64,000 bases of DNA. It comes from a virus (Duplodnaviria > Caudoviricetes). The notes beneath the pieces were generated by a model, which saw only the letters and a program-made list of their open reading frames with translations, was not told the DNA's origin and searched no databases. The stretch is taken from the IMG/VR virus record IMGVR_UViG_2654588115_000002, positions 3,472-67,471 of that record; one strand, 5' to 3'. Both the position numbers and the translations under genes were made by a program. Positions 1 to 64,000 of the stretch are shown here, piece after piece; the stretch's first letter is position 1; each line of letters opens with the position of its first letter.

Positions 1-11
1 GGAGAATAATA

Positions 12-179
12 GTGAGAGCAAAAGACTATTTGGATGATGACTACATCATGAGAAAACTGGCCGACGAAATGGGCTTTGATTATGAGGAAAATGAACGTCT
101 GCAGGCAGAAGCAGAGCGGCTGGAAAAAGAGCCCGCAGAAGAGGTGAAGGAAGATGGCGACCTACCGCGATATATTTGA
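12..179 (+). CDS. small acidic hypothetical protein (55 aa)
   Basis: GGAG at 1-4, GTG at 12, open to TGA 177-179; overlaps the start of the next gene; below the ORF-track cutoff. Confidence 0.5.
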   Translation: MRAKDYLDDDYIMRKLADEMGFDYEENERLQAEAERLEKEPAEEVKEDGDLPRYI

Positions 180-2526
180 TACCAGAGACCGATTAAATCC
201 CAAAATCGTGGATAGACTGCGCAGGTATGGCAATCTGGAGCCTCCCGGTGTATATGGCAGGCCTTATAACGGCGGGGCAAAACATGGCCATGAATATCCC
301 TTGTCGCGGGCAAACTACCTGCGGTTAGTTACCATGCAGGATGATGAGCACCAATATAAAGACCCGCGCTGGGTCTGGCAGGAAACCGCTAAGAAAAACG
401 GCTGGGTACTGAAGCCAACGGCCAGAGCGGCAGCCATTGAGGTATATCGGAAGGGCGAAGACGGCAAGGTTGTTCCTGACCTGTGGAAATTCTACAATGT
501 GGAGGATTTCAAGAACTATCCGTATAAGCCGCTGGAGGTAAAAGGGGATAGGCCGGAAGATTTCCGGCAGGCCATTGGTATCCTGAAGGATAATGGCATT
601 GATGTGTCATGGAAGGCTGGCAGTGAACAAATATTTGCTGCGGTTAAGCAATATGCCAAGGAACGCGGAGAAGATGAGTTTTCAGCTCCCATGACGGCGC
701 ACTTGTTCCTGAAGACAAACTACCTGAGCTATGATTATAAGAAGCACCCGCTCTATACGGAAGCCCAGCTGGATAAACTAGCCAACAACAACAAAATCAT
801 CTTTGCGGCAATCAAAAGGGCGCAAAACCTCTATGATAAGCTGGAAAGCATACAGGAAAAGGTACAGCGGCAGGAGCAGGCGGTAACGGAAGCTGTCCGG
901 GCAAAGGAAGTAGACATTAAGCAGGAGCCAGTCCGTAAAAATGGCCTGTTTCAGGATTTGTATGTGGATTTTGCCTGGAGCGAGACGCCCATCCGGAATG
1001 AGAAGGGCGAAGTCTATAAGGACGGTATACACTTAAATGGTGAGGATGCCTATAAATTCTTGGCTGCCTTTAATGCCATGGATAAAGATGTCTTTAACGA
1101 TAAGCTCCGGGGCGTTATGGGCTACAACAAGGTCAAAATGGCGGTTTCCTACGGAAAGTACCACGAAACGGAGTACAAGATTCGGGAGTTAGGCAAGCTG
1201 AATTTCAAAAATGAAGCCAGCCTTGCTAAAGGGTTGGAGCGGCATTTCAATGAATACAGAACAGCGCTAATTGAAATGCCTGAGCTGAGGCAGAATATCC
1301 TGCGGAAGAATCAGGGCCTTACTGATGAACAGATACGGGAAAGCAGTAAAGAGGCCATTGATTTTTGCAGCCGGGAGCTGCAGCAAATGAAGATGGAGGA
1401 AAAGCTGTATCTGGAACTGCATCCGGAGATTCAGGCCATAAATGCAAAAAAGGCCAATACCTATCTGTATGTGGCCAAGAAAGAGGATTTTAAGCGGTTT
1501 CCTTCGGCGTTTATCCTTGGGACGCATATGAATCCGGATATTAACGATTTGCAGGTGGCAGAAAAAGCCGGAGATTATCATACGTTCCGGGCAGGTCTCG
1601 GATTAAAAAGTGATGAGGTTGCCTTTGAATCAGCAAGACCGCTGAATAAGGGCAGCGCAGTAAAGCTTCCGGTGTATATGGCACTTACCATAGAGGATCA
1701 GGTGGCTTTTGTAAATATGCTGGGCAAGCTGAAGCTGGAAGTAGAAAATACCGGCCCTGTTATGGAAGGCCATGCCCCATCTAAGATGACTTACTGTGGA
1801 ATATCTGCCATAGATACTGTAGCTAAGCTCAAACAGCAGGATATGGAGGCGGCTCGAACAGTCAGGGAAAATGGCTTTATCGACCGGAAAACGGTAGAAC
1901 AGCAGCACCTTACCCTTAGCTATGGTAAGGAAACACTGGCAGATATCGTCTTTGAAGAAGGCTGCAGCAGACTGACAGGGGATTCTCTGGGACTGAAAAA
2001 GGCAGCAGAGGCAAGTGAAGAGTTGCAGGCAGTCCTAGAGTGTGCTATCAAGATGAAGGGGGGCGCAGATTCTCCCGATATACGAGCCCTGCTAAATGAT
2101 GAGCCTGTAGAACTCCCCAACTTTGAGGAAAGAAAAAACAAAGTGCTTGCCGATAAGCCCAACAGCCATGCCTTGAACAAGGATTTATGCAGGTACTATG
2201 AAAAGGCTGCATTGCAAGATTTCATGGCTGATACCAAAGAGAAGGTTATGGCCGGCATGGTAAAGCTTATGGAGGATGCAGGCCTAAGAGTCGTAAAGAT
2301 AGCTAATATTGCCAGAACGAACCCCGACTTTAAGCCTGAACTATTGCCCGAGAGAAACAGCAAGCTGACCATGGAGAAACAGGCAGATAAGGCAAAAAGA
2401 CAGGAACAAAAAAATCTCCTCAAAGCCGCCGTAAAAGAGGTAAAGAAGCTCTCACCCAAGGAACGCCTGCTTCAGGGCGTAGAAACATCCAAGGGACAGC
2501 AGAAGCAGAGGGAACTGGTGAAATAG
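154..2526 (+). CDS. polyvalent protein with ArdC-like N-terminal ssDNA-binding domain and LPD25-like domain
   Basis: N-terminal 'ANYLRL...YKDPRWVWQETAKKNGWVLK' resembles ArdC-N (DUF1738); central 'VDFAWSE...AMDK...GYNKVK' resembles LPD25; charged C-terminal tail typical of conjugative-element proteins. Confidence 0.6.
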   Translation: MATYRDIFDTRDRLNPKIVDRLRRYGNLEPPGVYGRPYNGGAKHGHEYPLSRANYLRLVTMQDDEHQYKDPRWVWQETAKKNGWVLKPTARAAAIEVYRKGEDGKVVPDLWKFYNVEDFKNYPYKPLEVKGDRPEDFRQAIGILKDNGIDVSWKAGSEQIFAAVKQYAKERGEDEFSAPMTAHLFLKTNYLSYDYKKHPLYTEAQLDKLANNNKIIFAAIKRAQNLYDKLESIQEKVQRQEQAVTEAVRAKEVDIKQEPVRKNGLFQDLYVDFAWSETPIRNEKGEVYKDGIHLNGEDAYKFLAAFNAMDKDVFNDKLRGVMGYNKVKMAVSYGKYHETEYKIRELGKLNFKNEASLAKGLERHFNEYRTALIEMPELRQNILRKNQGLTDEQIRESSKEAIDFCSRELQQMKMEEKLYLELHPEIQAINAKKANTYLYVAKKEDFKRFPSAFILGTHMNPDINDLQVAEKAGDYHTFRAGLGLKSDEVAFESARPLNKGSAVKLPVYMALTIEDQVAFVNMLGKLKLEVENTGPVMEGHAPSKMTYCGISAIDTVAKLKQQDMEAARTVRENGFIDRKTVEQQHLTLSYGKETLADIVFEEGCSRLTGDSLGLKKAAEASEELQAVLECAIKMKGGADSPDIRALLNDEPVELPNFEERKNKVLADKPNSHALNKDLCRYYEKAALQDFMADTKEKVMAGMVKLMEDAGLRVVKIANIARTNPDFKPELLPERNSKLTMEKQADKAKRQEQKNLLKAAVKEVKKLSPKERLLQGVETSKGQQKQRELVK

Positions 2527-2550
2527 ACCAAACTGGCAGCAAACTAAATC

Positions 2551-2586
2551 AAGGCTATGCGCAAAAAAATGTGCATAGCCTTTTCT
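2551..2586 (+). terminator. intrinsic terminator
   Basis: AAGGCTATGCGCA / TGTGCATAGCCTT stem followed by T-run. Confidence 0.8.
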
Positions 2587-2679
2587 CATGCTTAAGGCAG
2601 GTATTTGGCAGGCGGAAATTGAATTATACAGCAGGAATCAGAACGGTGCGTTTGAAAATGTGAAAGGGAGTAATTGGCT

Positions 2680-3072
2680 ATGAAACTGCTTAGAAGAATA
2701 CTATGTATTGCAACCTTGATGCTGGCCATAATAATGGTGCCCAACGGCCAGCAGACTGAAGCTGCGGATGTTTGGGTAGCCCACTGGAACAGTGAAGGAA
2801 TCGATGTTTACGTCATGGATGATACATTGTCACATGGAACGAGCTCAACTGGGCGCTGGTTCTCAATATCTACCAAGATGGTGAAAAATGGCCGCCTGAA
2901 AGAGGTCATCACATGGAATTACAGCAAATACCAGACGGATATGTGGCGCTACCAGACTAATACCATGGATAGGAGCCATGATACCGTTGTTTCACCTGGG
3001 GATAAAGTGTTTGCTTATGGTATGAACAGGATTGGCTGGTCTTATGAGGTTCGAGAATTCTGGGTATACTAA
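2680..3072 (+). CDS. secreted hypothetical protein
   Basis: AGGGAG RBS; signal-peptide-like N-terminus ending TEAA-D. Confidence 0.7.
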   Translation: MKLLRRILCIATLMLAIIMVPNGQQTEAADVWVAHWNSEGIDVYVMDDTLSHGTSSTGRWFSISTKMVKNGRLKEVITWNYSKYQTDMWRYQTNTMDRSHDTVVSPGDKVFAYGMNRIGWSYEVREFWVY

Positions 3073-3092
3073 ACGATTTACGAGGGCAAACC

Positions 3093-3485
3093 ATGGAAAG
3101 TATTGTATATAAGCCAATCGGGTATGTGAAATCACCATATACAAACCGGGAAGATATGCCTAGATTCTATACAGATAGCGGGGAAATTACTGCAAAGCTG
3201 GAACTACAACCGGAATATAAAGATGCATTGCTAGGCGTGGAGCCGGGAATGAAACTATTGATACTGTTTCATTTCCATAAAGGCAGTAGACATAGCCTGC
3301 AAGTGAAAAAGCGAGGCACAGGCCCTATAACAGGCGTATTTGCCACCAGAAGCCCCAGCAGGCCGAATCTCATCGGGGCTTCGGTTATAGAGGTAGTCAG
3401 GGTAGACGGCACGACAATAGAGTTTTTAGGTGTAGATGTGCTGGACGGGACACCAGTACTAGATTTGAAGTTGCAGAAAGAATAA
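3093..3485 (+). CDS. tsaA: TrmO/TsaA-like SAM-binding protein (tRNA m6t6A37 methyltransferase family)
   Basis: Motifs 'KPIGYVKSPY', 'GVFATRSPSRPNLIG', 'GVDVLDGTPVLDLK'. Confidence 0.85.
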   Translation: MESIVYKPIGYVKSPYTNREDMPRFYTDSGEITAKLELQPEYKDALLGVEPGMKLLILFHFHKGSRHSLQVKKRGTGPITGVFATRSPSRPNLIGASVIEVVRVDGTTIEFLGVDVLDGTPVLDLKLQKE

Positions 3486-4080
3486 ATGCTCAGGATTGAC
3501 ACGTGCAAAGGAGAAGCAGGTCATGACGTGAATTTTTTTCTATTTGTATTGACTGCTAATTAGGTATAGATAGTTGCTGGAAAGTTTTTTAGCAGGCTTT
3601 TTATCAGGCCATTACTAGGCTTACGCAAAAGGATGCATTATATCACTTGACCAAGGCGCTTTATTGTACCGTTCACGCTTTGGTGTGATGCCGATGGGTG
3701 AACAAATCATTATTGACCACTACACCGAAAAAGAGCAGGGAATGGAAAGTGGCTATAGGTTATCATTCAGGTACTGTCAAGAGAATACTTTCCTCCCTAT
3801 CCTTGGCTGTGTTTCTGTCTGATGCATAAAAACACCTTCCAAAGATGCAGAAAATTTAATAAAGCAAGCAGGAAAATTTATGGGGGGAGGAGAATTATAT
3901 AAAAATAGCCATTTTTAATGGCTCCACGAATTCCCTTAATTCAGCATCTAATGAATAGCCTTTCGTCAAATACCTGTGGCTGGAATTTCCCCTTATAAAT
4001 TTAGCTGCGGGTGTTATATGTTACGATTTAGGGGATGCACCAGATTATGTATTTCCTTTTTCCGTGGCAGGCGTACAGGC

Positions 4081-4115
4081 AACTCCTATTGCTTATGGCG
4101 ATAGGAGTTTTTTTT
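4081..4115 (+). terminator. intrinsic terminator directly upstream of a small ORF
   Basis: AACTCCTATTGC / GCGATAGGAGTT stem plus T-run. Confidence 0.7.
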
Positions 4116-4138
4116 CTGACGCAAAGGAGGTGCCGAAA

Positions 4139-4333
4139 ATGTCACCCAACGAAAATCAAAATCTCCATAGCCGAATAATGGCGATTGTCCTGAGCCTGGG
4201 CAACTATGACCGGCTGGAGGAATGGAATGAGGAAACACGGGATGACGTCCGGGAGATGTTAAGCGACCTTGAATACTATACGAAATGCGAGCAGAACTAC
4301 TACGAAAAATATCGTGAGGTACGGCAAAAATAG
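4139..4333 (+). CDS. small hypothetical protein (64 aa)
   Basis: AAGGAGG RBS at 4124-4130, ATG 4139, followed by a hairpin at about 4355-4400. Confidence 0.65.
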   Translation: MSPNENQNLHSRIMAIVLSLGNYDRLEEWNEETRDDVREMLSDLEYYTKCEQNYYEKYREVRQK

Positions 4334-4595
4334 AATGATGGTGGATTACTTAACGGAGCTGTGAGTTGGCTGTCAATGAACTTCACAGCTTCATTTTTTA
4401 CAGTTAAAAGAGAATATATAAGCAGTAAACAGTGGCTATAATAATTTACAGAAAATAATGAAATGTTGTCTTGCGGGGGGGGACATCTGTGTTATGATGT
4501 AATAAATAAGATGGGAATTACTAACTTTTTTGCCAGTGGGATATGGCTGAGAGACTGCGGAGATAAAAAATCGGGGACTTTAGGGGGCACAGGGC

Positions 4596-6071
4596 ATGAC
4601 AGATGCAAAACATATTGGAACAGTTTTAGCGGCAGTGATTCTGGCAGGTGCTTGGCAGGGAATGGTGCTGGGGGCACCAGTACCTGCAGGTGTTGAGCAA
4701 AATGAAGCCGGCGAAAACTTGCAGCGTGAGCAGCAGGAAAGACAGGAGGAAGCCGCCCGCCGCAACGGAGAAATTAATTTGAAAAATATCGTCGTGCCCA
4801 TCGGGCAGGTGGAGATTCATGTCGATGGCAAGATGACGGAGCAGGATATCCGTTATATTTTGCCGGAGCTTTACCGGAAGAGTGGGCAGGTACGGATTCA
4901 CCGGCTGGCCCAGCAGTTGCAGATGGCCAATGAGTCAGGAGCGGCTGTTTTTCACGCTGACTTCCACGATTCAGCCGTGCCGGGGAAATTGGCCGTAACA
5001 CTGACCGTAAAGGAACTGCCCAGCCAGCACGGTGCTATCACCGTAAGCAATACAGGCAATGAATACACTGGCGATTGGCGTACCACCACCAGCTTTATCC
5101 AAAGCAATTTATCCCGCAGGCTGGACAGCCTGGGCGTTGCCTGGGTGACCTCGCCGGAGAAGTTCACGGATGTTCAGCAGGGAGCGCTGTCCTATCGGTA
5201 TATGACACCGAAGACCTTGGGCACATGGAACCTTAACGCCAGTTACTCCAACGTCGATTTAGGCAATATTGCTTCTTCTAATTTGGCAGGTATTCTGGAA
5301 TATACGGCCAAAGGCCAGGGCACAAATGTCGGCCTTCATTACCAAAAGCATCTTGCCTATACGGCAAAAGAGCGGGACAGTTGGGATTTTGGCATCGACT
5401 ATCAGCGTTCCAACAGCAAATACAGCATTACCTTTCAGGCTTTTATTCCCTTTACGGATGCCTGGACCCAGGATTATCATGTGACTACGGCCAGCGTTGA
5501 TTTTCAACATCTGGAGCGGGGACGGCAGCATGTGTTCTATTGGGACGCGGGGGTGGCCAGCAGCCTGGACAACGCCGGGAAAAACTATCAGGCGGTGACG
5601 CCGGGCAGTGACAATCAGTTCACCGCTTTTAGAGGGAATCTTATCTATCAGTATCGTACGAAGACGAATTGGATTTTGGGTACCCGCTGGCAGGGGCAGT
5701 ATACCCAGCAGCATTTGGTGTCTTTAGCCCAGCTGGGTGCTGGAGGTGCCCGCACAGTACGCGGCTTTTATGAACGTGCAATCAGTGCCGATAAAGGTAT
5801 TTTAGGGAATGTGGAAATCTATACGCCGGAAATATGCAGGGGCTTGCGATTGCTGACGTTTGTGGATTTTGCCAGCCTGGCCAATAATCTGAATGCCAAT
5901 ACCAATACTTTTGGCAATGAAAGGATTGCTTCGGCAGGCATAGGCTTACGTTATACCAATGAAAAAAGTGGTCTGGGGATATCTCTGGACTATGCCAAAG
6001 TGATTGATGACATAGAGGGAACCGATAGTTCCCACCGACGCTGGAATGTGAATTGCAGCTATCGCTTTTAA
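4596..6071 (+). CDS. TpsB (ShlB/FhaC/HecB-family) outer-membrane transporter
   Basis: Signal peptide, 'SNTGNEYTG' barrel start, loop-6 'VRGF' motif, amphipathic beta-strands, C-terminal Phe; lies directly upstream of a TpsA. Confidence 0.9.
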   Translation: MTDAKHIGTVLAAVILAGAWQGMVLGAPVPAGVEQNEAGENLQREQQERQEEAARRNGEINLKNIVVPIGQVEIHVDGKMTEQDIRYILPELYRKSGQVRIHRLAQQLQMANESGAAVFHADFHDSAVPGKLAVTLTVKELPSQHGAITVSNTGNEYTGDWRTTTSFIQSNLSRRLDSLGVAWVTSPEKFTDVQQGALSYRYMTPKTLGTWNLNASYSNVDLGNIASSNLAGILEYTAKGQGTNVGLHYQKHLAYTAKERDSWDFGIDYQRSNSKYSITFQAFIPFTDAWTQDYHVTTASVDFQHLERGRQHVFYWDAGVASSLDNAGKNYQAVTPGSDNQFTAFRGNLIYQYRTKTNWILGTRWQGQYTQQHLVSLAQLGAGGARTVRGFYERAISADKGILGNVEIYTPEICRGLRLLTFVDFASLANNLNANTNTFGNERIASAGIGLRYTNEKSGLGISLDYAKVIDDIEGTDSSHRRWNVNCSYRF

Positions 6072-6102
6072 GCAGGTTGTCTCCAGGAAGGAGTGACTGG
6101 TC

Positions 6103-9100
6103 ATGAAACGGAATTGCCAGCAGAAGCTGAAATATACGAGCCTTGCTGCCATGATTGCCTTTACCCTGTCAACGGGGCTCGTTTATGGTGCAGATATGCC
6201 GGTGGATGGCAAGGTGGTGGCAGGCAAAGTTACCATTGATGGAACGGAATATATTCCTGCCGTGGGGGATAATCCTGCGGTGCTGATTAACCCGCTGACG
6301 GGAAAGACTTTAGTAGTAACAGGCAATAGCGTGATTGACTGGACGACCTTTGATATTGGCAGCGGCAAATCGCTGACTTTTGAAGGGCAGGGCAGCAATT
6401 ATATTCTCAACCGGGTTCCCTGGAATAATGCAGCTTCGGAGATTTATGGCATACTAAATACTCAGAATATACATTTTATACTGGCAAATCCTAATGGCAT
6501 AACTGTGGGGAATGGTGCGCAGCTCAATGTGATTGATGGCGGCAGTATTCTTTTGGCTGCTATGGGGGCTGGTTTCAATAACGCAAACAATAGCATAACT
6601 CTGCAAAACTACAACTACGGCGACAGGTCTTCTATCAACATTGGGGGGATAGAAGCTGTAAATGGCAACGTGGCGTTAATGGCAAAAACCATTAATGTGG
6701 CGGATGGCATTACATTTTCTGGGGATACAGCCCTGAAGTTGTTGGCTGGAAAGACCTCCTATAATCAGTCCATAACGGTTACGCCTGGTGAGGGTGTTGA
6801 TTCTATCGGCAGTAGCGGAAGCATTACATTTAATGGTTCTCTAGTTGATGATAGCCACAAGGTTAATCTGGGAGTGAGTGCGGACTCAATCACGATGTCG
6901 GCAGGTAAGAAAATCGCCCTTACGGGAACGGATTCTGCGGTGAATATCAATACGAGCAGGTTGCAGAATGCCGATATTACGGGCCCTGTAGTTACGTTAG
7001 TCAGGGATGGCGCAATCACTGTCTCTGACAGCAAGCTAACATCCACGGTGGGGGATGTCAAAGTTTTGTCCGGGACTTTGTCAGAGGATGGCAAGACCCT
7101 GAGCAATACTACTGTTACTAATAATAATTATATAGTGAACCACAAGGTGACGATGAACAATTCGTCTGTAATTTCGGCGGATGATGCAATCATTGCGGCT
7201 GCGGCAGTGGATATCAGCGGCAAAAAAGCAGGTGAAAGCGCTGCCATAGCTGCAGTGAACGATGTGTTTATTGCTTCTGGTAAGAATGTGCCATTGCAGA
7301 GCGGCAGTTTGACAACAGATGCGGGGATGAATACCTCTGTCACTGTTAGCAACGCAGAAATTCAGGGGCGCAATCTGACTTTGGCCGGGAATGACGTAAC
7401 CGTTACAAGCAGCAGCGAACTAACGGCAACTAATGATATGCAAATAGTTGCGGCACCTGATATTACCATATCTGGCGGAAAAGTTGTGTCCGGTCAGAAT
7501 AGTACTACTTCTAATGGCGGGGTAGAGATAACGGACTCTGTCTTGCAGGGGAAAAATATCAGCCTGACAGGAATAGCTGTGACTGCAAACGGAACCATTG
7601 GCAATGCAAGCACGGAGAACGTGCACCTGCTGGCAGGTCGTGATTTTAATTTCAGTGCAGACAGTATGACCAGAGGGATGACCGCCAATGTCACAGGCGG
7701 GACTATCACTGGCCATGATATATTGGCAGAAGGCGCAACGGTGGAAGTGGCCAATGGTGCTGCAATCCATGCAGTTAGCGCCGTTGAGAACGAAGAAACG
7801 GTAGCGGGGAAAGTGCGCCTGCTGGCTGGCAGCGGCGTTACAAATGGCGTTGTAACGGCAACTTCCGGCAATAAAGCTACTGTAAAAGGCACGCTTTCCG
7901 GCGGTGATATTGTCGTGGCCGGTGGTGCAGTGGATGTAGATGGCGGTATGGTCAATGCCGGGACGAATTCTGCTTGGCTGCTGGCCGGAAACAGCATAAA
8001 GACGACAGCTGCCATGGGCAGTGCAGATGCTGATGGGGTTATAACCTCGGCTGAAGGCAATGCCGTGACCATAAAGAAGGGGGCAACTGTGTCCGCAGAT
8101 AAGGTGCATATCGCCGGGTACTCCGCTGACCTTAGCAGTGCCACGAATAACAGTAGCATAACTGCGGCAACGGAAATCAATGCCGTTACCGGTTCGACCA
8201 TCAACAATAACGCAGGTACCTTGGTTCGTGAGGCCAATGCTGCCAGAGGGCGTTTCAGCCGTGATACGGCTTCTGTGGTTACGGTTAATGGCAGTGCTTC
8301 TTCGGCCATGATTGATATGCCCACTGATGGCAAAGTTATTTCCGGCAGCGTCAGCTATAAGGGCAACAGTTATGACGCAAGCAGCAATTACTATTTCAAT
8401 CTTGCTTCCGGTGATACCATTATGGCCAATAGCCATAGCATCATCAACTGGAATACCTTCGATATCGGGCTAAGTGGTGTGTTGAACTTTGACACGACAA
8501 ATGGCGCTCTTTTGAACCGCGTCACGGGCAGTTACGCATCCTGGCTGAAGGGTACCCTTAACCATACGGGAACCTATCCCTTGCTGTTGGTGAATCCCCA
8601 GGGCATTCATGTGTATCAGGGGGCAACCATCAATGGTGCCAATCTGATTCTTTCCGGGCTGGATATGACGGATACGGCATTGAGCAATTTTTCGACTGCT
8701 GGTGCGGTGGCCTATGATACTGCCTCCACAGGTGATGTGAATTTAGAGAGTGGCATAACTTTTAGCAATGAAGCTGAGAAGTTAGCTTTGGCAGGCAGGA
8801 ACGTAACGGTTGCCCAGAATACCATAAAGGCAGAGTCATTGAAGGCAGACGCTACAAATACAGCAACTTTGACCAATCTCACCTATACCGGAGCCCTTGA
8901 GGGCAATAGTGTCCTGGATAGCGCTGGGGGAAGTCTGACCCTTTCCGGCGGTAGTTATACGGGGAACACCAACTTGAAAGGCACAACGGTCAATATGGCA
9001 GTCACTTCCCATACTGGTAATGTGACTGTCCAGGGAACCACTGTGGGCATCAATGGCGGGACTTACACCGGTGACCTGACTCTGGCTGGCACGAGTGTCA

Positions 9101-12100
9101 GTGTGAGCGGCGTAGCTTTTGACGGTGAAGATAAGGCTCATAACCTTACCCTGTCCGGCCTTGGCGAAAATGGCGCTGTTACGGTGAGCAATAGCACCGT
9201 TACGGGGGCTGATGATGTTGTCCTTACGGGCAAGACGGTAAATGTCAGCCAGTCGGGAAATACCCGTGCCGATTGGACGGCTGAAACCTTCACCTTGGGG
9301 AAAGGGGAAAGTGCGTCCAATACTACTGGCATAACGAACATCAATCTGACAGTTACCAAGGCGGATACAACGCCCACGGTCGGAAATGATGTGGCCCTTA
9401 CCCTTAACAATGCTGCAATAAGTGCGCCCCAAATCAACCTTACCCCTGCCAGCCTGACCCTTTCTGGCGGCAGCTCGCTTATAAGTGATACCACTGTGGA
9501 TATTGCCGCTGCTGGCAGTGTTACTGTGCAGGGGGGCAGTGAAGTTACAGCTGAAACTGGCGACCTCAATGTTACGGCAGCGGAGGCACTGACGGTGAAA
9601 GGCGGCACCACCCTCGAAGCCAAGACGGGGAATCTCACGGCGAAGGGCGCATCAGTCGCTATAGGCGTGGCAAATGATACGGAAAATACCATCAAAGCCG
9701 ATGCTGGCAATATCACCATTAAGGCTGGCGTAGATGATGGCAGAACGGATGCCAATACAGTCAATATACAGAATACTGACCTGACGGCCAATGCGGCAGG
9801 AAAGAGCATTACTGTGACCGGGTATAGCGTTGATGCTGCCGGGGATTTGCACACGAAGACTGCAAACATGAGCGGCAATAGCGTGAATACTGCCGGTACT
9901 ACTGCGGCCGACACGGTGAATATCACGGGTACTGCCAGTGCGTCTGCTTCGGGAACGATTACGGCTGGTACTGTAAATATGAGCGGTGCTGACAGTGTAT
10001 CTGCTTCCGGCAATATTACTGCGGATACGCTGAATATCACTGGCATCAGCGCGACTGGCAGCCTTACTGTAGGCGGAGTAGTGAATGTAGCTAATGCTCT
10101 GACCTTGCAGGGCGGCAGCAGCGGCGGGGCTGTAATAAACGGCGCAATAACTGCGCCCTCCATCACGATTTCGGCCCAGGATGTCACCTTCAGCGGCGCG
10201 AATGTAACGGCTGCTACTGGTGATGTATCTGTAACTGGTAAGACCATTAGGACGAATGAATCTTATTATACGTCATCTGCTATCAACAGTGAAAATGGTG
10301 ATGTCCTGCTTATTTCCGGTACGAATACTGCGGGGGTTTATACCACCACCGAAGGTGGCAGTATTTCTGCCGACAAGATGAATATTACCGGCAATACCGT
10401 GACGGCTTTGGCCAGGACTACTTCCATCGAAAACGGCACAATCCACGCAGATAACATGCAGATTGCTGCTGCCAATACGGTTAATGGAAGCACCTGGGCG
10501 GCTGGATTTGGCGATACTGACAATCCCAACAACCTTACCCTGACCAATACCACCGTGCTCAGCAAGAACGGTGAGGGCGCTATTGAGAACGTCAAACTGG
10601 CAGGCAGCAATGTGACCTTTGGCGGTGGCGGAACGGATGCCCAGGCCTTCAAGGCAAATTCTTTGGCTGTGGCCAGTGACCAGAGCATCACCGTGGCTTC
10701 CGGCCAGGTTAATGTCACCGGCGCGGAGGGCATTTCTCTCAGCGGCAAATCAATTACCGTAGATGGCACCATCCAAGCAAGGCAGATAAATCTGACGGCT
10801 ACGGAAAATGATGCCACCTTGAATAGTGGTTCTGCCCTGAATACTACGGGTGAAGATGCAACAAATGCCATCAGCATCACAGCAAATAATGGCAATATCA
10901 ATGCCAATGGCAGCCTGACGGCTGATGACAGCATCACTATGAATGCAAAAACAGATATTGCTACAGATGGGACTATCACTGCAGCCACCGTTGGCATGAC
11001 GGCGGAAAATGACATTGGCACAGCAGGGACTATTACGGCTGATTCCGTAAGCCTGGCAGCAGGAAACGATATCAACTCTGCGGCAGATATAACGGCCAGC
11101 ACCATTACTATGGACGGCGGTGACGGGAAAGCAATCAGCGCCACAGGTGCATTGAATGCTGCAGGTGGTACGATTACCCTTGGTCACGCTCCTTCTGATG
11201 AGCCGGCAAAGGCTGGTACGAAAACTGTAACAATCGGGCCTGCAGCGGGAGCAAACAAGGCGGTACAGGCGCAGACTGTCAACGTGCAGGCAACGGACAC
11301 CATTGGCCTGAGCAGGGTCACCATGGAGACAGCCGACAGTCTGAATCTTGCCAGCAAGGAAGTCAGCATCACGGGGAGTTCTGTCACTACTGAGGGCAGT
11401 TTGACTCTTAACGGCACGGAAGATGCAGCGAACCCGTCTGTCAGCATCACGGGCAGCACATTGGCAGGAACAGCTATCAACGCAACCGGCAAGGGAATAA
11501 GCGTCGGCAGTTCCGACCTTACGGCTACGACTGGGGGAATTGCGGTCAATTCCACGGGTGAAAATGATATTGCTGTGACCAACACTGCATTGAAGGCTGA
11601 GCATGCAACGAATGGCAATATCTCCATAAACTCCGGCAAAGCTATTCAGGCTATTGGTGGCAGCATGACAGCAGGGAAGGATATCAGCCTTGCGGCGATT
11701 GCGGCTAAAGGTGGAGAAGATAGCGATGCTGCTTATGCCATCAAGGCATCTGCCAACATGACTGCTGGAAATGACATCGGCCTCACTGCTACTGCAGGTG
11801 AAGTGTATTCTGCTGGCAGTCTCACTGCTACAAGTGGAAGTATCACAATGGACAGCACAGATAGCTCGAAAATCAGCATGACGGGTGATTTGGCTGCGGC
11901 AAGCGGCACGGTCACCCTGGGCCATGCAGATGGAGAGCATAAGACTGGCATTGTCGAAATCAATTCCGGGACAAGCGACAAGGGCATCAAGGCAACTACT
12001 TTGCTGGTCAATGCAACGGAAGAAATCGGCATTCAGTCTGCTGCGATTGATGTGAATAGTGCTTTGCATCTGGGGAGCAAAAAGGTTTCTGTGGCAAGCA

Positions 12101-15100
12101 GCAACATCGCTACGGACGGGGCTCTCACCCTTGCCAGCTCCAATAGTGCAGCCGCTATCACAGGCAGCACCCTGGAAGGCACCAGCGCTACCGTAAGTGG
12201 CAAAGGGATAAGTGTCAGCGATTCCACCATCACGGCTGCGACCGGGGGAATTGGTGTCACTTCTACAGGTGAAAATGATATTACCATATACAGAACGGTA
12301 TTTAACGCCACCAATGAGACCAATGGCAATATTGCTATTGCTTCTGAAAAAGCCGTCCAGGCTACGGGCGGTGAGATGTCTGCAGGGAAGGACATTGTTA
12401 TCACGGCAAGTAACGATAGTGATGCCATTGCGATTAGTACAGCGACTCCCATGTCTGCAGGAGAGAATGTCCGGCTTTTGGCTGACTCAGGCTATGTGTC
12501 TTCATCTGGCAATATGATTGTCGGCAAGAGCATCAAATTGCAGACTGGGGCTGGTGATATCACTTCATTTAGTAACATGCGTATTACCGCTGGAACTGGA
12601 GGAACCATTGATCTGATTAGTGGCAATGGTTCAAAGGTATGGACAAGAGGTGGTTTGTCAGTAGAAAATGGAACCATTAACCTTGGTCGTGCCTCGGCTG
12701 GGGATGTCGCAGGAACGAAGACTGTAGAGATAGACAATAATCATATAAATGCTCAGACATTGTATGCTTGGGCTACGGACAATATTGATTTGAAGGACGC
12801 TGAGGTTAATGTTACTGATGATTTGTCACTGTCCAGCAAAAAAATATTTTCTGCAAATAGTAGAGTTGCTGTAAGTGAAGGTGTAATTACTGTTAACGGT
12901 ACTGAACAGGGAGAAAGCCCGTCTGTAAATATATCAAATAGCAGTTTGAGGGGGACAAGTGTTGCAGTTGCAGGCAAAGGGGTAAGAGGCGAGCTGGCTC
13001 GTTTTTACGCAACTGCAGGTGGAATAGATATTGAGTCTACAGGCGAAAATAAGGTATATTTGGCTAACGGGACAATGGAAGCGACTGATGCAGATAGTGG
13101 CATTATTGATATTGCTTCTGAAGGTGCTATTGAGGTTTGGGGAGGCAGTTACAGTGCTGGCAAGGATATATCCATAGCGGCTGACAACGAGGGTGTCCAG
13201 GTTTATTCAGGTGGTATGGAAAGCAATGGCAGGATTGATATACAGGCTGCGGCTGGAGATATTGCGCTGACTGGACCATATGAAGCTAATGAATATGTGG
13301 TAGCAGCAGAAAAAGGTAATATCAGGTTTAGCATCGGTACCGTTAATGCTTCTTCAATTGAGATGACAGCAGGTTCTGAAGGCAATACGGGAAAGACCAT
13401 TTCCTTGGGAAATGAAGTTAGTATGAACGCCGTAGATAAAGTGGAACTGGTAGCCAGTGAAGGCATTATCAATGCTGCCGGTAATATTGCGGTACAAGAA
13501 GATAATGAAAAATCAGGTGAAGTAGTTTTAACGGCCAATACTGTCTCTTTGGGGGCGGATGATAGCCGGACGGCTAATAACAGAAAAATTTCTACAAAGG
13601 ATTTGACTGTCACGGCATCCGAAGCCATCAATTTGCAGAAGATTAAAATTGAAACGGAAGAGGATTTGTTGCTGGCTTCTGCTGAAACGCAGATAACAGA
13701 CAGCATCCTGACGACTACCGGTGGAAACCTGACGGTAAAATCCACTGGGACGGATATCACCGTGGACAAGAGCACCATCACGGGCAATAGTGTTGCAATC
13801 AATGGCAAGGGAATCCAGGTAGGCCAGGCAGAAATGGAGAATAACAATTCGACCATTACGGCCAATACTGGCGACGTGACCCTTACTACGGATACGAATA
13901 TTGCGGTAAACAATGCGAATATCACAGCAAAAGGCAAGGCAGACCTTGTGGCCGCGACTGGAATTAATGTGGCAGACACCGGTGTTACGGCCACGGATAA
14001 GGGAATCTCCATCGAGTCAACGGCAGCTGATTCTGATGTGACACTGACCAGCGTAACGCTGAACGCAGAAAATGCAACTGCTGGCAATATCACCGTTCAG
14101 ACCGGCAATGCCATTGGTGTTACCGGCGGCAGCATGATTGCGGGTAAGGACATTACCCTTAAAGCAGAGAATGCAGGAATTACTGTGTCTGGTGCTACAT
14201 TCACGACCACAGCAGGAAACGGCGGCAATATTGACTTGCTGGCAGGCAGTGAAGGCACAAATGGTTGGAGCGCAATAGAAAATAACGCACTTGGGCTAAC
14301 CAATATCACCCTTAATGCTGATGGAGCCGTGACTGGAAAGAGCGGTAAGACTGACATCGCAACCAGCAGCATAACTGCGGGCGGCAATGTAAATGTAACT
14401 ACCGTGGGCACTGATGGTGACGCAAGCCATGTCAACGTGGATAAGAGCACCATTGAAGGTGCTGGTGTTGCAATCAGCGGTAAGGGCATCAAGGTGGACC
14501 AGAAGGACGGAATATCTGATAACACTTCGACCATTATGGCCAATACTGGTGACGTGACCTTTACTACGGATACGAATATCGCGGTAAGCAAGGCAACCAT
14601 CACAGCAAAAGGCAAGGCAGACTTTGTGGCCGCGACTGGAATTAATGTGGCAGACACCGGTGTTACGGCCACGGATAAGGGAATCTCCATCACGTCAACG
14701 GCAGCTGATTCTGATGTGACCTTGACCAGCGTAACGCTAAAGGCAGAGAATACTGCTAACGGCAATATCACCGTTCAGACCGGCAATGCCATTGGTGTTA
14801 CCGGCAGCAGCATTACTGCGGGTAAGAATATTACCCTTAAAGCAGAGAATGCAGGAATTACCGTGTCGGATGCTGCTCTTACGACTATAGCAGGAAACGG
14901 CGGTAATATTGACTTGCTGGCAGGCAGTGAAGGCACAAATAGTTGGAGCGCAACAGAGAACAACGCACTTGGGCTTACCAATATCACCCTTAATGCTGCC
15001 GGAGCCGTGACTGGAAAGAGCGGCAAGACTGACATCGCAACCAGCAGTATAACTGCAGGCGGCAATGTAAATGTGACGGCCGTGGGAACTGATGGTGACG

Positions 15101-18100
15101 CAAGCCATGTCAACGTAGATAAGAGCACCATTGCAGGTGCTGGTGTTGCAATCAGCGGCAAGGGCATCAAGGTAGACAAGAAAGAAGGAATATCCGAGAA
15201 CACTTCGACCATTACGGCCAATACTGGCGACGTGGCGCTTACTACGGATACGGATATCGCAGTAAGCAAGGCAACCATTACTGCGAAAGGCAAAGCAGAC
15301 CTTGTGGCCGTGAATGGAATTGATGTGGCAGATACCAGTGTTGCGGCCACGGATAAGGGAATCGCTATCACGTCAACGGCAGCGGATTCTGATGTGACCC
15401 TGTCCAGCGTAACGCTAAAGGCAGAGAACACTGCTAATGGCAATATCACCGTTCAGACTGGCAATGCCATTGGTGTTACCGGCAGCAGCATGACTGCGGG
15501 TAAGAACATTACCCTTAAAGCAGAGAATGCAGGAATTACCGTCGCTAGTGTTGCCCTTACGACCAAAGCAGGAAACGGCGGCAATATTGACTTGCTGGCA
15601 GGCAGTGTGGATGGTACTGGTTGGAGTGCAACGGAAAACAATGCACTTGGGCTTACCAATGTTACTCTTAGTGGCGCCGGAGCCGTGACTGGAAAGAGCG
15701 GCAAGACTGATATCGCAACCAGCAGCATAACTGCGGGTGGCAATGTAAATGTGACGGCCGTGGGAACTGATGGTGACGCAAGCCATGTCAACGTGGATAA
15801 GAGCACCATTGCAGGGGCTGGTGTTGCAATCAGCGGCAAGGGCATCAAGGTAGACCAGGCAGAAATGGAGAATAACAATTCGACCATTACGGCTAATACT
15901 GGTGATGTGACCCTTACTACGGATACGAATATCGCGGTAAACAATGCGAATATCACAGCAAAAGGCAAGGCAGACCTTGTGGCCGCGACTGGAATTAATG
16001 TGGCAAACACCAGTGTTACGGCCACGGATAAGGGAATTACTATTATTTCCACAAGTGACGGCAAGGATTTAATTCTGACGAATACCACTTTGTCTGCAAC
16101 GAATGCCACTAATGGCAGCATTACTGTCAGGGCAAAAAATGCGGTCAATACCAAGGGGAGTAGTCTGACTGCAGGCGATGGACTTACCATTAACGCAGAA
16201 AATGCCGCCAATGAGCTGGAAAGCAGCACTTTGCAGGGCAAGAATGTCAACATTAGCGGCGTTGGCATTACCGTGAGCAAGAGCGAAGGAACTGGAGCAG
16301 CAGCCCCGTCTGTAACCGCAACGGCTGGAAATGTGGCACTTAATTCTACTGCTGGAATTGGCGTAAGTGATGCAAGCATCACTGCAAACACCGGTGGAAT
16401 TTCTGTCATCTCTACGGATGCAAATTCTGATGTAACCTTGACGAATGCTGCTATGACAGCTGGTGCAGCCATAGAAATCAATTCTGGCAAAGCGCTCAAT
16501 GTCAGCGAAGGCAGCATGACTGCTGACAATAATATTGGACTTGTGGCAGCATCTGCCGTTGAAGTAGGGAACAGCAAGCTCCAGGGCAAGAACGTCTCAA
16601 TCAGCGGCAAGGGCATAACGATAAGTGATGATGATGCAGCTACTCCGACCATCAAGGCAACAGCAGGAGGCGTAACCCTGACATCAACAGGTGACGGTAA
16701 TGATGTAACGCTGACGAACATTACAGTGGGAGCAAATGGAGATATTGCAATCAATGCAGCAGATGCCATCACTACCAAGGGGAGCGATCTGACTGCAGGC
16801 AATGACTTTACCATTGGCGCAGGAACGGGCACCAATAAATTTGAAAGCAGCACTTTGCAGGGCAAGAATGTCAACATTAGCGGCGTTGGCATTACCGTGA
16901 GCAAGAGCGAAGAAAATGGAGCAGCAGCCCCGTCTGTAACTGCAACTGCTGGAAGTGTAGCACTTAATTCTACTGCCGGAATTGGCGTAAGTGATGCAAG
17001 CATTACTGCGACCAACGACATAGGAATTGAGGCAGTGACTGCTGTAGGATTCGAGAATAATAAGCTCCAAGGCAAGAACGTCTCAATCAGCGGCAAGGGC
17101 ATAACGGTAAGTGACAATGATGCAGTTACTCCGACCATCAAGGCAACAGCAGGAGGCGTAACCCTGACGTCCACGGGTGACGGCAATGATGTAACCCTGA
17201 CTGGTGCCACTTTGAAAGCGGATAACACTACCAGCGGCAATATCACCATCACTTCTGCCAGGGCTATCGAAGCCACTGGCGGCTCCATGACTGCTGGCGA
17301 GAATATTAACCTTGCGGCAACCTCTTCTGATGGTACCGCTGGTGCCAAGGCTGTCAATAGCAGCAGTGATATGACTGCCGGTGGGAATGTCCGCGTTGCT
17401 TCTGTGTCGGGGGATGTCGTATCTTCCGGTAATGTTGCAGCTGCCAATATCACTATTGACGGTGATAATGTCAGTGCAACGGGCAGTCTTGATGCCGAGA
17501 ATGGCACTATCACTCTGGGGCATGCAGAAGGTACTGGCAATGTGGTGATTGGTGAGGCAGCAGATGCGGCTAAAGTCGTGAAGGCAGCTAACCTGAATGT
17601 CCATGCAACGGATTCTATTGCCACCAGAAATGCTAACATCGCAGTGGCCAATAATGTTGCTTTGGCAAGTGAGGCTATCAGCCTGGATGGCACTGCCTTG
17701 ACCACAGGGGGCAGCCTGGATATCAAGGGCGACACCATTGCAATAAACGCCAGCACCCTCAGAACGACGAATACTTCTAATGGTCATATCAACCTGCTGG
17801 CAGGAAATGCTGATGGAGCTGACTGGTCAGCTGGGGATGGGAACACCCTTGCTTTGACCAATACGGATGTTTCTGCTGCCGGGGATGTAAGTTTCCGGGC
17901 AGGGCAGATTACAATCAATGCAGATGCAGAAAATGCACCGGTCAAGGAAATCCGCGGCAATAACCTCTTGCTGGCAGCGGCTAAGAGCTATGATGCTGAA
18001 AACCATGAGTACACCATGGAAAGCGGACAGACGATAAGTGTCACCAATACCAACCTTACGGGCAGTGATTCCATTACCTTGCTTGGTTATAAGACCAATA

Positions 18101-20943
18101 TCAAGGGCGATGTTATCAGCAAACGCCTGCTGGGTGCAGTGGGCGAGTCTGTTACCATGAATGAGGACGGTTCAGATGTAGACGATTATATCTATACGCA
18201 GGAAGAGGGGGCTAATGTACTTACTGTTGATGGTGCTGTGGCTACCAGCGACGAATCTGACCTCATTTACATCAAGCTGTATGGTGATGCAAAATTCCTC
18301 AACAAGAATGATACTCTGCAAACCATGTCCTTTATTGCAAACTCACCTTATAGCCTGGCTATTTCCGGCGATATGACGGTAACGGCTGAATCCGGTATCC
18401 GGCTGGCGAGTGAATCTATCCAGATACAGGATAACTTGTGGGCCAATAATCCAAATGCTTCGATTGAATTGGCCAGTGCTGGCGGCGAAATGAATATTTC
18501 CGGCAATTTGCGGGCAGGCAAGGATGTTATCTTGAAGAGTGCCCAGAATATTGTCATCGGTACGGATGATAAGACCGTTTCAGTAACTGCCGATAATGGC
18601 AGTGTGAAACTGCTGGCTGGCAATTTTGATGGCCGCTATGGTGCACAAGGTGAATGGGTAAGTGCCAATCCTGTGATTAACGGCATAGATCTGACCAATA
18701 CGGCCATAGCTGCTGGTGAAAATATCATCGTAAAAGGTGGCGCGGTTAATTTCACGGGTGTTAATGAACTGGCTGGCGATGCTTCTGTTTTGGCGGGGAA
18801 TGCGGTACTCAGCGGTACGGTCAGTGGTGGTGAAAACACACTGACCATGACTGCGGATAATATCGTGGTCGAAAGCGGTACGCTACTGACTATGCACGAA
18901 TTTGCAACGCGGCAGGGCAATTTCACCTTGGAGTCTGCGGCACAGATAACGGCTGATGAAACAGACTTGCAGGGTGAAACTATCAGCCTGGCCAATAATT
19001 CCCTGGTGGTTAGTGATGCAGTCAAGGTAAAGGCAGAGAATGCTGAATTGGCTGGCCTCATCTATACGGATAAGCTGACCGCTAAAGCCGATAATACGCT
19101 GACGGTGACGGAGACTGTGAAAAATAAGGCTGGCACAGATGATACGATTGTCGAACTGGAAGGCCGTAACGTGACCTTTGTTGGCAGCAGCTTTAAGACG
19201 CTGACGGTTAAAGGCACGGAGAGCATCACGCTGGATGAGGGAGACTTGTACGGCGAGGATGACATTGCCCTGACTACCAAAAATCTGACGGTAGCGACCA
19301 ATATTACCACCACAAATGGCGATATTAATCTTACGGGTACAGAGAATCTTCGGGTAACAGGCAGTTTGACGGCTGGTCAGCAGATTGGCCTCAATGGCAA
19401 GAATATACAGCTTAGTGGTGCGAAACTTAATAATGGTGCAAATGCCAAAACTACCGTTGCTGGTGAAAGCGCAGTTATCACCGGAACGATTACTACGGAC
19501 ACGGGGGCTGATTTGTCGGTTAAGGCACAGAATGTAATAGTGGGTGACTCTGGTATTACCAACATTGCCGTGAGTAAGTTTACGGTTGAAGGTGTGGAAC
19601 AGGCTAAGTTTATCAACACAAACTTCCAGGCGGATACTACGGTGAAAGGTAAGGCCGCAGTCTTGACCGGCAATATTGATGCCACGGGTTATGAACTGAC
19701 CCTGCAGTCAACGAATGTAACCATCGGCGATGGCCAGACGGCTACCGTAATGACCGCGAAATCCCTGGCTGACGCGGATAATCTTACCATTGACCAGGCG
19801 GTTCTGAACCTTGATTCCTACAAGCTGCAGGCAGGTAAGGCTATTACCCTGAAGAATGAGGTAACTGCTGAAGGGCAGGCTTTGGAACTGGCAGCACCTG
19901 ATGCCAGCATTGGCGATGGTTCAGCCAATACGGTCATTAAGGCAGGTTCCGTATCGGCCACGGACAAACTGCTGGTGGATAAGGCGGTGCTCGCTGTAAA
20001 TGATGGTACTTTGCAGGCCCAGCAGATTATCCTGCGAGGGAATGTAACTGCAGATAATCTTGACTTGACTTTGCAGGCACCTGAGGCGGCTATCGGTGAT
20101 GGCATTGTTGATACCGTGATTACGGCCCGTTCTGTAATGGGAACGGAGGATTTGCTCATCGACAAAGCCAGCTTCGCGGTCACGAATCCTATAATTGCAA
20201 CTGCAGGGAATCTCACCTTGCAACATGAGATTGTGGCGGGAGATACGGTTGGCTTCCAGGCAGGAAAAGCTATTACCATGCAGGATATGTCCATGGATAA
20301 GTCCACGGATGTCAGCTTTGAAGGCAAGCTCATTGATATGCGCGACAGTTCTATCAATGCCGGGAAGGACGGAAAACTATTCTTCGCTGCCTATAGCGTT
20401 AAGACTGAATCGCCATTGAGCTATGCCTTCCAACCGGATAATGAAGTCATCATTGACAATTCACGTCTGGATGCTGGTGAGATGACCATGCTGGGGTATT
20501 CCATTATTGCCCGGAATGGCTCTGAGATTTACGCAGACAAGACACTGGATGCTTTGGCGGCTAAAAAAGTTGCTATGGGCAAGCTGGGAAATCTGGAAAT
20601 AGTCTCGCAGGCAACCCTGAGCACTGAGCCGCAGAATAAGCTCTTGCAACAGGATGCGATTATTGAGGTTGGCGGCAGGGCTTATCATAACTTCCGCTTT
20701 ATCCCTGCTTCGGCGTACCAGTCAGATACCATTATGCGCTATCTGGAATCTGTGAATGATATGACCTGGCAGATAGGTTTCAATAGTTCGCCATTGTCGA
20801 TTATCGGGATTCCTGGTCTTAGCTTGTATCGTTTCCAGTATCGAGATGGAATATCCGAGGCAATTTCAGGACTGGAGATGTATTTTACAGTGGACTCCCA
20901 TGAAGGAGAGGAGAGAGAAGAAAAGGAAAAGACAAATGGGTGA
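6103..20943 (+). CDS. TpsA filamentous-haemagglutinin-like adhesin (4946 aa)
   Basis: Signal peptide; TPS domain 'IDWTTFDIG...ILNRV...LANPNGITVG'; very long G/A/T/N/S-rich beta-helical repeats. Confidence 0.92.
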   Translation: MKRNCQQKLKYTSLAAMIAFTLSTGLVYGADMPVDGKVVAGKVTIDGTEYIPAVGDNPAVLINPLTGKTLVVTGNSVIDWTTFDIGSGKSLTFEGQGSNYILNRVPWNNAASEIYGILNTQNIHFILANPNGITVGNGAQLNVIDGGSILLAAMGAGFNNANNSITLQNYNYGDRSSINIGGIEAVNGNVALMAKTINVADGITFSGDTALKLLAGKTSYNQSITVTPGEGVDSIGSSGSITFNGSLVDDSHKVNLGVSADSITMSAGKKIALTGTDSAVNINTSRLQNADITGPVVTLVRDGAITVSDSKLTSTVGDVKVLSGTLSEDGKTLSNTTVTNNNYIVNHKVTMNNSSVISADDAIIAAAAVDISGKKAGESAAIAAVNDVFIASGKNVPLQSGSLTTDAGMNTSVTVSNAEIQGRNLTLAGNDVTVTSSSELTATNDMQIVAAPDITISGGKVVSGQNSTTSNGGVEITDSVLQGKNISLTGIAVTANGTIGNASTENVHLLAGRDFNFSADSMTRGMTANVTGGTITGHDILAEGATVEVANGAAIHAVSAVENEETVAGKVRLLAGSGVTNGVVTATSGNKATVKGTLSGGDIVVAGGAVDVDGGMVNAGTNSAWLLAGNSIKTTAAMGSADADGVITSAEGNAVTIKKGATVSADKVHIAGYSADLSSATNNSSITAATEINAVTGSTINNNAGTLVREANAARGRFSRDTASVVTVNGSASSAMIDMPTDGKVISGSVSYKGNSYDASSNYYFNLASGDTIMANSHSIINWNTFDIGLSGVLNFDTTNGALLNRVTGSYASWLKGTLNHTGTYPLLLVNPQGIHVYQGATINGANLILSGLDMTDTALSNFSTAGAVAYDTASTGDVNLESGITFSNEAEKLALAGRNVTVAQNTIKAESLKADATNTATLTNLTYTGALEGNSVLDSAGGSLTLSGGSYTGNTNLKGTTVNMAVTSHTGNVTVQGTTVGINGGTYTGDLTLAGTSVSVSGVAFDGEDKAHNLTLSGLGENGAVTVSNSTVTGADDVVLTGKTVNVSQSGNTRADWTAETFTLGKGESASNTTGITNINLTVTKADTTPTVGNDVALTLNNAAISAPQINLTPASLTLSGGSSLISDTTVDIAAAGSVTVQGGSEVTAETGDLNVTAAEALTVKGGTTLEAKTGNLTAKGASVAIGVANDTENTIKADAGNITIKAGVDDGRTDANTVNIQNTDLTANAAGKSITVTGYSVDAAGDLHTKTANMSGNSVNTAGTTAADTVNITGTASASASGTITAGTVNMSGADSVSASGNITADTLNITGISATGSLTVGGVVNVANALTLQGGSSGGAVINGAITAPSITISAQDVTFSGANVTAATGDVSVTGKTIRTNESYYTSSAINSENGDVLLISGTNTAGVYTTTEGGSISADKMNITGNTVTALARTTSIENGTIHADNMQIAAANTVNGSTWAAGFGDTDNPNNLTLTNTTVLSKNGEGAIENVKLAGSNVTFGGGGTDAQAFKANSLAVASDQSITVASGQVNVTGAEGISLSGKSITVDGTIQARQINLTATENDATLNSGSALNTTGEDATNAISITANNGNINANGSLTADDSITMNAKTDIATDGTITAATVGMTAENDIGTAGTITADSVSLAAGNDINSAADITASTITMDGGDGKAISATGALNAAGGTITLGHAPSDEPAKAGTKTVTIGPAAGANKAVQAQTVNVQATDTIGLSRVTMETADSLNLASKEVSITGSSVTTEGSLTLNGTEDAANPSVSITGSTLAGTAINATGKGISVGSSDLTATTGGIAVNSTGENDIAVTNTALKAEHATNGNISINSGKAIQAIGGSMTAGKDISLAAIAAKGGEDSDAAYAIKASANMTAGNDIGLTATAGEVYSAGSLTATSGSITMDSTDSSKISMTGDLAAASGTVTLGHADGEHKTGIVEINSGTSDKGIKATTLLVNATEEIGIQSAAIDVNSALHLGSKKVSVASSNIATDGALTLASSNSAAAITGSTLEGTSATVSGKGISVSDSTITAATGGIGVTSTGENDITIYRTVFNATNETNGNIAIASEKAVQATGGEMSAGKDIVITASNDSDAIAISTATPMSAGENVRLLADSGYVSSSGNMIVGKSIKLQTGAGDITSFSNMRITAGTGGTIDLISGNGSKVWTRGGLSVENGTINLGRASAGDVAGTKTVEIDNNHINAQTLYAWATDNIDLKDAEVNVTDDLSLSSKKIFSANSRVAVSEGVITVNGTEQGESPSVNISNSSLRGTSVAVAGKGVRGELARFYATAGGIDIESTGENKVYLANGTMEATDADSGIIDIASEGAIEVWGGSYSAGKDISIAADNEGVQVYSGGMESNGRIDIQAAAGDIALTGPYEANEYVVAAEKGNIRFSIGTVNASSIEMTAGSEGNTGKTISLGNEVSMNAVDKVELVASEGIINAAGNIAVQEDNEKSGEVVLTANTVSLGADDSRTANNRKISTKDLTVTASEAINLQKIKIETEEDLLLASAETQITDSILTTTGGNLTVKSTGTDITVDKSTITGNSVAINGKGIQVGQAEMENNNSTITANTGDVTLTTDTNIAVNNANITAKGKADLVAATGINVADTGVTATDKGISIESTAADSDVTLTSVTLNAENATAGNITVQTGNAIGVTGGSMIAGKDITLKAENAGITVSGATFTTTAGNGGNIDLLAGSEGTNGWSAIENNALGLTNITLNADGAVTGKSGKTDIATSSITAGGNVNVTTVGTDGDASHVNVDKSTIEGAGVAISGKGIKVDQKDGISDNTSTIMANTGDVTFTTDTNIAVSKATITAKGKADFVAATGINVADTGVTATDKGISITSTAADSDVTLTSVTLKAENTANGNITVQTGNAIGVTGSSITAGKNITLKAENAGITVSDAALTTIAGNGGNIDLLAGSEGTNSWSATENNALGLTNITLNAAGAVTGKSGKTDIATSSITAGGNVNVTAVGTDGDASHVNVDKSTIAGAGVAISGKGIKVDKKEGISENTSTITANTGDVALTTDTDIAVSKATITAKGKADLVAVNGIDVADTSVAATDKGIAITSTAADSDVTLSSVTLKAENTANGNITVQTGNAIGVTGSSMTAGKNITLKAENAGITVASVALTTKAGNGGNIDLLAGSVDGTGWSATENNALGLTNVTLSGAGAVTGKSGKTDIATSSITAGGNVNVTAVGTDGDASHVNVDKSTIAGAGVAISGKGIKVDQAEMENNNSTITANTGDVTLTTDTNIAVNNANITAKGKADLVAATGINVANTSVTATDKGITIISTSDGKDLILTNTTLSATNATNGSITVRAKNAVNTKGSSLTAGDGLTINAENAANELESSTLQGKNVNISGVGITVSKSEGTGAAAPSVTATAGNVALNSTAGIGVSDASITANTGGISVISTDANSDVTLTNAAMTAGAAIEINSGKALNVSEGSMTADNNIGLVAASAVEVGNSKLQGKNVSISGKGITISDDDAATPTIKATAGGVTLTSTGDGNDVTLTNITVGANGDIAINAADAITTKGSDLTAGNDFTIGAGTGTNKFESSTLQGKNVNISGVGITVSKSEENGAAAPSVTATAGSVALNSTAGIGVSDASITATNDIGIEAVTAVGFENNKLQGKNVSISGKGITVSDNDAVTPTIKATAGGVTLTSTGDGNDVTLTGATLKADNTTSGNITITSARAIEATGGSMTAGENINLAATSSDGTAGAKAVNSSSDMTAGGNVRVASVSGDVVSSGNVAAANITIDGDNVSATGSLDAENGTITLGHAEGTGNVVIGEAADAAKVVKAANLNVHATDSIATRNANIAVANNVALASEAISLDGTALTTGGSLDIKGDTIAINASTLRTTNTSNGHINLLAGNADGADWSAGDGNTLALTNTDVSAAGDVSFRAGQITINADAENAPVKEIRGNNLLLAAAKSYDAENHEYTMESGQTISVTNTNLTGSDSITLLGYKTNIKGDVISKRLLGAVGESVTMNEDGSDVDDYIYTQEEGANVLTVDGAVATSDESDLIYIKLYGDAKFLNKNDTLQTMSFIANSPYSLAISGDMTVTAESGIRLASESIQIQDNLWANNPNASIELASAGGEMNISGNLRAGKDVILKSAQNIVIGTDDKTVSVTADNGSVKLLAGNFDGRYGAQGEWVSANPVINGIDLTNTAIAAGENIIVKGGAVNFTGVNELAGDASVLAGNAVLSGTVSGGENTLTMTADNIVVESGTLLTMHEFATRQGNFTLESAAQITADETDLQGETISLANNSLVVSDAVKVKAENAELAGLIYTDKLTAKADNTLTVTETVKNKAGTDDTIVELEGRNVTFVGSSFKTLTVKGTESITLDEGDLYGEDDIALTTKNLTVATNITTTNGDINLTGTENLRVTGSLTAGQQIGLNGKNIQLSGAKLNNGANAKTTVAGESAVITGTITTDTGADLSVKAQNVIVGDSGITNIAVSKFTVEGVEQAKFINTNFQADTTVKGKAAVLTGNIDATGYELTLQSTNVTIGDGQTATVMTAKSLADADNLTIDQAVLNLDSYKLQAGKAITLKNEVTAEGQALELAAPDASIGDGSANTVIKAGSVSATDKLLVDKAVLAVNDGTLQAQQIILRGNVTADNLDLTLQAPEAAIGDGIVDTVITARSVMGTEDLLIDKASFAVTNPIIATAGNLTLQHEIVAGDTVGFQAGKAITMQDMSMDKSTDVSFEGKLIDMRDSSINAGKDGKLFFAAYSVKTESPLSYAFQPDNEVIIDNSRLDAGEMTMLGYSIIARNGSEIYADKTLDALAAKKVAMGKLGNLEIVSQATLSTEPQNKLLQQDAIIEVGGRAYHNFRFIPASAYQSDTIMRYLESVNDMTWQIGFNSSPLSIIGIPGLSLYRFQYRDGISEAISGLEMYFTVDSHEGEEREEKEKTNG
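13760..16040 (+). repeat. about 3.4 tandem copies of a 675-678 nt (225-226 aa) unit inside TpsA
   Basis: Marker GCCGCGACTGGAATTAATGTGGCA and a variant recur at 13951, 14629, 15307 and 15982. Confidence 0.9.
16150..17200 (+). repeat. second duplicated block inside TpsA (first part offset 624 nt)
   Basis: TTGCAGGGCAAGAATGTCAACATTAGCGGCGTTGGCATTACCGTGAGCAAGAGCGAAG occurs at 16231 and 16855; GGCAAGAACGTCTCAATCAGCGGCAAGGGCATAACG also occurs twice. Confidence 0.85.
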
Positions 20944-20967
20944 GTATGCTGCACAAATAGCTCTATA

Positions 20968-21014
20968 AAAGAAGCTGTGGCAATGTGTGATACCATTTTG
21001 TCACAGCTTCTTTT
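20968..21014 (+). terminator. intrinsic terminator after tpsA (possibly bidirectional)
   Basis: AAAGAAGCTGTGGCAA / TTGTCACAGCTTCTTT stem with A- and T-runs. Confidence 0.8.
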
Positions 21015-21432
21015 ATATGTGCATTTTTAGGCTTGAGTATGAGTAAAACATCGAAGATAAAAAAGCTCATTAGTAGCAAGAGGCGGAAAATCGAGCAGTA
21101 TTATTGATTGGTAGAGTTTAATATGATTACAAGATATATAACGATATTGTCTTGTAACAGTGTAACATAAAATTAGAAAATTATTAAAAGAATATTGACT
21201 TTATAATAGAGAGTGATATTATAAAACATGGCACAACAAGATGAAATGAGAACTAGTTGTGGATAAATATTTGTGTATCAATGTTATTTTTCATGCTTAT
21301 GGAATTGGTTCCAAAGGGCCATATCATCCATGTTATAGGGATGATATGGGTTCGATAATATAAAAGCATTGTAGTTTGTACTAACAATCGAATATAGTAT
21401 CAAAAATACTTGGTGTGCTGTTCATTTTATGA

Positions 21433-21489
21433 AGAAGCCGGAGTAGACAAATGACACTTTAGGTGTCGTAGTCTTCTCCGGCTTTTTTT
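21433..21489 (+). terminator. long hairpin terminator
   Basis: AGAAGCCGGAG..GACAC / GTGTC..CTCCGGCTTTTTTT. Confidence 0.7.
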
Positions 21490-21510
21490 CTTAGACAAAC
21501 AAAATATCGA

Positions 21511-21703
21511 GCCTGAGTTGCAATAGGGCAAAGGATATTCTTATAGACTGAAATTGATTTTATGAAATCGGTTTCAGTCATTCGGAGTACCCTCTCCTTA
21601 TTGCGCCCGTTTTGCTTGAGTACATTTTGGTCTGTGGACTTCGAAAGGTTCACAGGCCTTTTTTCTGTGTCCTTTGCCCAGCTTCAGGGGAAAGGACAGA
21701 ATC
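21511..21703 (+). promoter_or_regulatory. structured 5' leader (terminator hairpin plus anti-SD switch) of the sigma-like gene
   Basis: Hairpins at 21546-21579 and 21629-21658 (+T-run); TGTCCTTTGCCC 21668-21679 is complementary to both 21526-21537 and the SD region 21687-21698. Confidence 0.6.
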
Positions 21704-22183
21704 ATGAAAATCACAATGTACTACGAGGATAAGAACCATCCTACCATCCTGGATGTCCCGGATGAGGAATGCTCTGTAATGGTGGAGACGGATTACCAGC
21801 AGAGACTGGCAGAGGCTGAAGACAAATATAAGGTCAGCAGGCGTACCGTTCAGGAAATTATGGATGAGGATTTCAGCAAGCCCACATTCAATCGGAATCA
21901 TGCAGAGACGCGCCGTCATGTTTTGCTGTCTGCCTATGATCCTGAGGGGCAGTCTGTTGAGGGAATGCCGGATATTCAGTCCGAGTTGTTGGATAAAGAT
22001 GAATATGCAGATTTATACCATGCCATACAAAAGCTGCGCCCCAGGCAGAGAGAGCTTCTGCGCAAGGTGTTTTGGGAGGAAATTCGACAGACGGATATTG
22101 CCAAAGAAGAGGGCGTGGGAAAATCTGCTATCAGCCAGAGGCTGACCACCATCTGTAATCGGTTGAGAAAATTTCTGTCCTGA
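21704..22183 (+). CDS. phage sigma-70 region-4-like transcription factor
   Basis: C-terminal 'AIQKLRPRQRELLRKVFWEEIRQTDIAKEEGVGKSAISQRL' HTH; AAAGGA RBS. Confidence 0.8.
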   Translation: MKITMYYEDKNHPTILDVPDEECSVMVETDYQQRLAEAEDKYKVSRRTVQEIMDEDFSKPTFNRNHAETRRHVLLSAYDPEGQSVEGMPDIQSELLDKDEYADLYHAIQKLRPRQRELLRKVFWEEIRQTDIAKEEGVGKSAISQRLTTICNRLRKFLS

Positions 22184-22200
22184 AAAAATTTATTTTAGAT

Positions 22201-22238
22201 AAAACCTAAACTTTCCCTGTTTTGGTGGGCTACCTATG
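22201..22238 (+). promoter_or_regulatory. bipartite motif, copy 1 (putative phage-sigma promoter)
   Basis: AAAACCTAAACTTT-N11-TGGGCTACCTATG, repeated at 53290-53327. Confidence 0.6.
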
Positions 22239-22279
22239 AAGGGACAAACAATAACAACCCTTCGGAAAGGAAATATGCG

Positions 22280-22492
22280 ATGAAGCATACATTAAACATC
22301 AAGGTATCCAAGGAAAAGGACAATGGTGGCATCATGACCTGCCGTCAGTTGACTGTGAGGGAGCGTCTGTTGCGTTTTCTCATGGGAAGTCCGGTAAAGC
22401 TGACGGTCATTGTGCCGGGAGATTCCGTGGATGAGGTTGCGATTATTGAAAACGGAAGGGGGAAATCCTATGCCAGCAAGACCACTGTATGA
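22280..22492 (+). CDS. conserved phage hypothetical protein
   Basis: AAGGA RBS; 'LTVIVPGDSVDEVAI' motif; first gene of the replication operon. Confidence 0.7.
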   Translation: MKHTLNIKVSKEKDNGGIMTCRQLTVRERLLRFLMGSPVKLTVIVPGDSVDEVAIIENGRGKSYASKTTV

Positions 22493-22979
22493 ACTTGCCG
22501 CAGGGTACAACAATCTCTTCGAGCTTGTGCTGGATGACACGGTGGATTTGTCTTTATTGGAGGAAGGTCTGGAATCTATCGAGTGTGAGCTGAAGGAAAA
22601 ATGTGCCAACGGCATCGCCCTCATTAAGTCGCTAGAACAGTATGCTGCTGCCTATAAGCAGGAGAAACAACGCTTCGAGCGACAGCAGGCTGTCCTGGAA
22701 AATCGGATTAAGCGCATCAAGGAATGGTATCGCCAGAATCTGGATGCTATGGGCAAGACCAAGGTGCCGACCAAGTATGGCGTGATGAGCGTACAGAACA
22801 ATGGTGGCAAGGCTCCCTTGAAGGTTGACAACCAGTCCTTGATTCCTGAGGAATATCTCACGGTTGTACCCGAACACAAAGAGGTAAATAGCGAAGCCCT
22901 GTATGCGGCTTTGAAAGAAGGCGCTGTTGTGCCAGGGGCTCATCTGGAAGAGCGCGGCAGAAGCCTGCGGATTCGTTAG
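22470..22979 (+). CDS. siphovirus Gp157-family protein
   Basis: 'LYELAAGY', coiled coil, 'IPEEY...LKEGAVVPGAHLEERGRSLRIR' ending. Confidence 0.85.
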   Translation: MPARPLYELAAGYNNLFELVLDDTVDLSLLEEGLESIECELKEKCANGIALIKSLEQYAAAYKQEKQRFERQQAVLENRIKRIKEWYRQNLDAMGKTKVPTKYGVMSVQNNGGKAPLKVDNQSLIPEEYLTVVPEHKEVNSEALYAALKEGAVVPGAHLEERGRSLRIR

Positions 22980-22990
22980 GAGGAGATATC

Positions 22991-23944
22991 ATGCTCAATA
23001 TTACCAAGGGAAAAATCAACCGCGCTCAAAAGGTGGTCATTTATGGCCCGGAGGGAATTGGCAAATCCAGTCTGGCAGCTAAATTCCCAGAGCCACTGTT
23101 TATCGACACCGAGGGTGGTACTGCTCAGATGGATGTCCGCCGCATCGATAAGCCCCAAAGATGGGAAGACCTGCTGGCGGTGGTGCAGGAAGTGGCGGTA
23201 ACTCCGAATGTATGTAAGTCTTTGATCCTGGACACCGCCGATTGGGCAGAGCAGCTTATCGTTGATTATCTCTGTACCAAGTACAAGCAAAACTCCATTG
23301 AGTCTTTCGGCTATGGCAAAGGCTATACCTATCTGGCAGAGGAATTTACCCGCCTGCTGAATGGTTTCGACCAGCTGCTGACCGCAAACATTCATGTGGT
23401 GGTTACAGCTCATGCCAAGATGCGCAAGTTCGAGCAGCCGGATGAAATGGGTGCCTATGACCGCTGGGAGATGAAGCTGTCCAAGCAGGTGGCTCCGCTC
23501 CTGAAGGAATGGTGTGATTTGCTACTGTTCTGTAACTATCAGACCTTCGTGGTGACTTCGGAGAACAACACGCAGAAAGCCCAGGGCGGCAAGCGGGTAA
23601 TGTACACGTCACATCATCCGGCCTGGGATGCCAAAAATCGTGTTCAATTGCCGGAAGTGTTGGAGCTGGATTATAAGCATCTTGCGCATATCTTTGCTGA
23701 ACTGCCAAGTCAGCCAATGGAGACAAAAGCAGCTGAGCAGACATCAGCAGATGCTCTGCGGGAAGTAATGGAAAGGTATGGTGTATCGGAAGATGAAGTC
23801 CGGCAGGTGGTAGCGGCCAGGGGGAAATATCCTGCCACCACGGGCATCGATGATTATTCGGATGAGTTCGTCTTCGGGTATGTCATCAAATACTGGGATC
23901 AGATTATGGAGTTGATTGAACAGAGCCGAAAGGCAAAACAGTAA
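22991..23944 (+). CDS. AAA_24 / Sak4-like phage ATPase
   Basis: Walker A GPEGIGKS, 'FIDTEGG', 'GYGKGY', 'AKNR'. Confidence 0.85.
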   Translation: MLNITKGKINRAQKVVIYGPEGIGKSSLAAKFPEPLFIDTEGGTAQMDVRRIDKPQRWEDLLAVVQEVAVTPNVCKSLILDTADWAEQLIVDYLCTKYKQNSIESFGYGKGYTYLAEEFTRLLNGFDQLLTANIHVVVTAHAKMRKFEQPDEMGAYDRWEMKLSKQVAPLLKEWCDLLLFCNYQTFVVTSENNTQKAQGGKRVMYTSHHPAWDAKNRVQLPEVLELDYKHLAHIFAELPSQPMETKAAEQTSADALREVMERYGVSEDEVRQVVAARGKYPATTGIDDYSDEFVFGYVIKYWDQIMELIEQSRKAKQ

Positions 23945-23957
23945 AGGGGACAAGTAT

Positions 23958-24458
23958 ATGGCAGATAACAATAGCAACAATGTGGCACTGGACTGGAATG
24001 ACACCATCGAGAATGATGGGCAGGAGTTTATCATTCTGCCGGAAGGTGACTATAACTTCGTGGTGTCCAATTTTGAGCGGGGCAGGTTTCCGGGCAGTGC
24101 CAAGATGCAGGCAAGCAATAAGGCTACCCTGACCTTGCAGGTGGAGACCGAAGAAGGCGTGGCCAGCATCCGTACGGATCTTATTTTGAACCGTATGCTG
24201 GAGTGGCGTATCTCTGCATTCTTCCGTGCTATCGGCAGGAAGAAGCATGGCGAGAAACTTGTGATGAACTGGAATAACCTCGTGGGAGCCAAGGGGCGCG
24301 CTCATTTTAAGCCGCGCAAGTACACCGACCGGGATGGTAATGAGAAACAGGCCAATGATGTGGAGCGTTTCTACGATTACGATGAGAAAAATTTCCCTGC
24401 CAGTAATTCCGCCTTCGGGGAGACGATTCCCATGAGCAATGGGCAGATACCGTTTTAA
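23958..24458 (+). CDS. DUF669-like phage ssDNA-binding protein
   Basis: 'LPEGDYNF' start, aromatic 'IPF' end, position after a Sak4-like gene. Confidence 0.65.
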   Translation: MADNNSNNVALDWNDTIENDGQEFIILPEGDYNFVVSNFERGRFPGSAKMQASNKATLTLQVETEEGVASIRTDLILNRMLEWRISAFFRAIGRKKHGEKLVMNWNNLVGAKGRAHFKPRKYTDRDGNEKQANDVERFYDYDEKNFPASNSAFGETIPMSNGQIPF

Positions 24459-24473
24459 GGAGGAGGCAGCAGA

Positions 24474-26066
24474 TTGTTTGAGCTAAGGCCATATCAAGCC
24501 GAAGCAAAACAGGCTGTCCTGACTGAGTGGAGCGAGGGGCATCGGAAGACGCTCCTCGTACTCTGCACAGGTCTTGGCAAGACCATCGTGTTTTCTTCGG
24601 TTGCAGAACATCAGGTAAATCTTGGCCATCGGGTGCTAATTATGGCGCATCGTGGGGAATTGTTAACCCAGGCAGCCGATAAGCTGAAGCTGGTCACGGG
24701 GCTGGATGCTGTATTTGAACAGGGCAGCAGCCGCAGCATAGACAGTTTTCTGCCGGTGACAGTTGGCTCGGTGCAGTCCTTATCCCAGGAGAAAAGGCTG
24801 GCCAGTTTCCCGTATGACTATTTCCAGGACATCATCGTGGATGAAGCGCATCACTGCTTGTCGGACAGTTACCAGCGGGTGCTGGAGCATTTTCCGCAGG
24901 CCAATATCCTGGGCGTTACGGCAACGCCGGACCGTGGCGATAAACAGACTTTGGGGCAGTTCTTTGATTCCCAGGCCTATGAGTATTCCATGAGCAAAGC
25001 CATAAGGGAAGGCTACCTGTCACCGGTGAAAGCCAGAATGATTCCCCTGAAGGTGGATATCAGTAAGGCCGGTGTAACTGGCGGTGACTATAATGCTGCC
25101 GACATTGGGTGTGCCTTGGAGCCATATCTCATGCAGATTGCCAAGGTTATGGCAGAGTATTGCCGTGGCAGAAAAACGGTGGTTTTTTTGCCACTTATAG
25201 CAACGTCCCGGAAATTTTGCCAAATGCTAAATGACAATGGACTGCGATCAGCAGAGGTCAACGGCAACAGCGAAAACCGCAGTGAAATCCTTACAGACTT
25301 TGAGCAGGGCCGGTACGATGTGCTCTGCAATTCCATGCTGCTGACAGAGGGCTGGGATTGTCCGGCAGTGGATTGCGTAGTGGTGCTCAGGCCGACCAAG
25401 GTGCGAAGCCTCTACCAGCAAATGGTGGGGCGAGGAATGCGGCTATCGCCGGGAAAAACGGAGCTTCTGTTGCTGGACTTCCTTTGGCTGACCGAACGGC
25501 ATGACTTATGCAAGCCATCCTCCCTCATTGCTAGGAATGAGAAAATTGCCGAGGCCATGGATGCACAGATGGCAGAATCCCCGGAGGAGTTTGACCTTAT
25601 CGAAGCCGAGGAACAGGCCGAGCAGGATGTACTCAAGGAACGGGAAGATGCACTGGCCAGAGAACTGGCACTGATGCGGAGCAAAAAGAAAAAGTTGGTA
25701 GACCCCATACAATATGCCCTGTCCATTGCAGCAGAGGATTTGGCAGGTTATGAACCCACCTTCCCTTGGGAGATGGGACCGCCATCGGAAAAACAGCTGG
25801 CGTTTCTGGAGCGGCGGGGAATTTTTCCCAATGCGGTGGAAAATGCTGGACTGGCATCCCTGCTGATCGACCGATTGAAACGCCGTCAGGAGGAAGGCTT
25901 GGCAACACCCAAGCAGATACGCTGCCTGGAGCGTTTCGGTTTCCGGCAGGTGGGAACCTGGCAGTTTGCCGATGCCAATCGGTTGATTTCAAGATTGGCC
26001 GTGAATCGCTGGTGCATTCCGCGAGGAATCAATCCAGCAATATATGTACCGAGAAAGGTTGTGTGA
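24474..26066 (+). CDS. DEAD/DEAH-box SF2 helicase
   Basis: 'LRPYQ', 'TGLGKT', 'DEAHH', 'TATP', 'QMVGRGMR'. Confidence 0.92.
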   Translation: MFELRPYQAEAKQAVLTEWSEGHRKTLLVLCTGLGKTIVFSSVAEHQVNLGHRVLIMAHRGELLTQAADKLKLVTGLDAVFEQGSSRSIDSFLPVTVGSVQSLSQEKRLASFPYDYFQDIIVDEAHHCLSDSYQRVLEHFPQANILGVTATPDRGDKQTLGQFFDSQAYEYSMSKAIREGYLSPVKARMIPLKVDISKAGVTGGDYNAADIGCALEPYLMQIAKVMAEYCRGRKTVVFLPLIATSRKFCQMLNDNGLRSAEVNGNSENRSEILTDFEQGRYDVLCNSMLLTEGWDCPAVDCVVVLRPTKVRSLYQQMVGRGMRLSPGKTELLLLDFLWLTERHDLCKPSSLIARNEKIAEAMDAQMAESPEEFDLIEAEEQAEQDVLKEREDALARELALMRSKKKKLVDPIQYALSIAAEDLAGYEPTFPWEMGPPSEKQLAFLERRGIFPNAVENAGLASLLIDRLKRRQEEGLATPKQIRCLERFGFRQVGTWQFADANRLISRLAVNRWCIPRGINPAIYVPRKVV

Positions 26067-26069
26067 CGG

Positions 26070-28076
26070 ATGGATAATAATATTTTAGCTGCATTAGGCA
26101 GCTTGGATGTATCTGCCTTGAGTAGAGCAGAATGGATACAGGTAGGCATGGCGCTGAAGGAGGAAGGCTATCCCTGCTCGATATGGGATGACTGGAGTCG
26201 TAACGACAAGCGGTACCATCCCGGAGAATGTGAAAAGAAATGGGCAGGATTTAACGGTAATAACACGCCGGTAAAGGGCGGCACTATTGTGCAGATGGCC
26301 AAAGACCGTGGCTGGATGCCCTGTGCAGAAGGCGCTATGGCCTGGGATGACACCATTGAGTATGACGGCAACGATGGATTCAATGGATTCACCCCACCGG
26401 ATGCCTGGAATCCTACCGAAGACCTGATCACCTATCTGGAACTGCTTTTTGATAAAGATGATCGGGTAGGATATGTAACAGGTGATGTGTGGCAGGATAG
26501 TGAAGGCCGGTGGCTCCCCAGCAAAGGGGTATATGACCGCACGGCAGGTGAGCTGATTGCATCCCTTAGAAAACACCCTGACGATATTGGTGCTACAGTC
26601 GGTGATTGGAAAACGGAAGTCGGTGGCTGGATTCGCTTCAATCCGCTGGATGGTGAGGGTGTTAAAAACGAGAATGTCACCAGTTTCAAGTTTGCCTTGG
26701 TAGAATCCGATACCCTGTCCATAGCTGAACAGGATGTTATTTTCCGCAAACTGGAACTGCCGATTGCTGCGTTGGTGCATAGCGGTGGCAAGAGCCTCCA
26801 TGCCATTGTGCGGGTGGATGCCGCTGACTACGAGGAATACCGCAAGCGGGTGGAGTTCCTCTATGATTTCCTTGAAAAGCAAGGCGTGGCCATAGATAAG
26901 CAGAACCGCAATCCTTCCAGACTGTCCCGTATGCCGGGAGTTACCAGGAATGGCAATCGCCAGTATCTGGCAGCCACCAATATCGGCAGGAAGTCTTGGA
27001 CGGAGTGGATGGATTATGTGGAAGGTGTGACCGATGAGCTGCCAGCCATGGAATCCCTCGCTGATTATAAAGATAACCCGCCGGAACTGCCGGAAGAACT
27101 GATTCAGGGGATTTTGCGACGGGGACATAAGATGCTGATCTCCGGCTCGTCCAAGGCAGGCAAGTCCTTCCTGCTGATGGAACTTTGCGTGGCCATAGCC
27201 GAAGGTAAGAAATGGCTGGGCTTTCCCTGCCGAAAGGGACGGGTGCTGTATGTGAACCTGGAGATTGACCCGGCCAGCTGCATCAACCGCTTCCTCAAGA
27301 TTTATGAAGCCCTGAAAATGCCCAAGGAAAACATGGATAGCATTGTGGTTTGGAACCTGCGCGGCCATGCGGTACCTTTAGACCAACTGGTGCCGAAGCT
27401 CATACGCAGAGTGCGCGACCAGCACTTTGATGCCATTGTCATCGATCCGATTTACAAGGTCATTACCGGAGATGAGAATAGTGCTTCCGAGATGGGGCGG
27501 TTCTGCAACCAGTTTGATAAGATTTGCAATGAGACTGGCTGCTCTGCTATTTACTGCCACCATCATAGCAAAGGGGCACAGGGAGCCAAGAAGGCTATTG
27601 ACCGTGCGTCGGGTTCCGGTGTTTTTGCCCGTGATCCGGATGCCCAGCTGGACATGATTCAGCTGGAGCTTTCCGATGATGTGATGAACAACGTTCGTGA
27701 TGGCAATGCTACGGCATGGCGCTTGGAGTCTAACCTGAGGGAGTTTGAGAACATTGCTCCAGTGAACTTTTGGTTTGAATATCCCATTCATTGTATGGAT
27801 AAAGGTGGCTATCTTGACGAAATGCCTGCCCAGGGGAGTTTCGCAGCGGGGCGTATGAAGAACAGCCATTCCAAGACAGCAGACGAGTGTGCCGAGGAAT
27901 TTAGGAATGCTTATCAGGCTCTGAACTTGGATGGAAAAGTTACAGTGCAGGACATGATGGAGTACCTCAATGTGACCGATAAAACCATCTACGCAAGACT
28001 CAAAAAGATGGGCGGCGAGTTTAGCCTGAAAAAGGGGCGTATCATCAGGAATGACGGGGCTTCGAAGGATGTTTAA
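26070..28076 (+). CDS. primase-helicase (PriCT-2-like plus AAA_25/RepA-like)
   Basis: 'WIQVGMALK...WDDWS', 'HSGGKSLHA', Walker A GSSKAGKS, 'IVIDPIY', 'HHHSKG'. Confidence 0.85.
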   Translation: MDNNILAALGSLDVSALSRAEWIQVGMALKEEGYPCSIWDDWSRNDKRYHPGECEKKWAGFNGNNTPVKGGTIVQMAKDRGWMPCAEGAMAWDDTIEYDGNDGFNGFTPPDAWNPTEDLITYLELLFDKDDRVGYVTGDVWQDSEGRWLPSKGVYDRTAGELIASLRKHPDDIGATVGDWKTEVGGWIRFNPLDGEGVKNENVTSFKFALVESDTLSIAEQDVIFRKLELPIAALVHSGGKSLHAIVRVDAADYEEYRKRVEFLYDFLEKQGVAIDKQNRNPSRLSRMPGVTRNGNRQYLAATNIGRKSWTEWMDYVEGVTDELPAMESLADYKDNPPELPEELIQGILRRGHKMLISGSSKAGKSFLLMELCVAIAEGKKWLGFPCRKGRVLYVNLEIDPASCINRFLKIYEALKMPKENMDSIVVWNLRGHAVPLDQLVPKLIRRVRDQHFDAIVIDPIYKVITGDENSASEMGRFCNQFDKICNETGCSAIYCHHHSKGAQGAKKAIDRASGSGVFARDPDAQLDMIQLELSDDVMNNVRDGNATAWRLESNLREFENIAPVNFWFEYPIHCMDKGGYLDEMPAQGSFAAGRMKNSHSKTADECAEEFRNAYQALNLDGKVTVQDMMEYLNVTDKTIYARLKKMGGEFSLKKGRIIRNDGASKDV

Positions 28077-28236
28077 CAAAATTATTCTTCTACACTGAAT
28101 ATATATAAATATATATTCAAGAAAAGTCGTTACACTCCCGAAGTGGGAAGGGCTTAAAAGCCTGCCCTTCCCCTTCGAGGAGAGTAACGTAACATAAACA
28201 GCAAAGACAAAGCAAAAAGAAAGCAGGTGTAGAAAT

Positions 28237-28704
28237 ATGAGATTCTTTTTAGATATCAACCCGCCGACAGCAACGGCACAGGAAAAGTCTGTACGGATTG
28301 TGCATGGCAGACCAATCTTTTATGAACCGGCAAACTTAAAACAGGCCAAGGCATTGCTGATGAATAGCCTTGCTGCACATAAACCGGCAGACCCTATGCA
28401 GGGAGCATTGGAGCTTCGGACTACTTGGCTGTTTCCCGTTGGCAAATCACATAAATGTGGAGAGTGGCGCGTCACCCGCCCGGATACCGATAACCTCCAG
28501 AAACTGCTGAAAGATTGCATGACTAAGTGCGGTTACTGGAAAGACGATGCCCAGGTGGTTCGGGAGGTTGTCGAAAAGCAGTGGGCAGAAGAGCCTGGGA
28601 TTCACATTGAGGTCAAACAGCTGGGCTCACACCGCATTCTGAGAAAGAATAGCGAAGGTTACAGTGATCCCACGGCAGGGGCTGCACTGAGAAATTGTAA
28701 ATAA
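28237..28704 (+). CDS. rusA: RusA-family Holliday junction resolvase
   Basis: 'RPDTDNLQKLLKDCM...WKDDAQVV'. Confidence 0.85.
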   Translation: MRFFLDINPPTATAQEKSVRIVHGRPIFYEPANLKQAKALLMNSLAAHKPADPMQGALELRTTWLFPVGKSHKCGEWRVTRPDTDNLQKLLKDCMTKCGYWKDDAQVVREVVEKQWAEEPGIHIEVKQLGSHRILRKNSEGYSDPTAGAALRNCK

Positions 28705-28708
28705 AAGT

Positions 28709-29182
28709 GTGGAGGCGATACTCGTGAATATTATCTGGCAGTATCTTGATAAGCGTGGCGCTGCAATAAAGGCCGTCAAGGATTACAGCAGTATGCAATA
28801 CATCCTCGAACATACCGAAGAGGAAATCGCCGGAGCCAAGGAACGTCAGGTGGGGCTACGTGCCAGTCAGTTGGATGGAATGCCCAAGAGCCATAATCCT
28901 GCTGCGGCGGAGAATCGTATGGTGAACGCCATTGAGGAAATCAATGTGCTGAAGGAGCGCTATCGGCAGGCAGTTGAGTACATGGGATGGTTTGAGCCAG
29001 CATGGAAGGAGCTATCCGGTGATGAACGATTTTTGTTGGAGGAGTTTTACCAGAATGATTACAGTGACCAGAGCAGTGCCGTGCTGAATATCTGTGATCA
29101 CTTTGGCATTGAACGCACCTCGGCTTACAATCGCAAGAACCGTGCGTTGGAACACCTGACCATATTGCTTTACGGCAAATGA
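28709..29182 (+). CDS. late-gene transcriptional activator (ArpU/RinA-like)
   Basis: Position before HNH/terminase; C-terminal HTH 'ICDHFGIERTSAYNRKNRAL'; start uncertain. Confidence 0.65.
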   Translation: MEAILVNIIWQYLDKRGAAIKAVKDYSSMQYILEHTEEEIAGAKERQVGLRASQLDGMPKSHNPAAAENRMVNAIEEINVLKERYRQAVEYMGWFEPAWKELSGDERFLLEEFYQNDYSDQSSAVLNICDHFGIERTSAYNRKNRALEHLTILLYGK

Positions 29183-29294
29183 GGAATATCGCGGATGAAA
29201 TTCAGTGAAAAAGGTGATATGATAATAGCATAAAGAATTGCCTCTGAGGGAACATAAACCTCAGGGGCATTTTTATTGGACGGAGATGAATGCA

Positions 29295-29651
29295 ATGCCT
29301 ATGAAACCAAAGCGGCCATGCCGGTTCAACGGCTGCCCTAAGTTGACGAATGACAAAAGTGGTTACTGCGAAGACCACCGGAAGATGATGCAACAGCACT
29401 ACGAGCACTTCGCCCGAGGCTATGACCATCACAAGCGGTACGATGAAACCTGGCGGAAGATAAGGAACCACTACATCAACTGCCATCCGTTGTGTGAGCT
29501 GTGCCGGAGTCACGGCAAGTTTAAGGCTGCCCAGCTGGTGCATCACATAAAACCGCTGGCAGACGGTGGCACCCATGACGAGAGCAATCTGCAGAGCCTA
29601 TGCATCTGTTGCCATGAGCAAATTCACAAGCGTAATAAAAAAGACGGCTAA
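29295..29651 (+). CDS. packaging-associated HNH endonuclease
   Basis: 'HPLCELC...VHHIKPLADGGTHDESNLQSLCICCHEQIH'. Confidence 0.9.
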   Translation: MPMKPKRPCRFNGCPKLTNDKSGYCEDHRKMMQQHYEHFARGYDHHKRYDETWRKIRNHYINCHPLCELCRSHGKFKAAQLVHHIKPLADGGTHDESNLQSLCICCHEQIHKRNKKDG

Positions 29652-29660
29652 TAATTGCCG

Positions 29661-29933
29661 TCAAAATAGGTCTGAATGTGTACCTGTGCGAGATGCTGTG
29701 AGAATTAATTGACCTTGGTCGATTGCATAAATTAATAGCCAATCGGGCTGGATGTGGCATTCGCGGAACCCAATGTAGTCACCAACTAAGGCATGGTCGC
29801 GGTACTTATCGTCTAAAGGGACTTCATTTTGTAGTGTCTTTAAAACATCATCAAGTAAGGTGAGGTTGTACCCCCGTTTACGAATTCGCTTTAAGTCTTT
29901 TTTGAACTGACTGGTGATTACTAAGTCAAGCAT
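29661..29933 (-). CDS. yafQ: YafQ-family mRNA interferase toxin
   Basis: 'FKKDLK', 'YRDHAL.GDY.GFRECHIQPDWLLIY', 'RTGTHSDLF'. Confidence 0.92.
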   Translation of the reverse strand: MLDLVITSQFKKDLKRIRKRGYNLTLLDDVLKTLQNEVPLDDKYRDHALVGDYIGFRECHIQPDWLLIYAIDQGQLILTASRTGTHSDLF

Positions 29934-30219
29934 GGGTATCCTCCGCATCCATGTCGCTTAGTATGCTGGACAAAGAGTCATAGCGCTTGGCTTCTACTTT
30001 ACCAGCCATGATGTCCCTGGCTTCTTGCATAGCCTGAAGAGTGGCACGGTTGTATTTAGGTTTGCGCGGTTGGAAGGGAAAGCCACCTTCCATGATAGAT
30101 GCGTGAAGAAAGACATTTATAGCATCCGTTACAGAGATGCCAAAACTAGAAAATACTGCTTCAGCCTGAGCTTTAATATTGGGTTCAATACGAAGATTGA
30201 TATTTGCTGTTTTAGCCAT
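29926..30219 (-). CDS. dinJ: RelB/DinJ-family antitoxin
   Basis: 'KTANINLRIEPNIKAQAEAVF...GISVTDAINVFL...GGFPF'; overlaps the toxin start; GGAGG RBS. Confidence 0.88.
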   Translation of the reverse strand: MAKTANINLRIEPNIKAQAEAVFSSFGISVTDAINVFLHASIMEGGFPFQPRKPKYNRATLQAMQEARDIMAGKVEAKRYDSLSSILSDMDAEDTHA

Positions 30220-30238
30220 GGGAATCCCTCCTTTACTT

Positions 30239-30274
30239 AGTATTGTAACGCAAAAGTTAAACAAATGCAATACT
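30239..30274 (-). promoter_or_regulatory. TA promoter with overlapping inverted-repeat operator
   Basis: Minus strand TTGCAT-17-TACAAT inside the inverted repeat AGTATTGT / GCAATACT. Confidence 0.7.
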
Positions 30275-30277
30275 GAA

Positions 30278-30366
30278 GGGGAGGGGCGGGTGAAATCTCT
30301 AAAAGCCCCCGATTGCCCGTCCGGCGTGGGCTTTCACGCAAAAAAAGCGGAATTCAAACGGGGGAA
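30278..30366 (+). other. putative cos / packaging-initiation region
   Basis: G-rich GGGGAGGGGCGGGTGAAATCTCT ... TTCAAACGGGGG between HNH and small terminase, the usual position in HNH-associated cos phages. Confidence 0.5.
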
Positions 30367-30528
30367 TAGGGCGGGGCTCAACCGATTGTCCGTAAACGCC
30401 GATGTAACGGGGCTTCACGGTGATGGCTATTGCAGAGTGGTTTTGTCATATCGTTTGAAAAAATGCCGATTTTGTTTGAAAAACCTTTGAAAAAATCCAG
30501 AAATCAAAGGACGAAGGGAGTGATGAAG

Positions 30529-31065
30529 ATGGCCAAAGATGGAACCAATCGCGGCGGTGCCAGAGCTGGTGCCGGACGCAAGAAAAAAGCCCTCGCCGAT
30601 AAAATCAGCGAGGGCAAGACTGCCAAGGTGACGGTGCTGCCAACGGCCAATCTCCAGGGCGTGGAAATGCCCGCTCCCAAGGAGTACATGAAAGCACCCC
30701 AGAAGAACGGGCAGGAAAATTATGCGGTGGAGATTTACGAGAAGACCTGGAACTGGCTGAACCAGAAGGGCTGTGCTGAACTGGTGAGTCAGGAACTCAT
30801 CGAGCACTACGCCATGAGCGTATCCCGTTGGATTCAGTGCCAGAATGCCATTTCCAATTATGGATTCCTGGCAAAGCATCCAACAACAGGGGCAGCTATC
30901 GTATCGCCCTATGTGAACATTGGCCTGCAGTATATGAAACAGGTCAATCAGCTGTGGTATCAGATTTACCAGGTGGTCAAGGAAAACTGCTCGGACAACT
31001 ACCGGGGAGCCAACCCGCAGGAAGATGTGATGGAGCGCCTTTTGCGGTCACGTATGAATCATTGA
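30529..31065 (+). CDS. terminase small subunit (P27 family)
   Basis: 'MAKDGTNRGGARAGAGRKKK', 'GAAIVSPYV', 'DVMERLL'. Confidence 0.85.
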   Translation: MAKDGTNRGGARAGAGRKKKALADKISEGKTAKVTVLPTANLQGVEMPAPKEYMKAPQKNGQENYAVEIYEKTWNWLNQKGCAELVSQELIEHYAMSVSRWIQCQNAISNYGFLAKHPTTGAAIVSPYVNIGLQYMKQVNQLWYQIYQVVKENCSDNYRGANPQEDVMERLLRSRMNH

Positions 31066-31080
31066 TTGGAGGTGTGCTTA

Positions 31081-32343
31081 TTGGGGAAAACAACTACAGA
31101 TATGCAGCTTGTTCCAATCGACAAGTTGATTCCTTATGTGAATAATGCCCGGACGCATTCGCCGGAGCAGATAACCAAGCTACGGTCCTCGCTCCGGGAG
31201 TTCGGCTTTGTGAATCCGGTCATCATTGACCGGGATTTCAATGTGCTGGCGGGCCATGGACGACTGGCGGCAGCCAAGGCTGAGAATATCAGTGAGGTGC
31301 CGTGTGTATTTGCCGACTATCTCACTGAGGCGCAGAAGAAAGCATACATCCTAGCTGATAATCGCTTTGCCATGGATGCTGGCTGGGACGAAGATATGCT
31401 GCGTGTCGAGATTGAAGCATTGCAGGGCATGGATTTCGACTTAGGGCTGACCGGCTTTGATGAGAAGGAAATCGCTGACCTGTTTGATACGGGTGATGGC
31501 GAGGGCAAGGAGGACGGATTCGATGTGGATGCCGAGTTGGAAAAGCCGTGTATCTCTAAAACGGGAGATGTGTGGTACTTGGGCAAGCATCGGGTTATCT
31601 GCGGAGACTCAACTTTGCCGGAAACTTACCAGCGTCTGCTGGGGGATGAGAAAGTGAATCTGGTTTGCACCGACCCGCCGTACATGGTCAATCTTGAGAG
31701 TACCTCCGGGAAAATCAAGAACGATGACCTGTCCGATAAGGAGGCCTACGAATTCCTGACCAAAGCCTTCAGCTGTTTCCATGAGGTTATGGCCAAGGAT
31801 GCCTCGATATACGTTTTCTACGCAACGGCAAAAGCCCGCATCTTTCATGACTCTTATGAAGATGCGGGCTTTAAAGTTGGAGCGGGATTGGTCTGGAAGA
31901 AGAACCGGCTGGTGCTGACACGCACCGATTGGAAGTACATCCACGAGCCGATTATCTGGGGCTGGCGTAAGGACGGCAAGCATACCTGGTATGGTGATCA
32001 GAAGCAGACCACGGTGTTTGAGTTCGACCGCATCAAAAACTCGAAGGAAGATGGATGCGGTCATCCATCCAGCAAGCCGGTGCCGCTCATTGCCTATCTC
32101 ATCAAGCAATGTACCCAGACCAATGGCCTGGTGCTGGACGGTTTCCTTGGGTCGGCATCAACACTTATTGCTTGCGACCAACTGGGGCGCATTTGCTATG
32201 GCGTGGAACTTGAACCGAAGTTCGTGGATGTAGCGGTGCAGCGTTATGCCGCTGCCCATGATAATAATTTTGACGATGTGTATGTAGAACGAGATGGGGA
32301 GAAGATTCCCTATACTGATGTACCTAAGAACGAGGAGGTTTGA
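31081..32343 (+). CDS. ParB-N-domain-fused N6/N4 DNA methyltransferase
   Basis: 'LIPYVNNARTH...EFGFVNPVII...AGHGR', catalytic DPPY, 'HPSSKP', 'VLDGFLGSAST'. Confidence 0.9.
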   Translation: MGKTTTDMQLVPIDKLIPYVNNARTHSPEQITKLRSSLREFGFVNPVIIDRDFNVLAGHGRLAAAKAENISEVPCVFADYLTEAQKKAYILADNRFAMDAGWDEDMLRVEIEALQGMDFDLGLTGFDEKEIADLFDTGDGEGKEDGFDVDAELEKPCISKTGDVWYLGKHRVICGDSTLPETYQRLLGDEKVNLVCTDPPYMVNLESTSGKIKNDDLSDKEAYEFLTKAFSCFHEVMAKDASIYVFYATAKARIFHDSYEDAGFKVGAGLVWKKNRLVLTRTDWKYIHEPIIWGWRKDGKHTWYGDQKQTTVFEFDRIKNSKEDGCGHPSSKPVPLIAYLIKQCTQTNGLVLDGFLGSASTLIACDQLGRICYGVELEPKFVDVAVQRYAAAHDNNFDDVYVERDGEKIPYTDVPKNEEV

Positions 32344-32346
32344 CTT

Positions 32347-32901
32347 ATGCGTGTATTTCTGAACCCTGGCCATGCACCTTGCGGCTGTCCAGACCCCGGT
32401 GCAGTCAATAGTGGTACCGGCTTGCGTGAGTGTGACGTAGCCAAGAACATTGCCGACCTGGTGGAGAAATATCTCACGAAGGTCGGCGTTTCTGTTTCCG
32501 GCAATCTGCAGTCGGATGATTTGTTCGAGGTAGTCAGCTCGTCCAATAATCTTGATGCGGATGTGTTTGTATCAATCCATTGCAATGCCTTCAATGGCGT
32601 AGCGCAAGGAACAGAGGTCTGGCACTATCACACCAGCAAGTATGGCAAGCAACTGGCAGAGTGCATTCAGCGTCAGATTGTAGGGGCAATGGGAACAGTC
32701 GACCGTGGCGTTAAAGGAGCTGAGCCCGGCAGAAATGGCCTGTATGTATTAACCAATACGGATGCGGTTTCCGTGCTGGTGGAGACGGCCTTTATCGACA
32801 ATGCCGAAGATGAAGTCCTTCTTCGGACCAAGCAGGTCGAGTTTGCCCGTGCGATTGCCCGCGGCATCACAGATTTTGAGCAGGAGACATTGAATCGATA
32901 G
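32347..32901 (+). CDS. N-acetylmuramoyl-L-alanine amidase (Amidase_3), catalytic domain only
   Basis: 'VFLNPGH', 'DPGAV', 'FVSIHCNA', 'VLVETAFIDN'. Confidence 0.9.
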   Translation: MRVFLNPGHAPCGCPDPGAVNSGTGLRECDVAKNIADLVEKYLTKVGVSVSGNLQSDDLFEVVSSSNNLDADVFVSIHCNAFNGVAQGTEVWHYHTSKYGKQLAECIQRQIVGAMGTVDRGVKGAEPGRNGLYVLTNTDAVSVLVETAFIDNAEDEVLLRTKQVEFARAIARGITDFEQETLNR

Positions 32902-32904
32902 ATT

Positions 32905-32982
32905 GTATACAACACAAACAGCTTGCTATTTCCAGTGCGTAGAGGGAATATGTGACTACCAAAAGAAAAGGAGGAGCTGAAA
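32905..32982 (+). promoter_or_regulatory. cassette leader, degenerate copy A
   Basis: GTATAC...CTTGCTAT...AGAGGGAATAT...TACC...AAGGAGG. Confidence 0.6.
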
Positions 32983-33717
32983 ATGGAAGTCAAGTACAAT
33001 GTCAGCGGTGAACGCCGCAAGGAAATGGTGAAGGTAGTCAGCGAAGCCCTGGAAGGCTGGGAAATCAAGTATCTGGGAGCACCGAGCTTTTCCTACCAGG
33101 TGGGGGATTTCGAGATTACCAAAGATGGGACCTTGGTTTTCTCCGACAGCACCGACAGCAAGATGGTGGAAGATGTCCTCGAAGGGCTGGAGCAGTCTGG
33201 TTTTGAATGCGAATCCCATGAGGATTTGCCGGAGAAGAAGGAATCGGATAAGGAAGAAGAAACTGCCGCCATTACGGAGGAAGAGCCAGTGAGCCTATCT
33301 ATCAGCATGCCGAAAGATTCCTTTACGGATGTCGCTTTGGAGAATCTCGACCATCTGTTGGTGAGCAAGGGCAGCCTGATCAAGAAGGCATTTGCCATCG
33401 AAGAAGCCACCTACACCCTTACCGATGACCGCATCACATTTGCATGGCTGCATGGCGAAATTACGCCGGAGAAAGCCAAGGCTGGGCAGGATTTCATCGG
33501 CAAGCTCTGCGAGATGGCAAGGACGCAGAAACGCGTCACTGCCAAGGCAAAGGCGGTGGACAACGAGAAATACGCCTTCCGGTGTTTCCTCCTTCGCTTG
33601 GGGCTGATTGGAGCCGAATACAAGACCACGAGGAAAATCCTCATGGAGAATCTCTCCGGCAATGCCAGCTTCAAGTCCGGCAAGAAAAAGGAGGCTGAGC
33701 ATGAAACTTCCGAGTAA
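32983..33717 (+). CDS. conserved prophage protein ('virulence-related' annotation family)
   Basis: 'YLGAPSFSYQVG', 'NEKYAFRCFLLRLGLIGAEYK..RKILMENLSGNASFK'. Confidence 0.7.
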   Translation: MEVKYNVSGERRKEMVKVVSEALEGWEIKYLGAPSFSYQVGDFEITKDGTLVFSDSTDSKMVEDVLEGLEQSGFECESHEDLPEKKESDKEEETAAITEEEPVSLSISMPKDSFTDVALENLDHLLVSKGSLIKKAFAIEEATYTLTDDRITFAWLHGEITPEKAKAGQDFIGKLCEMARTQKRVTAKAKAVDNEKYAFRCFLLRLGLIGAEYKTTRKILMENLSGNASFKSGKKKEAEHETSE

Positions 33718-33946
33718 GGAAAAACTGGAATACTTGCGGAGCTTTTATGCACGGGGACGGATTGTGGTGCTTGGGGAAATGAAAGATGCCCAGGCACCGC
33801 CTCCGGGCACCTATGGCGAAATCCAGGGAGTAGATGATGCGGGCAATATTCTGGTTCGCTGGGACAACGGTTCCTGCCTGAGTCTCATTCTGGATGTGGA
33901 TACCTTCTTCATCGTAAAACACCGCCCAGAAGACATAGGAAAATAA
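33701..33946 (+). CDS. DUF4314-like small phage protein
   Basis: 'MKDAQAPPPGTYG...VDDAGNILVRWDNGSCLSL'; AAGGAGG RBS. Confidence 0.75.
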   Translation: MKLPSKEKLEYLRSFYARGRIVVLGEMKDAQAPPPGTYGEIQGVDDAGNILVRWDNGSCLSLILDVDTFFIVKHRPEDIGK

Positions 33947-33953
33947 TCAGTAA

Positions 33954-34058
33954 GTATACACAGAAATTATTCCTAATTTGCTTGCTATAAATCGTGGTTA
34001 GAGCGAATATACACATACCAAAAGGGAACAACCTAGACAAGCAAAGGAGGAAAAACAA
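33954..34058 (+). promoter_or_regulatory. cassette leader, copy B
   Basis: GTATACACA-CTTGCTATAA-TTAGAGCGAATATACACATACC-CAAGCAAAGGAGG. Confidence 0.8.
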
Positions 34059-34496
34059 ATGACAAATGCATTTGCAGAGGATTGGGCAAGGGAGCAGGCC
34101 TTCCGAAAAGCCTACGCAGAGGCGAAGACCGAAGAATCCAAGCAGGAGGTTAGGGAAGCCCACAAGGCATTCGATGAGAGCATCGAGGAAAAGGGGATGG
34201 CCTACGCAAGGTACTTCAGGGAATACGAAGAAGCACAAATGAGGGGCAACGCCTGCATCGACTTCAACGACTGCATTTGGGAAAAGGACATCCCAAAGAT
34301 GGTCGCAGACCTCCGGGCTCTCGGAATCAAGGAATTCACGCTTTCCTCAACTTTCTCAAGCATTGTAAAGACCGCCTGGGTTTTCCAGCAGAACGGTTGC
34401 AGCCTTGAAGGGATGGAGGAAATCAAAGGGCGCTGCAAAGCCTTCCTGAGCGAGGATTACGAAAAGGTTCCGGCCTTCAAATTCAAGATAAGCTGA
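34059..34496 (+). CDS. cassette hypothetical protein (145 aa)
   Basis: Strong RBS, own leader, terminator 34515-34538 (GGAGCC-GCAA-GGCTCC). Confidence 0.8.
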   Translation: MTNAFAEDWAREQAFRKAYAEAKTEESKQEVREAHKAFDESIEEKGMAYARYFREYEEAQMRGNACIDFNDCIWEKDIPKMVADLRALGIKEFTLSSTFSSIVKTAWVFQQNGCSLEGMEEIKGRCKAFLSEDYEKVPAFKFKIS

Positions 34497-34540
34497 AAAC
34501 TACGCAAAATGCCCAAGGGAGCCGCAAGGCTCCTTTTGAT

Positions 34541-34643
34541 GTATACACAGAATTAATCCGAAATTCGCTTGCTATAATTTGCGTTTAGAGCGAACATACA
34601 CATACCGAAAGAGAACATCGAGCAAGCAAAGGAGGATGCAACC
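34541..34643 (+). promoter_or_regulatory. cassette leader, copy C
   Basis: GTATACACA-CTTGCTATAAT-TTAGAGCGAACATACACATACCGAAAG-GAGCAAGCAAAGGAGG. Confidence 0.8.
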
Positions 34644-34868
34644 ATGTGGAGCAAAGGCGAAATCGAGATTGAAGGGATCAAGGTTCGGTACTGGGTAAAA
34701 CACTACGAGGAAGGTTCAGAATTTGGAATTGACGGCGGCAGAATTTCCAAGCTGGAATGCCGGGTAAACGGAAAAACAATCCTTCATTACGAGAGGGGAT
34801 GGAACATGGAACCGGAAACGAAAATTGGTTACCAAGCCTACGCAATCCTGATGGGAAAGTTCAACTAA
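34644..34868 (+). CDS. cassette hypothetical protein (74 aa)
   Basis: 'YWVKHYEEGSEFGIDGGRISKL...YERGW'; terminator 34885-34906 (GCAGCCC-TTCG-GGGCTGT). Confidence 0.8.
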   Translation: MWSKGEIEIEGIKVRYWVKHYEEGSEFGIDGGRISKLECRVNGKTILHYERGWNMEPETKIGYQAYAILMGKFN

Positions 34869-34914
34869 GACCGGCATTAAAGCCAGCAGCCCTTCGGGGC
34901 TGTTTCTTGTTGAA

Positions 34915-35016
34915 GTATACACAAAATTTATCCGAAAATCACTTGCTATAATTCGCGATTAGAGCGAATATACACATACCGAAAGGAACACCGAGCAAGC
35001 GAAGGAGGAAAAGAAA
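34915..35016 (+). promoter_or_regulatory. cassette leader, copy D
   Basis: GTATACACA-CTTGCTATAAT-TTAGAGCGAATATACACATACCGAAAGG-GAGCAAGCGAAGGAGG. Confidence 0.8.
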
Positions 35017-35199
35017 ATGAAGACGATTTACAAACTCGATGGAAAGAAAATCAGCAAGAAGGCCCTGGTCGAGAAGATGGGAGCAGAGCAGGTCAAGCGG
35101 ATGACCAAAGAAGCATGGGAAACCACCATGGAAGACCCTTGCATTTGCAACGACTTCTGGACGGGGAACGGGATGCTGAACATTTCCTTCGAGGGATAA
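35017..35199 (+). CDS. cassette hypothetical protein (60 aa)
   Basis: Strong RBS; terminator 35202-35228 (GGAGCC-GAAA-GGCTCC). Confidence 0.75.
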   Translation: MKTIYKLDGKKISKKALVEKMGAEQVKRMTKEAWETTMEDPCICNDFWTGNGMLNISFEG

Positions 35200-35244
35200 G
35201 GAAGGGGGAGCCGAAAGGCTCCTTTTTCTGTAGGGGGTGATTGA

Positions 35245-36846
35245 TTGCGAAAACTTACCGGCTATAAGCCGACTGAATTTATGGCGAAGGATTCCCACTA
35301 CGACAAAGGGGCTGCAGATTTTGCTGTGGCTTTTATTGAGAGCCTTTGCCACACCAAGGGCACTTGGGCGGGAAAGCCTTTCGAGCTGATTGATTGGCAG
35401 GAACGAATCATCCGTGACCTTTTCGGCATCCTTAAGAAAAACGGCTACCGCCAGTTCAACACCGCCTACGTGGAAATCCCCAAGAAGCAGGGCAAAAGCG
35501 AACTGGCAGCGGCTGTGGCGCTCCTGCTTTGCTGTGGCGATGGGGAGGAGCGGGCGGAGGTTTACGGCTGCGCTGCCGACCGCCAGCAGGCATCCATCGT
35601 TTTCGAGGTGGCAGCTGACATGGTGCGGATGTGCCCTGCCCTCAACAAGAGGGTGAAAATCCTCGCCTCCCAGAAACGGATGGTTTTTCAGCCCACCAAC
35701 AGCTTCTACCAGGTACTCTCCGCCGAGGCTTACTCGAAACACGGCTTCAATATACACGGCGTGGTCTTTGACGAACTGCACACCCAGCCCAACAGGAAAC
35801 TATTTGATGTCATGACCAAGGGCTCCGGCGATGCACGAATGCAGCCACTGTATTTTCTGATTACCACAGCGGGGACCGATACTCAGTCCATTTGCTACGA
35901 GACGCATCAGAAGGCCTTAGACATTCTGGAAGGGCGCAAAATTGACCATACATTCTACCCAGTGATTTATGGAGCAAAAGAAGACGAGGACTGGACTTCG
36001 CCGGAGGTCTGGAAGAAGGCCAATCCATCCCTGGGAATCACTGTGGGGCTGGATAAGGTACAAGTCGCCTGCGACTCGGCAAAGCAGAATCCAGGGGAGG
36101 AGAACTCTTTCCGACAGCTCCGTTTGAATCAATGGGTAAAGCAATCCATCCGTTGGATGCCGATGCACAAGTGGGATGCCTGTGCCTTTCCAGTTTCGGA
36201 AGATGAATTGGAAGGGCGTGTCTGCTACGGCGGGTTAGACCTTTCCAGTACCACGGACATTACGGCTTTTGTGCTGGTGTTCCCGCCGATAGAAGAAAAC
36301 GACAAATACATGGTGCTACCGTATTTCTGGATTCCGGAGGATAATGTGGATTTGCGAGTACGTCGCGATCATGTGCCCTACGATGTCTGGCAGCGGCAGG
36401 GTAAGCTGGAAACCACTGAGGGTAACGTTGTGCATTACGGTTATATCGAGAAATTCATCGAGCGGCTGGGGGAACGGTTCAATATCCGGGAGATTGCCTT
36501 TGACCGCTGGGGAGCAGTGCAGATGGTGCAGAATCTGGAGGGGATGGGATTCACCGTGGTGCCCTTCGGACAGGGCTTTGCGTCCATGTCACCACCCACC
36601 AAAGAACTGATGAAGCTAGTGCTGGAGGAGCGGATAGCCCATGGTGGTCATCCGGTGCTGCGGTGGAACATGGATAATATCTTCATCCGTACCGACCCGG
36701 CTGGGAACATCAAGGCTGACAAAGCAAAAAGCACGGAGAAGATTGATGGAGCGATTGCCCTCATCATGGCTCTTGACCGTGCTATTCGTTGTGGAAATGA
36801 CGCTGGGGAAAGCGTGTATGACAGCCGGGGATTGATAGTTTTTTAG
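35245..36846 (+). CDS. terminase large subunit
   Basis: 'EIPKKQGKSE' Walker A, 'VVFDELH', 'GGLDLSSTTD', 'KIDG'. Confidence 0.95.
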   Translation: MRKLTGYKPTEFMAKDSHYDKGAADFAVAFIESLCHTKGTWAGKPFELIDWQERIIRDLFGILKKNGYRQFNTAYVEIPKKQGKSELAAAVALLLCCGDGEERAEVYGCAADRQQASIVFEVAADMVRMCPALNKRVKILASQKRMVFQPTNSFYQVLSAEAYSKHGFNIHGVVFDELHTQPNRKLFDVMTKGSGDARMQPLYFLITTAGTDTQSICYETHQKALDILEGRKIDHTFYPVIYGAKEDEDWTSPEVWKKANPSLGITVGLDKVQVACDSAKQNPGEENSFRQLRLNQWVKQSIRWMPMHKWDACAFPVSEDELEGRVCYGGLDLSSTTDITAFVLVFPPIEENDKYMVLPYFWIPEDNVDLRVRRDHVPYDVWQRQGKLETTEGNVVHYGYIEKFIERLGERFNIREIAFDRWGAVQMVQNLEGMGFTVVPFGQGFASMSPPTKELMKLVLEERIAHGGHPVLRWNMDNIFIRTDPAGNIKADKAKSTEKIDGAIALIMALDRAIRCGNDAGESVYDSRGLIVF

Positions 36847-36852
36847 GCGATT

Positions 36853-36958
36853 GTATACACAAATAACATCGAATTATGACTTGCTATTTCCTCCATAAAG
36901 AGCGAATATACACATACCGAAAGGGAAAACACAGACGACCGAAAAGGAGGAAAACAAA
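36853..36958 (+). promoter_or_regulatory. cassette leader, copy E
   Basis: GTATACACA-CTTGCTAT-AGAGCGAATATACACATACCGAAAGG-AAAGGAGG. Confidence 0.8.
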
Positions 36959-37285
36959 ATGACCAAACAGGAAATCGCCGAGATTATCGAGAGCAAGGGC
37001 AAAGAGTACGGATTCAAGATGAAGGACATGGGGGTGGCTTGGACGAGCGAACAGACCAGCGAAAGCAACATCCGCATCGAACTTTTCAAGGAAACCGACT
37101 ACGACAACACCAGCTGGGAAGACCGCAGGGTAGCGATAAACCTCAAGGTCACCGGGTGCATTTGCCGGATGGGCGACCGCAGGGAGGCGGCAGACCTTCA
37201 GAAAATCGCCGAGGAGATTGCAAGGGGCACCAAGATGGTAGCCGAACTTGAGAAGATGAACCTTTCCTACATCGAAACATTCTAA
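36959..37285 (+). CDS. cassette hypothetical protein (108 aa)
   Basis: Strong RBS; bidirectional-looking terminator 37298-37329 (AAAAGCACCGCTC-GAAA-GGGCGGTGCTTTT). Confidence 0.8.
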   Translation: MTKQEIAEIIESKGKEYGFKMKDMGVAWTSEQTSESNIRIELFKETDYDNTSWEDRRVAINLKVTGCICRMGDRREAADLQKIAEEIARGTKMVAELEKMNLSYIETF

Positions 37286-37350
37286 GCCAAAATCGAACAA
37301 AAGCACCGCTCGAAAGGGCGGTGCTTTTGTAACTATAGTATATTGAAAAA

Positions 37351-39216
37351 TCACCATTTAAACATATCTAATAAATCGAAAACAATTTTATTGGTACGCT
37401 GTTGGATTTTATCTACTGTCCATGTATCTTCACTTACAATATCTGTGTTAAGATATAGGCCGTTTTTATAGCCAATATTTTTTGTTTTATCCTTTGATTT
37501 ACGATTTTTCTTTTGCTCAAAAGACATATTGGAAAGATTTTGATTATAACCTGTAACGGTAAGGTTGCCAAGGGTATGGACATACTCAACTCGATATTTA
37601 TGTGCAAGCTCCTTATCCCCATTTGCAATCATGTCTACCCATGTTTGTGGAATGTTTTCGCCCTCTGGGAAAATGTGCTCGATTGTCCATATGTATTTCC
37701 TGCTATTGTCTCTTGACCATAAGTCTGAGTAGATTTCTTTTGTTTGATGGAGAGATTCTATGCTACACAAGAGAAAACGTGTAGCTTCTGGATTCTCATC
37801 GTAAATTGCCCCTCGAAGCTTGTTTTCAAAAATATCATCTTCTGCAGAGATGTTCTTAAGATGCTTACATATTTCATTAGTTATATTGTTGCCTTTTAGT
37901 TCTTTTATTATGGCTATTAAATCAATGAAAAACTGAGTTAATTTACGGGTGTTCGGAATATCAGTAATATTACGACGCACAAAGAATGTGATTAATAGTT
38001 TGATTATATCTTTTATGTTACTATCGGAGAGAGCCATATCCTCCTGTCGAGAGATAATGTACATAAGCATAAGATAGGAAGGGGCGCCAGATATTCTTCC
38101 TAAATCCAGTAAATCATCCGAATAAGATTTCATATCATCGCTGTTGTTTACGAGAATAGAATAGACCTGAGATTTTTTCAATAAATCATTTATGAGAGTT
38201 TTGTAATTTTTCTTTATCATTTTCTCGTAAATGTCCAGTAAGGTGGTTCTGGTAGCTAAATATCCAAAAGCATACCGTTGCTTATCAGAAACTGTATTCG
38301 ATTCGTTTAATTCATCTCTAAAAGCATTGTAATATTGGCGAAAAAAACGTTCTTGTACGGAATAATCATCCTGACTAATGTTGGTTAAAATCTGTTTCCA
38401 TATTTCGTAGCAGTTATCTGCTTCTAAATCTTTTTCAGCGTAAGCAATCATTGTGTTTTTTATGAGGTCAAGAGCAGATAGAGGAACTCCTCTATGGTTA
38501 AGCGACTCGAACAACATATATGCATCTTTGTTGCTATCAACCTCAATTCCTACAAGCACGGCCGCTTCAAATTTGTTTACAATGCCTAACAATATGCTAA
38601 TATCGTTAGCGGAGGATGTTTGTGCTTTTGTTTCCTCGATTTTTTCGTCAATAAGTTTGTTGAAATGTTGGTATGCTTTCGCAATCCTACGTCTGCTAAA
38701 ATATGCTGGCTTTGGATACTTAGTCGTAATAATGCTGGCATTTGATAAGATGTATAAAAAATCATCATTATTCATGTTTTGTTTTTGAAGATATAGTCGC
38801 GGATAATAGTCTGTTTTCTTTTTTCCATCGGGTAGGTGTGTTTGCTGTTTTTCAGCCAATTCATTTTTTAAATTGACCCATTCATTAAGTTCGTCATCAT
38901 CCATTTTCGATTTGAGATTAGACAACTTTTCATATAGGGATGTTAGCAGAATAATCAATGTAGAAAACCGTTGTTGACCATCAATTAGTTCCAATGTATT
39001 GTCATTACTATTTCCATTATCTACACAGATATATGAGCCAAGAAAATATCCGGAGTCATTCTCAGTTACGTCGTTGAATAAAGCATTCCAATCGTTGATG
39101 CTCCAAGTATATTCTCTTTGGTACTTGGGAATACGATAATTTTTTCCATTCTTGATGGAGAAGATATCTGCTACCGTTGTTTGACCTACTTTTTTTATCA
39201 ACCCAATTACCCCCAA
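37351..39216 (-). CDS. GmrSD-like restriction protein (DUF262 + DUF1524/HNH)
   Basis: 'IPKYQREYTW', 'IDGQQR', 'FESLNHRGVPL', 'TIEHIFP', 'LGNLT...N..LSN'; AT-rich and antisense to phage genes; true start may be a few codons downstream. Confidence 0.88.
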   Translation of the reverse strand: MGVIGLIKKVGQTTVADIFSIKNGKNYRIPKYQREYTWSINDWNALFNDVTENDSGYFLGSYICVDNGNSNDNTLELIDGQQRFSTLIILLTSLYEKLSNLKSKMDDDELNEWVNLKNELAEKQQTHLPDGKKKTDYYPRLYLQKQNMNNDDFLYILSNASIITTKYPKPAYFSRRRIAKAYQHFNKLIDEKIEETKAQTSSANDISILLGIVNKFEAAVLVGIEVDSNKDAYMLFESLNHRGVPLSALDLIKNTMIAYAEKDLEADNCYEIWKQILTNISQDDYSVQERFFRQYYNAFRDELNESNTVSDKQRYAFGYLATRTTLLDIYEKMIKKNYKTLINDLLKKSQVYSILVNNSDDMKSYSDDLLDLGRISGAPSYLMLMYIISRQEDMALSDSNIKDIIKLLITFFVRRNITDIPNTRKLTQFFIDLIAIIKELKGNNITNEICKHLKNISAEDDIFENKLRGAIYDENPEATRFLLCSIESLHQTKEIYSDLWSRDNSRKYIWTIEHIFPEGENIPQTWVDMIANGDKELAHKYRVEYVHTLGNLTVTGYNQNLSNMSFEQKKNRKSKDKTKNIGYKNGLYLNTDIVSEDTWTVDKIQQRTNKIVFDLLDMFKW

Positions 39217-39271
39217 AAATAAATTTTATTACTTATTGTTATATCAACACTATAAAAGGAGCGTGATGCTA

Positions 39272-40519
39272 ATGAACTTTTTCACTAAATTTTTCCGTTC
39301 AAGGGATAAGCCCAAGGACTTTTATCATTTTAGCGGATGGCCTTTCGTTTTCGGCAGGTTTGCCAGCAAGCAGATGGTCAATGAATTTACAGCCATGCAG
39401 ACAACAGCGGTATATGCCTGCGTCCGAATCTTGGCTGAGTCCGTTGCCAGCTTGCCACTTCATGTCTACGAGTACAAAGGGCAGGGCAAGGAACGTATTC
39501 CGCAGCATCCGCTTTACAGACTCCTTCACGACAGTCCCAATCCCGAAATGACTTCTTTTATATTTCGAGAGACTGCCATGATTCACCTGCTTTTGTGGGG
39601 CAATGCCTATGCACAAATTTTGCGGGATGGCATGGGGCGTGTGGTGGGACTGTACCCATTGTTGCCAAACCACATGAGCGTTGACCGGGATGAGCAGGGG
39701 GAAATTGTTTACACTTACACGCCGAGCAACGATAGCAACCCTCATGTAACTCAGCAAGTGAAACTTCGCAGACAGGATGTTTTGCATATTCCGGGGTTGG
39801 GGTTTGATGGTCTGGTGGGCTATTCGCCCATTGCCATGGCGAGGAACGCCGTGGGTATGACATTAGCCTGTGAGGAATACGGCTCGGCGTTCTTCGCCAA
39901 CGGAGCGCGACCGGGTGGTGTGCTGAAACACCCCGGTGTCCTCAAGGACCCATCGAAACTGCGGGAAAGCTGGCAGGCGGTCTACGGCGGTACTGCCAAC
40001 ACAGGCAAGGTAGTTGTACTTGAGGAGGGCGTGGACTATCAGCAGATTTCCATTCCGCCGGAGGAGGCGCAGTTCCTTGAAACACGCAAGTTCCAGACTG
40101 ACGAGATAGCGCGTCTCTATCGAGTGCCGCCCCACATGATTGGTGATCTGGATAAATCCTCGTTCAACAATATCGAGCAGCAATCACTGGAGTTTGTAAA
40201 ATACACCCTAAATCCCTGGGTGGTGCGCTGGGAGCAATCCTTGCAGAAAGCATTGCTCTTGCCATCCGAGCAGAAGCGGTATTTCGTGAAGTTTAATGTG
40301 GATGGCTTGCTCCGAGGGGATTACCAGAGCCGCATGGCTGGTTATGCCGTGGGCAGACAGAACGGCTGGCTCTCAGCCAACGACATCCGCGAGATGGAGA
40401 ATATGAATCCTATCCCGGACGAAGAGGGCGGTAATCTGTATCTTATCAATGGCAACCTTTGCAAGCTCCAGGATGCGGGGCTGTTTGGAAAGACTGGAGG
40501 TAAAAATGAAGAAACGTAA
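39272..40519 (+). CDS. portal protein (HK97 family)
   Basis: 'TAVYACVRILAESVASLPL', 'FDGLVGYSPI', 'FNNIEQQ', 'LLRGD'. Confidence 0.95.
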   Translation: MNFFTKFFRSRDKPKDFYHFSGWPFVFGRFASKQMVNEFTAMQTTAVYACVRILAESVASLPLHVYEYKGQGKERIPQHPLYRLLHDSPNPEMTSFIFRETAMIHLLLWGNAYAQILRDGMGRVVGLYPLLPNHMSVDRDEQGEIVYTYTPSNDSNPHVTQQVKLRRQDVLHIPGLGFDGLVGYSPIAMARNAVGMTLACEEYGSAFFANGARPGGVLKHPGVLKDPSKLRESWQAVYGGTANTGKVVVLEEGVDYQQISIPPEEAQFLETRKFQTDEIARLYRVPPHMIGDLDKSSFNNIEQQSLEFVKYTLNPWVVRWEQSLQKALLLPSEQKRYFVKFNVDGLLRGDYQSRMAGYAVGRQNGWLSANDIREMENMNPIPDEEGGNLYLINGNLCKLQDAGLFGKTGGKNEET

Positions 40520-41234
40520 ATTTTGGAACTGGGTGCGTGACTCCGATACGGGGGAGCGCACTCTTGTGCTTAATGGCACTATTGCCGAAGATTCCTGGTT
40601 TGGTGATGAGGTCACGCCGGGAATCTTCCGGGATGAGTTGATGCGGTGCGATGGTAATATCACGGTCTGGATTAACAGTCCAGGCGGGGATGTCTTCGCA
40701 GCGGCGCAAATCTACAATATGCTGATGGACTACAAGGGAGATGTTACCGTTCGTATTGACGGACTTGCTGCTTCGGCTGCTACCATGATTGCCATGGCGG
40801 GCGGAACGGTGGAAATGTCACCGGTGGGAATGTTCATGATTCACAATCCCAGCACAGCCGTCATCGGCAACACCAAGGAAATGCGGGCGGCCATTCAGAT
40901 GCTGGATGAGGTAAAGGACAGCATCATCAATGCCTATGAATTGAAGACTGGTTTGCCCCGCCAGCAGCTGTCCGACCTTATGGATGCGGAAAGCTGGATG
41001 AACGCCAAGAAGGCAGTGGAACTGGGCTTTGCTGACAAAATTCTCTTTGCTGGGGCAGATGAGGAAAAGCAGTCTGAGGGTGTGGAGGCTATGCTCTTTT
41101 CCAGGCGGGCGGTCACCAATTCACTCATCGATAAAATCAAGGCGCAGTCCCAACAGTTCATCAAGGCCGCTGAGCCGGATAGCCGTGTATCTGCAGACGC
41201 ACTTAGGAGCCGTCTGAATCTTATCGTTCACTGA
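40506..41234 (+). CDS. ClpP-like head maturation protease
   Basis: 'INSPGGDVF', 'DGLAASAA', 'MIHNP', 'AVELGFAD'. Confidence 0.92.
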   Translation: MKKRKFWNWVRDSDTGERTLVLNGTIAEDSWFGDEVTPGIFRDELMRCDGNITVWINSPGGDVFAAAQIYNMLMDYKGDVTVRIDGLAASAATMIAMAGGTVEMSPVGMFMIHNPSTAVIGNTKEMRAAIQMLDEVKDSIINAYELKTGLPRQQLSDLMDAESWMNAKKAVELGFADKILFAGADEEKQSEGVEAMLFSRRAVTNSLIDKIKAQSQQFIKAAEPDSRVSADALRSRLNLIVH

Positions 41235-41249
41235 TTGGAGGAATTATTT

Positions 41250-42437
41250 ATGGCAAACGTAATGGAACTTCGTATTAAGAGAGCACAGCTTTGGGAAGGT
41301 GCCAAGGCATTTCTGGATAGCCACACCGACAAGGACGGCAAGCTGTCTGCCGAGGATGCTGCTGCCTACGACAAGATGGAGGCAAATGTTGTGGCGCTGG
41401 GCAAGGAAATCGAACGTCTGGAGCGTCAGGCAGCGATTGATGCCGAGCTTGCCAAGCCAACAACAGAACCGATTGTCAACAAGCCTGCCGCCGCAGTGTC
41501 GGAGAAGAAGGGCAGGGCAGCAGATGAATATCGCCAGGCTATGATTGCCGCCATCCGCAGCAACTTCCGCAACGTGTCCAACGTTCTGCAGGAAGGTGTT
41601 GATGCCGATGGCGGTTATTTGGTGCCGGAGGAAATGGACAGTCGACTCATTGATGTGCTGACTGAGGAGAACATCATGCGCAACCTCGGCACTAAGATTA
41701 CCACCAGTGGTGAGCGCAAAATCAACATCGCCGCCACCAAGCCTGCCGCATCCTGGATTGAGGAGGGCGGTACGCTGAGTTTTGGTGATGCCAGTTTTGA
41801 CCAGATTATCATGGATGCCTATAAGCTCCACGTGGCAATCAAGGTCACGGAAGAATTGCTTTATGATAATGCCTTCAATCTGGAGAGCTACATCATCCAG
41901 CAGTTCGGCAAGGCCATCTCCAATGCCGAGGAGGATGCCTTCCTCAACGGTGATGGCAACCACAAACCCACTGGCTTGCTGACCAGCGCAGCAACCGGTG
42001 TGACCACCTCAGGGGCAAGCATCACAGCAGATGAATTGATTTCTTTGGTGTATTCCCTCAAGCGTCCTTATCGCAAGAACGCTGCCTTTATCATCAACGA
42101 CCAGACGCTGTCTGTTATTCGCAAACTGAAGGATGCCAATCAGGCATACATCTGGCAGCCCTCCTACCAGGCTGGGGAGCCGGATCGCCTGCTGGGCTAT
42201 GCTCTGCACACTTCGCCCTATATGCCGACCGTTGCGGCGGGCAAGTCAGTCATCGCCTTTGGTGATTACTCCTACTACAACATCGGCGACCGTGGTACTC
42301 GTTCCCTGCAGGAACTCAAGGAGCTCTTTGCAGGCAACGGCATGGTGGGCTTTGTGATGAAGGAGCGAGTGGATGGCAAGCTGGTGCTGCCGGAGGCGGT
42401 GCAGACGCTGAAAATCAAGGGTACGGATAAGGGCTGA
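41250..42437 (+). CDS. major capsid protein (HK97 fold)
   Basis: Coiled-coil delta domain, 'DGGYLVPEE', 'AFLNGDG..KPTG', 'FGDYSYY'. Confidence 0.95.
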   Translation: MANVMELRIKRAQLWEGAKAFLDSHTDKDGKLSAEDAAAYDKMEANVVALGKEIERLERQAAIDAELAKPTTEPIVNKPAAAVSEKKGRAADEYRQAMIAAIRSNFRNVSNVLQEGVDADGGYLVPEEMDSRLIDVLTEENIMRNLGTKITTSGERKINIAATKPAASWIEEGGTLSFGDASFDQIIMDAYKLHVAIKVTEELLYDNAFNLESYIIQQFGKAISNAEEDAFLNGDGNHKPTGLLTSAATGVTTSGASITADELISLVYSLKRPYRKNAAFIINDQTLSVIRKLKDANQAYIWQPSYQAGEPDRLLGYALHTSPYMPTVAAGKSVIAFGDYSYYNIGDRGTRSLQELKELFAGNGMVGFVMKERVDGKLVLPEAVQTLKIKGTDKG

Positions 42438-42487
42438 TGGTTCTGGGAGGTGTATCTCGTTGATGCACCTCTCATATTTTAGAGGGG

Positions 42488-42772
42488 GTGGTTCAATTGA
42501 TTGTTTCCCTGCCAAAAGCCAAGAAATATCTCCGCATTGATACGGATGATGAGGATGACATCGTCCGCAAGCTCCTGCGGGCGGCTGAAAAACTTTGTAT
42601 GGATGTGGCAAGGCTGGAGCAGGAGGAATTCAAAGCCTGTGGGCCTATAGCCAAAACGGCAGTGCTATATACCGTAGGCTATCTATATGAGCACCGGGAC
42701 GAGGCTGATCATAGGGCACTTACCATGACGCTCCGCTCCCTGCTTATGGGCATTCGCCGGGAGGGCTTCTGA
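42488..42772 (+). CDS. head-tail connector (gp6-like)
   Basis: 'AKKYLRID.DDED', 'YLYEHR'. Confidence 0.85.
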   Translation: MVQLIVSLPKAKKYLRIDTDDEDDIVRKLLRAAEKLCMDVARLEQEEFKACGPIAKTAVLYTVGYLYEHRDEADHRALTMTLRSLLMGIRREGF

Positions 42773-42773
42773 T

Positions 42774-43112
42774 ATGTATGTATCTTTGAGCGAACTTAGG
42801 CAGCGGGTCAAGATACTCAGGCCTGTGACAGAGGAAGATGAGGTTGGTAATCTCATTGAGCGTGGTAGGACGGAGCTTGCCACTGTATGGGCAAAGGTGC
42901 TGCCATATGCTACCAGAATCTCGGATGGCTATGCTGAAAAGGTGGATGAGGTATCTTATCGCGTGGTTATTCGTTATCGAGAAGGCATCCAGGTAACGGA
43001 CATCCTGGAGTGGCGCGGCAAGACGCTGATCATGTCAGCACCGCCTTACGCTTTGGATGGCCTGCGGAAGTACCTCGTTATGGAGACGAAGGAGTTGGTG
43101 GAGGATGGCTAA
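42774..43112 (+). CDS. head closure protein
   Basis: 'LRQRVKI', 'TVWAKV', 'VIRYR'; synteny. Confidence 0.8.
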   Translation: MYVSLSELRQRVKILRPVTEEDEVGNLIERGRTELATVWAKVLPYATRISDGYAEKVDEVSYRVVIRYREGIQVTDILEWRGKTLIMSAPPYALDGLRKYLVMETKELVEDG

Positions 43113-43488
43113 ACGCTACCAATCTGCAGAAGCGATTCTGAGGGAACTGGGTGATAATGCCACCCAGGCCGCCAAGTCAGCACTGGCAGATGGTGTGGAA
43201 TTGGTCGTGAAGGAGGCCAAGGAACGATGCCCGGTCTATAAGGGGCATGATAGTCGTGTGGTCAAAGGAGCGTTGAAGAATTCCATCCATGCGGTAAAGC
43301 TGAAGGGCGGTGCCAAGTACAAAATCATTGCCGATGCCGTGTCACATGATGGTATCTTCTACGGCAAACTAGTAGAGTTTAGCCCCAAAATCAATAAACC
43401 TTTTATGTATCCGGCACTGGATGCTCAACGGGATACAGTCCGAAAGCTAATCGTCGAAGCGGTACAGAAGGCGGTGCGGAAGAAATGA
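43105..43488 (+). CDS. HK97 gp10-like tail completion protein
   Basis: 'GALKNSI', 'YGKLVEF', 'PFMYPAL'. Confidence 0.8.
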   Translation: MAKRYQSAEAILRELGDNATQAAKSALADGVELVVKEAKERCPVYKGHDSRVVKGALKNSIHAVKLKGGAKYKIIADAVSHDGIFYGKLVEFSPKINKPFMYPALDAQRDTVRKLIVEAVQKAVRKK

Positions 43489-43856
43489 GCATCAAGGAAA
43501 AAGTGTATAAGGCACTATCGGGGAGTAAGGAACTGACATCTTTGCTGGTGAAAGACAGGCGGTGCCGGTGTGTCTATCCGGGAATCAGCCCCAACGCAGG
43601 CAGCTATCCCATCCTTGTTTACAACGTTATCTCGGATGTCCCGGCTTTGGTAGCTGATGGTGAAGAGATGGAGCGGCGGGTGACTGTGCGGATTCAGATT
43701 CTTACCAAGGATGGGCGGTATGCACCTATCTGTACCATCGTGAATAAGGTTATGATGGGACTGGGCTTTATGCGCAAACAGACAACAGAATTGGCAGAGA
43801 AAGATTTATTCGTGCTCTGCCTGGATTACACAATTGGGATTGGAGTGGATGAATAA
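43485..43856 (+). CDS. tail terminator-like protein
   Basis: Synteny; 'YPILVY', 'VMMGLGF.R'. Confidence 0.65.
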   Translation: MSIKEKVYKALSGSKELTSLLVKDRRCRCVYPGISPNAGSYPILVYNVISDVPALVADGEEMERRVTVRIQILTKDGRYAPICTIVNKVMMGLGFMRKQTTELAEKDLFVLCLDYTIGIGVDE

Positions 43857-44443
43857 TGGCAGAAGTTAAACCGACCAGCAGATTGGTCAGCGGACAGTTT
43901 ATCAATATCCAGCGGCTTCATGTAGCGAAGTTGCTCTCAGATGAGGCGGGCGGTACGGCAAGCTACGATACACCGGTGGACTTGGGTAAGGTGCTCCGCA
44001 GTATCGACATCAAGCCGTCGAATTCCAGTGCAGACCTTTATGCGGATGGTCAGTCTATCGACACGGCCACCAACACGGCATCGTATGAACTGACCTTCGA
44101 TACGGCAGCTCTGCCTCTGGAATATGTGGCATATCTCTTGGGGCATAAGTGTGAGAATGGTGTGATGGTAGCCAACAAGGACGATGTGGCACCTTACTTT
44201 GCCGTGATGTTTCAGAGTGACAAGCGAAACGGCAGTAGAAGATACACCAAGTTTTTTAAAGTAATGTTCCAAGAGCCCTCCGTCAAGGGTTCCACAAAGG
44301 AAGCGAACATTTCCTACCAGACACCGACATTGACGGCCAAGGCAATTTATAGACTGTCGGATGGGAACTCTTACACCTATGCCGATACGGAAAGTTCCGG
44401 CTTTGAAGCGGAAACTGCCACCAATTGGTACACCAGCGTTTGA
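43856..44443 (+). CDS. major tail protein
   Basis: 'LYAD', 'APYFAVMF', 'YQTPTL'; synteny. Confidence 0.85.
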   Translation: MAEVKPTSRLVSGQFINIQRLHVAKLLSDEAGGTASYDTPVDLGKVLRSIDIKPSNSSADLYADGQSIDTATNTASYELTFDTAALPLEYVAYLLGHKCENGVMVANKDDVAPYFAVMFQSDKRNGSRRYTKFFKVMFQEPSVKGSTKEANISYQTPTLTAKAIYRLSDGNSYTYADTESSGFEAETATNWYTSV

Positions 44444-44457
44444 GGGAGGTCTTATAG

Positions 44458-44772
44458 ATGGATACACCGCAGCTCAAAATCAATGGAAAAATCATCCAGC
44501 CCGCCCCGCCCAAGATGAGGGTATGGCGGGAGTTTTTAGCATTCTTTGACAAGGATAAGGGCAAGATGACCGTGGAGGACTTCCTCGCGGAGCATATTGC
44601 CCTTATTGTTTTGGCATTTAATCAGCCGGAAGTTACTAAGGAATCGCTGGATGACACCTTAGATATTGCCGAGGTCGTGCCTTTTACGAGAGAGCTATTT
44701 CAATGGCTCCAGGCACAGACATTCGCCAAATTGGTAAATCTCCCAAACGAGGAAACGGAGGCGGGGGAATAG
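44458..44772 (+). CDS. tail assembly chaperone (gpG-like)
   Basis: Lies between major tail and tape measure; slippery C CCA AAC near the 3' end. Confidence 0.75.
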   Translation: MDTPQLKINGKIIQPAPPKMRVWREFLAFFDKDKGKMTVEDFLAEHIALIVLAFNQPEVTKESLDDTLDIAEVVPFTRELFQWLQAQTFAKLVNLPNEETEAGE

Positions 44773-44945
44773 ACCTGTCTCCGTACCAGAATCTGCTGCT
44801 GTATTATGAGCGGCTCCAGAGTGCTTATGGCTGGACGATGCAGGAGGTAGATGACCATGACATAGCTTTTCTCCTCGATCAACTGCTAGTTCTAAGCCTG
44901 ACGGATGGCCATAAAGACCAGAAATACATTGATGATGTCCTGTAG
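44742..44945 (+). CDS. gpT-like extension reached by -1 frameshift
   Basis: The -1 frame is open across CCCAAAC (44742-44748) to 44945; 'YGWTMQEVD' typical. Confidence 0.65.
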   Translation, partial: PKRGNGGGGIDLSPYQNLLLYYERLQSAYGWTMQEVDDHDIAFLLDQLLVLSLTDGHKDQKYIDDVL

Positions 44946-44956
44946 GAGGCGGGCGG

Positions 44957-47560
44957 ATGGCAAAGCGTGGACAAGAAATAGATGAATTATATATCAGCCT
45001 TGGCCTGGATATTGCCCGGCTCCAGTTGGACTTTGACACAGCGGGCAAGACGGTATCCCAAGCGGTGTCCCGGCTGAATACCAGAACAAATCAGATAAAG
45101 CTGAAGATGGATGTTGACCTGGCAAAGTTGGATGGCGTTGGCTCGGAACTGGATAAACTGAAGGTCAAGCATGAGGCGATTAACCGTCAGCTGGATTTAC
45201 AACGGAGTAAGGAAGAAATTCTTGTAGCCGTTTTGCGGGAAGCGCAAGCAAACAGCGGAGCAGGCAGTGAGATTGCCCAAAGAGCTCAGAGCAATCTGCT
45301 GAAGCAACAGAAAGTTGTGGCGCAGACAGAGGCCGAGGTTCGCAGACTGACCATCGAGATGACCAGACTAGGCGGTGTCATAATTCAGAATACCAGCAAG
45401 GCTGGAGCTTTTGGCACTGCAATGAGGGCTGGCATGAACCGGGCAAAAATTGGTGTGGACAATCTCTTGAGCGGCTTTACGATGCTGTCGGTCAAGGCAG
45501 CAGCAGTAATGGCTGTGTTCTCCACGGGAGCTGGTCTGTTTAATCTTACCAAAGGAGCGATGGAATCCGGGGAGAGTCTTTATCGACTTACGAAGCGACT
45601 GCATACCACAGCTGCTGAGGCTGGTCAGCTTAATCGTACCTTCCAACTGGCAGGGATGGATGTGTCATCCATTATTCCGCTTATTGCGCGATTGGATAAG
45701 CAGGTGGAAACCGCTGGGGAGACAGGCAATATAACCACCCAAGCTATGGAGCGGTTTGGTATGTCCATCCTTGACCAAGCTGGTAATCTCCTGCCATTGA
45801 ATGAACAACTCGACCAATTAGCCAAAGGCTACAAAAATGCCATGGAGTCTGGGCAGGAGGAAGCCTATACTGCAGAAGTCCTTGGTGCCAGAGGGGCGGC
45901 CTTGATTCCGCTATTGGAGCAATATGATGAGCTGATGGAAGTGGCGGGGAGCGTCAAGACAACAGGGCTGCTTAATCCGGAGGAAAGCCACAAGACCTGG
46001 CTACAATGGAAAGCCATGGAAATGGAAGTTGGTCAGTTGAAAGCAGCCATTGGCACAGCACTCCTGCCACTTAGTATGGAACTTCTACCGGAAGTTACGG
46101 ATGGCTTCAGAAATTTGGTGGAAGAAATCCAGTCTAACAAAGATTCCATCAAAGATGCCATCTCCGGCTGGGGTTCGGCACTTAAGACTGTCGCTGAAGC
46201 ATTGGTATTTGTGGGTGAGCAGTTTAAGGTGGTTTCCGATCATGCCAAGGCCAATAAATGGCTGATTGAAAATCACCCGGCAGCATCACCGCTTATTGCA
46301 GTGCCCATCGCTGGTGGTGCTGTTCTCGACAAGATGTATGGGGACGAGTACAAGGCCTATCTGGAAGAACAAAAAGCCCTTGAGGAAAAGGCCAAGGCTG
46401 AAAAACAGGCGGCTGCAGAAGCGGAGAAAAACAAACAGGCCCAGGAGGCCAATACCAGAGCCAGCCGTTCCCGTACTGCCGCTGAGAAACAGGCCGCCAA
46501 GACAACGCAGGAAGCCGCTAAGGCCAATGCCCAGTTAACGGAGTCCCTATACGAGCTTACTCATAACGAACTGGAAAACTCCTTGCATTCAGTCAATCGA
46601 GAGATTAAGGAATTGCAGGAGAGGGGTGCCGATGCCAAGCTGCTGGATGAGTATAAGCTGGCCAAACAAGCCAAGGTTTACGAGGACTTCCAGCGGAATG
46701 TGGTGGACAGCACACAGGCTGTTTACCGTACGGATTTACAGAATCAGCTGGCTAATATTGATAGAGAAGCACAAGCCTATCGGCAGAAAGGCTTGGACGA
46801 GGTCAGTGCTGCAAGCTGGGCAGAGGCAAGCAAAGCGAAAATCAGGGAGCAGTGGGAAAATGAAATTGCATCAAAAATTGACTCTGTTTGGAAGACAGAG
46901 CTACAAAATCGCCTTGATGATATCGAGCGGGAGAAACAAGCATGGATACAAAAAGGGCTGGATGAAGTCAAGGCGACGCAATGGGCTGAAAAAGAGAAGA
47001 TTGACGCCAAAAGGAATGCGGCATTACAGGTACTGCAGGCGCAGAAGGAAGAATTTCAAGCGTATCTGGCGGGCGGTCAGCAAGGCCTAGCCGCGTATTA
47101 CAAGGAGGTTCATGGCTTTACCATGGATGACCTCCGTATGACACCGGAACAGCTAGAGGGGTTCCAGCGTGCGCGGAAGGATATGCTGGAAAACCTCTTG
47201 CCGAATTTCCGCGATCCTGCAGTCATTGCTGCTGAGCAACAACGCATGAAGGATAGTTTTCAAATGAGTGTGGAGGGCAGGGATTATACATACGATGAGG
47301 TTATGGGCAATATGCAGACGGAAGTCAAAGGCATACGGGAACAAATGGATAAGCTCGGTTCATCGGCTGCCCTTCAGAATGAATCTGGGCAGGCTGCCTT
47401 ACAGACTGTTACGAACGCTCCGCATCTTGAGGTCAATGTAAATATCGATACTGCCGTCACCCAGGATAGCGAAAGCATGAGCCGCCTGGCTGATCAGGTG
47501 GCCGATAAGATAACGCCTGTGGTGGAGCAGGCATTAGGGAGTGGTGAACTTGCATATTGA
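44957..47560 (+). CDS. tape measure protein
   Basis: 867 aa, Ala/Gln/Glu-rich helical protein after the chaperones. Confidence 0.85.
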   Translation: MAKRGQEIDELYISLGLDIARLQLDFDTAGKTVSQAVSRLNTRTNQIKLKMDVDLAKLDGVGSELDKLKVKHEAINRQLDLQRSKEEILVAVLREAQANSGAGSEIAQRAQSNLLKQQKVVAQTEAEVRRLTIEMTRLGGVIIQNTSKAGAFGTAMRAGMNRAKIGVDNLLSGFTMLSVKAAAVMAVFSTGAGLFNLTKGAMESGESLYRLTKRLHTTAAEAGQLNRTFQLAGMDVSSIIPLIARLDKQVETAGETGNITTQAMERFGMSILDQAGNLLPLNEQLDQLAKGYKNAMESGQEEAYTAEVLGARGAALIPLLEQYDELMEVAGSVKTTGLLNPEESHKTWLQWKAMEMEVGQLKAAIGTALLPLSMELLPEVTDGFRNLVEEIQSNKDSIKDAISGWGSALKTVAEALVFVGEQFKVVSDHAKANKWLIENHPAASPLIAVPIAGGAVLDKMYGDEYKAYLEEQKALEEKAKAEKQAAAEAEKNKQAQEANTRASRSRTAAEKQAAKTTQEAAKANAQLTESLYELTHNELENSLHSVNREIKELQERGADAKLLDEYKLAKQAKVYEDFQRNVVDSTQAVYRTDLQNQLANIDREAQAYRQKGLDEVSAASWAEASKAKIREQWENEIASKIDSVWKTELQNRLDDIEREKQAWIQKGLDEVKATQWAEKEKIDAKRNAALQVLQAQKEEFQAYLAGGQQGLAAYYKEVHGFTMDDLRMTPEQLEGFQRARKDMLENLLPNFRDPAVIAAEQQRMKDSFQMSVEGRDYTYDEVMGNMQTEVKGIREQMDKLGSSAALQNESGQAALQTVTNAPHLEVNVNIDTAVTQDSESMSRLADQVADKITPVVEQALGSGELAY

Positions 47561-47882
47561 GATTGATGGCCATCGTTCACTGTCCGTAGAGAGCTGGAAC
47601 GTACTGCCGGATGACCGCCAGCAGACTGTAGAGGTCCTGGGTGGCACGGTGGTGCAGGATTTCGGGCATTTAGAGAGCGGGGATAAATACAGCTGTACGG
47701 CAGATTTTTTGTTGTCAGACTGGCAGGCCATAAAGAAGTTATGGAATGACCGTACTTTGGTCAACGTCAAGGACGAGGCCGGTATTGTCCATACGAAGAT
47801 GCGCGTGGTGGTGAAGGGCTACAGCTATATGAATCACTTCCCGCGCTGCTATAAAGTGAATTTGGAATTTTGGAGGGTTTAG
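47541..47882 (+). CDS. putative distal tail protein
   Basis: Synteny after tape measure. Confidence 0.55.
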   Translation: MVNLHIEIDGHRSLSVESWNVLPDDRQQTVEVLGGTVVQDFGHLESGDKYSCTADFLLSDWQAIKKLWNDRTLVNVKDEAGIVHTKMRVVVKGYSYMNHFPRCYKVNLEFWRV

Positions 47883-47885
47883 ATA

Positions 47886-48302
47886 ATGGAAAATCAGCTG
47901 CATATCTATATGAACAATCCCACGGCAGGAAAGACAGATGGTACAGAGGCTTCAAGCGGGACGGGGCTTACTCCTATTTCTGTTACATTAGATGCCAGCA
48001 AGGCTGAATCGGCGGCGGTGAAATGTGCCGTAAGATGTGATGATGGCTACAAGATTGACGGTGATGTGACGGTCAGCCTTAAGGGCACGAGTTCAGCTAA
48101 ATGGAAATTGGCAAAGGATAATGACTTCGCTGATAGCCAATCGGCTTTAGAGGGTGCAGTCTGGCAGGATAAAATCACACTGGCAGATGTAGCGGATGGC
48201 AATGTCATTTTCTGGGCAAAGGCTATGAGCTCGAAAGATGAACCGCCCCAGAAGGATACCAGCGTTAGCATTGAAGCTGTGGGAAAGGTCGTGGTGGAAT
48301 GA
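47886..48302 (+). CDS. tail-region hypothetical protein
   Basis: Beta-rich ORF coupled to its neighbours. Confidence 0.6.
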   Translation: MENQLHIYMNNPTAGKTDGTEASSGTGLTPISVTLDASKAESAAVKCAVRCDDGYKIDGDVTVSLKGTSSAKWKLAKDNDFADSQSALEGAVWQDKITLADVADGNVIFWAKAMSSKDEPPQKDTSVSIEAVGKVVVE

Positions 48303-49216
48303 GCTTCAAATATCTGAATCCTGGTTTTGCTGAATGGCTGAATACTAATGCCGGAACAACAGTAAGTAGCTACGAATATAACCGCTATGGCGGGGTGGCG
48401 TTTTGGAACAAGCAGAACAAGGCGGATGTGGAACTGCCCGAGGCATCGGTCAAACACTTATATATCAAGGCATCCTTTTGGATTAGCGATCAGCCGGAGG
48501 GCAAGGGATATTTTGAGATTAGTTCTGCCAATAAAGATGGCTCGAAAGGCACTGGCTTTGGAGGGTACAGAAGCTACGGCGACTGGGCTATTTATCGCTA
48601 TAGCGACGGGGAAATCAATACGATATCCAAAGTTACCTGCATAAGATACGGAAAAATGAACGATATCCTTATTCATATCAACAAGGATACTAATGGTGCA
48701 GCGAAATTGACGTTGACGTTGAACGGTACAGTCATATATGACGGTCAAAGCTGGGATTTTGACATACGAGGCTATGTGAAGCTTAAAAGCGAGGCTTTCG
48801 ATCTGTTGCTATCCAATATCATTATTTCTGACCAACCTATTGACATCAAGGAGAGGGTTGTGCCGCTGAAGGTTAAGACAATTGAGACGGACTTGCCCGT
48901 TGATGATGACGGCAACTACATAACCTCCGAGCCGGACAAGACTGTACTCTATACATTAGATGCCAGTGATGTCATAGAGCGTTTTGGTGATGATTTTCAG
49001 ATAACGGGCATGGGGGTTGCTTGTGTTCCCGGCTATTCCACAGGTGATGCGGTGACGAAGATTACAGGTATTCGCAAGGATCAGCAGGGCGAAAAAGAAC
49101 TGGGGAGTGTTCGTCTTTCCGCGGAAAAGAACGGAAAAGCGGTGCTGGGGACGGCCATAGACATGTCATTGGCTGATTTGCAGGCTAGTCAGTTCGGCAT
49201 AAAGACGGGAGCTTGA
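48299..49216 (+). CDS. tail-region protein, possible receptor-binding/lectin-like
   Basis: Aromatic, beta-rich middle section; synteny only. Confidence 0.5.
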   Translation: MSFKYLNPGFAEWLNTNAGTTVSSYEYNRYGGVAFWNKQNKADVELPEASVKHLYIKASFWISDQPEGKGYFEISSANKDGSKGTGFGGYRSYGDWAIYRYSDGEINTISKVTCIRYGKMNDILIHINKDTNGAAKLTLTLNGTVIYDGQSWDFDIRGYVKLKSEAFDLLLSNIIISDQPIDIKERVVPLKVKTIETDLPVDDDGNYITSEPDKTVLYTLDASDVIERFGDDFQITGMGVACVPGYSTGDAVTKITGIRKDQQGEKELGSVRLSAEKNGKAVLGTAIDMSLADLQASQFGIKTGA

Positions 49217-49217
49217 T

Positions 49218-51476
49218 ATGGCAGATGAAGCTTATATTGTCAAGGCAGAATTTGCCGTATCCATAATGGTTAAAGGGCAGGCTGTTCTCAAACCACAGGA
49301 ATACGCATATCTTTTCATATTGGAGCACGGCAGGGCTGCCCATCTAGGCAAGGCCTCTTTCTGCATAGAGACCACTTTCCCTGGACAGGCAGTATTTTCG
49401 GATGGTGCGGTGTGTATATCTATGCTGGAGCCTTCCGAACGACAGGTTGTGACAACGGTAGATACTTTGCGCCTGTTGGGCGAGGAATGCCGAACAGTAA
49501 CAGGGACTGAGCGGCAGTTGGTATGCTCAGAAAAGGTGCCTGTGCCAGTTGTCCGCGAATTGACGTCTGAAAATGCTGCTATGGCAGATGTTCAGCGGGC
49601 TGTAGCCGTGGATGGTAGAACTGATGTTATGGTTCGGCGCAATATCGTCCGTAGCGATATTGTTGTAGCAGAAACATCTCGTCAGGTCATTTCCACGTTG
49701 CAGGGGGCAAGCGCCAATACGCTCCGTGAAATCTATGCCGATGAGAGACCTGTAGCAAGTGTTGTTCGGAGCCTGGTAAGGAAGACTTCTCTTACGGCAG
49801 ATACCGAGCGAAATTTGCAAGCATCGCAAGAAGCAAGGGCAAAAGCGACGCGGTGTGTTTCCAAATCTGAATCTGCCATGCTGAATATCGCAAGACAGGT
49901 GGTTAAGTCTGAAACTTCCCTTGCCACAACTGAGCGTATAGTAAATTCGTCACTACAGGCAGCAATTTCAGATACAGCAAGGCAGGTTGGCGGTATTTGT
50001 AAAGCTGAAGTAGGGTCAGAACGTGACCTGTCCAAGTGGGAGGTTGTGCATGGAGACACCGTCGTTACTTTGCCTTACCAGTTTGCCATAGACGATATTC
50101 CCCAGCAGAATATTTCTGGCATCCAATCGGTCACTCTCTCGCTCAATGAACGAACGCTGGCTGACACTTTCCAGATGGAAACCACCATACCTTTAGATAT
50201 CGAGTCGGCTGTGCAGGGAAGGCTCCTGGATTTTGACTGCGATTTTCAAGTAGAAGAAACCAGTCAGCAGGGCATATCGCAGACGGTAAAGGGGATGTAT
50301 CCCTTGGACCGTCTGCTCTATATGCCCATCAATATTGATGTGACGGAGGCAGGCTGCTCCTACTATGCCGACAAGATAGCAGGAGCATTAGGTCTGAAAC
50401 TTGACCTGCAGATTGAGGATTTCACGCCCTCGCAGGATTACAGCTTGTCGGGCATGACCTATCAGGATTTTATCTCATCGCTCTTTTCCTGGACAAGCAA
50501 ACTACCTCAGAGGCAAATTAACGTGTTTATCCGTGGGGAGACGCTCCATATTATCCAGCGCGGACATGAAGGACAGGTAACAGACATCTCCGACTGGCCT
50601 CATACCATGCCTGCCATTAATCGTAAACTCATCCGTTCGATTTGGGATAGTGCCACTACGGAAGAATGGGACAGGGCAAGAAGTGATAAGGACTACGATC
50701 CGCTGCCATTTACCGGCATCATCGGCATCGAAGGGATTACCCGTCATTATTTAAATGGACTGCTTACGGCGGAAGAAACAAATGGCAGTTTTACGGAGTA
50801 CTCCTATGATGATATGTATCTTACGGAAAAAAGGACGCATAACCCGGATGGTTCTACGGTGCAGACAACATATGCATACACCAAGACGGCTAATGACATC
50901 TATCTATTCAAAGAGACAGAGAAAACCACGGATGCCAAGCAGAAAGAGGGGGAAGAGCCCCATACCAGCGATGACTGGACGGACTGGCAAAACGAGAATT
51001 TTACCATGCGGATAACTTATCACGCCCCCATAGGCTATGGCTGGTATTCCACCACAGTGTATGAAGACGGAGAGTTCCAAGGGAGCAGTATTTCTCAGGG
51101 CAAGCCCGGTGGCAAAGCCAGTCAGTTTACCATCAACGAATCGAACAGAAGCTTGGGAAGCGATTATGGCTTTGATGACGAGGACAACAAATTTAAGGGA
51201 CAGGCGCTTTTCGATACAGAATTTCCCGTGACAGGCGATGACTTTCTGCGTAAACTCACCCGCGAGATTGAGTGGCTGAATCGCAAACGGCAGGAAGAAG
51301 TCAGTCTGGATATTGTAAGTCCAGTGGTGAAGGGCCATGCTACGATAAGGCATATTCTGGATTTTACGGAAAGGATACGGCTGGATGGCAATGAGTATTA
51401 TCTTGTGAGCAATCAGGTAAAGCTCACGCCCAGGAGCCTACGGCAGAGCATAAGACTGGTGAGGTGGTATGGATGA
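49218..51476 (+). CDS. tail/baseplate protein with about 14-aa periodic repeats
   Basis: 752 aa; repeats such as 'ADTERNLQASQ', 'SDTARQV', 'ATTERIV'. Confidence 0.6.
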   Translation: MADEAYIVKAEFAVSIMVKGQAVLKPQEYAYLFILEHGRAAHLGKASFCIETTFPGQAVFSDGAVCISMLEPSERQVVTTVDTLRLLGEECRTVTGTERQLVCSEKVPVPVVRELTSENAAMADVQRAVAVDGRTDVMVRRNIVRSDIVVAETSRQVISTLQGASANTLREIYADERPVASVVRSLVRKTSLTADTERNLQASQEARAKATRCVSKSESAMLNIARQVVKSETSLATTERIVNSSLQAAISDTARQVGGICKAEVGSERDLSKWEVVHGDTVVTLPYQFAIDDIPQQNISGIQSVTLSLNERTLADTFQMETTIPLDIESAVQGRLLDFDCDFQVEETSQQGISQTVKGMYPLDRLLYMPINIDVTEAGCSYYADKIAGALGLKLDLQIEDFTPSQDYSLSGMTYQDFISSLFSWTSKLPQRQINVFIRGETLHIIQRGHEGQVTDISDWPHTMPAINRKLIRSIWDSATTEEWDRARSDKDYDPLPFTGIIGIEGITRHYLNGLLTAEETNGSFTEYSYDDMYLTEKRTHNPDGSTVQTTYAYTKTANDIYLFKETEKTTDAKQKEGEEPHTSDDWTDWQNENFTMRITYHAPIGYGWYSTTVYEDGEFQGSSISQGKPGGKASQFTINESNRSLGSDYGFDDEDNKFKGQALFDTEFPVTGDDFLRKLTREIEWLNRKRQEEVSLDIVSPVVKGHATIRHILDFTERIRLDGNEYYLVSNQVKLTPRSLRQSIRLVRWYG

Positions 51477-51697
51477 ATGGTGTAGATGGATTGGCTGAGT
51501 GCCTGAAATCTGGCATGAAACGAGCAAGAAAGCAATCTGAAGCCAAGGCACAGAGGGGTGTTGTCGATGGTGGAATGGTGCGTATCGGCCCCCACAGTTA
51601 CCCTATGAAGGTGGCAGTGGATGTAAATACGGAAGATGGCAGTCTGGTCTGGGTACAGATTTCTAAAAGTGGCACTGCAGTTATCATAGGGGCGTGA
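51473..51697 (+). CDS. small tail-region protein
   Basis: GAGG RBS; ATG overlaps the upstream stop. Confidence 0.6.
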   Translation: MNGVDGLAECLKSGMKRARKQSEAKAQRGVVDGGMVRIGPHSYPMKVAVDVNTEDGSLVWVQISKSGTAVIIGA

Positions 51698-51701
51698 TGC
51701 T

Positions 51702-52850
51702 ATGTACAGGACAAGAGTTACTGCCGTCAATGGCAGCAAGGCACAGGCGGGTGGTCATTGGCTGAATATCATCGGCAACAAGAATGTTGTAGTGGGGGAT
51801 TTTGTCTGGACGGACGGCAGGTGTATCTATGGCAACATACAGGCGGGCGGAGAGGCAGCTCCTATAATCAGCAGTGAACCATATGTGCCGCTTCTGATGT
51901 GGGACGGTACCAGGGCAGTTTATCATAAGGCGCAGATAAAACAGTTTGCGAAAGGTCAGCGGTATGAGCTGATGGCAAGCCATGGCAGTTCGTTCGCCTT
52001 TGCTGATGGAAAGGTGCTGGATTTATATTTGGATGGGTACGGCAATAAATATGTTTTGAACGGTGGGGAATATTGGTTTCATGATTGGGGGAGTGGTGGA
52101 CCCTATGAGACGCTGAAAGGTCAGCCGGGCATTATTAAGAATGGGCATATGGAACAATCTATCGACCTGAGTAAGTACAGTAGTTATAGCTATGATTATG
52201 CTCGTGGAGAGTCGGAAATTATAAAAACGCCGCTTTCTGGCAAGGCGGAGGCAATAGATGAAATATATTGGAACTGCTGTGTCTTAACAAATGGTTGGTA
52301 TGAATCGGAAAGCTCCTATTTTTATCTGCTGGATTGCTATGCCCAAGGTTGTCACATTGATGCCATAAATTGGCGACCGGGATATGGCGAGGCTGACGAT
52401 GGTTACTTTGTGGATTTCACATCCTACATGTGGGTGATGGTTACGCCAGAAATCGTCAAGCCTTTATGGGCAGAAACGATAAGGGACGTGGATGACGACG
52501 ATTATAACGAGCGTTCCCATCGTAGCGTTTTCGCAGACGAGTTCGTATTGCCACTTCCAGACGGATATTACATAAAAGGTACTAAGACTTTACCGGAACA
52601 GGATTACTGGTTTGATAGGCTCCCCGGAAAGCTGTATTCGCCGCAAGGGAAGCTGATTTGCGAGGCCGATTTTAGGGTGGATAAGCCGATACGGCTGGGC
52701 TATGTAAAACGTGGAGCATGGCTACTGTCTGAAGGTGAGGAGCTTTTCCGGATAAAAGGCGGGAAAAAGGAGTTACTATCAGATGGCATACATAACAGTC
52801 GTTTGCATATCATGAAGAATCGAGTTAAGTGGACGAAGGGGGACGAGTGA
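51702..52850 (+). CDS. tail-region hypothetical protein
   Basis: 382-aa Tyr/Trp/Asp-rich ORF just before the holin. Confidence 0.6.
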   Translation: MYRTRVTAVNGSKAQAGGHWLNIIGNKNVVVGDFVWTDGRCIYGNIQAGGEAAPIISSEPYVPLLMWDGTRAVYHKAQIKQFAKGQRYELMASHGSSFAFADGKVLDLYLDGYGNKYVLNGGEYWFHDWGSGGPYETLKGQPGIIKNGHMEQSIDLSKYSSYSYDYARGESEIIKTPLSGKAEAIDEIYWNCCVLTNGWYESESSYFYLLDCYAQGCHIDAINWRPGYGEADDGYFVDFTSYMWVMVTPEIVKPLWAETIRDVDDDDYNERSHRSVFADEFVLPLPDGYYIKGTKTLPEQDYWFDRLPGKLYSPQGKLICEADFRVDKPIRLGYVKRGAWLLSEGEELFRIKGGKKELLSDGIHNSRLHIMKNRVKWTKGDE

Positions 52851-53234
52851 ATGGAACATATCAGATGCTGGGCAGCCGGACTAGGAGCAGTGCTTGGAGA
52901 TTTTTTAGGTACCTTGGATGGCCTAGTGATGGCACTCATTACATTCGTGGTGGTGGATTACATTACTGGTGTTCTATGCGCTATAGTGGAAAAGCGGCTC
53001 TCTAGTGCCGTGGGGTTCAAGGGCATCTGCCAGAAGGTGATGATCTTCTGCCTGGTAGGCATAGCTAACCTGTTGGATGCAAATGTGCTGAGTGCAGGCA
53101 ATATGCTGAGGACGGCAGTCATTTTCTTCTATTGTGCTAATGAGGGGATATCCATTGTGGAGAATGCAGCACGGATTGGTCTGCCAGTGCCAGAAAAACT
53201 GACGGATGTTATGAGACAATTGAAGGATAAGTAA
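52851..53234 (+). CDS. holin (phage holin 4 family)
   Basis: 'DYITGV', 'LSSAVGFKGI..K', 'FFYCANEGISIVENA..IGLPVP'. Confidence 0.92.
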   Translation: MEHIRCWAAGLGAVLGDFLGTLDGLVMALITFVVVDYITGVLCAIVEKRLSSAVGFKGICQKVMIFCLVGIANLLDANVLSAGNMLRTAVIFFYCANEGISIVENAARIGLPVPEKLTDVMRQLKDK

Positions 53235-53248
53235 ATAGGATAAGTATT

Positions 53249-53287
53249 TGCCCACTGCAGATTTTCTGTGGTGGGCATTTTTTTTTT
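53249..53287 (+). terminator. late-operon terminator
   Basis: TGCCCACTGCAG / CTGTGGTGGGCA plus long T-run. Confidence 0.85.
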
Positions 53288-53289
53288 GA

Positions 53290-53327
53290 AAAACCTAAAC
53301 TTTTGTCATTTTCATGGGCTACCTATG
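53290..53327 (+). promoter_or_regulatory. bipartite motif, copy 2 (putative phage-sigma promoter)
   Basis: 31 of 38 positions identical to 22201-22238, no gaps. Confidence 0.6.
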
Positions 53328-53453
53328 GGAGGTGCTTATTGTAGCAGTCTCACAAGGAAAAGAAAAAGCGACGAATGGAAGATTGGAAGTGGTGGGGGAT
53401 CGATAAGAATTGTTACAAGTTTAGCTTTGTAATCTTTTGAGGAGAAAATTATC

Positions 53454-53690
53454 ATGCAGGTAAGCCAAATAGTGAAAGGTCATTTAACAAAGAAAATAGA
53501 AAAACCAACAAATCAAGAAATGCAGAATGAATATAATTATCTATTAGCAGAACAGTTGACTGAAAAGTTGCTAGTAAAAGGGCTAATCACAGAAGAGGAA
53601 TTTGAGAAGGTTATGGTAAAAAATCGACAATCGTTCTCGCCATTTATTTCAAAGATAACGTCTAAAAACTTGCATTTTAGGTGGAGGTGA
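53454..53690 (+). CDS. SHOCT-like small protein preceding the recombinases
   Basis: 'LLVKGLITEEEFEK'; GAGGAG RBS. Confidence 0.7.
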   Translation: MQVSQIVKGHLTKKIEKPTNQEMQNEYNYLLAEQLTEKLLVKGLITEEEFEKVMVKNRQSFSPFISKITSKNLHFRWR

Positions 53691-53726
53691 GTGATATATA
53701 GTATCAAACGTAAATGGGGTGAGACA

Positions 53727-55268
53727 ATGAGACGAATAACAAGAATTGATGCGGTGAACGATAGCTCCAAAAAGAAATTGCGTGTTGCTGCCTATGCTAG
53801 AGTATCGACTGGTTCACAAGATCAACTGGTTAGTCTGGAAACTCAGAAAATACATTATGAGCGATATATTAAGGCGAGACCAGATTGGGAATATGCAGGA
53901 CTGTACTATGATGAAGGAATATCTGGACTTAAAATGTCGAAGAGAAAAGGCTTGCTTCGACTTATTGAAGATTGTAGCAAGGGTCTGATAGATTATATCG
54001 TTGTTAAGTCTATTAGTAGATTCTCAAGAAATACGGTGGAAAGCATTGAAGTGGTGCGTAAGCTCTGTCAGGATGGTGTTTATATTTATTTTGAAAAAGA
54101 GAATATTGATACCGGAAAGATGGAAGGCGAATTGTTACTGTCTATTTTATCGGGATTAGCCGAAAATGAATCTCGCTCAATTTCGGGAAATGTAAAATGG
54201 AGTATACAAAAACGATATTTAAATGGTACATTCAAAATTTGCTATCCGCCGTATGGGTATGATAATGTTGATGGAAAGATGGTGGTGAATAAAGAACAAG
54301 CTAAAATAGTGCGTAGAATTTTTGCAGAAATCATAGCTGGTAAATCATCAGCAGATATAGCAAAAGAATTAAATAAAGAAGGTATTATAACAAAGAGAGG
54401 GAAACGCTGGGGAAGAGGTGTTGTTTGTGAAATGATAAGAAATGAAAAGTATACGGGGGATGTTATTTTTCAGAAAACTTATACGGATTCGTGCTTTAAA
54501 CGACATAGAAATTATGATGATAAGAATAAGTATCAAATGAAAAATCATCATGAAGCAATTATAAGTTATGAAGATTTTAAATTGGCTAATCTAATAGTTG
54601 ATGCTAATGGTTGCCAAAAGGGCATACATAAAAATGACTTCAAATATAAAAATCGTTATCCGACTTCAGGTAAAATCATATGTGGTGAGTGTGGTGGGCA
54701 TTGGAATCGGAGAAAAATAGGAAATATGTTTGGTTTTGCGTGCAATACCCATATAAATGATATGAATGCTTGCAGTATGAAGTCAATAAAAGAAGATTCG
54801 GTAAAAGCTGCATTCGTCACGATGATGAATAAGTTGACATTTGCGAGGAAAAGTGTTCTGATACCCTACTCAGAAATGCTACGAAGAAGTAAAGAGGATA
54901 GTGATGTTGAAAGATTGGATGAGATTGAGACACTATTGCAAAAAAGCAGTGAACGTCGACAACAGTTGATGGAATTTTTTTCACAAGGTATTCTTGATCA
55001 TGAGGTCTATGCCTATGAGACGGTTGCCTTATCAAAGGAGGAGTGCAGACTGATGGCTGAGAAGAATTTTCTTTCTGTTCGCATGAATGGTAGTCAAGAA
55101 TGGCAGTCAGCACTTGTGAAACTTCTCCGGTATACGGCTAAGGGAAATGTCCTGACAGAATTTGAGGGGGGTTTGTTTACCGAACATGTGGAGAAGGTTG
55201 TAGTTTATAAAAGAACGGAAATTGGTTTTGTAATGAAGTGTGGCCCAATATTTCGAGAAAGGATTTAG
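53727..55268 (+). CDS. large serine recombinase 1
   Basis: 'VAAYARVST', 'DEGISG', 'KSISRFSRN', zinc ribbon 'CGECG'. Confidence 0.93.
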   Translation: MRRITRIDAVNDSSKKKLRVAAYARVSTGSQDQLVSLETQKIHYERYIKARPDWEYAGLYYDEGISGLKMSKRKGLLRLIEDCSKGLIDYIVVKSISRFSRNTVESIEVVRKLCQDGVYIYFEKENIDTGKMEGELLLSILSGLAENESRSISGNVKWSIQKRYLNGTFKICYPPYGYDNVDGKMVVNKEQAKIVRRIFAEIIAGKSSADIAKELNKEGIITKRGKRWGRGVVCEMIRNEKYTGDVIFQKTYTDSCFKRHRNYDDKNKYQMKNHHEAIISYEDFKLANLIVDANGCQKGIHKNDFKYKNRYPTSGKIICGECGGHWNRRKIGNMFGFACNTHINDMNACSMKSIKEDSVKAAFVTMMNKLTFARKSVLIPYSEMLRRSKEDSDVERLDEIETLLQKSSERRQQLMEFFSQGILDHEVYAYETVALSKEECRLMAEKNFLSVRMNGSQEWQSALVKLLRYTAKGNVLTEFEGGLFTEHVEKVVVYKRTEIGFVMKCGPIFRERI

Positions 55269-55270
55269 AC

Positions 55271-55693
55271 ATGAAACATACACCATATGGATATGACATT
55301 GTTGGAGGAAAGGCAGTAATTAATGAAGATGAAGCATCTAATGTTCGGAAAATATGTGAAAATTACCTAAAAGGAATGTCTTTTGTAAAGGCCGCAGCTA
55401 GTGTGGGGCTAAATATGCGCCATCGCACAGTCAAACAAATTGTACAGAATAGAAGATTGCTTGGTGATGATTTTTATCCAGCAATACTTTCGGAAAATAC
55501 GGCTACACTGATTGAGAAAGAACGTATTCGTCGGGTGAAAGCTATGGGGCGAGATAAAAGAATATATAAAAAAAACGAAGCCGTTAAGGTGAAAACAGAT
55601 TTTACTGTCCCTAAAGTACCGGTTAAATATCAAAATCCTATCAAGCAAGCTGAGTATGCATATAGCTTGATTCAAAGCGAGGTAGACAGATGA
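55271..55693 (+). CDS. short recombinase-domain protein
   Basis: '[20 protein letters not shown]', 'LGDDFYPAI'; no catalytic domain. Confidence 0.75.
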
Positions 55694-57264
55694 TGATGTT
55701 CGCAAAAAATATTACAGTAATTCCTGCAAGGCATACTATTGGAACACAAAATCCTGTTAATAAAGTGCAAAAGACTAGAGTGGCTGCATATTGCCGAGTA
55801 TCGACGGAATATGAAGAGCAAGAATCTAGTTATGAAGCACAAGTTTCCCATTATACGAATTATATCAAAAGCAATCGGGAATGGGAAATGGTTAAGGTGT
55901 ATGCAGATGAAGGTATTAGCGGCACTAATACGAAGAAACGTGATGAGTTTAATCAAATGATAATGGATTGCAAAGCAGGAAAAATAGATATGATCCTTAC
56001 GAAGTCCATAAGTAGGTTTTCTCGAAATACAGTTGATTGCTTGAAATATATCCGTGAACTAAAGGCGTTGAATATAGCAGTATTCTTTGAAAAAGAGAAT
56101 ATAAATACGTTGGATGCCAAGGGTGAAGTACTCATGACAATAATGGCGGCATTAGCGCAGCAGGAATCGGAATCATTATCTGCAAATGTAAGGATGGGCA
56201 TTCAGTTTAGAAATCAACAAGGCAGAGTTCAGGTAAATCATAATCGTTTCCTTGGATATACTAAGGACGAAAATGGCAAACTTATTATTGTTCCCGAGGA
56301 AGCAGATATTGTTCGACGTATATACATCTAATATTTAGAAGGGGCTAGCTTTCGGAAAATCAAGTGTGGTCTTGAAGCGGATGGAATATTGAATGGAGCA
56401 CACAATGCTAAATGGCATGAGAGTAACATCAAGACTATTTTAACCAACGAAAAATATATTGGAGATGCGTTGCTACAAAAGACATATACAGTGAATACGC
56501 TGGAAAAGAAGCGTATAGTAAATAATGGTATAGTGCCACAGTATTATGTGGAAGGTAGCCATGAAGCAATTATCGATAAAGATGTGTTTTTTAGAGTGCA
56601 GGCTGAAATTAGTAGGAGAGCAAATATTTTGGTGGATGGTAAACGTCGCACATATAGTTCGAAGTACGCTCTGTCCTGCATAGTGTTTTGCGGCCACTGC
56701 GGAAATATATATCGAAGAATTAGATGGAATAATCGGGGGTGTAAATCGACTGTGTGGCGTTGCGTAAGCAGGGTGTTAAAAAAGAGAAGTGGGATTAATT
56801 GTCCGGCAAGAACTATACATGAGGAAACTTTGCAGTCTGCGGTAGTTACAGCTGTGAATGATGCATGGTATTGTAGGGATAAAATTTTGCCGAAATTAAA
56901 GGAAAATCTACGCTCGGTTATTGAGAATGATACAGAGGCCAGCTTGAGAGAAATTGATGTTGTAGCTAGGAAAAAACAGTCTGAACTGCTTGAGGCAGGA
57001 AATGACCAGAAAAAGATTGAGCTAATAGGTGAAGAAATAGTTGCACTTCGTGACAAACGTCAGGCTATCTTGACAGAAGCAGCAAAACAGAAAAATATGG
57101 ATGATCGAATTGAAGACTTAGCCCATTTTTTTAATGAGCAGACTGGGATGATTACAGAATACTCCGATAGACTGGTGCGTAGGCTTATCGAAAAAGTTAT
57201 CATTTACGATGAGATGATAGTGGTAGAGTTCAAATCTGGACTGAAGATGGAAGTCGAAGCATAA
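55693..57264 (+). pseudogene. large serine recombinase 2 interrupted by in-frame TAA at 56329-56331
   Basis: 'VAAYCRVST' N-half and 'CGHCG' C-half are in one frame; reads [26 protein letters not shown] through the stop. Confidence 0.85.
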
Positions 57265-57362
57265 GAAAGATGCGAAAAGAAGAAATTACAATTTGAAATC
57301 ACGTTTGATTGAAAGATAGGATTGAGGACTGTATTGGAAAGATAGACGGTCTTATCATGAAT

Positions 57363-57418
57363 AAATGTCATAAAATCTGACATTTTATATTGACAATGCT
57401 GACGCTTGCCATTAAACT
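57363..57418 (+). promoter_or_regulatory. promoter plus operator of the XRE operon
   Basis: TTGACA 57390-57395, 17 nt, TAAACT 57413-57418; inverted repeat AAATGTCA-N7-TGACATTT at 57363-57385. Confidence 0.75.
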
Positions 57419-57438
57419 GAAGCCAGGAGGTGACAACC

Positions 57439-57753
57439 ATGTATGAACGATTGAAAGCGGCCAGAAAGGCTTTGCGCCTGACGCAGGAATTTGTGGCCAA
57501 GCACATGGAGATGTCCCGGACAACGATTGTCGCAATCGAGGCTGGAAAGCGAGAGGTTACGGCAGCAGAACTGGCGAAGTTTTCGGAGTTGTATGGCGTA
57601 CCTATGGATAAATTGGTGCATGGAGAGGATACAAACGAAGGCAAGACCGCGATGTTTGCCCGGACATTTTCCGAGTTGTCGGATGCAGACCAGGCAGAAA
57701 TCATGAATCTTATGCGCTTTAAGAAACGGTATCGGGAGAGTATCAATGCCTGA
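57439..57753 (+). CDS. XRE-family HTH regulator
   Basis: 'RLKAARKALRLTQEFVA...SRTTIVAIEAGKREV'; AGGAGG RBS. Confidence 0.92.
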   Translation: MYERLKAARKALRLTQEFVAKHMEMSRTTIVAIEAGKREVTAAELAKFSELYGVPMDKLVHGEDTNEGKTAMFARTFSELSDADQAEIMNLMRFKKRYRESINA

Positions 57754-59107
57754 ACTAAGTGATTTGTACAAGCCGGGGATGCGGCCGGAGGAATTGGCCG
57801 CATGTGTTTTAGGGAAAAGCGGCATGGATATGGATAATCCCCGGTTGCCCATAGACCCCTTTTCCCTTATGCGCAGCTGTGGTATTGTGTACCAGTTCAT
57901 GGATGCCAAGAAGCTGGAAGGCGTATACATTGTGCCTGAAGATGCAGAGGACGTGCCTATGGTCGGGATAAACTATAACCGGCCTATAACCAGGCAGCGC
58001 TTTACCGCGGCGCATGAATTGTGCCATCATCTAAAAGACAGGCGCTCCCAGATTTGCCCTATTGGCAACAATGTGAATGCCATGGAGCGTTACGCGGAAC
58101 AATTTGCAGCGGCACTTTTGATGCCTCTGCCAGCTTTGCGAAAAATGGCGGCAGAATATATGGTGGATGGCCGTGTGGACTTACAAGCTGCGCTGTTATT
58201 GTCGGTAAAGTTTGGTGTAAGTTTTGGTGCTTGTGCCAGACGGCTGGCATATGGCCTGCACCTGCTGGACTATGAAAATTCCCAGGAACTGAACCGCCGC
58301 ATCAAAAAGTTTAAGCCGGATAAGGAAAAGGAAAAACTGGGGATTCCCTTGGAACCGCTGGAGCTTTTGGCGCAGGCAGTGGATTCCTATGAATTTTTCT
58401 ATCAGGTTCAGCCGGAATTAACGTGGTATATCTTCAAGAATAACTTTATCTTCAACGAAAACCGCATGGAAGGTGTGGATTTGGAAGAAGAGGAAGTGGC
58501 AGAGATTGTGGCTGACCTGCGTCTTAAAGGCAGTGACAGTGAGTATTGCCGTGCCGATTATGACGATATCATCCAGGTGACCGGGCACTTGGACATTTAC
58601 GATTACATCTGTTCCACGGAGGAAAGACTGGATATCTATAAGCTGATGAAGCTGAACCGGCTGTTGTTCCAGTATACCCCGTGTCCGGATGCTGGCGGCG
58701 GAACCCGCCAGAATAATGCCATGGTGCAGGGGGCTTGCTTTGAAACCGCCGATTGGCGTGAAATCATGCCCCGCATTATTGCCCTGGGGGATGTGGTGGA
58801 AAAGATAATGGCTCATATGGCGGAGGATTCAGTCAGTGAGTTTATCGAGAAAGCCATGCGGGTACACCATGAAATTCCCCAGATACATCCTTTTGTGGAT
58901 GGGAATGGACGCTGTTCACGGGCGTTCTTAAACTGGATGCTGCGGCTAAAGAATTTACCGCCGATTTATATCAAGCATAAGGAAAAAGAGCGGTATTATG
59001 AGGCTTTGGCCTTGGCTGACAGCAAGGGCGATTATAAGCCCTTGACGAAAATCCTGATTAAAGAATTGTTCCGGACGATGATGGAAATAAACCGGCAGCC
59101 CATGTAA
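57746..59107 (+). CDS. ImmA/IrrE metallopeptidase fused to a Fic domain
   Basis: 'RQRFTAAHELCH' (HExxH) and 'ERYAEQFAAALLMP'; C-terminal 'IHPFVDGNGRCSR' Fic motif. Confidence 0.9.
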   Translation: MPELSDLYKPGMRPEELAACVLGKSGMDMDNPRLPIDPFSLMRSCGIVYQFMDAKKLEGVYIVPEDAEDVPMVGINYNRPITRQRFTAAHELCHHLKDRRSQICPIGNNVNAMERYAEQFAAALLMPLPALRKMAAEYMVDGRVDLQAALLLSVKFGVSFGACARRLAYGLHLLDYENSQELNRRIKKFKPDKEKEKLGIPLEPLELLAQAVDSYEFFYQVQPELTWYIFKNNFIFNENRMEGVDLEEEEVAEIVADLRLKGSDSEYCRADYDDIIQVTGHLDIYDYICSTEERLDIYKLMKLNRLLFQYTPCPDAGGGTRQNNAMVQGACFETADWREIMPRIIALGDVVEKIMAHMAEDSVSEFIEKAMRVHHEIPQIHPFVDGNGRCSRAFLNWMLRLKNLPPIYIKHKEKERYYEALALADSKGDYKPLTKILIKELFRTMMEINRQPM

Positions 59108-59191
59108 GTTGTCGGAACAAGTAATGTAGGCGGTTGGCGTTTATAAATCATTGCCAGGGGAAGAGATCTAGTAACTTAGTAGAATTGGAGA

Positions 59192-59221
59192 TTTACATAA
59201 CCGAATCTCATCAGGTATAAT
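59192..59221 (+). promoter_or_regulatory. sigma-A-type promoter of candidate ncRNA
   Basis: TTTACA-18-TATAAT. Confidence 0.65.
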
Positions 59222-59226
59222 ATAGA

Positions 59227-59465
59227 TGAGTGAAAGCTCCATGTAGCGGCATGTAAAAGCTGTACTGTGCTCAGACAGGGTAAATACTGAGATTTATAGA
59301 TGTCCGTTAGGGCATTGAGCCCGTGTCAGGGAGATAAGGCGAGTCCGCGCCGGGGACTTAATATACCGGCGACAAAAGGCACTCGCAAGGGTGCTGAGGC
59401 TGACAGCCAGCATAAAACCGCTCCATAAGAACCTTGTGGCACCAGAAAGTCTGGTGCCTTTCTTT
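59227..59465 (+). ncRNA. candidate structured ncRNA with tandem pseudoknots; family unassigned
   Basis: Promoter upstream, terminator 59438-59465, no tracked ORF, GNRA-capped hairpins and two H-type pseudoknot patterns. Confidence 0.6.
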
Positions 59466-59817
59466 GTGTGTAGAGGCTAGGCCATACGTTTTTCATAGGG
59501 GGATATAGTTAGAGGTATGGGGGAACGACCATGATTGACAAGCTTGTTTGAGTTGACAAGGTATATCCATACAACTCTATCGGGGCATGTCGAATGTGTG
59601 ACGTTGCTACAACGGAAAAAATCGTGAAACTCTTTGGCATGCGGGAGAATACGCCAGAGGAAATGCTGCGGCGAATACAGTGAACGCTGACCAATCGCAG
59701 CTACTGTCCTTCCTGGAAAACGTGCTCAAGAAGCCATAAGATAAGGTATACGTTTCGAGTAGCTTGGAAATATACAAAAAATGAGGATGTGGACAAATGA
59801 TGTTCACATCCTCTTAC

Positions 59818-59836
59818 GATGTTAATTATTAACATT
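59818..59836. repeat. 19-bp palindrome, copy 1
   Basis: GATGTTAAT-T-ATTAACATT. Confidence 0.75.
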
Positions 59837-59841
59837 TTGGG

Positions 59842-60016
59842 TTATCCAGTTGTTCGATGAGGGGGGGCAAAGTACTGCTCCTCAGCGGCAAGACGGGCCT
59901 TTATGGCGTCTTCTAATGTTGAGAAGTGCCCAATGTAGTGGTACTTGCCCTGACTGGTAATTGCTACCTCATAGGCATTGTGATTTAAGTGTTTTCTCTT
60001 GTGGATGCCCTTTTAC
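59842..60016 (-). pseudogene. AP2-domain fragment (HNH-AP2 endonuclease remnant)
   Basis: Minus-strand translation 'GIHKRKHLNHNAYEVAITSQGKYHYIGHFSTLEDAIKARLAAEEQYFAP' with no intact start. Confidence 0.65.
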
Positions 60017-60094
60017 ATAAAATCAGTCGTTATCGCAAGGTTGGGGTAAAGAGAAAAAATAATTGTCGCAAATTTAATGAAAAATTAATAATTA

Positions 60095-60790
60095 ATGATT
60101 ATAATACGTTTGATTATCAATATGTACGTTGCAAACATGGGCAGTGTCAGGATAGGGGGAATTCACTTGCAGACCAGCAGGGGTCGAAAATGGATTAGGG
60201 TTAAATACGTGTGGGGACTTATCAGCATAGTGCTGGTTGGTCTTTATCAGTTGGTACCCAGTGGTAGTGTGGTACCCAAACCGAAGCCGGAATTAGCACA
60301 GTATGATTTTTCTACCATGTGGCTTCCGTTGCGACTGCAGGGCAGCAGTGGCAGAACCTTTTCCATGGATATACCGGTGGATACTTTTTGGGAATCGCAT
60401 CAGGGAGCGCAGATGGGGGTAGATTACACGTTAAGCCCTAACAGCCCCTTTGAGAGTCTTCAGTTCCAGGAAGAAGAGGAGGGGGATCTTCAAATGCGCT
60501 TTTATCATGGCGTGCTGAAGGAATCGCTGCAGGGGAACCTGATTGACTGGCAGATGTTAAACCGTTCGTACTATGGGCGTCAAGTGAAAGGCCTGCAGGA
60601 ACAGGAAAGCCGGGAGGTTTCCGGTGGTATACTTCATGTCTATGCGGCTACCATCGGGAATGAGGAAAATAAGCTCATTGGCTTGCAGGATGGCCGGGAT
60701 GTCTGGTATATGTACTTGACGTATGGGACCAATAATATGCTGTCGGATATGCTTGTGGATACTGCTATAAACTCTGTAACGGTAAATTAA
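60095..60790 (+). CDS. membrane-anchored hypothetical protein
   Basis: One hydrophobic segment followed by a soluble domain; start uncertain. Confidence 0.6.
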   Translation: MIIIRLIINMYVANMGSVRIGGIHLQTSRGRKWIRVKYVWGLISIVLVGLYQLVPSGSVVPKPKPELAQYDFSTMWLPLRLQGSSGRTFSMDIPVDTFWESHQGAQMGVDYTLSPNSPFESLQFQEEEEGDLQMRFYHGVLKESLQGNLIDWQMLNRSYYGRQVKGLQEQESREVSGGILHVYAATIGNEENKLIGLQDGRDVWYMYLTYGTNNMLSDMLVDTAINSVTVN

Positions 60791-60808
60791 GAGGAGAGGA
60801 GAAGGAAA

Positions 60809-61387
60809 ATGGGGTGGCTTCGTGCCTTGTCTTTAGCGATATGCGATCATTTTATTTATAAAGCCTATATACTCTGGGCGACTTTTTTTCTAATAACGAT
60901 TTCTGATATGGATTGGGAATGGAAATGGCCGGAGGCGCGTTTCTATGGCCTGCCCCAGTATGAGCTCAGGCTGAAGTTGCCTGACAAGCCCGCTGGACGA
61001 GACTTCCGGGATGAGGGGTGGGATGTGGAACAGGCGGTTTATCCTAAGTTCGCATTGGATGTCCATGAAACGATGGTGTTCGAGGAAGTACCAGAAGATT
61101 ATATCCAGGACAAGCCTCATGAGCGGGTAATTAAGACTTTGGAACGGTATCAGATTAAGAACATTCAGTTTCAGGGGCAAGAGTCCTTAACTACCAACGA
61201 TGTGCCGTTGAAAAAATATCGCTTCACCGGCACTAAGGATGGGGATCCCTTTGCCATGGAGGCCGTAGCCATAACTAAAGAGAATAAGGTTTGGCTCTTT
61301 ACCTTCTTTTATCGAGCCAACAGTAAAGATGGAAAAGGGCAGGTGGAAGACTGTATTGACAGCTTCTATTATAAACATCATATGTGA
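60809..61387 (+). CDS. membrane-anchored hypothetical protein
   Basis: Purine-rich RBS; N-terminal hydrophobic segment; C-terminal beta-beta-helix pattern like the upstream ORF. Confidence 0.7.
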   Translation: MGWLRALSLAICDHFIYKAYILWATFFLITISDMDWEWKWPEARFYGLPQYELRLKLPDKPAGRDFRDEGWDVEQAVYPKFALDVHETMVFEEVPEDYIQDKPHERVIKTLERYQIKNIQFQGQESLTTNDVPLKKYRFTGTKDGDPFAMEAVAITKENKVWLFTFFYRANSKDGKGQVEDCIDSFYYKHHM

Positions 61388-61537
61388 TGTTTTGGGCTTA
61401 TGTGAAAATAACTCCTAATGGTTTGTAATGTCTTTTACCTGAAATGAATTGGCAATGGTTTGTAATGCTCGGAGCGATTTTTGTGAGGCAGGCGTTTGGC
61501 CTGCCCCACTTTTTTTATGCCATGTTACCCTTTTCCT

Positions 61538-61900
61538 TCATATGGGCATAAAGAATTTGGCAACGTCTTCGGGCCCGTGGATAATCGGGTTATCATTAGG
61601 AGATTCCTCCATAATACGGCGAACGACTTCCTTGATGACATAGATTTTTGAGGCCTTCTTCGTACCAACTCTCGTTATTGCCATGGGAGCAGTCAAGATA
61701 TCTGAGATGTTTTTACAGGCAAGGTTTTCGGCCTGCTTGCCCCATACCGTGACAGGGATAAAATCGGTCTTGGGTTCCTCACCATCCCTGAAGTAGTCGG
61801 ATTTAACGGCCAGATTGATGGTGATAACATGGTTGTTGTTGCTGGTTTCATAGAGTTTGATTTCTTGGGCTACACGTCCGCTGAGTGCTACAAAGTTCAT
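61538..61900 (-). pseudogene. truncated SSB fused in frame to an internal RadC fragment
   Basis: 'MNFVALSGRV...LAV...TDFIPVTVWGKQAENLA' (SSB N-half), then 'VGTKKASKI...EVVRRI...IIHGPEDVAKFFMP' (RadC HhH/linker); stops before the JAB domain. Confidence 0.75.
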
Positions 61901-61977
61901 TTCGAATTCCTCCTATATGTGTCAGTTAATAACGATACAGGCTTGTGGACACCTCCCTTTGCCGCCTGCCAGCTTGA

Positions 61978-62103
61978 ATTTTTTTGTTTTTGACGCCCAT
62001 TATAAACGGGCGCAGCCGGGAAAGAGCAAGGGCGCGAAGCGGCAGAGCGTACCCTTGCTCTTTGCTGGCGTAGCCCGTATAATGCGGCAGACAAAAACAA
62101 AAT
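61978..62103 (+). promoter_or_regulatory. long imperfect hairpin containing promoter elements (Frpo/ssi-like)
   Basis: Arms TTTGTTTTTG / CAAAAACAAA, CATTATA / TATAATG, ACGGGC / GCCCGT, AAAGAGCAAGGG / CCCTTGCTCTTT; TTGCTC-17-TATAAT in the right arm. Confidence 0.65.
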
Positions 62104-62231
62104 CTGTAATAGAAAAAGAAAAGATGGCTGTTATCCTGTTGCGGCGGGAAGCGCCGCAGTGTAATGGTCTGTAATGGTTTGAGAGGAATACATGGACGCC
62201 GTGTAGAAAATAAGCAGAAAGATGATGGGGC

Positions 62232-62250
62232 GATATTAATTATTAACATC
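62232..62250. repeat. 19-bp palindrome, copy 2
   Basis: GATATTAAT-T-ATTAACATC. Confidence 0.75.
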
Positions 62251-62362
62251 GCGAGGAGGGAGGATACTACGATGGCTAAATACTACGATGGTTGTCCCTG
62301 GTGTGGCAGGCGGGATTAGTTATGCGGAAAGACTATAGGGGAAGAAATATTATGGAGGTACC

Positions 62363-62530
62363 ATGGAAAAGATCGATATTAGCACAACGCTTAGCGAAGG
62401 GCTTACGGATGGTACGGTGAATGCACAAGTTGCCGCGGAAGATTTGCTGGCAAAACTGTTTAAGAAATATGGTGCATCGGCTGAGAAAGTGGCAGCAGAA
62501 ATGCTGGTAAAAGCCATGATTAAGAAATAG
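62363..62530 (+). CDS. small hypothetical protein (55 aa)
   Basis: GGAGG RBS; MEKIDISTTLSEG...AMIKK; below the ORF-track cutoff. Confidence 0.55.
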   Translation: MEKIDISTTLSEGLTDGTVNAQVAAEDLLAKLFKKYGASAEKVAAEMLVKAMIKK

Positions 62531-62714
62531 GCGTGTGGCAAAGAAGAAGAGAGGCTGTGAAAAAGATTCTGCCCTGGTTGAAGGGTACCTTCTTTTTCAC
62601 AGCCTCTCTCCACATAGAAAAAGACACTGGTGCTTGCAGTGCCTCCTGTTGTATGGTATGCTGTTGGAACTGTCAGCATAAATGCGGCATGATGACTTAG
62701 ATGATGTGGAGGAT

Positions 62715-62963
62715 ATGGGTTTGTTGAGATTTGAAGGCGAGGATTATCCCAAGAGATTGATTGCGTTTGATATGCCTGAAATCAGCGGAAAACACTTGAT
62801 TTCAGTAGACAGCCTGGACGTTGCTCTTATGACTAAAGACGGCTGTTATGTCTCGGAGGAAGCGCGGGCCGTTGATGAAAAGATTTTCGTCTATGTTCCG
62901 GACAAGATGATTGATGCTGAGGAGAATACTCTCATACAGTATGTGAAGGAAATGGTTGCATAA
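62715..62963 (+). CDS. small acidic hypothetical protein
   Basis: GGAGG RBS before ATG 62715. Confidence 0.6.
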   Translation: MGLLRFEGEDYPKRLIAFDMPEISGKHLISVDSLDVALMTKDGCYVSEEARAVDEKIFVYVPDKMIDAEENTLIQYVKEMVA

Positions 62964-62988
62964 GGTGCAGCCAGGTTTGAACTGCGTC

Positions 62989-63007
62989 GATGTTAATTAT
63001 TAACATC
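62989..63007. repeat. 19-bp palindrome, copy 3 (perfect)
   Basis: GATGTTAAT-T-ATTAACATC. Confidence 0.8.
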
Positions 63008-63102
63008 CAGTAAAGGGATAGAAGTCAAGTTGGAGTTAGAATAATCTGGTTTTTCATTCGCATTGGTAAGTGGATATCGTTATATAGAGAGAAAGAACCA
63101 AC

Positions 63103-63132
63103 ACTCCGAGGGATGAAACCTTCGGAGTTTTT
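63103..63132 (+). terminator. intrinsic terminator
   Basis: ACTCCGAGGG / CCTTCGGAGT plus T-run. Confidence 0.7.
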
Positions 63133-63307
63133 GCTGTATAAATGATAAAAATGGCTGAAGGTCTAATAAATTTTTAAGAAAGAACTAAACAGATTCTAAG
63201 AAACAGGTGATAAAATTTATCAGTATTTATATGAAACTTAGAAAATAGCACTGCAGATGCTGTGCAGCCAAGAGTTTTGGTGAAATGGAAGAAAGGGTGT
63301 CAGATTA

Positions 63308-64000
63308 GTGGAAGCAGAATTAAATGAGGTACAGGAAGCGAAAAATGAGCCAGTAGACAAGGGATGGTACAGTTATTTTCTATGGGTGAATTGGTTGGTT
63401 ACATACGCAACTTTACGGCAGGATCCAATACAAGTGCTTATTGCAAGTGTTGCCTACGCGCTGATAACCTTTTATGTGGCCTGTCGGAGCAAAAGCCTAC
63501 AGTTTTGTCTGAAGATGCTCCCGGGAGTATTACTGAGTATGTTCCTAGCTTTAAAAGGTTTTGAACTGATTGGGGGAGTGGCCTTTGGAATAGCACTCAT
63601 TGCAGCATTGTACTCAAATAGGAAGCGGTTCAAGATGTATGGGAAATACAAGCCATTTATGGCATTTTATGGCTCTCTTGTGCTTATGTGGATTGGGTTC
63701 GTTGGAATTCCCTTCATCTCGCTGATGCTGGGCAATATCGGTCAAAATGTAACTTATACAACACCACGCTGGGTGGATATAACATGGAGTATACTGACAT
63801 GCTTGGTTTTATGGTGGCTGTTTCATAGGGAACAAACAAATGGCCGCAGGTTTTGGGAAACAATGCGAATCTTGTATCTTTTTCCCATAGTATTTGCGAT
63901 ACTCCTAATCGATTGGGCTACACTGATACCAATAAAATTCATCTCCGGCAAGAGTACTTTGGGGGATGATGAACATGATTTTTTGGCATGGGAAAGCTAG
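63308..64000 (+). CDS. polytopic membrane protein, function unknown
   Basis: Several hydrophobic segments; GTG start, TAG at 63998-64000. Confidence 0.7.
   Translation: MEAELNEVQEAKNEPVDKGWYSYFLWVNWLVTYATLRQDPIQVLIASVAYALITFYVACRSKSLQFCLKMLPGVLLSMFLALKGFELIGGVAFGIALIAALYSNRKRFKMYGKYKPFMAFYGSLVLMWIGFVGIPFISLMLGNIGQNVTYTTPRWVDITWSILTCLVLWWLFHREQTNGRRFWETMRILYLFPIVFAILLIDWATLIPIKFISGKSTLGDDEHDFLAWES

Follow-up and report, generated by a model that had tools for sequence, protein, structure and literature searches.

The 64,000-nt stretch of viral DNA analyzed here, hereafter called the window, comes from an IMG/VR provirus record. It carries a temperate prophage of siphovirus type, whose first early gene occupies 21704–22183 on the + strand (start codon ATG, 21704–21706) and has positions ∼21507 to 21703 as its 5' leader. 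Downstream of this gene follow those for Gp157, AAA_24, a helicase, primase/AAA_25, RusA, a methylase, terminase and portal; upstream of the leader, an ORF of 4,946 aa ends at 20943. The far end of the prophage holds a serine recombinase gene (53691–55268), a second serine recombinase gene that is split (55690–56331 and 56389–57264), and, after these, an HTH_3 (ImmR-like) gene (57430–57753, + strand) and an M78 peptidase/Fic (ImmA-like) gene (57746–59107, + strand). An earlier note on this DNA described a prophage with no repressor gene at the leader's end. This is literally true, but it passes over the module at the opposite end. In one relative (L013), an M78 peptidase gene on the same strand sits immediately 5' of the leader, from which we infer that a circular phage genome would bring the immunity module to just this position. 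Since an ImmR/ImmA-like module exists at the other end and the M78 gene adjoins the leader in relatives, the RNA described below is best seen as an extra layer of control and not as a repressor substitute. No tRNA or tmRNA gene was found in the 64-kb window. A direct repeat (21392–21417 and 53696–53721) was considered as a remnant of attachment sites and dropped, as its flanks fail to align.

A sigma-70-type promoter-like site (TTGACT-16-TATTAT with TG before the –10; 10/12 matches) lies at 21195–21222 on the + strand, 5' of a non-coding stretch of ∼250 nt, and is kept in relative L002. Sequence and fold also point to a terminator-like hairpin with a U-run, T1, just before the leader (21432–21489, + strand). 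T1 is almost identical in L002, and a different terminator is found at the same place in L013 and likewise in other relatives. Together with the terminator inside the leader, this gives the window two terminators in series. In a consensus promoter scan of four relatives, a promoter just 5' of the leader was detected in L013 only, and the window's sole promoter-like match was the site at 21195–21222, 5' of T1. By eye, A/T-rich hexamers resembling a –10 element end a few bases 5' of a conserved GCCUGA in the relatives. Relatives of the L012 type carry a separate palindrome 5' of the leader.

At its C-terminus (residues 107–156), the regulated protein (159 aa) matches Pfam Sigma70_r4 (E 1.2e-9), the sigma-70 region-4 domain that binds the –35 element. 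In a fold search of the predicted model against the PDB, region-4 chains superpose over 53–74 columns with an rmsd of 1.9–6.4 Å. For residues 1–66, where a sigma region 2, the part contacting the core enzyme and the –10 element, was looked for, neither Pfam nor NCBIfam gave a match; the model places a β-hairpin and helices there, and its whole-chain TM-scores to sigma factors are only 0.32–0.38. The protein matches PHROG 11138 (function unknown). The 'sigma-like master regulator' of the earlier note thus holds for the region-4 domain but not for the N-terminal half, and 'master regulator' is a putative role. The next gene encodes a 70-aa protein of unknown function at 17 of 23 main-family loci and at 9 of 11 loci with other leader types, with 60–97% identity.

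Within the leader, six segments on the + strand can be distinguished. The 5' strand (21507–21545) comprises one strand of a basal helix with GCCUGAG (21511–21517), the self-complementary hexamer TTGCAA (21518–21523), and element A (segment 1, 21526–21538), which looks like a Shine–Dalgarno region. An apical hairpin, P2 (21546–21579), follows, in which 21546–21560 pair with 21565–21579 to give 15 pairs. The 3' strand 1 (segment 2, 21580–21619) contains A', the other basal-helix strand and TATTGC (21599–21604), and its positions 21581–21592 form the 5' half of a predicted antiterminator. Next comes an intrinsic terminator, T (segments 3 and 4, 21629–21664), with a stem of 13 pairs (21629–21641 with 21646–21658), a 4-base loop (21642–21645) and T6, which corresponds to a U-run at 21659–21664. 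The 3' half of the antiterminator lies within it, with a core at 21638–21645 and weaker pairs back to ∼21629. Element B (segment 5, 21667–21679) is the anti-Shine–Dalgarno strand, and element C (segment 6, 21687–21698) includes the Shine–Dalgarno region GGAAAGGA at 21689–21696, which is almost invariant across the family. A can pair with A' in the OFF fold or with B in the ON fold, and B with C in OFF or with A in ON. A linker between B and C (21681–21688) would prolong A:B in the ON fold by pairing with positions 21512–21521 of the 5' strand, and 21512–21517, from GCCUGAG, would then face 21683–21688, just 5' of the Shine–Dalgarno site.

The earlier note had proposed a folding switch from several of these strings, all of which are present where it placed them. 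B (21668–21679) pairs with C (21687–21698) at 11 of 12 positions, with a single G.G mismatch (21676/21690), and with A (21526–21537) at all 12, through 11 Watson–Crick pairs and one U.G. GCAATA (21520–21525) pairs with TATTGC (21599–21604) at six of six positions, and both the 15-bp hairpin at 21546–21579 and the terminator-like hairpin at 21629–21658, followed by T6, were recovered. The minimum-energy fold of 21500–21720 is a long rod (21507–21619) plus the terminator plus a B:C hairpin that covers the Shine–Dalgarno site. At –83.8 kcal/mol, it is far more stable than 200 dinucleotide shuffles (–52.6 ± 4.6; z –6.73), none of which was as good. A search of the + strand over all 64 kb found the 10-base core of B at 21670 and nowhere else, with its reverse complement at 21526 (exact) and at 21687 (one mismatch).

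Literature searches and the main text of PMC5737381, whose motif lists sit in its supplements, did not yield a description of this leader. Rfam 15 gave no match at gathering scores in the whole window, and none to a known riboswitch class. With E up to 10, the region 20900–22300 produced 23 matches far below gathering, mostly to microRNA models, and no bacterial leader family over 21507–21703. The motifs of the published lists are presumably in Rfam, where the leader had no match.

For comparison, we collected relatives through the regulated protein: of 203 candidates, 179 cluster representatives passed at E ≤ 0.001; source names attached to two of the 179 clusters are Schwartzia and Pseudoramibacter. 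Scans of viral contigs, genomes and metagenome contigs returned 5, 3, 21 and 56 loci. The genome contig scan, with a single protein as query, gave the 3 loci, all from Lactobacillaceae. A phage collection had no match to 21190–22190 in a DNA search; the protein search of that collection returned 5 records of <60% identity, four of them annotated 'hypothetical protein' and one carrying no annotation. Three types of upstream region can be told apart: that of a main family, that of a second subfamily whose sequence is different, and a Lactobacillaceae type. Each has a terminator-like hairpin together with a hairpin that covers the Shine–Dalgarno site, despite unrelated leader sequences. In the main family, 47 distinct leaders collapse to 23 clusters at 93% identity. 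A covariance model built on the OFF fold (R1) found a full-length leader directly 5' of a homologous gene in 49 of 61 sources, at 60–161 bits; two further matches at 16 bits were discarded. Alignment A5 holds 24 non-redundant sequences, including L028, which was added by R1, and single linkage at 70% identity groups these 24 into 14 clusters.

The 5' domain is one long hairpin in all 23 representatives, made up of the basal helix (consensus GCCUGA with UCAGGC), helix A:A' and the apical hairpin P2. P2 always forms, while its sequence and length vary freely; in L002, whose protein is 86% identical, an unrelated perfect hairpin stands in its place and the remaining leader is nearly unchanged. 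C is nearly invariant, with the consensus GGCGGAAAGGACA. Of the 49 leaders, 48 have a perfectly self-complementary hexamer right after GCCUGAG, with six sequence variants overall, and the one exception is self-complementary via G.U. The hexamer would fit pairing of two leader copies, and it could also be a protein site.

We then asked whether paired positions change together. Pair counts for the OFF fold were made on A5 and those for the ON fold on A7, fitted with covariance model R2. On A5, fitted to the OFF structure before being counted on it and thus leaning toward it, 73.3% of cells were paired, compared with 65.3% when shuffled and 39–48% when slid, and both sides had changed in 129 cells (64 when shuffled). 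On A7, which leans in the same way toward the ON structure, the values were 66.5% versus 57.1% shuffled and 37–48% slid, with both sides changed in 135 cells versus 69. Compensatory pairs were seen for 11/12 pairs of T, 11/16 of the rod and 3/13 of B:C in the OFF fold, and for 12/16 of A:B and 6/9 of the antiterminator in the ON fold. Only 66–73% of cells pair because column registers differ between clusters. For the same reason, RNAalifold on a plain MAFFT alignment recovered the terminator alone, the other helices being out of register between clusters, and we therefore turned to covariance models and to permutation that needs no alignment. Column counting for A:B on the OFF-fitted alignment was abandoned, as the registers were, by inspection, two columns apart between clusters.

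The alignment-free test, added because the alignments lean toward the fitted structures, took one sequence from each of the 14 clusters, deranged the partners between clusters, and compared mean duplex energies, treating the clusters as independent although they are relatives from metagenomes. True partners were far better than deranged ones for the rod (–30.2 versus –22.4, z –7.5), for A:B (–22.8 versus –15.5, z –8.8), for T (–15.0 versus –9.1, z –7.7) and for the 5' end with the linker (z –4.1), with none of ∼7,300 derangements as low in any of these cases. The antiterminator behaved similarly (–13.1 versus –10.1, z –4.6; 0 of 7,389 as low). Smaller effects were seen for the terminator arm with B (z –2.6; 32 of 7,363) and for B:C (z –2.3; 94 of 7,287); B:C co-varies little because C hardly varies. 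Over the 14 clusters, the controls A with the T 3' arm (z –0.1), A' with C (z –0.2) and 3' strand 1 with C (z +0.4) were not significant. Nor did true partners do better than swapped ones for the 5' strand, P2 or the linker against the terminator arms, or for A' against C. When partners were taken from other sequences, the duplex energy of A:B went from –23.8 to –16.4, that of A:A' from –17.7 to –13.1, and that of B:C from –17.4 to –16.0. B thus tracks A more closely than it tracks C. Examples of A:B are GGGCAAAGGAUA with UGUCCUUUGCCC in the window, GGGCGGCGGGAAC with GUUCCUGCCGCCC in L012, CAAAGACGGAAAG with CUUUCCGUCUUUG in L026, and AAAGGCGGUGGAUACA with UGUGUCCGCCGCCUUU in L033.

G.U pairs provide a further test, and they favor the + strand over the – strand in A:B (24 versus 5), T (22 versus 4), the antiterminator (15 versus 2) and the rod (50 versus 26); B:C has no strand bias (14 versus 17). 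This bias argues for selection on RNA rather than on DNA palindromes or operators. The proposal in the earlier note turned on whether its pairings are conserved in homologues: the exclusive pairings are kept and co-vary, with B tracking A, across the 14 clusters. At the level of sequence comparison, these data establish that the rod, A:B, the antiterminator and T exist, are mutually exclusive, and are under selection as RNA.

The antiterminator had escaped the earlier note. In every representative listed, the bases immediately 5' of a GUACC that is conserved in A' can pair with the loop and the distal 5' arm of T, and the variable positions change in concert between representatives: UUCGGAGU with ACUUCGAA in the window, AUAGAAGUACC with GGUACUUCUA in L022, GAGAUAC with GUAUCUC in L028, and AUGCGU with ACGCAU in L030. 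After the last G–C pair of T, at least 5 U are found within 8 bases in 21 of 24 representatives; three have no U-rich tail. The leader has two features of an attenuator based on an intrinsic terminator: a hairpin and U-run 5' of the gene, and an alternative helix on the terminator 5' arm. The exclusive switch that the earlier note placed at both the transcription and the translation level holds up in that the pairings are kept and co-vary and a transcription-level alternative exists, but this alternative is the pairing of A' with the terminator, which the note had missed. In terms of predicted segments, the 1:2 rod, the 2:3 antiterminator and the 3:4 terminator make a classical attenuator, with a 1:5 versus 5:6 exchange on top.

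In pyr/PyrR-type attenuators of Firmicutes, the 5' half of an antiterminator is sequestered in a 5' hairpin, and the antiterminator shares sequence with the 5' arm of an intrinsic terminator. Segments 1:2, 2:3 and 3:4 here are laid out alike. In contrast to that system, the leader has no PyrR-like binding loop, no known effector was found, and the 5' strand would also drive the 1:5 versus 5:6 exchange at the Shine–Dalgarno site of the same gene.

On this evidence we think it probable that the leader is a conserved two-state riboregulator of six segments, coupling attenuation to Shine–Dalgarno access. In the OFF state, which is the fold expected first during transcription, A would pair with A' to give a rod of ∼110 nt that acts as an anti-antiterminator. 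The intrinsic terminator T would form after the rod, and in any read-through RNA, B would lie on C and conceal the Shine–Dalgarno site. In the ON state, A' would not be held by A and could pair with the T 5' arm and loop, letting RNA polymerase pass T. The freed 5' strand would then pair with B and the following linker in the long-range A:B helix, leaving the Shine–Dalgarno site single-stranded. In this way, the availability of the 5' strand would set read-through and translation together. The order of folding and the occurrence of switching in cells are inferred, and the switch may gate prophage induction.

Nearest-neighbor models, which do not include kinetics, were used to compare the two states in the 23 representatives. 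Forcing A:B gave folds that were on average 3.9 kcal/mol less stable than OFF (range –10.7 to +14.9), and ON was the lower-energy state in 6/23. The Shine–Dalgarno site is paired in 21 of the 23 minimum-energy folds; in the forced-ON folds it is fully unpaired in 18, and 2 of its 5 positions are paired in the other five. At –30 kcal/mol, the rod far outweighs the antiterminator (–13 kcal/mol), so unaided RNA should sit in OFF, and during RNA synthesis either the 5' strand or 3' strand 1 must be engaged by something else. A protein, an RNA, a small ligand or a second leader copy might hold A away from A'; we would guess at a factor with affinity for the conserved 5' strand or for 3' strand 1. 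No conserved leader ORF was apparent by eye, and the apical region that holds the only ATG of the window's leader varies in sequence and length. Two candidate RNA partners were rejected: the upstream RNA (21229–21485) gave duplex energies with the leader no better than shuffles, and there is no second + strand copy of B in the 64-kb window to act in trans. In the rep leaders of pT181 and pIP501, attenuation is driven by antisense RNA and involves four segments, with an occupied segment 1 selecting the downstream helix. Segment 1 occupancy would likewise decide between two downstream helices here, but a scan of the minus strand revealed no antisense promoter, and the polarity is opposite, a blocked segment 1 being expected to favor read-through.

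Another leader copy is at the heart of one alternative, in which the T-terminated leader is a stable short RNA of ∼160 nt that acts in trans on read-through or nascent leaders. Either its 5' strand would pair with B or the hexamers of two leaders would pair, and the leader would open only when abundant. A precedent is IsrK of the Salmonella prophage Gifsy-1, whose short, terminated form activates the translation of its own read-through isoform (PMC4825925). The immunity leader of P4 (seqA, the CI RNA with seqB, and seqC) offers a second parallel. Like the present case, both are phage leaders with an internal terminator, repeated complementary boxes 5' and 3' of it, and a read-through RNA that can fold in a translationally inactive or an active way; each governs a key regulator of the lytic programme, as the present leader may do. 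The 5' strand is complementary to B, 3' of T, so the terminated RNA carries sequence able to open the read-through RNA; C also resembles A, and a hexamer kept in 48/49 leaders through six variants is what pairing of two copies of one RNA requires. Yet the 5' strand and hexamer are buried in the rod of the short RNA, intramolecular pairing should outrun intermolecular pairing, and the Rfam P4 and P1 RNA models have no match. IsrK and P4 are also proteobacterial, unlike the named sources of the present protein homologues (Schwartzia, Pseudoramibacter), and they act via trans-acting short or processed RNAs, whereas the present leader adds a classical antiterminator overlapping the terminator. We regard such a self-acting RNA as unlikely, and it would be compatible with the cis model.

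A fixed insulator is, in our judgment, slightly less probable. Here the terminator and the Shine–Dalgarno hairpin would only damp read-through and leaky transcription into the lytic operon, with no regulated decision, and A:B would be the mature fold of rare full-length mRNAs, serving for example stability or RNase III processing. In relatives such as L013, the gene 5' of the leader runs in the same direction and stops a short distance from it, which would make insulation useful. The two serial terminators of the window fit this idea, as does the strong energetic excess of the rod over the antiterminator. But an insulator has no need of an antiterminator that co-varies with the terminator arm and loop, nor of ON and OFF energies kept close. 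Moreover, the early operon must be expressed at induction, and therefore the block must somehow be relieved.

The closeness of the two states, which are near-isoenergetic, is equally what a ligand-sensing riboswitch would show, with a metabolite or signal of the host stabilizing ON (A:B enclosing P2, the antiterminator and an extended conserved stretch of single-stranded RNA); the prophage would thereby sense the physiology of the cell directly. In the add adenine riboswitch, the 3' strand of the closing helix is the anti-Shine–Dalgarno strand, and a decoy partner creates a multi-state equilibrium. The present leader shares the design of translational ON riboswitches, in that the closing-helix 3' strand doubles as the anti-Shine–Dalgarno strand and the 5' strand has a decoy partner, and the ON fold leaves its most conserved bases (consensus UGCGCCCAUUUUCAGGC) unpaired. 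It differs from add in having no recognized aptamer and in a closing helix that encloses a terminator. There is no match to a known class, and we saw no compact junction of several helices with unpaired bases that are invariant; P2 is hypervariable, and the conserved bases are at least partly explained by rod pairing with the conserved 5' strand. A riboswitch is thus quite improbable. Least credible, and in our view very improbable, is that A, C, B and A' are DNA operator half-sites for a repressor or region-4 protein and that the covariation reflects operator specificities: the B/C inverted repeat does overlap the ribosome site, with A as a third copy, and the hexamer palindromes, like the separate upstream palindrome of L012-type relatives, resemble protein sites, but the G.U strand bias in A:B, T and the antiterminator, the differing helix lengths and bulges, and the RNA-hairpin behavior of the apical hairpin and terminator all speak against it.

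Compared with known systems, the two-state riboregulator uses familiar parts, namely a terminator with its antiterminator and anti-antiterminator, and an anti-Shine–Dalgarno strand with a competitor. The literature and Rfam searches gave no description of their coupling via one 5' strand, of the phage early-gene setting or of the sequence family. In a more speculative vein, the leader might be an RNA-only commitment switch that senses its own abundance, terminated leaders pairing with nascent ones through the hexamer and the A/B boxes, or else a new riboswitch class with which a gut or rumen prophage reads a host metabolite before lysis; we consider this a long shot. Were abundance sensing true, read-through and translation of the early regulator would start only above a transcription threshold of the de-repressed promoter.

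Knowledge of the lysis decision in temperate phages of gut and rumen Firmicutes is mainly about repressor proteins. The leader would add a conserved RNA layer before the first early gene, in a family that recurs in numerous gut and rumen metagenomes. With one 5' strand linking read-through to ribosome access, its predicted design is unusually complete. Well backed by covariation and missing from Rfam, the leader is a ready candidate for the discovery of a so far undescribed ligand or RNA-binding factor, and it may serve as a compact element in synthetic control of gene expression.

Before homologous genes, the layout of the leader is retained despite unrelated leader sequences. Leaders of the other types, namely those of the second subfamily and the Lactobacillaceae type, lie ∼150 nt upstream of the gene at six homologous loci (L019, L020, L052, L062, L067 and L078) and ∼200 nt upstream at two (L003 and L005). 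In these leaders, pairing joins a 5' box to one located 3' of a terminator-like hairpin. The Shine–Dalgarno hairpin contains another copy of that box, and the Shine–Dalgarno site is sequestered.

Within the leader of the main family, a self-complementary hexamer lies at 21518–21523, directly 3' of the conserved GCCUGAG. At the equivalent place, perfect self-complementarity is seen in nearly all full-length main-family leaders (48/49), with six variants of the hexamer represented: TTGCAA, TGGCCA, TGCGCA, TAGCTA, TACGTA and GGTCGACC. The hexamer is dispensable for both the OFF and the ON fold of the leader; it may be a site of RNA dimerisation or a protein site. Upstream of the leader, 21195–21489 comprises a strong sigma-70-type promoter-like site, a stretch of ∼250 nt in which no ORF is convincing, and a long terminator hairpin. 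This unit, which may be a small RNA, is kept at loci L002 and L014, apart from a 54-nt deletion in those. No complementarity between the unit and the leader was found.

Two elements are repeated within the prophage. The first, of 51 nt (AAAACCTAAACTTT ... GGGCTACCTATG), occurs in two copies that are 76% identical, one directly 3' of the region-4 gene (22188–22238) and the other directly 5' of the recombinase/immunity block (53277–53327). A similar sequence, AAACCTAAA, is found upstream of the leader at loci L026 and L029. This element is a candidate promoter for the phage's own factor. The second, of 81 nt, is present in four copies (33944–34024, 34531–34611, 34905–34985 and 36843–36923), 64–88% identical to the reference copy. 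Each has a TATAAT-like box inside and a 3' end of the form ...ACACATACCGAAAG; a strong ribosome-binding site (AAGGAGGA) and an ATG come next in every case. These repeats look like promoter/leader units upstream of packaging genes.

In the recombinase/immunity block, an intact serine recombinase (53691–55268) adjoins a second large one, apparently split into two ORFs, the first (55690–56331) with a Resolvase domain and the second (56389–57264) with Recombinase and zinc ribbon domains. At 57746–59107, a Fic/DOC domain is fused to an ImmA-like M78 peptidase. Right of the prophage, a 19-nt palindromic repeat (CGATGTTAATTATTAACAT) occurs three times (59817–59835, 62231–62249 and 62988–63006). Immediately upstream of its left end is a highly repetitive 4,946-aa ORF (6103–20943), whose repeats, judged by eye, look like those of surface adhesins.

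Downstream of the region-4 gene, a 70-aa protein of unknown function (PHROG 7234) is encoded at 22280–22492. Its gene follows the region-4 gene in 17 of 23 main-family loci and in 9 of 11 loci with other leader types. Across all leader types the protein is 60–97% identical, exceeding the conservation of the region-4 gene; the two proteins may be partners.

Follow-up and report, generated by a model that had tools for sequence, protein, structure and literature searches.

A repeated promoter-like leader in front of small accessory genes on both sides of terL in a phage late region

Among the packaging and late genes of the phage considered here stand several small genes, each preceded by nearly the same leader and most of them closed by a strong terminator. 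This arrangement raises the question of what the leader does, which genes it serves, and how late transcription gets across the interruptions. The preliminary description read the array as an anti-defence regulon, by analogy with a plasmid system, and took the leader to be both a promoter and a region of recombination homology. The reading that we prefer, and to which we give a probability of about 65%, is that of an array of morons carried on promoter-plus-5′-UTR modules, which are lineage-wide, serve accessory genes only, and double as recombination homology.

Leader copies and cassettes in the window

The window, i.e., the whole 64-kb stretch of DNA analysed, holds four near-identical leaders and a divergent one between positions 32905 and 36958, and none elsewhere (Table 1). 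The repeat described earlier is real. In an alignment of the five copies, 41 of the 125 columns are invariant and mean column identity is 73%; the 20-nt core, AGAGCGAATATACACATACC, occurs four times at up to one mismatch, versus 0 occurrences in 100 shuffles; and a profile made from relatives returns exactly these five sites in the window (E = 4e-18, 9e-18, 4e-17, 2e-16, and 1.4e-4), the next-best site having E = 1.8. Without mismatch, the box-plus-AGAG pattern is found at 32922, 33981, 34568, 34942, and 36880 only.

Exact GTATACACA is restricted, within the window, to the four close copies. The copy at 32905 had been called degenerate, and it does diverge, but all conserved blocks (box, N11, AGAG, GAATAT) are intact and its main difference is a shortened upstream part. 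Two boxes had been assigned to each leader: the second, in the one-mismatch form ATATACACA, lies inside the core of three close copies (at 34007, 34968, and 36906), whereas the leader at 34541 has ACATACACA in its place, and this second box is just a part of the universal core. Taken alone, the 9-mer is no commoner than chance predicts (15 matches versus 9.4 expected). The TATAAT-like TGCTATAAT was found, as described, in two leaders (34541 and 34915), and the 33954 leader carries TGCTATAAA.

Table 1. Leaders, genes, and terminators of the array, with positions in the window
Feature	Position	Strand	Details
Leader copy 1, divergent	32905–32982	+	CTTGCTAT at 32922–32929, N11, AGAG, GGAATAT, SD; profile E = 1.4e-4
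"Virulence protein" family gene, 244 aa	32983–33717	+	phrog_2443, 9e-63; no Pfam match
DUF4314 gene	33701–33946	+	PF14192, 9e-23; overlaps end of 244-aa gene; without own leader
Leader copy 2	33954–34058	+	GTATACACA at 33954; box 33981–33988; core 34000–34019
DUF7698 protein, 145 aa	34059–34496	+	PF24753, 1e-28
Intrinsic terminator, DUF7698 cassette	34515–34540	+	GCAA loop, dG −16 kcal/mol
Leader copy 3	34541–34643	+	box 34568–34575; core 34587–34606
DUF7678 protein, 74 aa	34644–34868	+	PF24726, 3.5e-29
Intrinsic terminator, DUF7678 cassette	34885–34914	+	UUCG loop, dG −18 kcal/mol
Leader copy 4	34915–35016	+	box 34942–34949; core 34961–34980
60-aa protein	35017–35199	+	no family match (Pfam, PHROGs, NCBIfam)
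Intrinsic terminator, 60-aa cassette	35200–35229	+	GAAA loop, dG −20.3 kcal/mol; ends 16 nt before terL start codon
Large terminase subunit (terL)	35245–36846	+	without leader; no space for own promoter
Leader copy 5	36853–36958	+	box 36880–36887; core 36899–36918
108-aa protein	36959–37285	+	no family match (Pfam, PHROGs, NCBIfam)
Bidirectional terminator, 108-aa cassette and convergent GmrSD gene	37297–37330	.	GAAA loop, dG −26.7 kcal/mol

Each of the four close copies heads one small ORF closed by a strong tetraloop terminator, and the cassettes break up the run of packaging and late genes on either side of terL as autonomous single-gene units set by their leaders, as had been noticed from the start. 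Leader copy 1 heads a two-gene unit, the 244-aa gene and the overlapping DUF4314 gene, which has no terminator of its own. The 244-aa family often adjoins, or is fused to, an amidoligase and is the commonest leader-driven gene among relatives, and the 60-aa protein has 7 homologues behind leaders. The cassette proteins are mildly acidic (pI 4.9–7.7). Confident models were obtained for the DUF7698 and 108-aa proteins (pLDDT 92 and 93.4, respectively), with no PDB fold match for either at E ≤ 1e-3, and a Pfam search revealed no gene for an HTH regulator within the array.

The leader among related prophages

The leader core occurs in 97 stretches from IMG/VR and in at least 120 from species genomes, and over a hundred bacterial species have related prophages that carry the leader; among the matches listed, Bacillota predominate as hosts, and some hosts are Actinomycetota. 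With few exceptions, the leader sits in the terS...terL hotspot of prophages of the HK97 type. Since the motif itself served to collect all of these loci, the counts are associations and not prevalences; in a sample collected from the protein side, the leader precedes just 30 of 58 distinct DUF7678 upstream regions.

The genes behind the leader are a restricted set. The preliminary description expected an open-ended series of ORFs; what is found is a small recurrent pool, with 208 ORFs falling into 32 clusters and 125 of them into the top three. Its members are the 244-aa family with its amidoligase operon, DUF7698, DUF7678, unnamed proteins of 60–108 aa, and sometimes serine recombinases. Among the matches listed for species genomes, the leader precedes 58/84 genes of the 244-aa family, 9/9 DUF7698 genes, 6/21 serine recombinases, and 5/18 DUF7678 genes, and it precedes none of the ParB-methylases (0/64), terL (0/37), terS (0/32), portal (0/23), HNH (0/22), or DUF4314 (0/32) genes. 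On these associations, the module is reserved for a recurrent accessory pool, plus the serine integrase in some phages, and not for packaging, structural, or methylase genes.

Cassette content and order vary between relatives, as anticipated in the preliminary description, and collinearity with them is broken at 34539–34541 (leader start), 34000/34005 (core), and 35020/35021 (ATG). These breakpoints fit the earlier proposal that the leader acts as recombination homology and are compatible with ordinary homologous recombination; the conserved leaders would thereby also favor the gain, loss, and reshuffling of cassettes. One element that had been counted as a general part of the leader, the upstream TATACACA box, does not extend to the relatives as a whole: GTATAC stands upstream of every leader in 28 loci, of no leader in 66, and of some leaders only in 2. 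Judged by these counts, the box is lineage-specific and lies outside the conserved element.

Promoter-like architecture and competing readings

In the conserved leader, the core CTTGCTAT-N11-AGAG(C/T)GA(A/T)..AT leads into a short 5′ UTR, an SD, and ATG. The window copies have TTGCTA, 17 bp, and GAATAT. A set of 37 diverse leaders shows variation in the box of the kind expected of a −35 hexamer (TTGCTA, TTGATA, TGGATA); the −10 block has AT at its end in every case, taking the forms GAATAT, TAATAT, and GATTAT at 17 bp and ATATAT, ATTAAT, and ATGTAT at 18 bp. The spacing from box to AGAG is fixed in loci retrieved with the core alone, and 210 of 216 leader copies have an SD and an ORF in the same orientation 10–50 nt downstream.

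This layout is best read as a promoter of the sigma-70 type, found throughout the lineage and unusual in its −10 region. From 5′ to 3′, the module would consist of an A-rich stretch, the −35-like box CTTGCTAT, the fixed 11-bp spacer, and AGAG(C/T)GA(A/T)..AT, the last supplying a −10-like hexamer 17–18 bp from TTGCTA; the transcript would probably start near ACATACC, often with a small GNRA hairpin next, and the SD and ATG would follow 10–50 nt further. The −10 region is indeed atypical: GAATAT agrees with TATAAT at 3/6 positions, the commoner T-variant has no hexamer with both key positions, and a consensus promoter scan left the five leaders out of its 18 promoter-like sites. Conservation over the 12–15 bp around the −10 goes far beyond the needs of an ordinary sigma-A promoter, and this stretch would be read by host sigma-A either alone or together with another factor, from the phage or from the host. 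What the sequences show is the repeat with its conservation and gene associations, the terminators, the variable content, and the breakpoints; we infer that the leader is active as a promoter, where transcription starts, when the genes are expressed, and what reads the −10 surroundings.

Of the other readings, the one that fares best, although it is doubtful, is that the leaders form an immediate-early establishment regulon of anti-defence cassettes (anti-restriction, anti-CRISPR, or anti-Abi), expressed strongly when the phage enters, until a binder of the TATACACA boxes turns them off. The presence within the late region of small ORFs, each equipped with a promoter-like leader and a terminator, would suit it, as would the differing cassette content of relatives, the DNA methylases adjoining the hotspot (in relatives also a SAM synthetase), and the serine recombinases behind the same leader, which fit expression at establishment. 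The upstream box, lineage-specific and common to all leaders of one phage, also behaves as the operator of a lineage-specific regulator would. The anti-defence function itself found no direct support: the cassettes match no named anti-defence family (Pfam, PHROGs, and NCBIfam give DUF7698, DUF7678, or nothing), neither of the two confident models has a fold match, the pI values are unlike those of DNA mimics, the pool is small and conserved rather than a fast-turning arsenal, and the array has no HTH autorepressor gene.

It is unlikely that the conserved block is a cis-regulatory RNA, transcribed from the box or upstream of it, in which a variable stem, its 3′ arm lying over the SD, would enclose a single-stranded operator of 20–25 nt for a protein or RNA and so switch the translation of all cassettes jointly. 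What speaks for such an element, and counts against the promoter since it is unexpected for an untranscribed spacer, is the complementarity of the N11 spacer to its own pre-SD/SD region, which averages −6.97 kcal/mol, versus −5.95 for non-cognate pairs, and lies about 11 sd of permuted means away from the controls. In 174/270 leaders, the 5′ arm is predicted to form at least five pairs with the post-core region, and in 161/270 it is paired to the SD region; in window copy 5, the spacer TTTCCTCC (36887–36894) is complementary to the SD GGAGGAAA (36946–36953), apparent compensatory pairs occur in loci L013, L022, and L023, and an RNA operator would be in keeping with the extreme conservation over host phyla. 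Against these points, RNAalifold gives 0 consensus pairs in the 37 diverse leaders, no Rfam family matches, pairing at ≤ −10 kcal/mol is reached by a minority of leaders (20% cognate versus 8.6% non-cognate), and the mean z-score versus 5′-arm shuffling is only −0.8. The box varies like a −35 hexamer at constant distance from the core, and there is little room for a promoter upstream of it, because the window terminators end 33–36 nt before the box and because in loci L160 and L030 two leaders are arranged back to back, their boxes being about 42 nt apart.

Very unlikely, too, is that the leaders are extra late promoters dependent on an LtrB activator (DUF1492, sigma region 4-like), so that the cassettes would be co-expressed with packaging and morphogenesis genes. 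According to PMC3753634, DUF1492 corresponds to the LtrB family of late activators, and Ltr proteins are sigma region 4-like, the region that reads −35 elements, and bind repeats upstream of terS. The −35-like box of the leader is unusually long and invariant, and a DUF1492-like profile matches 30/38 leader-bearing IMG/VR records, or 15/16 of those at least 90% complete, a co-occurrence confounded by common descent since this regulator belongs to the lineage's core genes. However, one complete leader-bearing record (G026) has no DUF1492-like match, the regulators are highly divergent (15–19% identity to the protein of the window) and yet the box is invariant, neither box nor core is found between the regulator gene and HNH/terS, and no leader precedes terS or HNH among the matches listed.

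That the repeats are recombination linkers alone, boundaries left by or used for cassette shuffling and devoid of a regulatory role, is highly improbable: the breakpoints at leader edges and core, and an upstream 56-nt similarity of 0.474 between different genes of one phage versus 0.329 between phages, would agree with it, but the blocks are kept to the base at fixed spacing across host phyla while the intervening sequence varies freely, orientation and distance to the SD/ATG are strict in nearly all copies, and the element is confined to the front of certain gene families.

Late transcription and known systems of similar design

In the promoter-module reading, each repeat would make its gene an autonomous unit with its own intrinsic terminator, and the region, lying between terS and portal of a temperate HK97-type prophage, would be a moron array. 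The terminators, which would stop cassette transcripts from running on into terL and portal, have counterparts in relatives, where a terminator-like hairpin lies within 75 nt past the stop in 120/205 cassettes versus 22/205 random windows. As the preliminary description had argued, late transcription must read through them, because terL and portal lie behind terminators, and there is no space for either to have its own promoter. A DUF1492-like gene occupies 28709–29182, with a promoter-like site and a hairpin (dG −22.9) directly 3′ of it, just before HNH; the late transcript would start upstream of HNH/terS under an activator of this LtrB type and then read through the cassette terminators.

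Morons of lambdoid and HK97-like phages are extra genes with their own promoter and factor-independent terminator, located between late genes and present in only some relatives. The window cassettes resemble them in having a promoter-like leader and a terminator within the late operon and in varying between relatives, and they differ in that several stand in tandem under one conserved promoter-leader common to the whole phage lineage, and in a base composition (GC 0.46–0.53) that is the same as in the rest of the phage. In the CUP repeats of the IncN plasmid leading region (pKM101/R46), one conserved upstream sequence likewise precedes different small genes and defines a co-regulated set. This likeness is one of organisation, and the plasmid analogy drawn earlier fails for distribution: the leader matches 44/50,697 phage records in GenBank, among them streptococcal Javan phages and Erysipelothrix phi1605, versus 3/72,556 plasmid records, and here there is neither a leading-region context nor a known repressor.

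Anti-CRISPR operons with Aca repressors are embedded in phage structural gene clusters, with expression uncoupled from the late genes. The array shares with them small accessory genes with their own, here putative, promoter inside the late region; unlike them, it has no HTH Aca-like gene, known inhibitors were matched neither by homology nor by fold, and its leader is conserved over a far greater phylogenetic distance. In phages of the T7 and T4 types, a phage-directed polymerase or factor reads a set of almost identical promoters, which form a temporal class. The many copies and the conservation well past the host consensus are alike, whereas the phages here are temperate siphoviruses without their own polymerase, the class is limited to accessory genes, and no dedicated sigma co-occurs with the leader, the sigma-r4 protein of the window having homologues in 4/38 leader-bearing records. 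Integron gene cassettes form tandem single-gene arrays of variable content and order with a repeated element in between, as is the case here, although the repeat of the phage lies 5′ of each gene, carries an SD and promoter-like boxes, and is not an imperfect palindrome.

The late operons of Gram-positive siphoviruses controlled by Ltr (Quiles-Puchalt et al. 2013, PMC3753634) offer a further parallel, since a single late transcript is expected here to run from packaging through lysis; the leaders stand away from the late promoter region, with which they have no sequence in common, and interrupt the operon with terminators. On morons, Juhala et al. 2000 and Cumby et al. 2012 are cited in bioRxiv 10.1101/2024.10.15.618418. 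What sets the present array apart from a collection of individual morons is the common leader, and its recurrence on accessory genes across related prophages points to a control circuit that these phages may share.

The repeated leader and its distribution

The five copies of the leader, a non-coding module standing 5' of small genes, all lie on the plus strand within a short array, and 41 of the 125 columns of their alignment are invariant. A profile built from related phages matches precisely these five sites, with E values from 4e-18 to 1.4e-4, while the next match in the 64-kb window has E = 1.8, and the 20-nt core occurs four times in the window at no more than one mismatch and never in 100 shuffles, which confirms the repeated leader reported in the preliminary description. 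Four close copies are each followed by a Shine-Dalgarno (SD) sequence and a single ORF, encoding DUF7698 (145 aa), DUF7678 (74 aa) and two unnamed proteins of 60 and 108 aa, and a strong hairpin with a U-tract ends each of these ORFs (dG of -16, -18, -20.3 and -26.7 kcal/mol, with the loops GCAA, UUCG, GAAA and GAAA). The remaining copy, at 32905, keeps all conserved blocks, has a shorter upstream part, and precedes a 244-aa gene with an overlapping DUF4314 gene.

Outside the window, an 18-nt piece of the core matches exactly in 97 IMG/VR stretches, and a profile search of these (858 kb) gave 216 leader copies; behind 210 of them, at a distance of 10-50 nt, come an SD and an ORF oriented like the leader. 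A pattern that joins the box across 11 nt to the first part of the core was found in at least 120 species-genome stretches, and the leader is present in 44 of 50,697 GenBank phage records, such as those of streptococcal Javan phages and of Erysipelothrix phi1605. Because the motif itself retrieved all these loci, such counts are associations and not prevalences. The hosts named among the matches listed are Clostridia; Negativicutes (Acidaminococcus, Veillonella, Selenomonas, Anaerovibrio, Pectinatus); Bacilli (Heyndrickxia, Tepidibacillus, Alkalibacterium, Ligilactobacillus, Gemella and others); Acholeplasma-like organisms; Desulfotomaculum, Pelotomaculum and Syntrophomonas; and a few Actinomycetota (Trueperella, Gardnerella and a Coriobacteriales MAG). 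Three contigs among the matches listed are binned as Bacteroidales, Parabacteroides or Arcobacteraceae and may be mis-binned. In divergent copies two blocks stay fixed, (A)CTTGCTAT and, 11 bases after it, TT(T/C)AGAG(C/T)GA(A/T)..AT, followed by ..AC.TACC and (G/A)AAAG, which are less conserved.

Regarding the genes behind the leader, the 208 complete downstream ORFs of the viral loci can be grouped into 32 clusters, of which DUF7678 (50 copies), the 244-aa family together with amidoligases (45) and DUF7698 (30) are the largest, followed by families of 91 aa (14), 108 aa (14) and 60 aa (7). Among the species-genome matches listed, where 54 of 153 leaders had no assignable ORF of 70 aa or more, a leader precedes 58 of 84 genes of the 244-aa family, 9 of 9 DUF7698 genes, 6 of 21 large serine recombinase genes and 5 of 18 DUF7678 genes, and none of the genes for ParB-methylases (0/64), terL (0/37), terS (0/32), portal (0/23) or HNH proteins (0/22). 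When sampling started from the protein, 30 of 58 distinct regions upstream of DUF7678 homologues carried the leader, and in the other 28 the gene stood directly behind another gene.

Positions of the features discussed (window coordinates, unless another locus is named)
Feature	Position	Strand	Remarks
ShlB/FhaC-type outer-membrane transporter gene	4596-6071
Repetitive 4946-aa ORF	6103-20943
Sigma-70 region-4 protein gene	21674-22183		169 aa; left edge of phage early region
DUF1492/LtrB-like late-regulator gene	28709-29182
Promoter-like site with TG	29195-29223		followed by strong hairpin and U-tract, dG -22.9, just before HNH (region 28709-29290)
RelB-type antitoxin gene	29926-30270	-	between HNH and terS
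Leader array	32905-37329	+	leader starts 32905, 33954, 34541, 34915, 36853
Collinearity breaks with relatives	34000/34005; 34539-34541; 35020/35021		in core; at leader start; at ATG
Spacer and SD segments, leader at 36853	36887-36894; 36946-36953		TTTCCTCC; GGAGGAAA
GmrSD-type (type IV restriction) gene	37351-39216	-	convergent insert between 108-aa cassette and portal
Tandem large serine recombinase genes	53691-55268; ~55705-57264		region 53448-57264; preceded by conserved 70-aa-class ORF
M78 (IrrE-like) peptidase fused to Fic domain	57746-59107		one 453-aa ORF near prophage right end
Leader in Streptococcus phage Javan105 (L222)	6993-7049		box and spacer within a DNA-cytosine methyltransferase gene, in its last 30 nt; gene behind leader annotated 'virulence-related protein'
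Leader pair, L160/L030 (same 45,162-bp contig)	~L160:6104-6273	opposite	back to back; AT-rich DNA between boxes, like a divergent promoter pair

Cassette arrays and the phage that carries them

From ~21.6 kb rightwards the window holds a temperate HK97-type siphovirus. Its gene order runs from the sigma-70 region-4 protein through Gp157, AAA_24, helicase, primase and RusA to a DUF1492-like regulator, HNH, RelB (opposite strand), terS, a ParB-methylase and an amidase; then come the leader array, terL, one further cassette, a low-GC GmrSD gene (opposite strand) and the portal gene, followed by genes that align to the ClpP-protease and major-capsid clusters of relatives. The left 21 kb are host-like: the transporter gene and the 4946-aa ORF found there resemble the two genes of a two-partner secretion system in a host chromosome. 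It therefore seems that ~21 kb of the IMG/VR 'provirus' are chromosome of a diderm host, probably one of the Negativicutes. At the DNA level the terL region shares 73-77% identity with 'NatCom' gut phages, including NatCom_991, which the sections consulted of PMC11283538 give as the annotated example of Ca. Heliusvirales, a phage lineage that they define by TerL similarity plus nine marker genes. TerL, portal and helicase were found in the window, and its protease and capsid genes can be aligned with clusters known from relatives; no DNA polymerase I was seen among the window ORFs scanned. The leader-carrying phages belong to, or resemble, one of the most widespread prophage lineages found in gut Bacillota.

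Maps of 30 loci share a common backbone of HNH, terS, ParB-methylase, the 244-aa gene with leader, DUF4314, DUF7698 and DUF7678 each with leader, terL, in some cases the 108-aa gene with leader, and portal. On this backbone the cassettes number from one to seven per locus and vary in order and family, and genes are present or absent between the same flanks in relatives, as expected of morons: the DUF7698 cassette is missing in two loci (L034 and L015), and another (L100) has extra cassettes of 69-70 aa. The four window cassettes also have a factor-independent terminator directly downstream, as do 120 of 205 cassettes of relatives against 22 of 205 random windows. Their base composition does not deviate as that of a moron would: cassette GC is 0.46-0.53, against ~0.50-0.53 in the flanking kilobases. 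Collinearity between the window and relatives breaks at a leader start, within a core and at an ATG. The preliminary description had proposed co-regulated, exchangeable cassettes with an anti-defence role and with the box as operator; of these, a co-regulated and exchangeable array of morons is supported, and neither the anti-defence role nor the action of the box as an operator is proven.

The 56 nt upstream of the box have a mean identity of 0.474 between different genes of one phage, compared with 0.329 between unrelated leaders, and a GTATAC box is found in all leaders of 28 loci, in none of 66 and in only some of 2. This all-or-none pattern and the higher identity within a phage mark the upstream TATACACA box as a feature of the lineage, which could serve a lineage-specific factor as operator or could have arisen by concerted evolution. 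As a general rule, an upstream box that copies the core was rejected, the longest word shared by the upstream region and its own core barely exceeding that of permuted pairs (direct, 5.32 vs 5.16; inverted, 5.02 vs 4.95), with a duplex-energy difference of 2.2 sd.

The array also bears on late transcription. A terminator ends 16 nt before the start of terL, and portal starts 19 nt from the start codon of the convergent GmrSD gene; given these start positions, the late transcript has to pass four terminators and to include GmrSD in antisense. The GC content of that gene is 0.34-0.40, against ~0.51 for the phage. The layout between the DUF1492-like gene and HNH resembles that of ltr-terminator-terS promoter regions in Gram-positive phages. 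Between HNH and terS, the RelB-type gene may have its toxin partner just downstream on the same strand. The serine recombinases of the window are without a leader, and in five other prophages (L138, L147, L153, L184 and L201) a leader stands 5' of such a recombinase.

A putative promoter and its candidate readers

Judged from sequence, the leader is best taken as the putative promoter of each cassette, with five results counting in favor of this and three against a plain sigma-A type. In the window's phage TTGCTA lies 17 bp from GAATAT. Across 37 diverse leaders the box shows the variation of a -35 hexamer, and the -10 block, at 17-18 bp, has AT at its end in every case. The spacing between box and core is fixed, only ~42 nt separate the boxes of back-to-back leaders, and terminators end 33-36 nt upstream of the box. 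A consensus search for RNA structure in the leaders returned no pairs, which argues against an RNA element; moreover, Rfam gave no match in the window at the gathering score and, at permissive thresholds in 32800-37400, only three chance-level matches on the minus strand.

A plain sigma-A promoter fits less well. A canonical sigma-70/sigma-A site was defined by at least 4/6 matches to each of TTGACA and TATAAT, A2 and T6 in the second hexamer, and a spacer of 16-18 bp. The leaders fall short of this: TTGCTA agrees with the consensus at 4/6 positions and GAATAT at 3/6, with A2 and T6 present, and the T-variant of the -10 block is without a hexamer having both. The consensus scan of the window gave 18 sites, none of them in a leader. 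Besides the weak -10, 12-15 bp around it are near-invariant across host phyla.

One feature is not explained by a promoter. Complementarity of the 11-nt spacer to the pre-SD/SD region of the same leader exceeds that to non-cognate ones (-6.97 vs -5.95 kcal/mol, permuted pairs), as in the leader at 36853 and, among many further loci, in L157, L126, L107, L013 and L023. If the effect is real, the spacer could act as an anti-SD that silences translation on read-through transcripts only.

As for the protein that would read a promoter of this kind, the DUF1492-like protein is one candidate and accompanies the leader nearly throughout: 30 of the 38 records with a leader have it, as do 15 of the 16 that are at least 90% complete. 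In the sections consulted of PMC3753634, DUF1492 is the LtrB family of late activators. Against this protein as the reader, it is a core gene of the lineage and highly divergent, and the region that it targets itself has no sequence in common with the leader. Sites for host alternative sigma factors and of the LexA, NrdR and sigma-54 types were set aside for spacing or half-sites that presumably do not fit. The window's sigma-70 region-4 protein was dropped as general reader because homologues are rare: only 4 of the 38 records with a leader have one, and 3 of the 16 whose completeness is 90% or more.

A literature search of articles without their supplements returned no description of the leader motif, and full-text searches with leader sequence strings gave, among the matches listed, only unrelated eukaryotic or primer sequences. 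The word 'promoter' is absent from the text of the Heliusvirales paper (PMC11283538) and from that of the hotspot preprint (bioRxiv 10.1101/2024.10.15.618418).

Cassette proteins and meaning of the leader

An anti-defence role of the cassettes is a guess, to which the methylase neighbors, a SAM synthetase in relatives, and the leader common to cassettes and integrase genes lend loose support. Searches of the cassette proteins in Pfam, PHROGs and NCBIfam gave DUFs or nothing, and no homologue of a known inhibitor. The AlphaFold models of DUF7698 (pLDDT 92) and of the 108-aa protein (pLDDT 93.4) had no Foldseek match in the PDB at E <= 1e-3, the best E values being 3.8e-3 (Alba-like, TM 0.34) and 0.23. 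No HTH family, as in an Aca-like autorepressor, was found in any of the six leader-driven proteins with Pfam and NCBIfam; neither mark of an anti-defence operon, inhibitor homology or fold and an HTH autorepressor in the unit, was thus found by these searches. The Protein Atlas gives only automatic names, DUF7678 and, for the 244-aa family, 'virulence protein', and no papers were found on DUF4314, DUF7678 or DUF7698. The comparison with the CUP regulon of IncN plasmids, whose repeats lie in a conjugative plasmid's leading region, does not extend to the setting: a repeated upstream element is present, but in prophages, and only 3 of 72,556 plasmid records match the leader.

The most far-reaching interpretation, to which as a whole we give a probability of roughly one in five, is that the leader is an ancient, lineage-wide dedicated promoter class of a very widespread group of prophages from the gut and the environment. 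Its reader could be a conserved host protein or a phage protein redirecting the RNA polymerase of the host. It would define a separate temporal accessory or establishment regulon, made of the integrase and a fixed toolkit of uncharacterized small proteins, possibly for counter-defence or host takeover. A lineage-specific upstream operator (GTATACAC in the window's phage) would give immunity-like specificity, and the anti-SD in the spacer would silence these genes at translation when they are carried on late transcripts that read through.

The accessory genes of leader-carrying phages are almost all without known function, and here one non-coding signature of 35-45 nt marks a probably co-regulated gene set across hundreds of phages and more than 100 host species. 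The leader is thus a cheap computational handle for cataloguing the accessory toolkit and a defined DNA probe for fishing out its regulator. With it, the timing of expression can be tested for the 'virulence protein'/amidoligase operon, for DUF7698 and DUF7678 and for the remaining genes, a first step to function. Finally, the array shows that essential late genes such as terL and portal can sit behind several strong terminators, so that terminator read-through in Ltr-controlled Gram-positive phages becomes directly testable.
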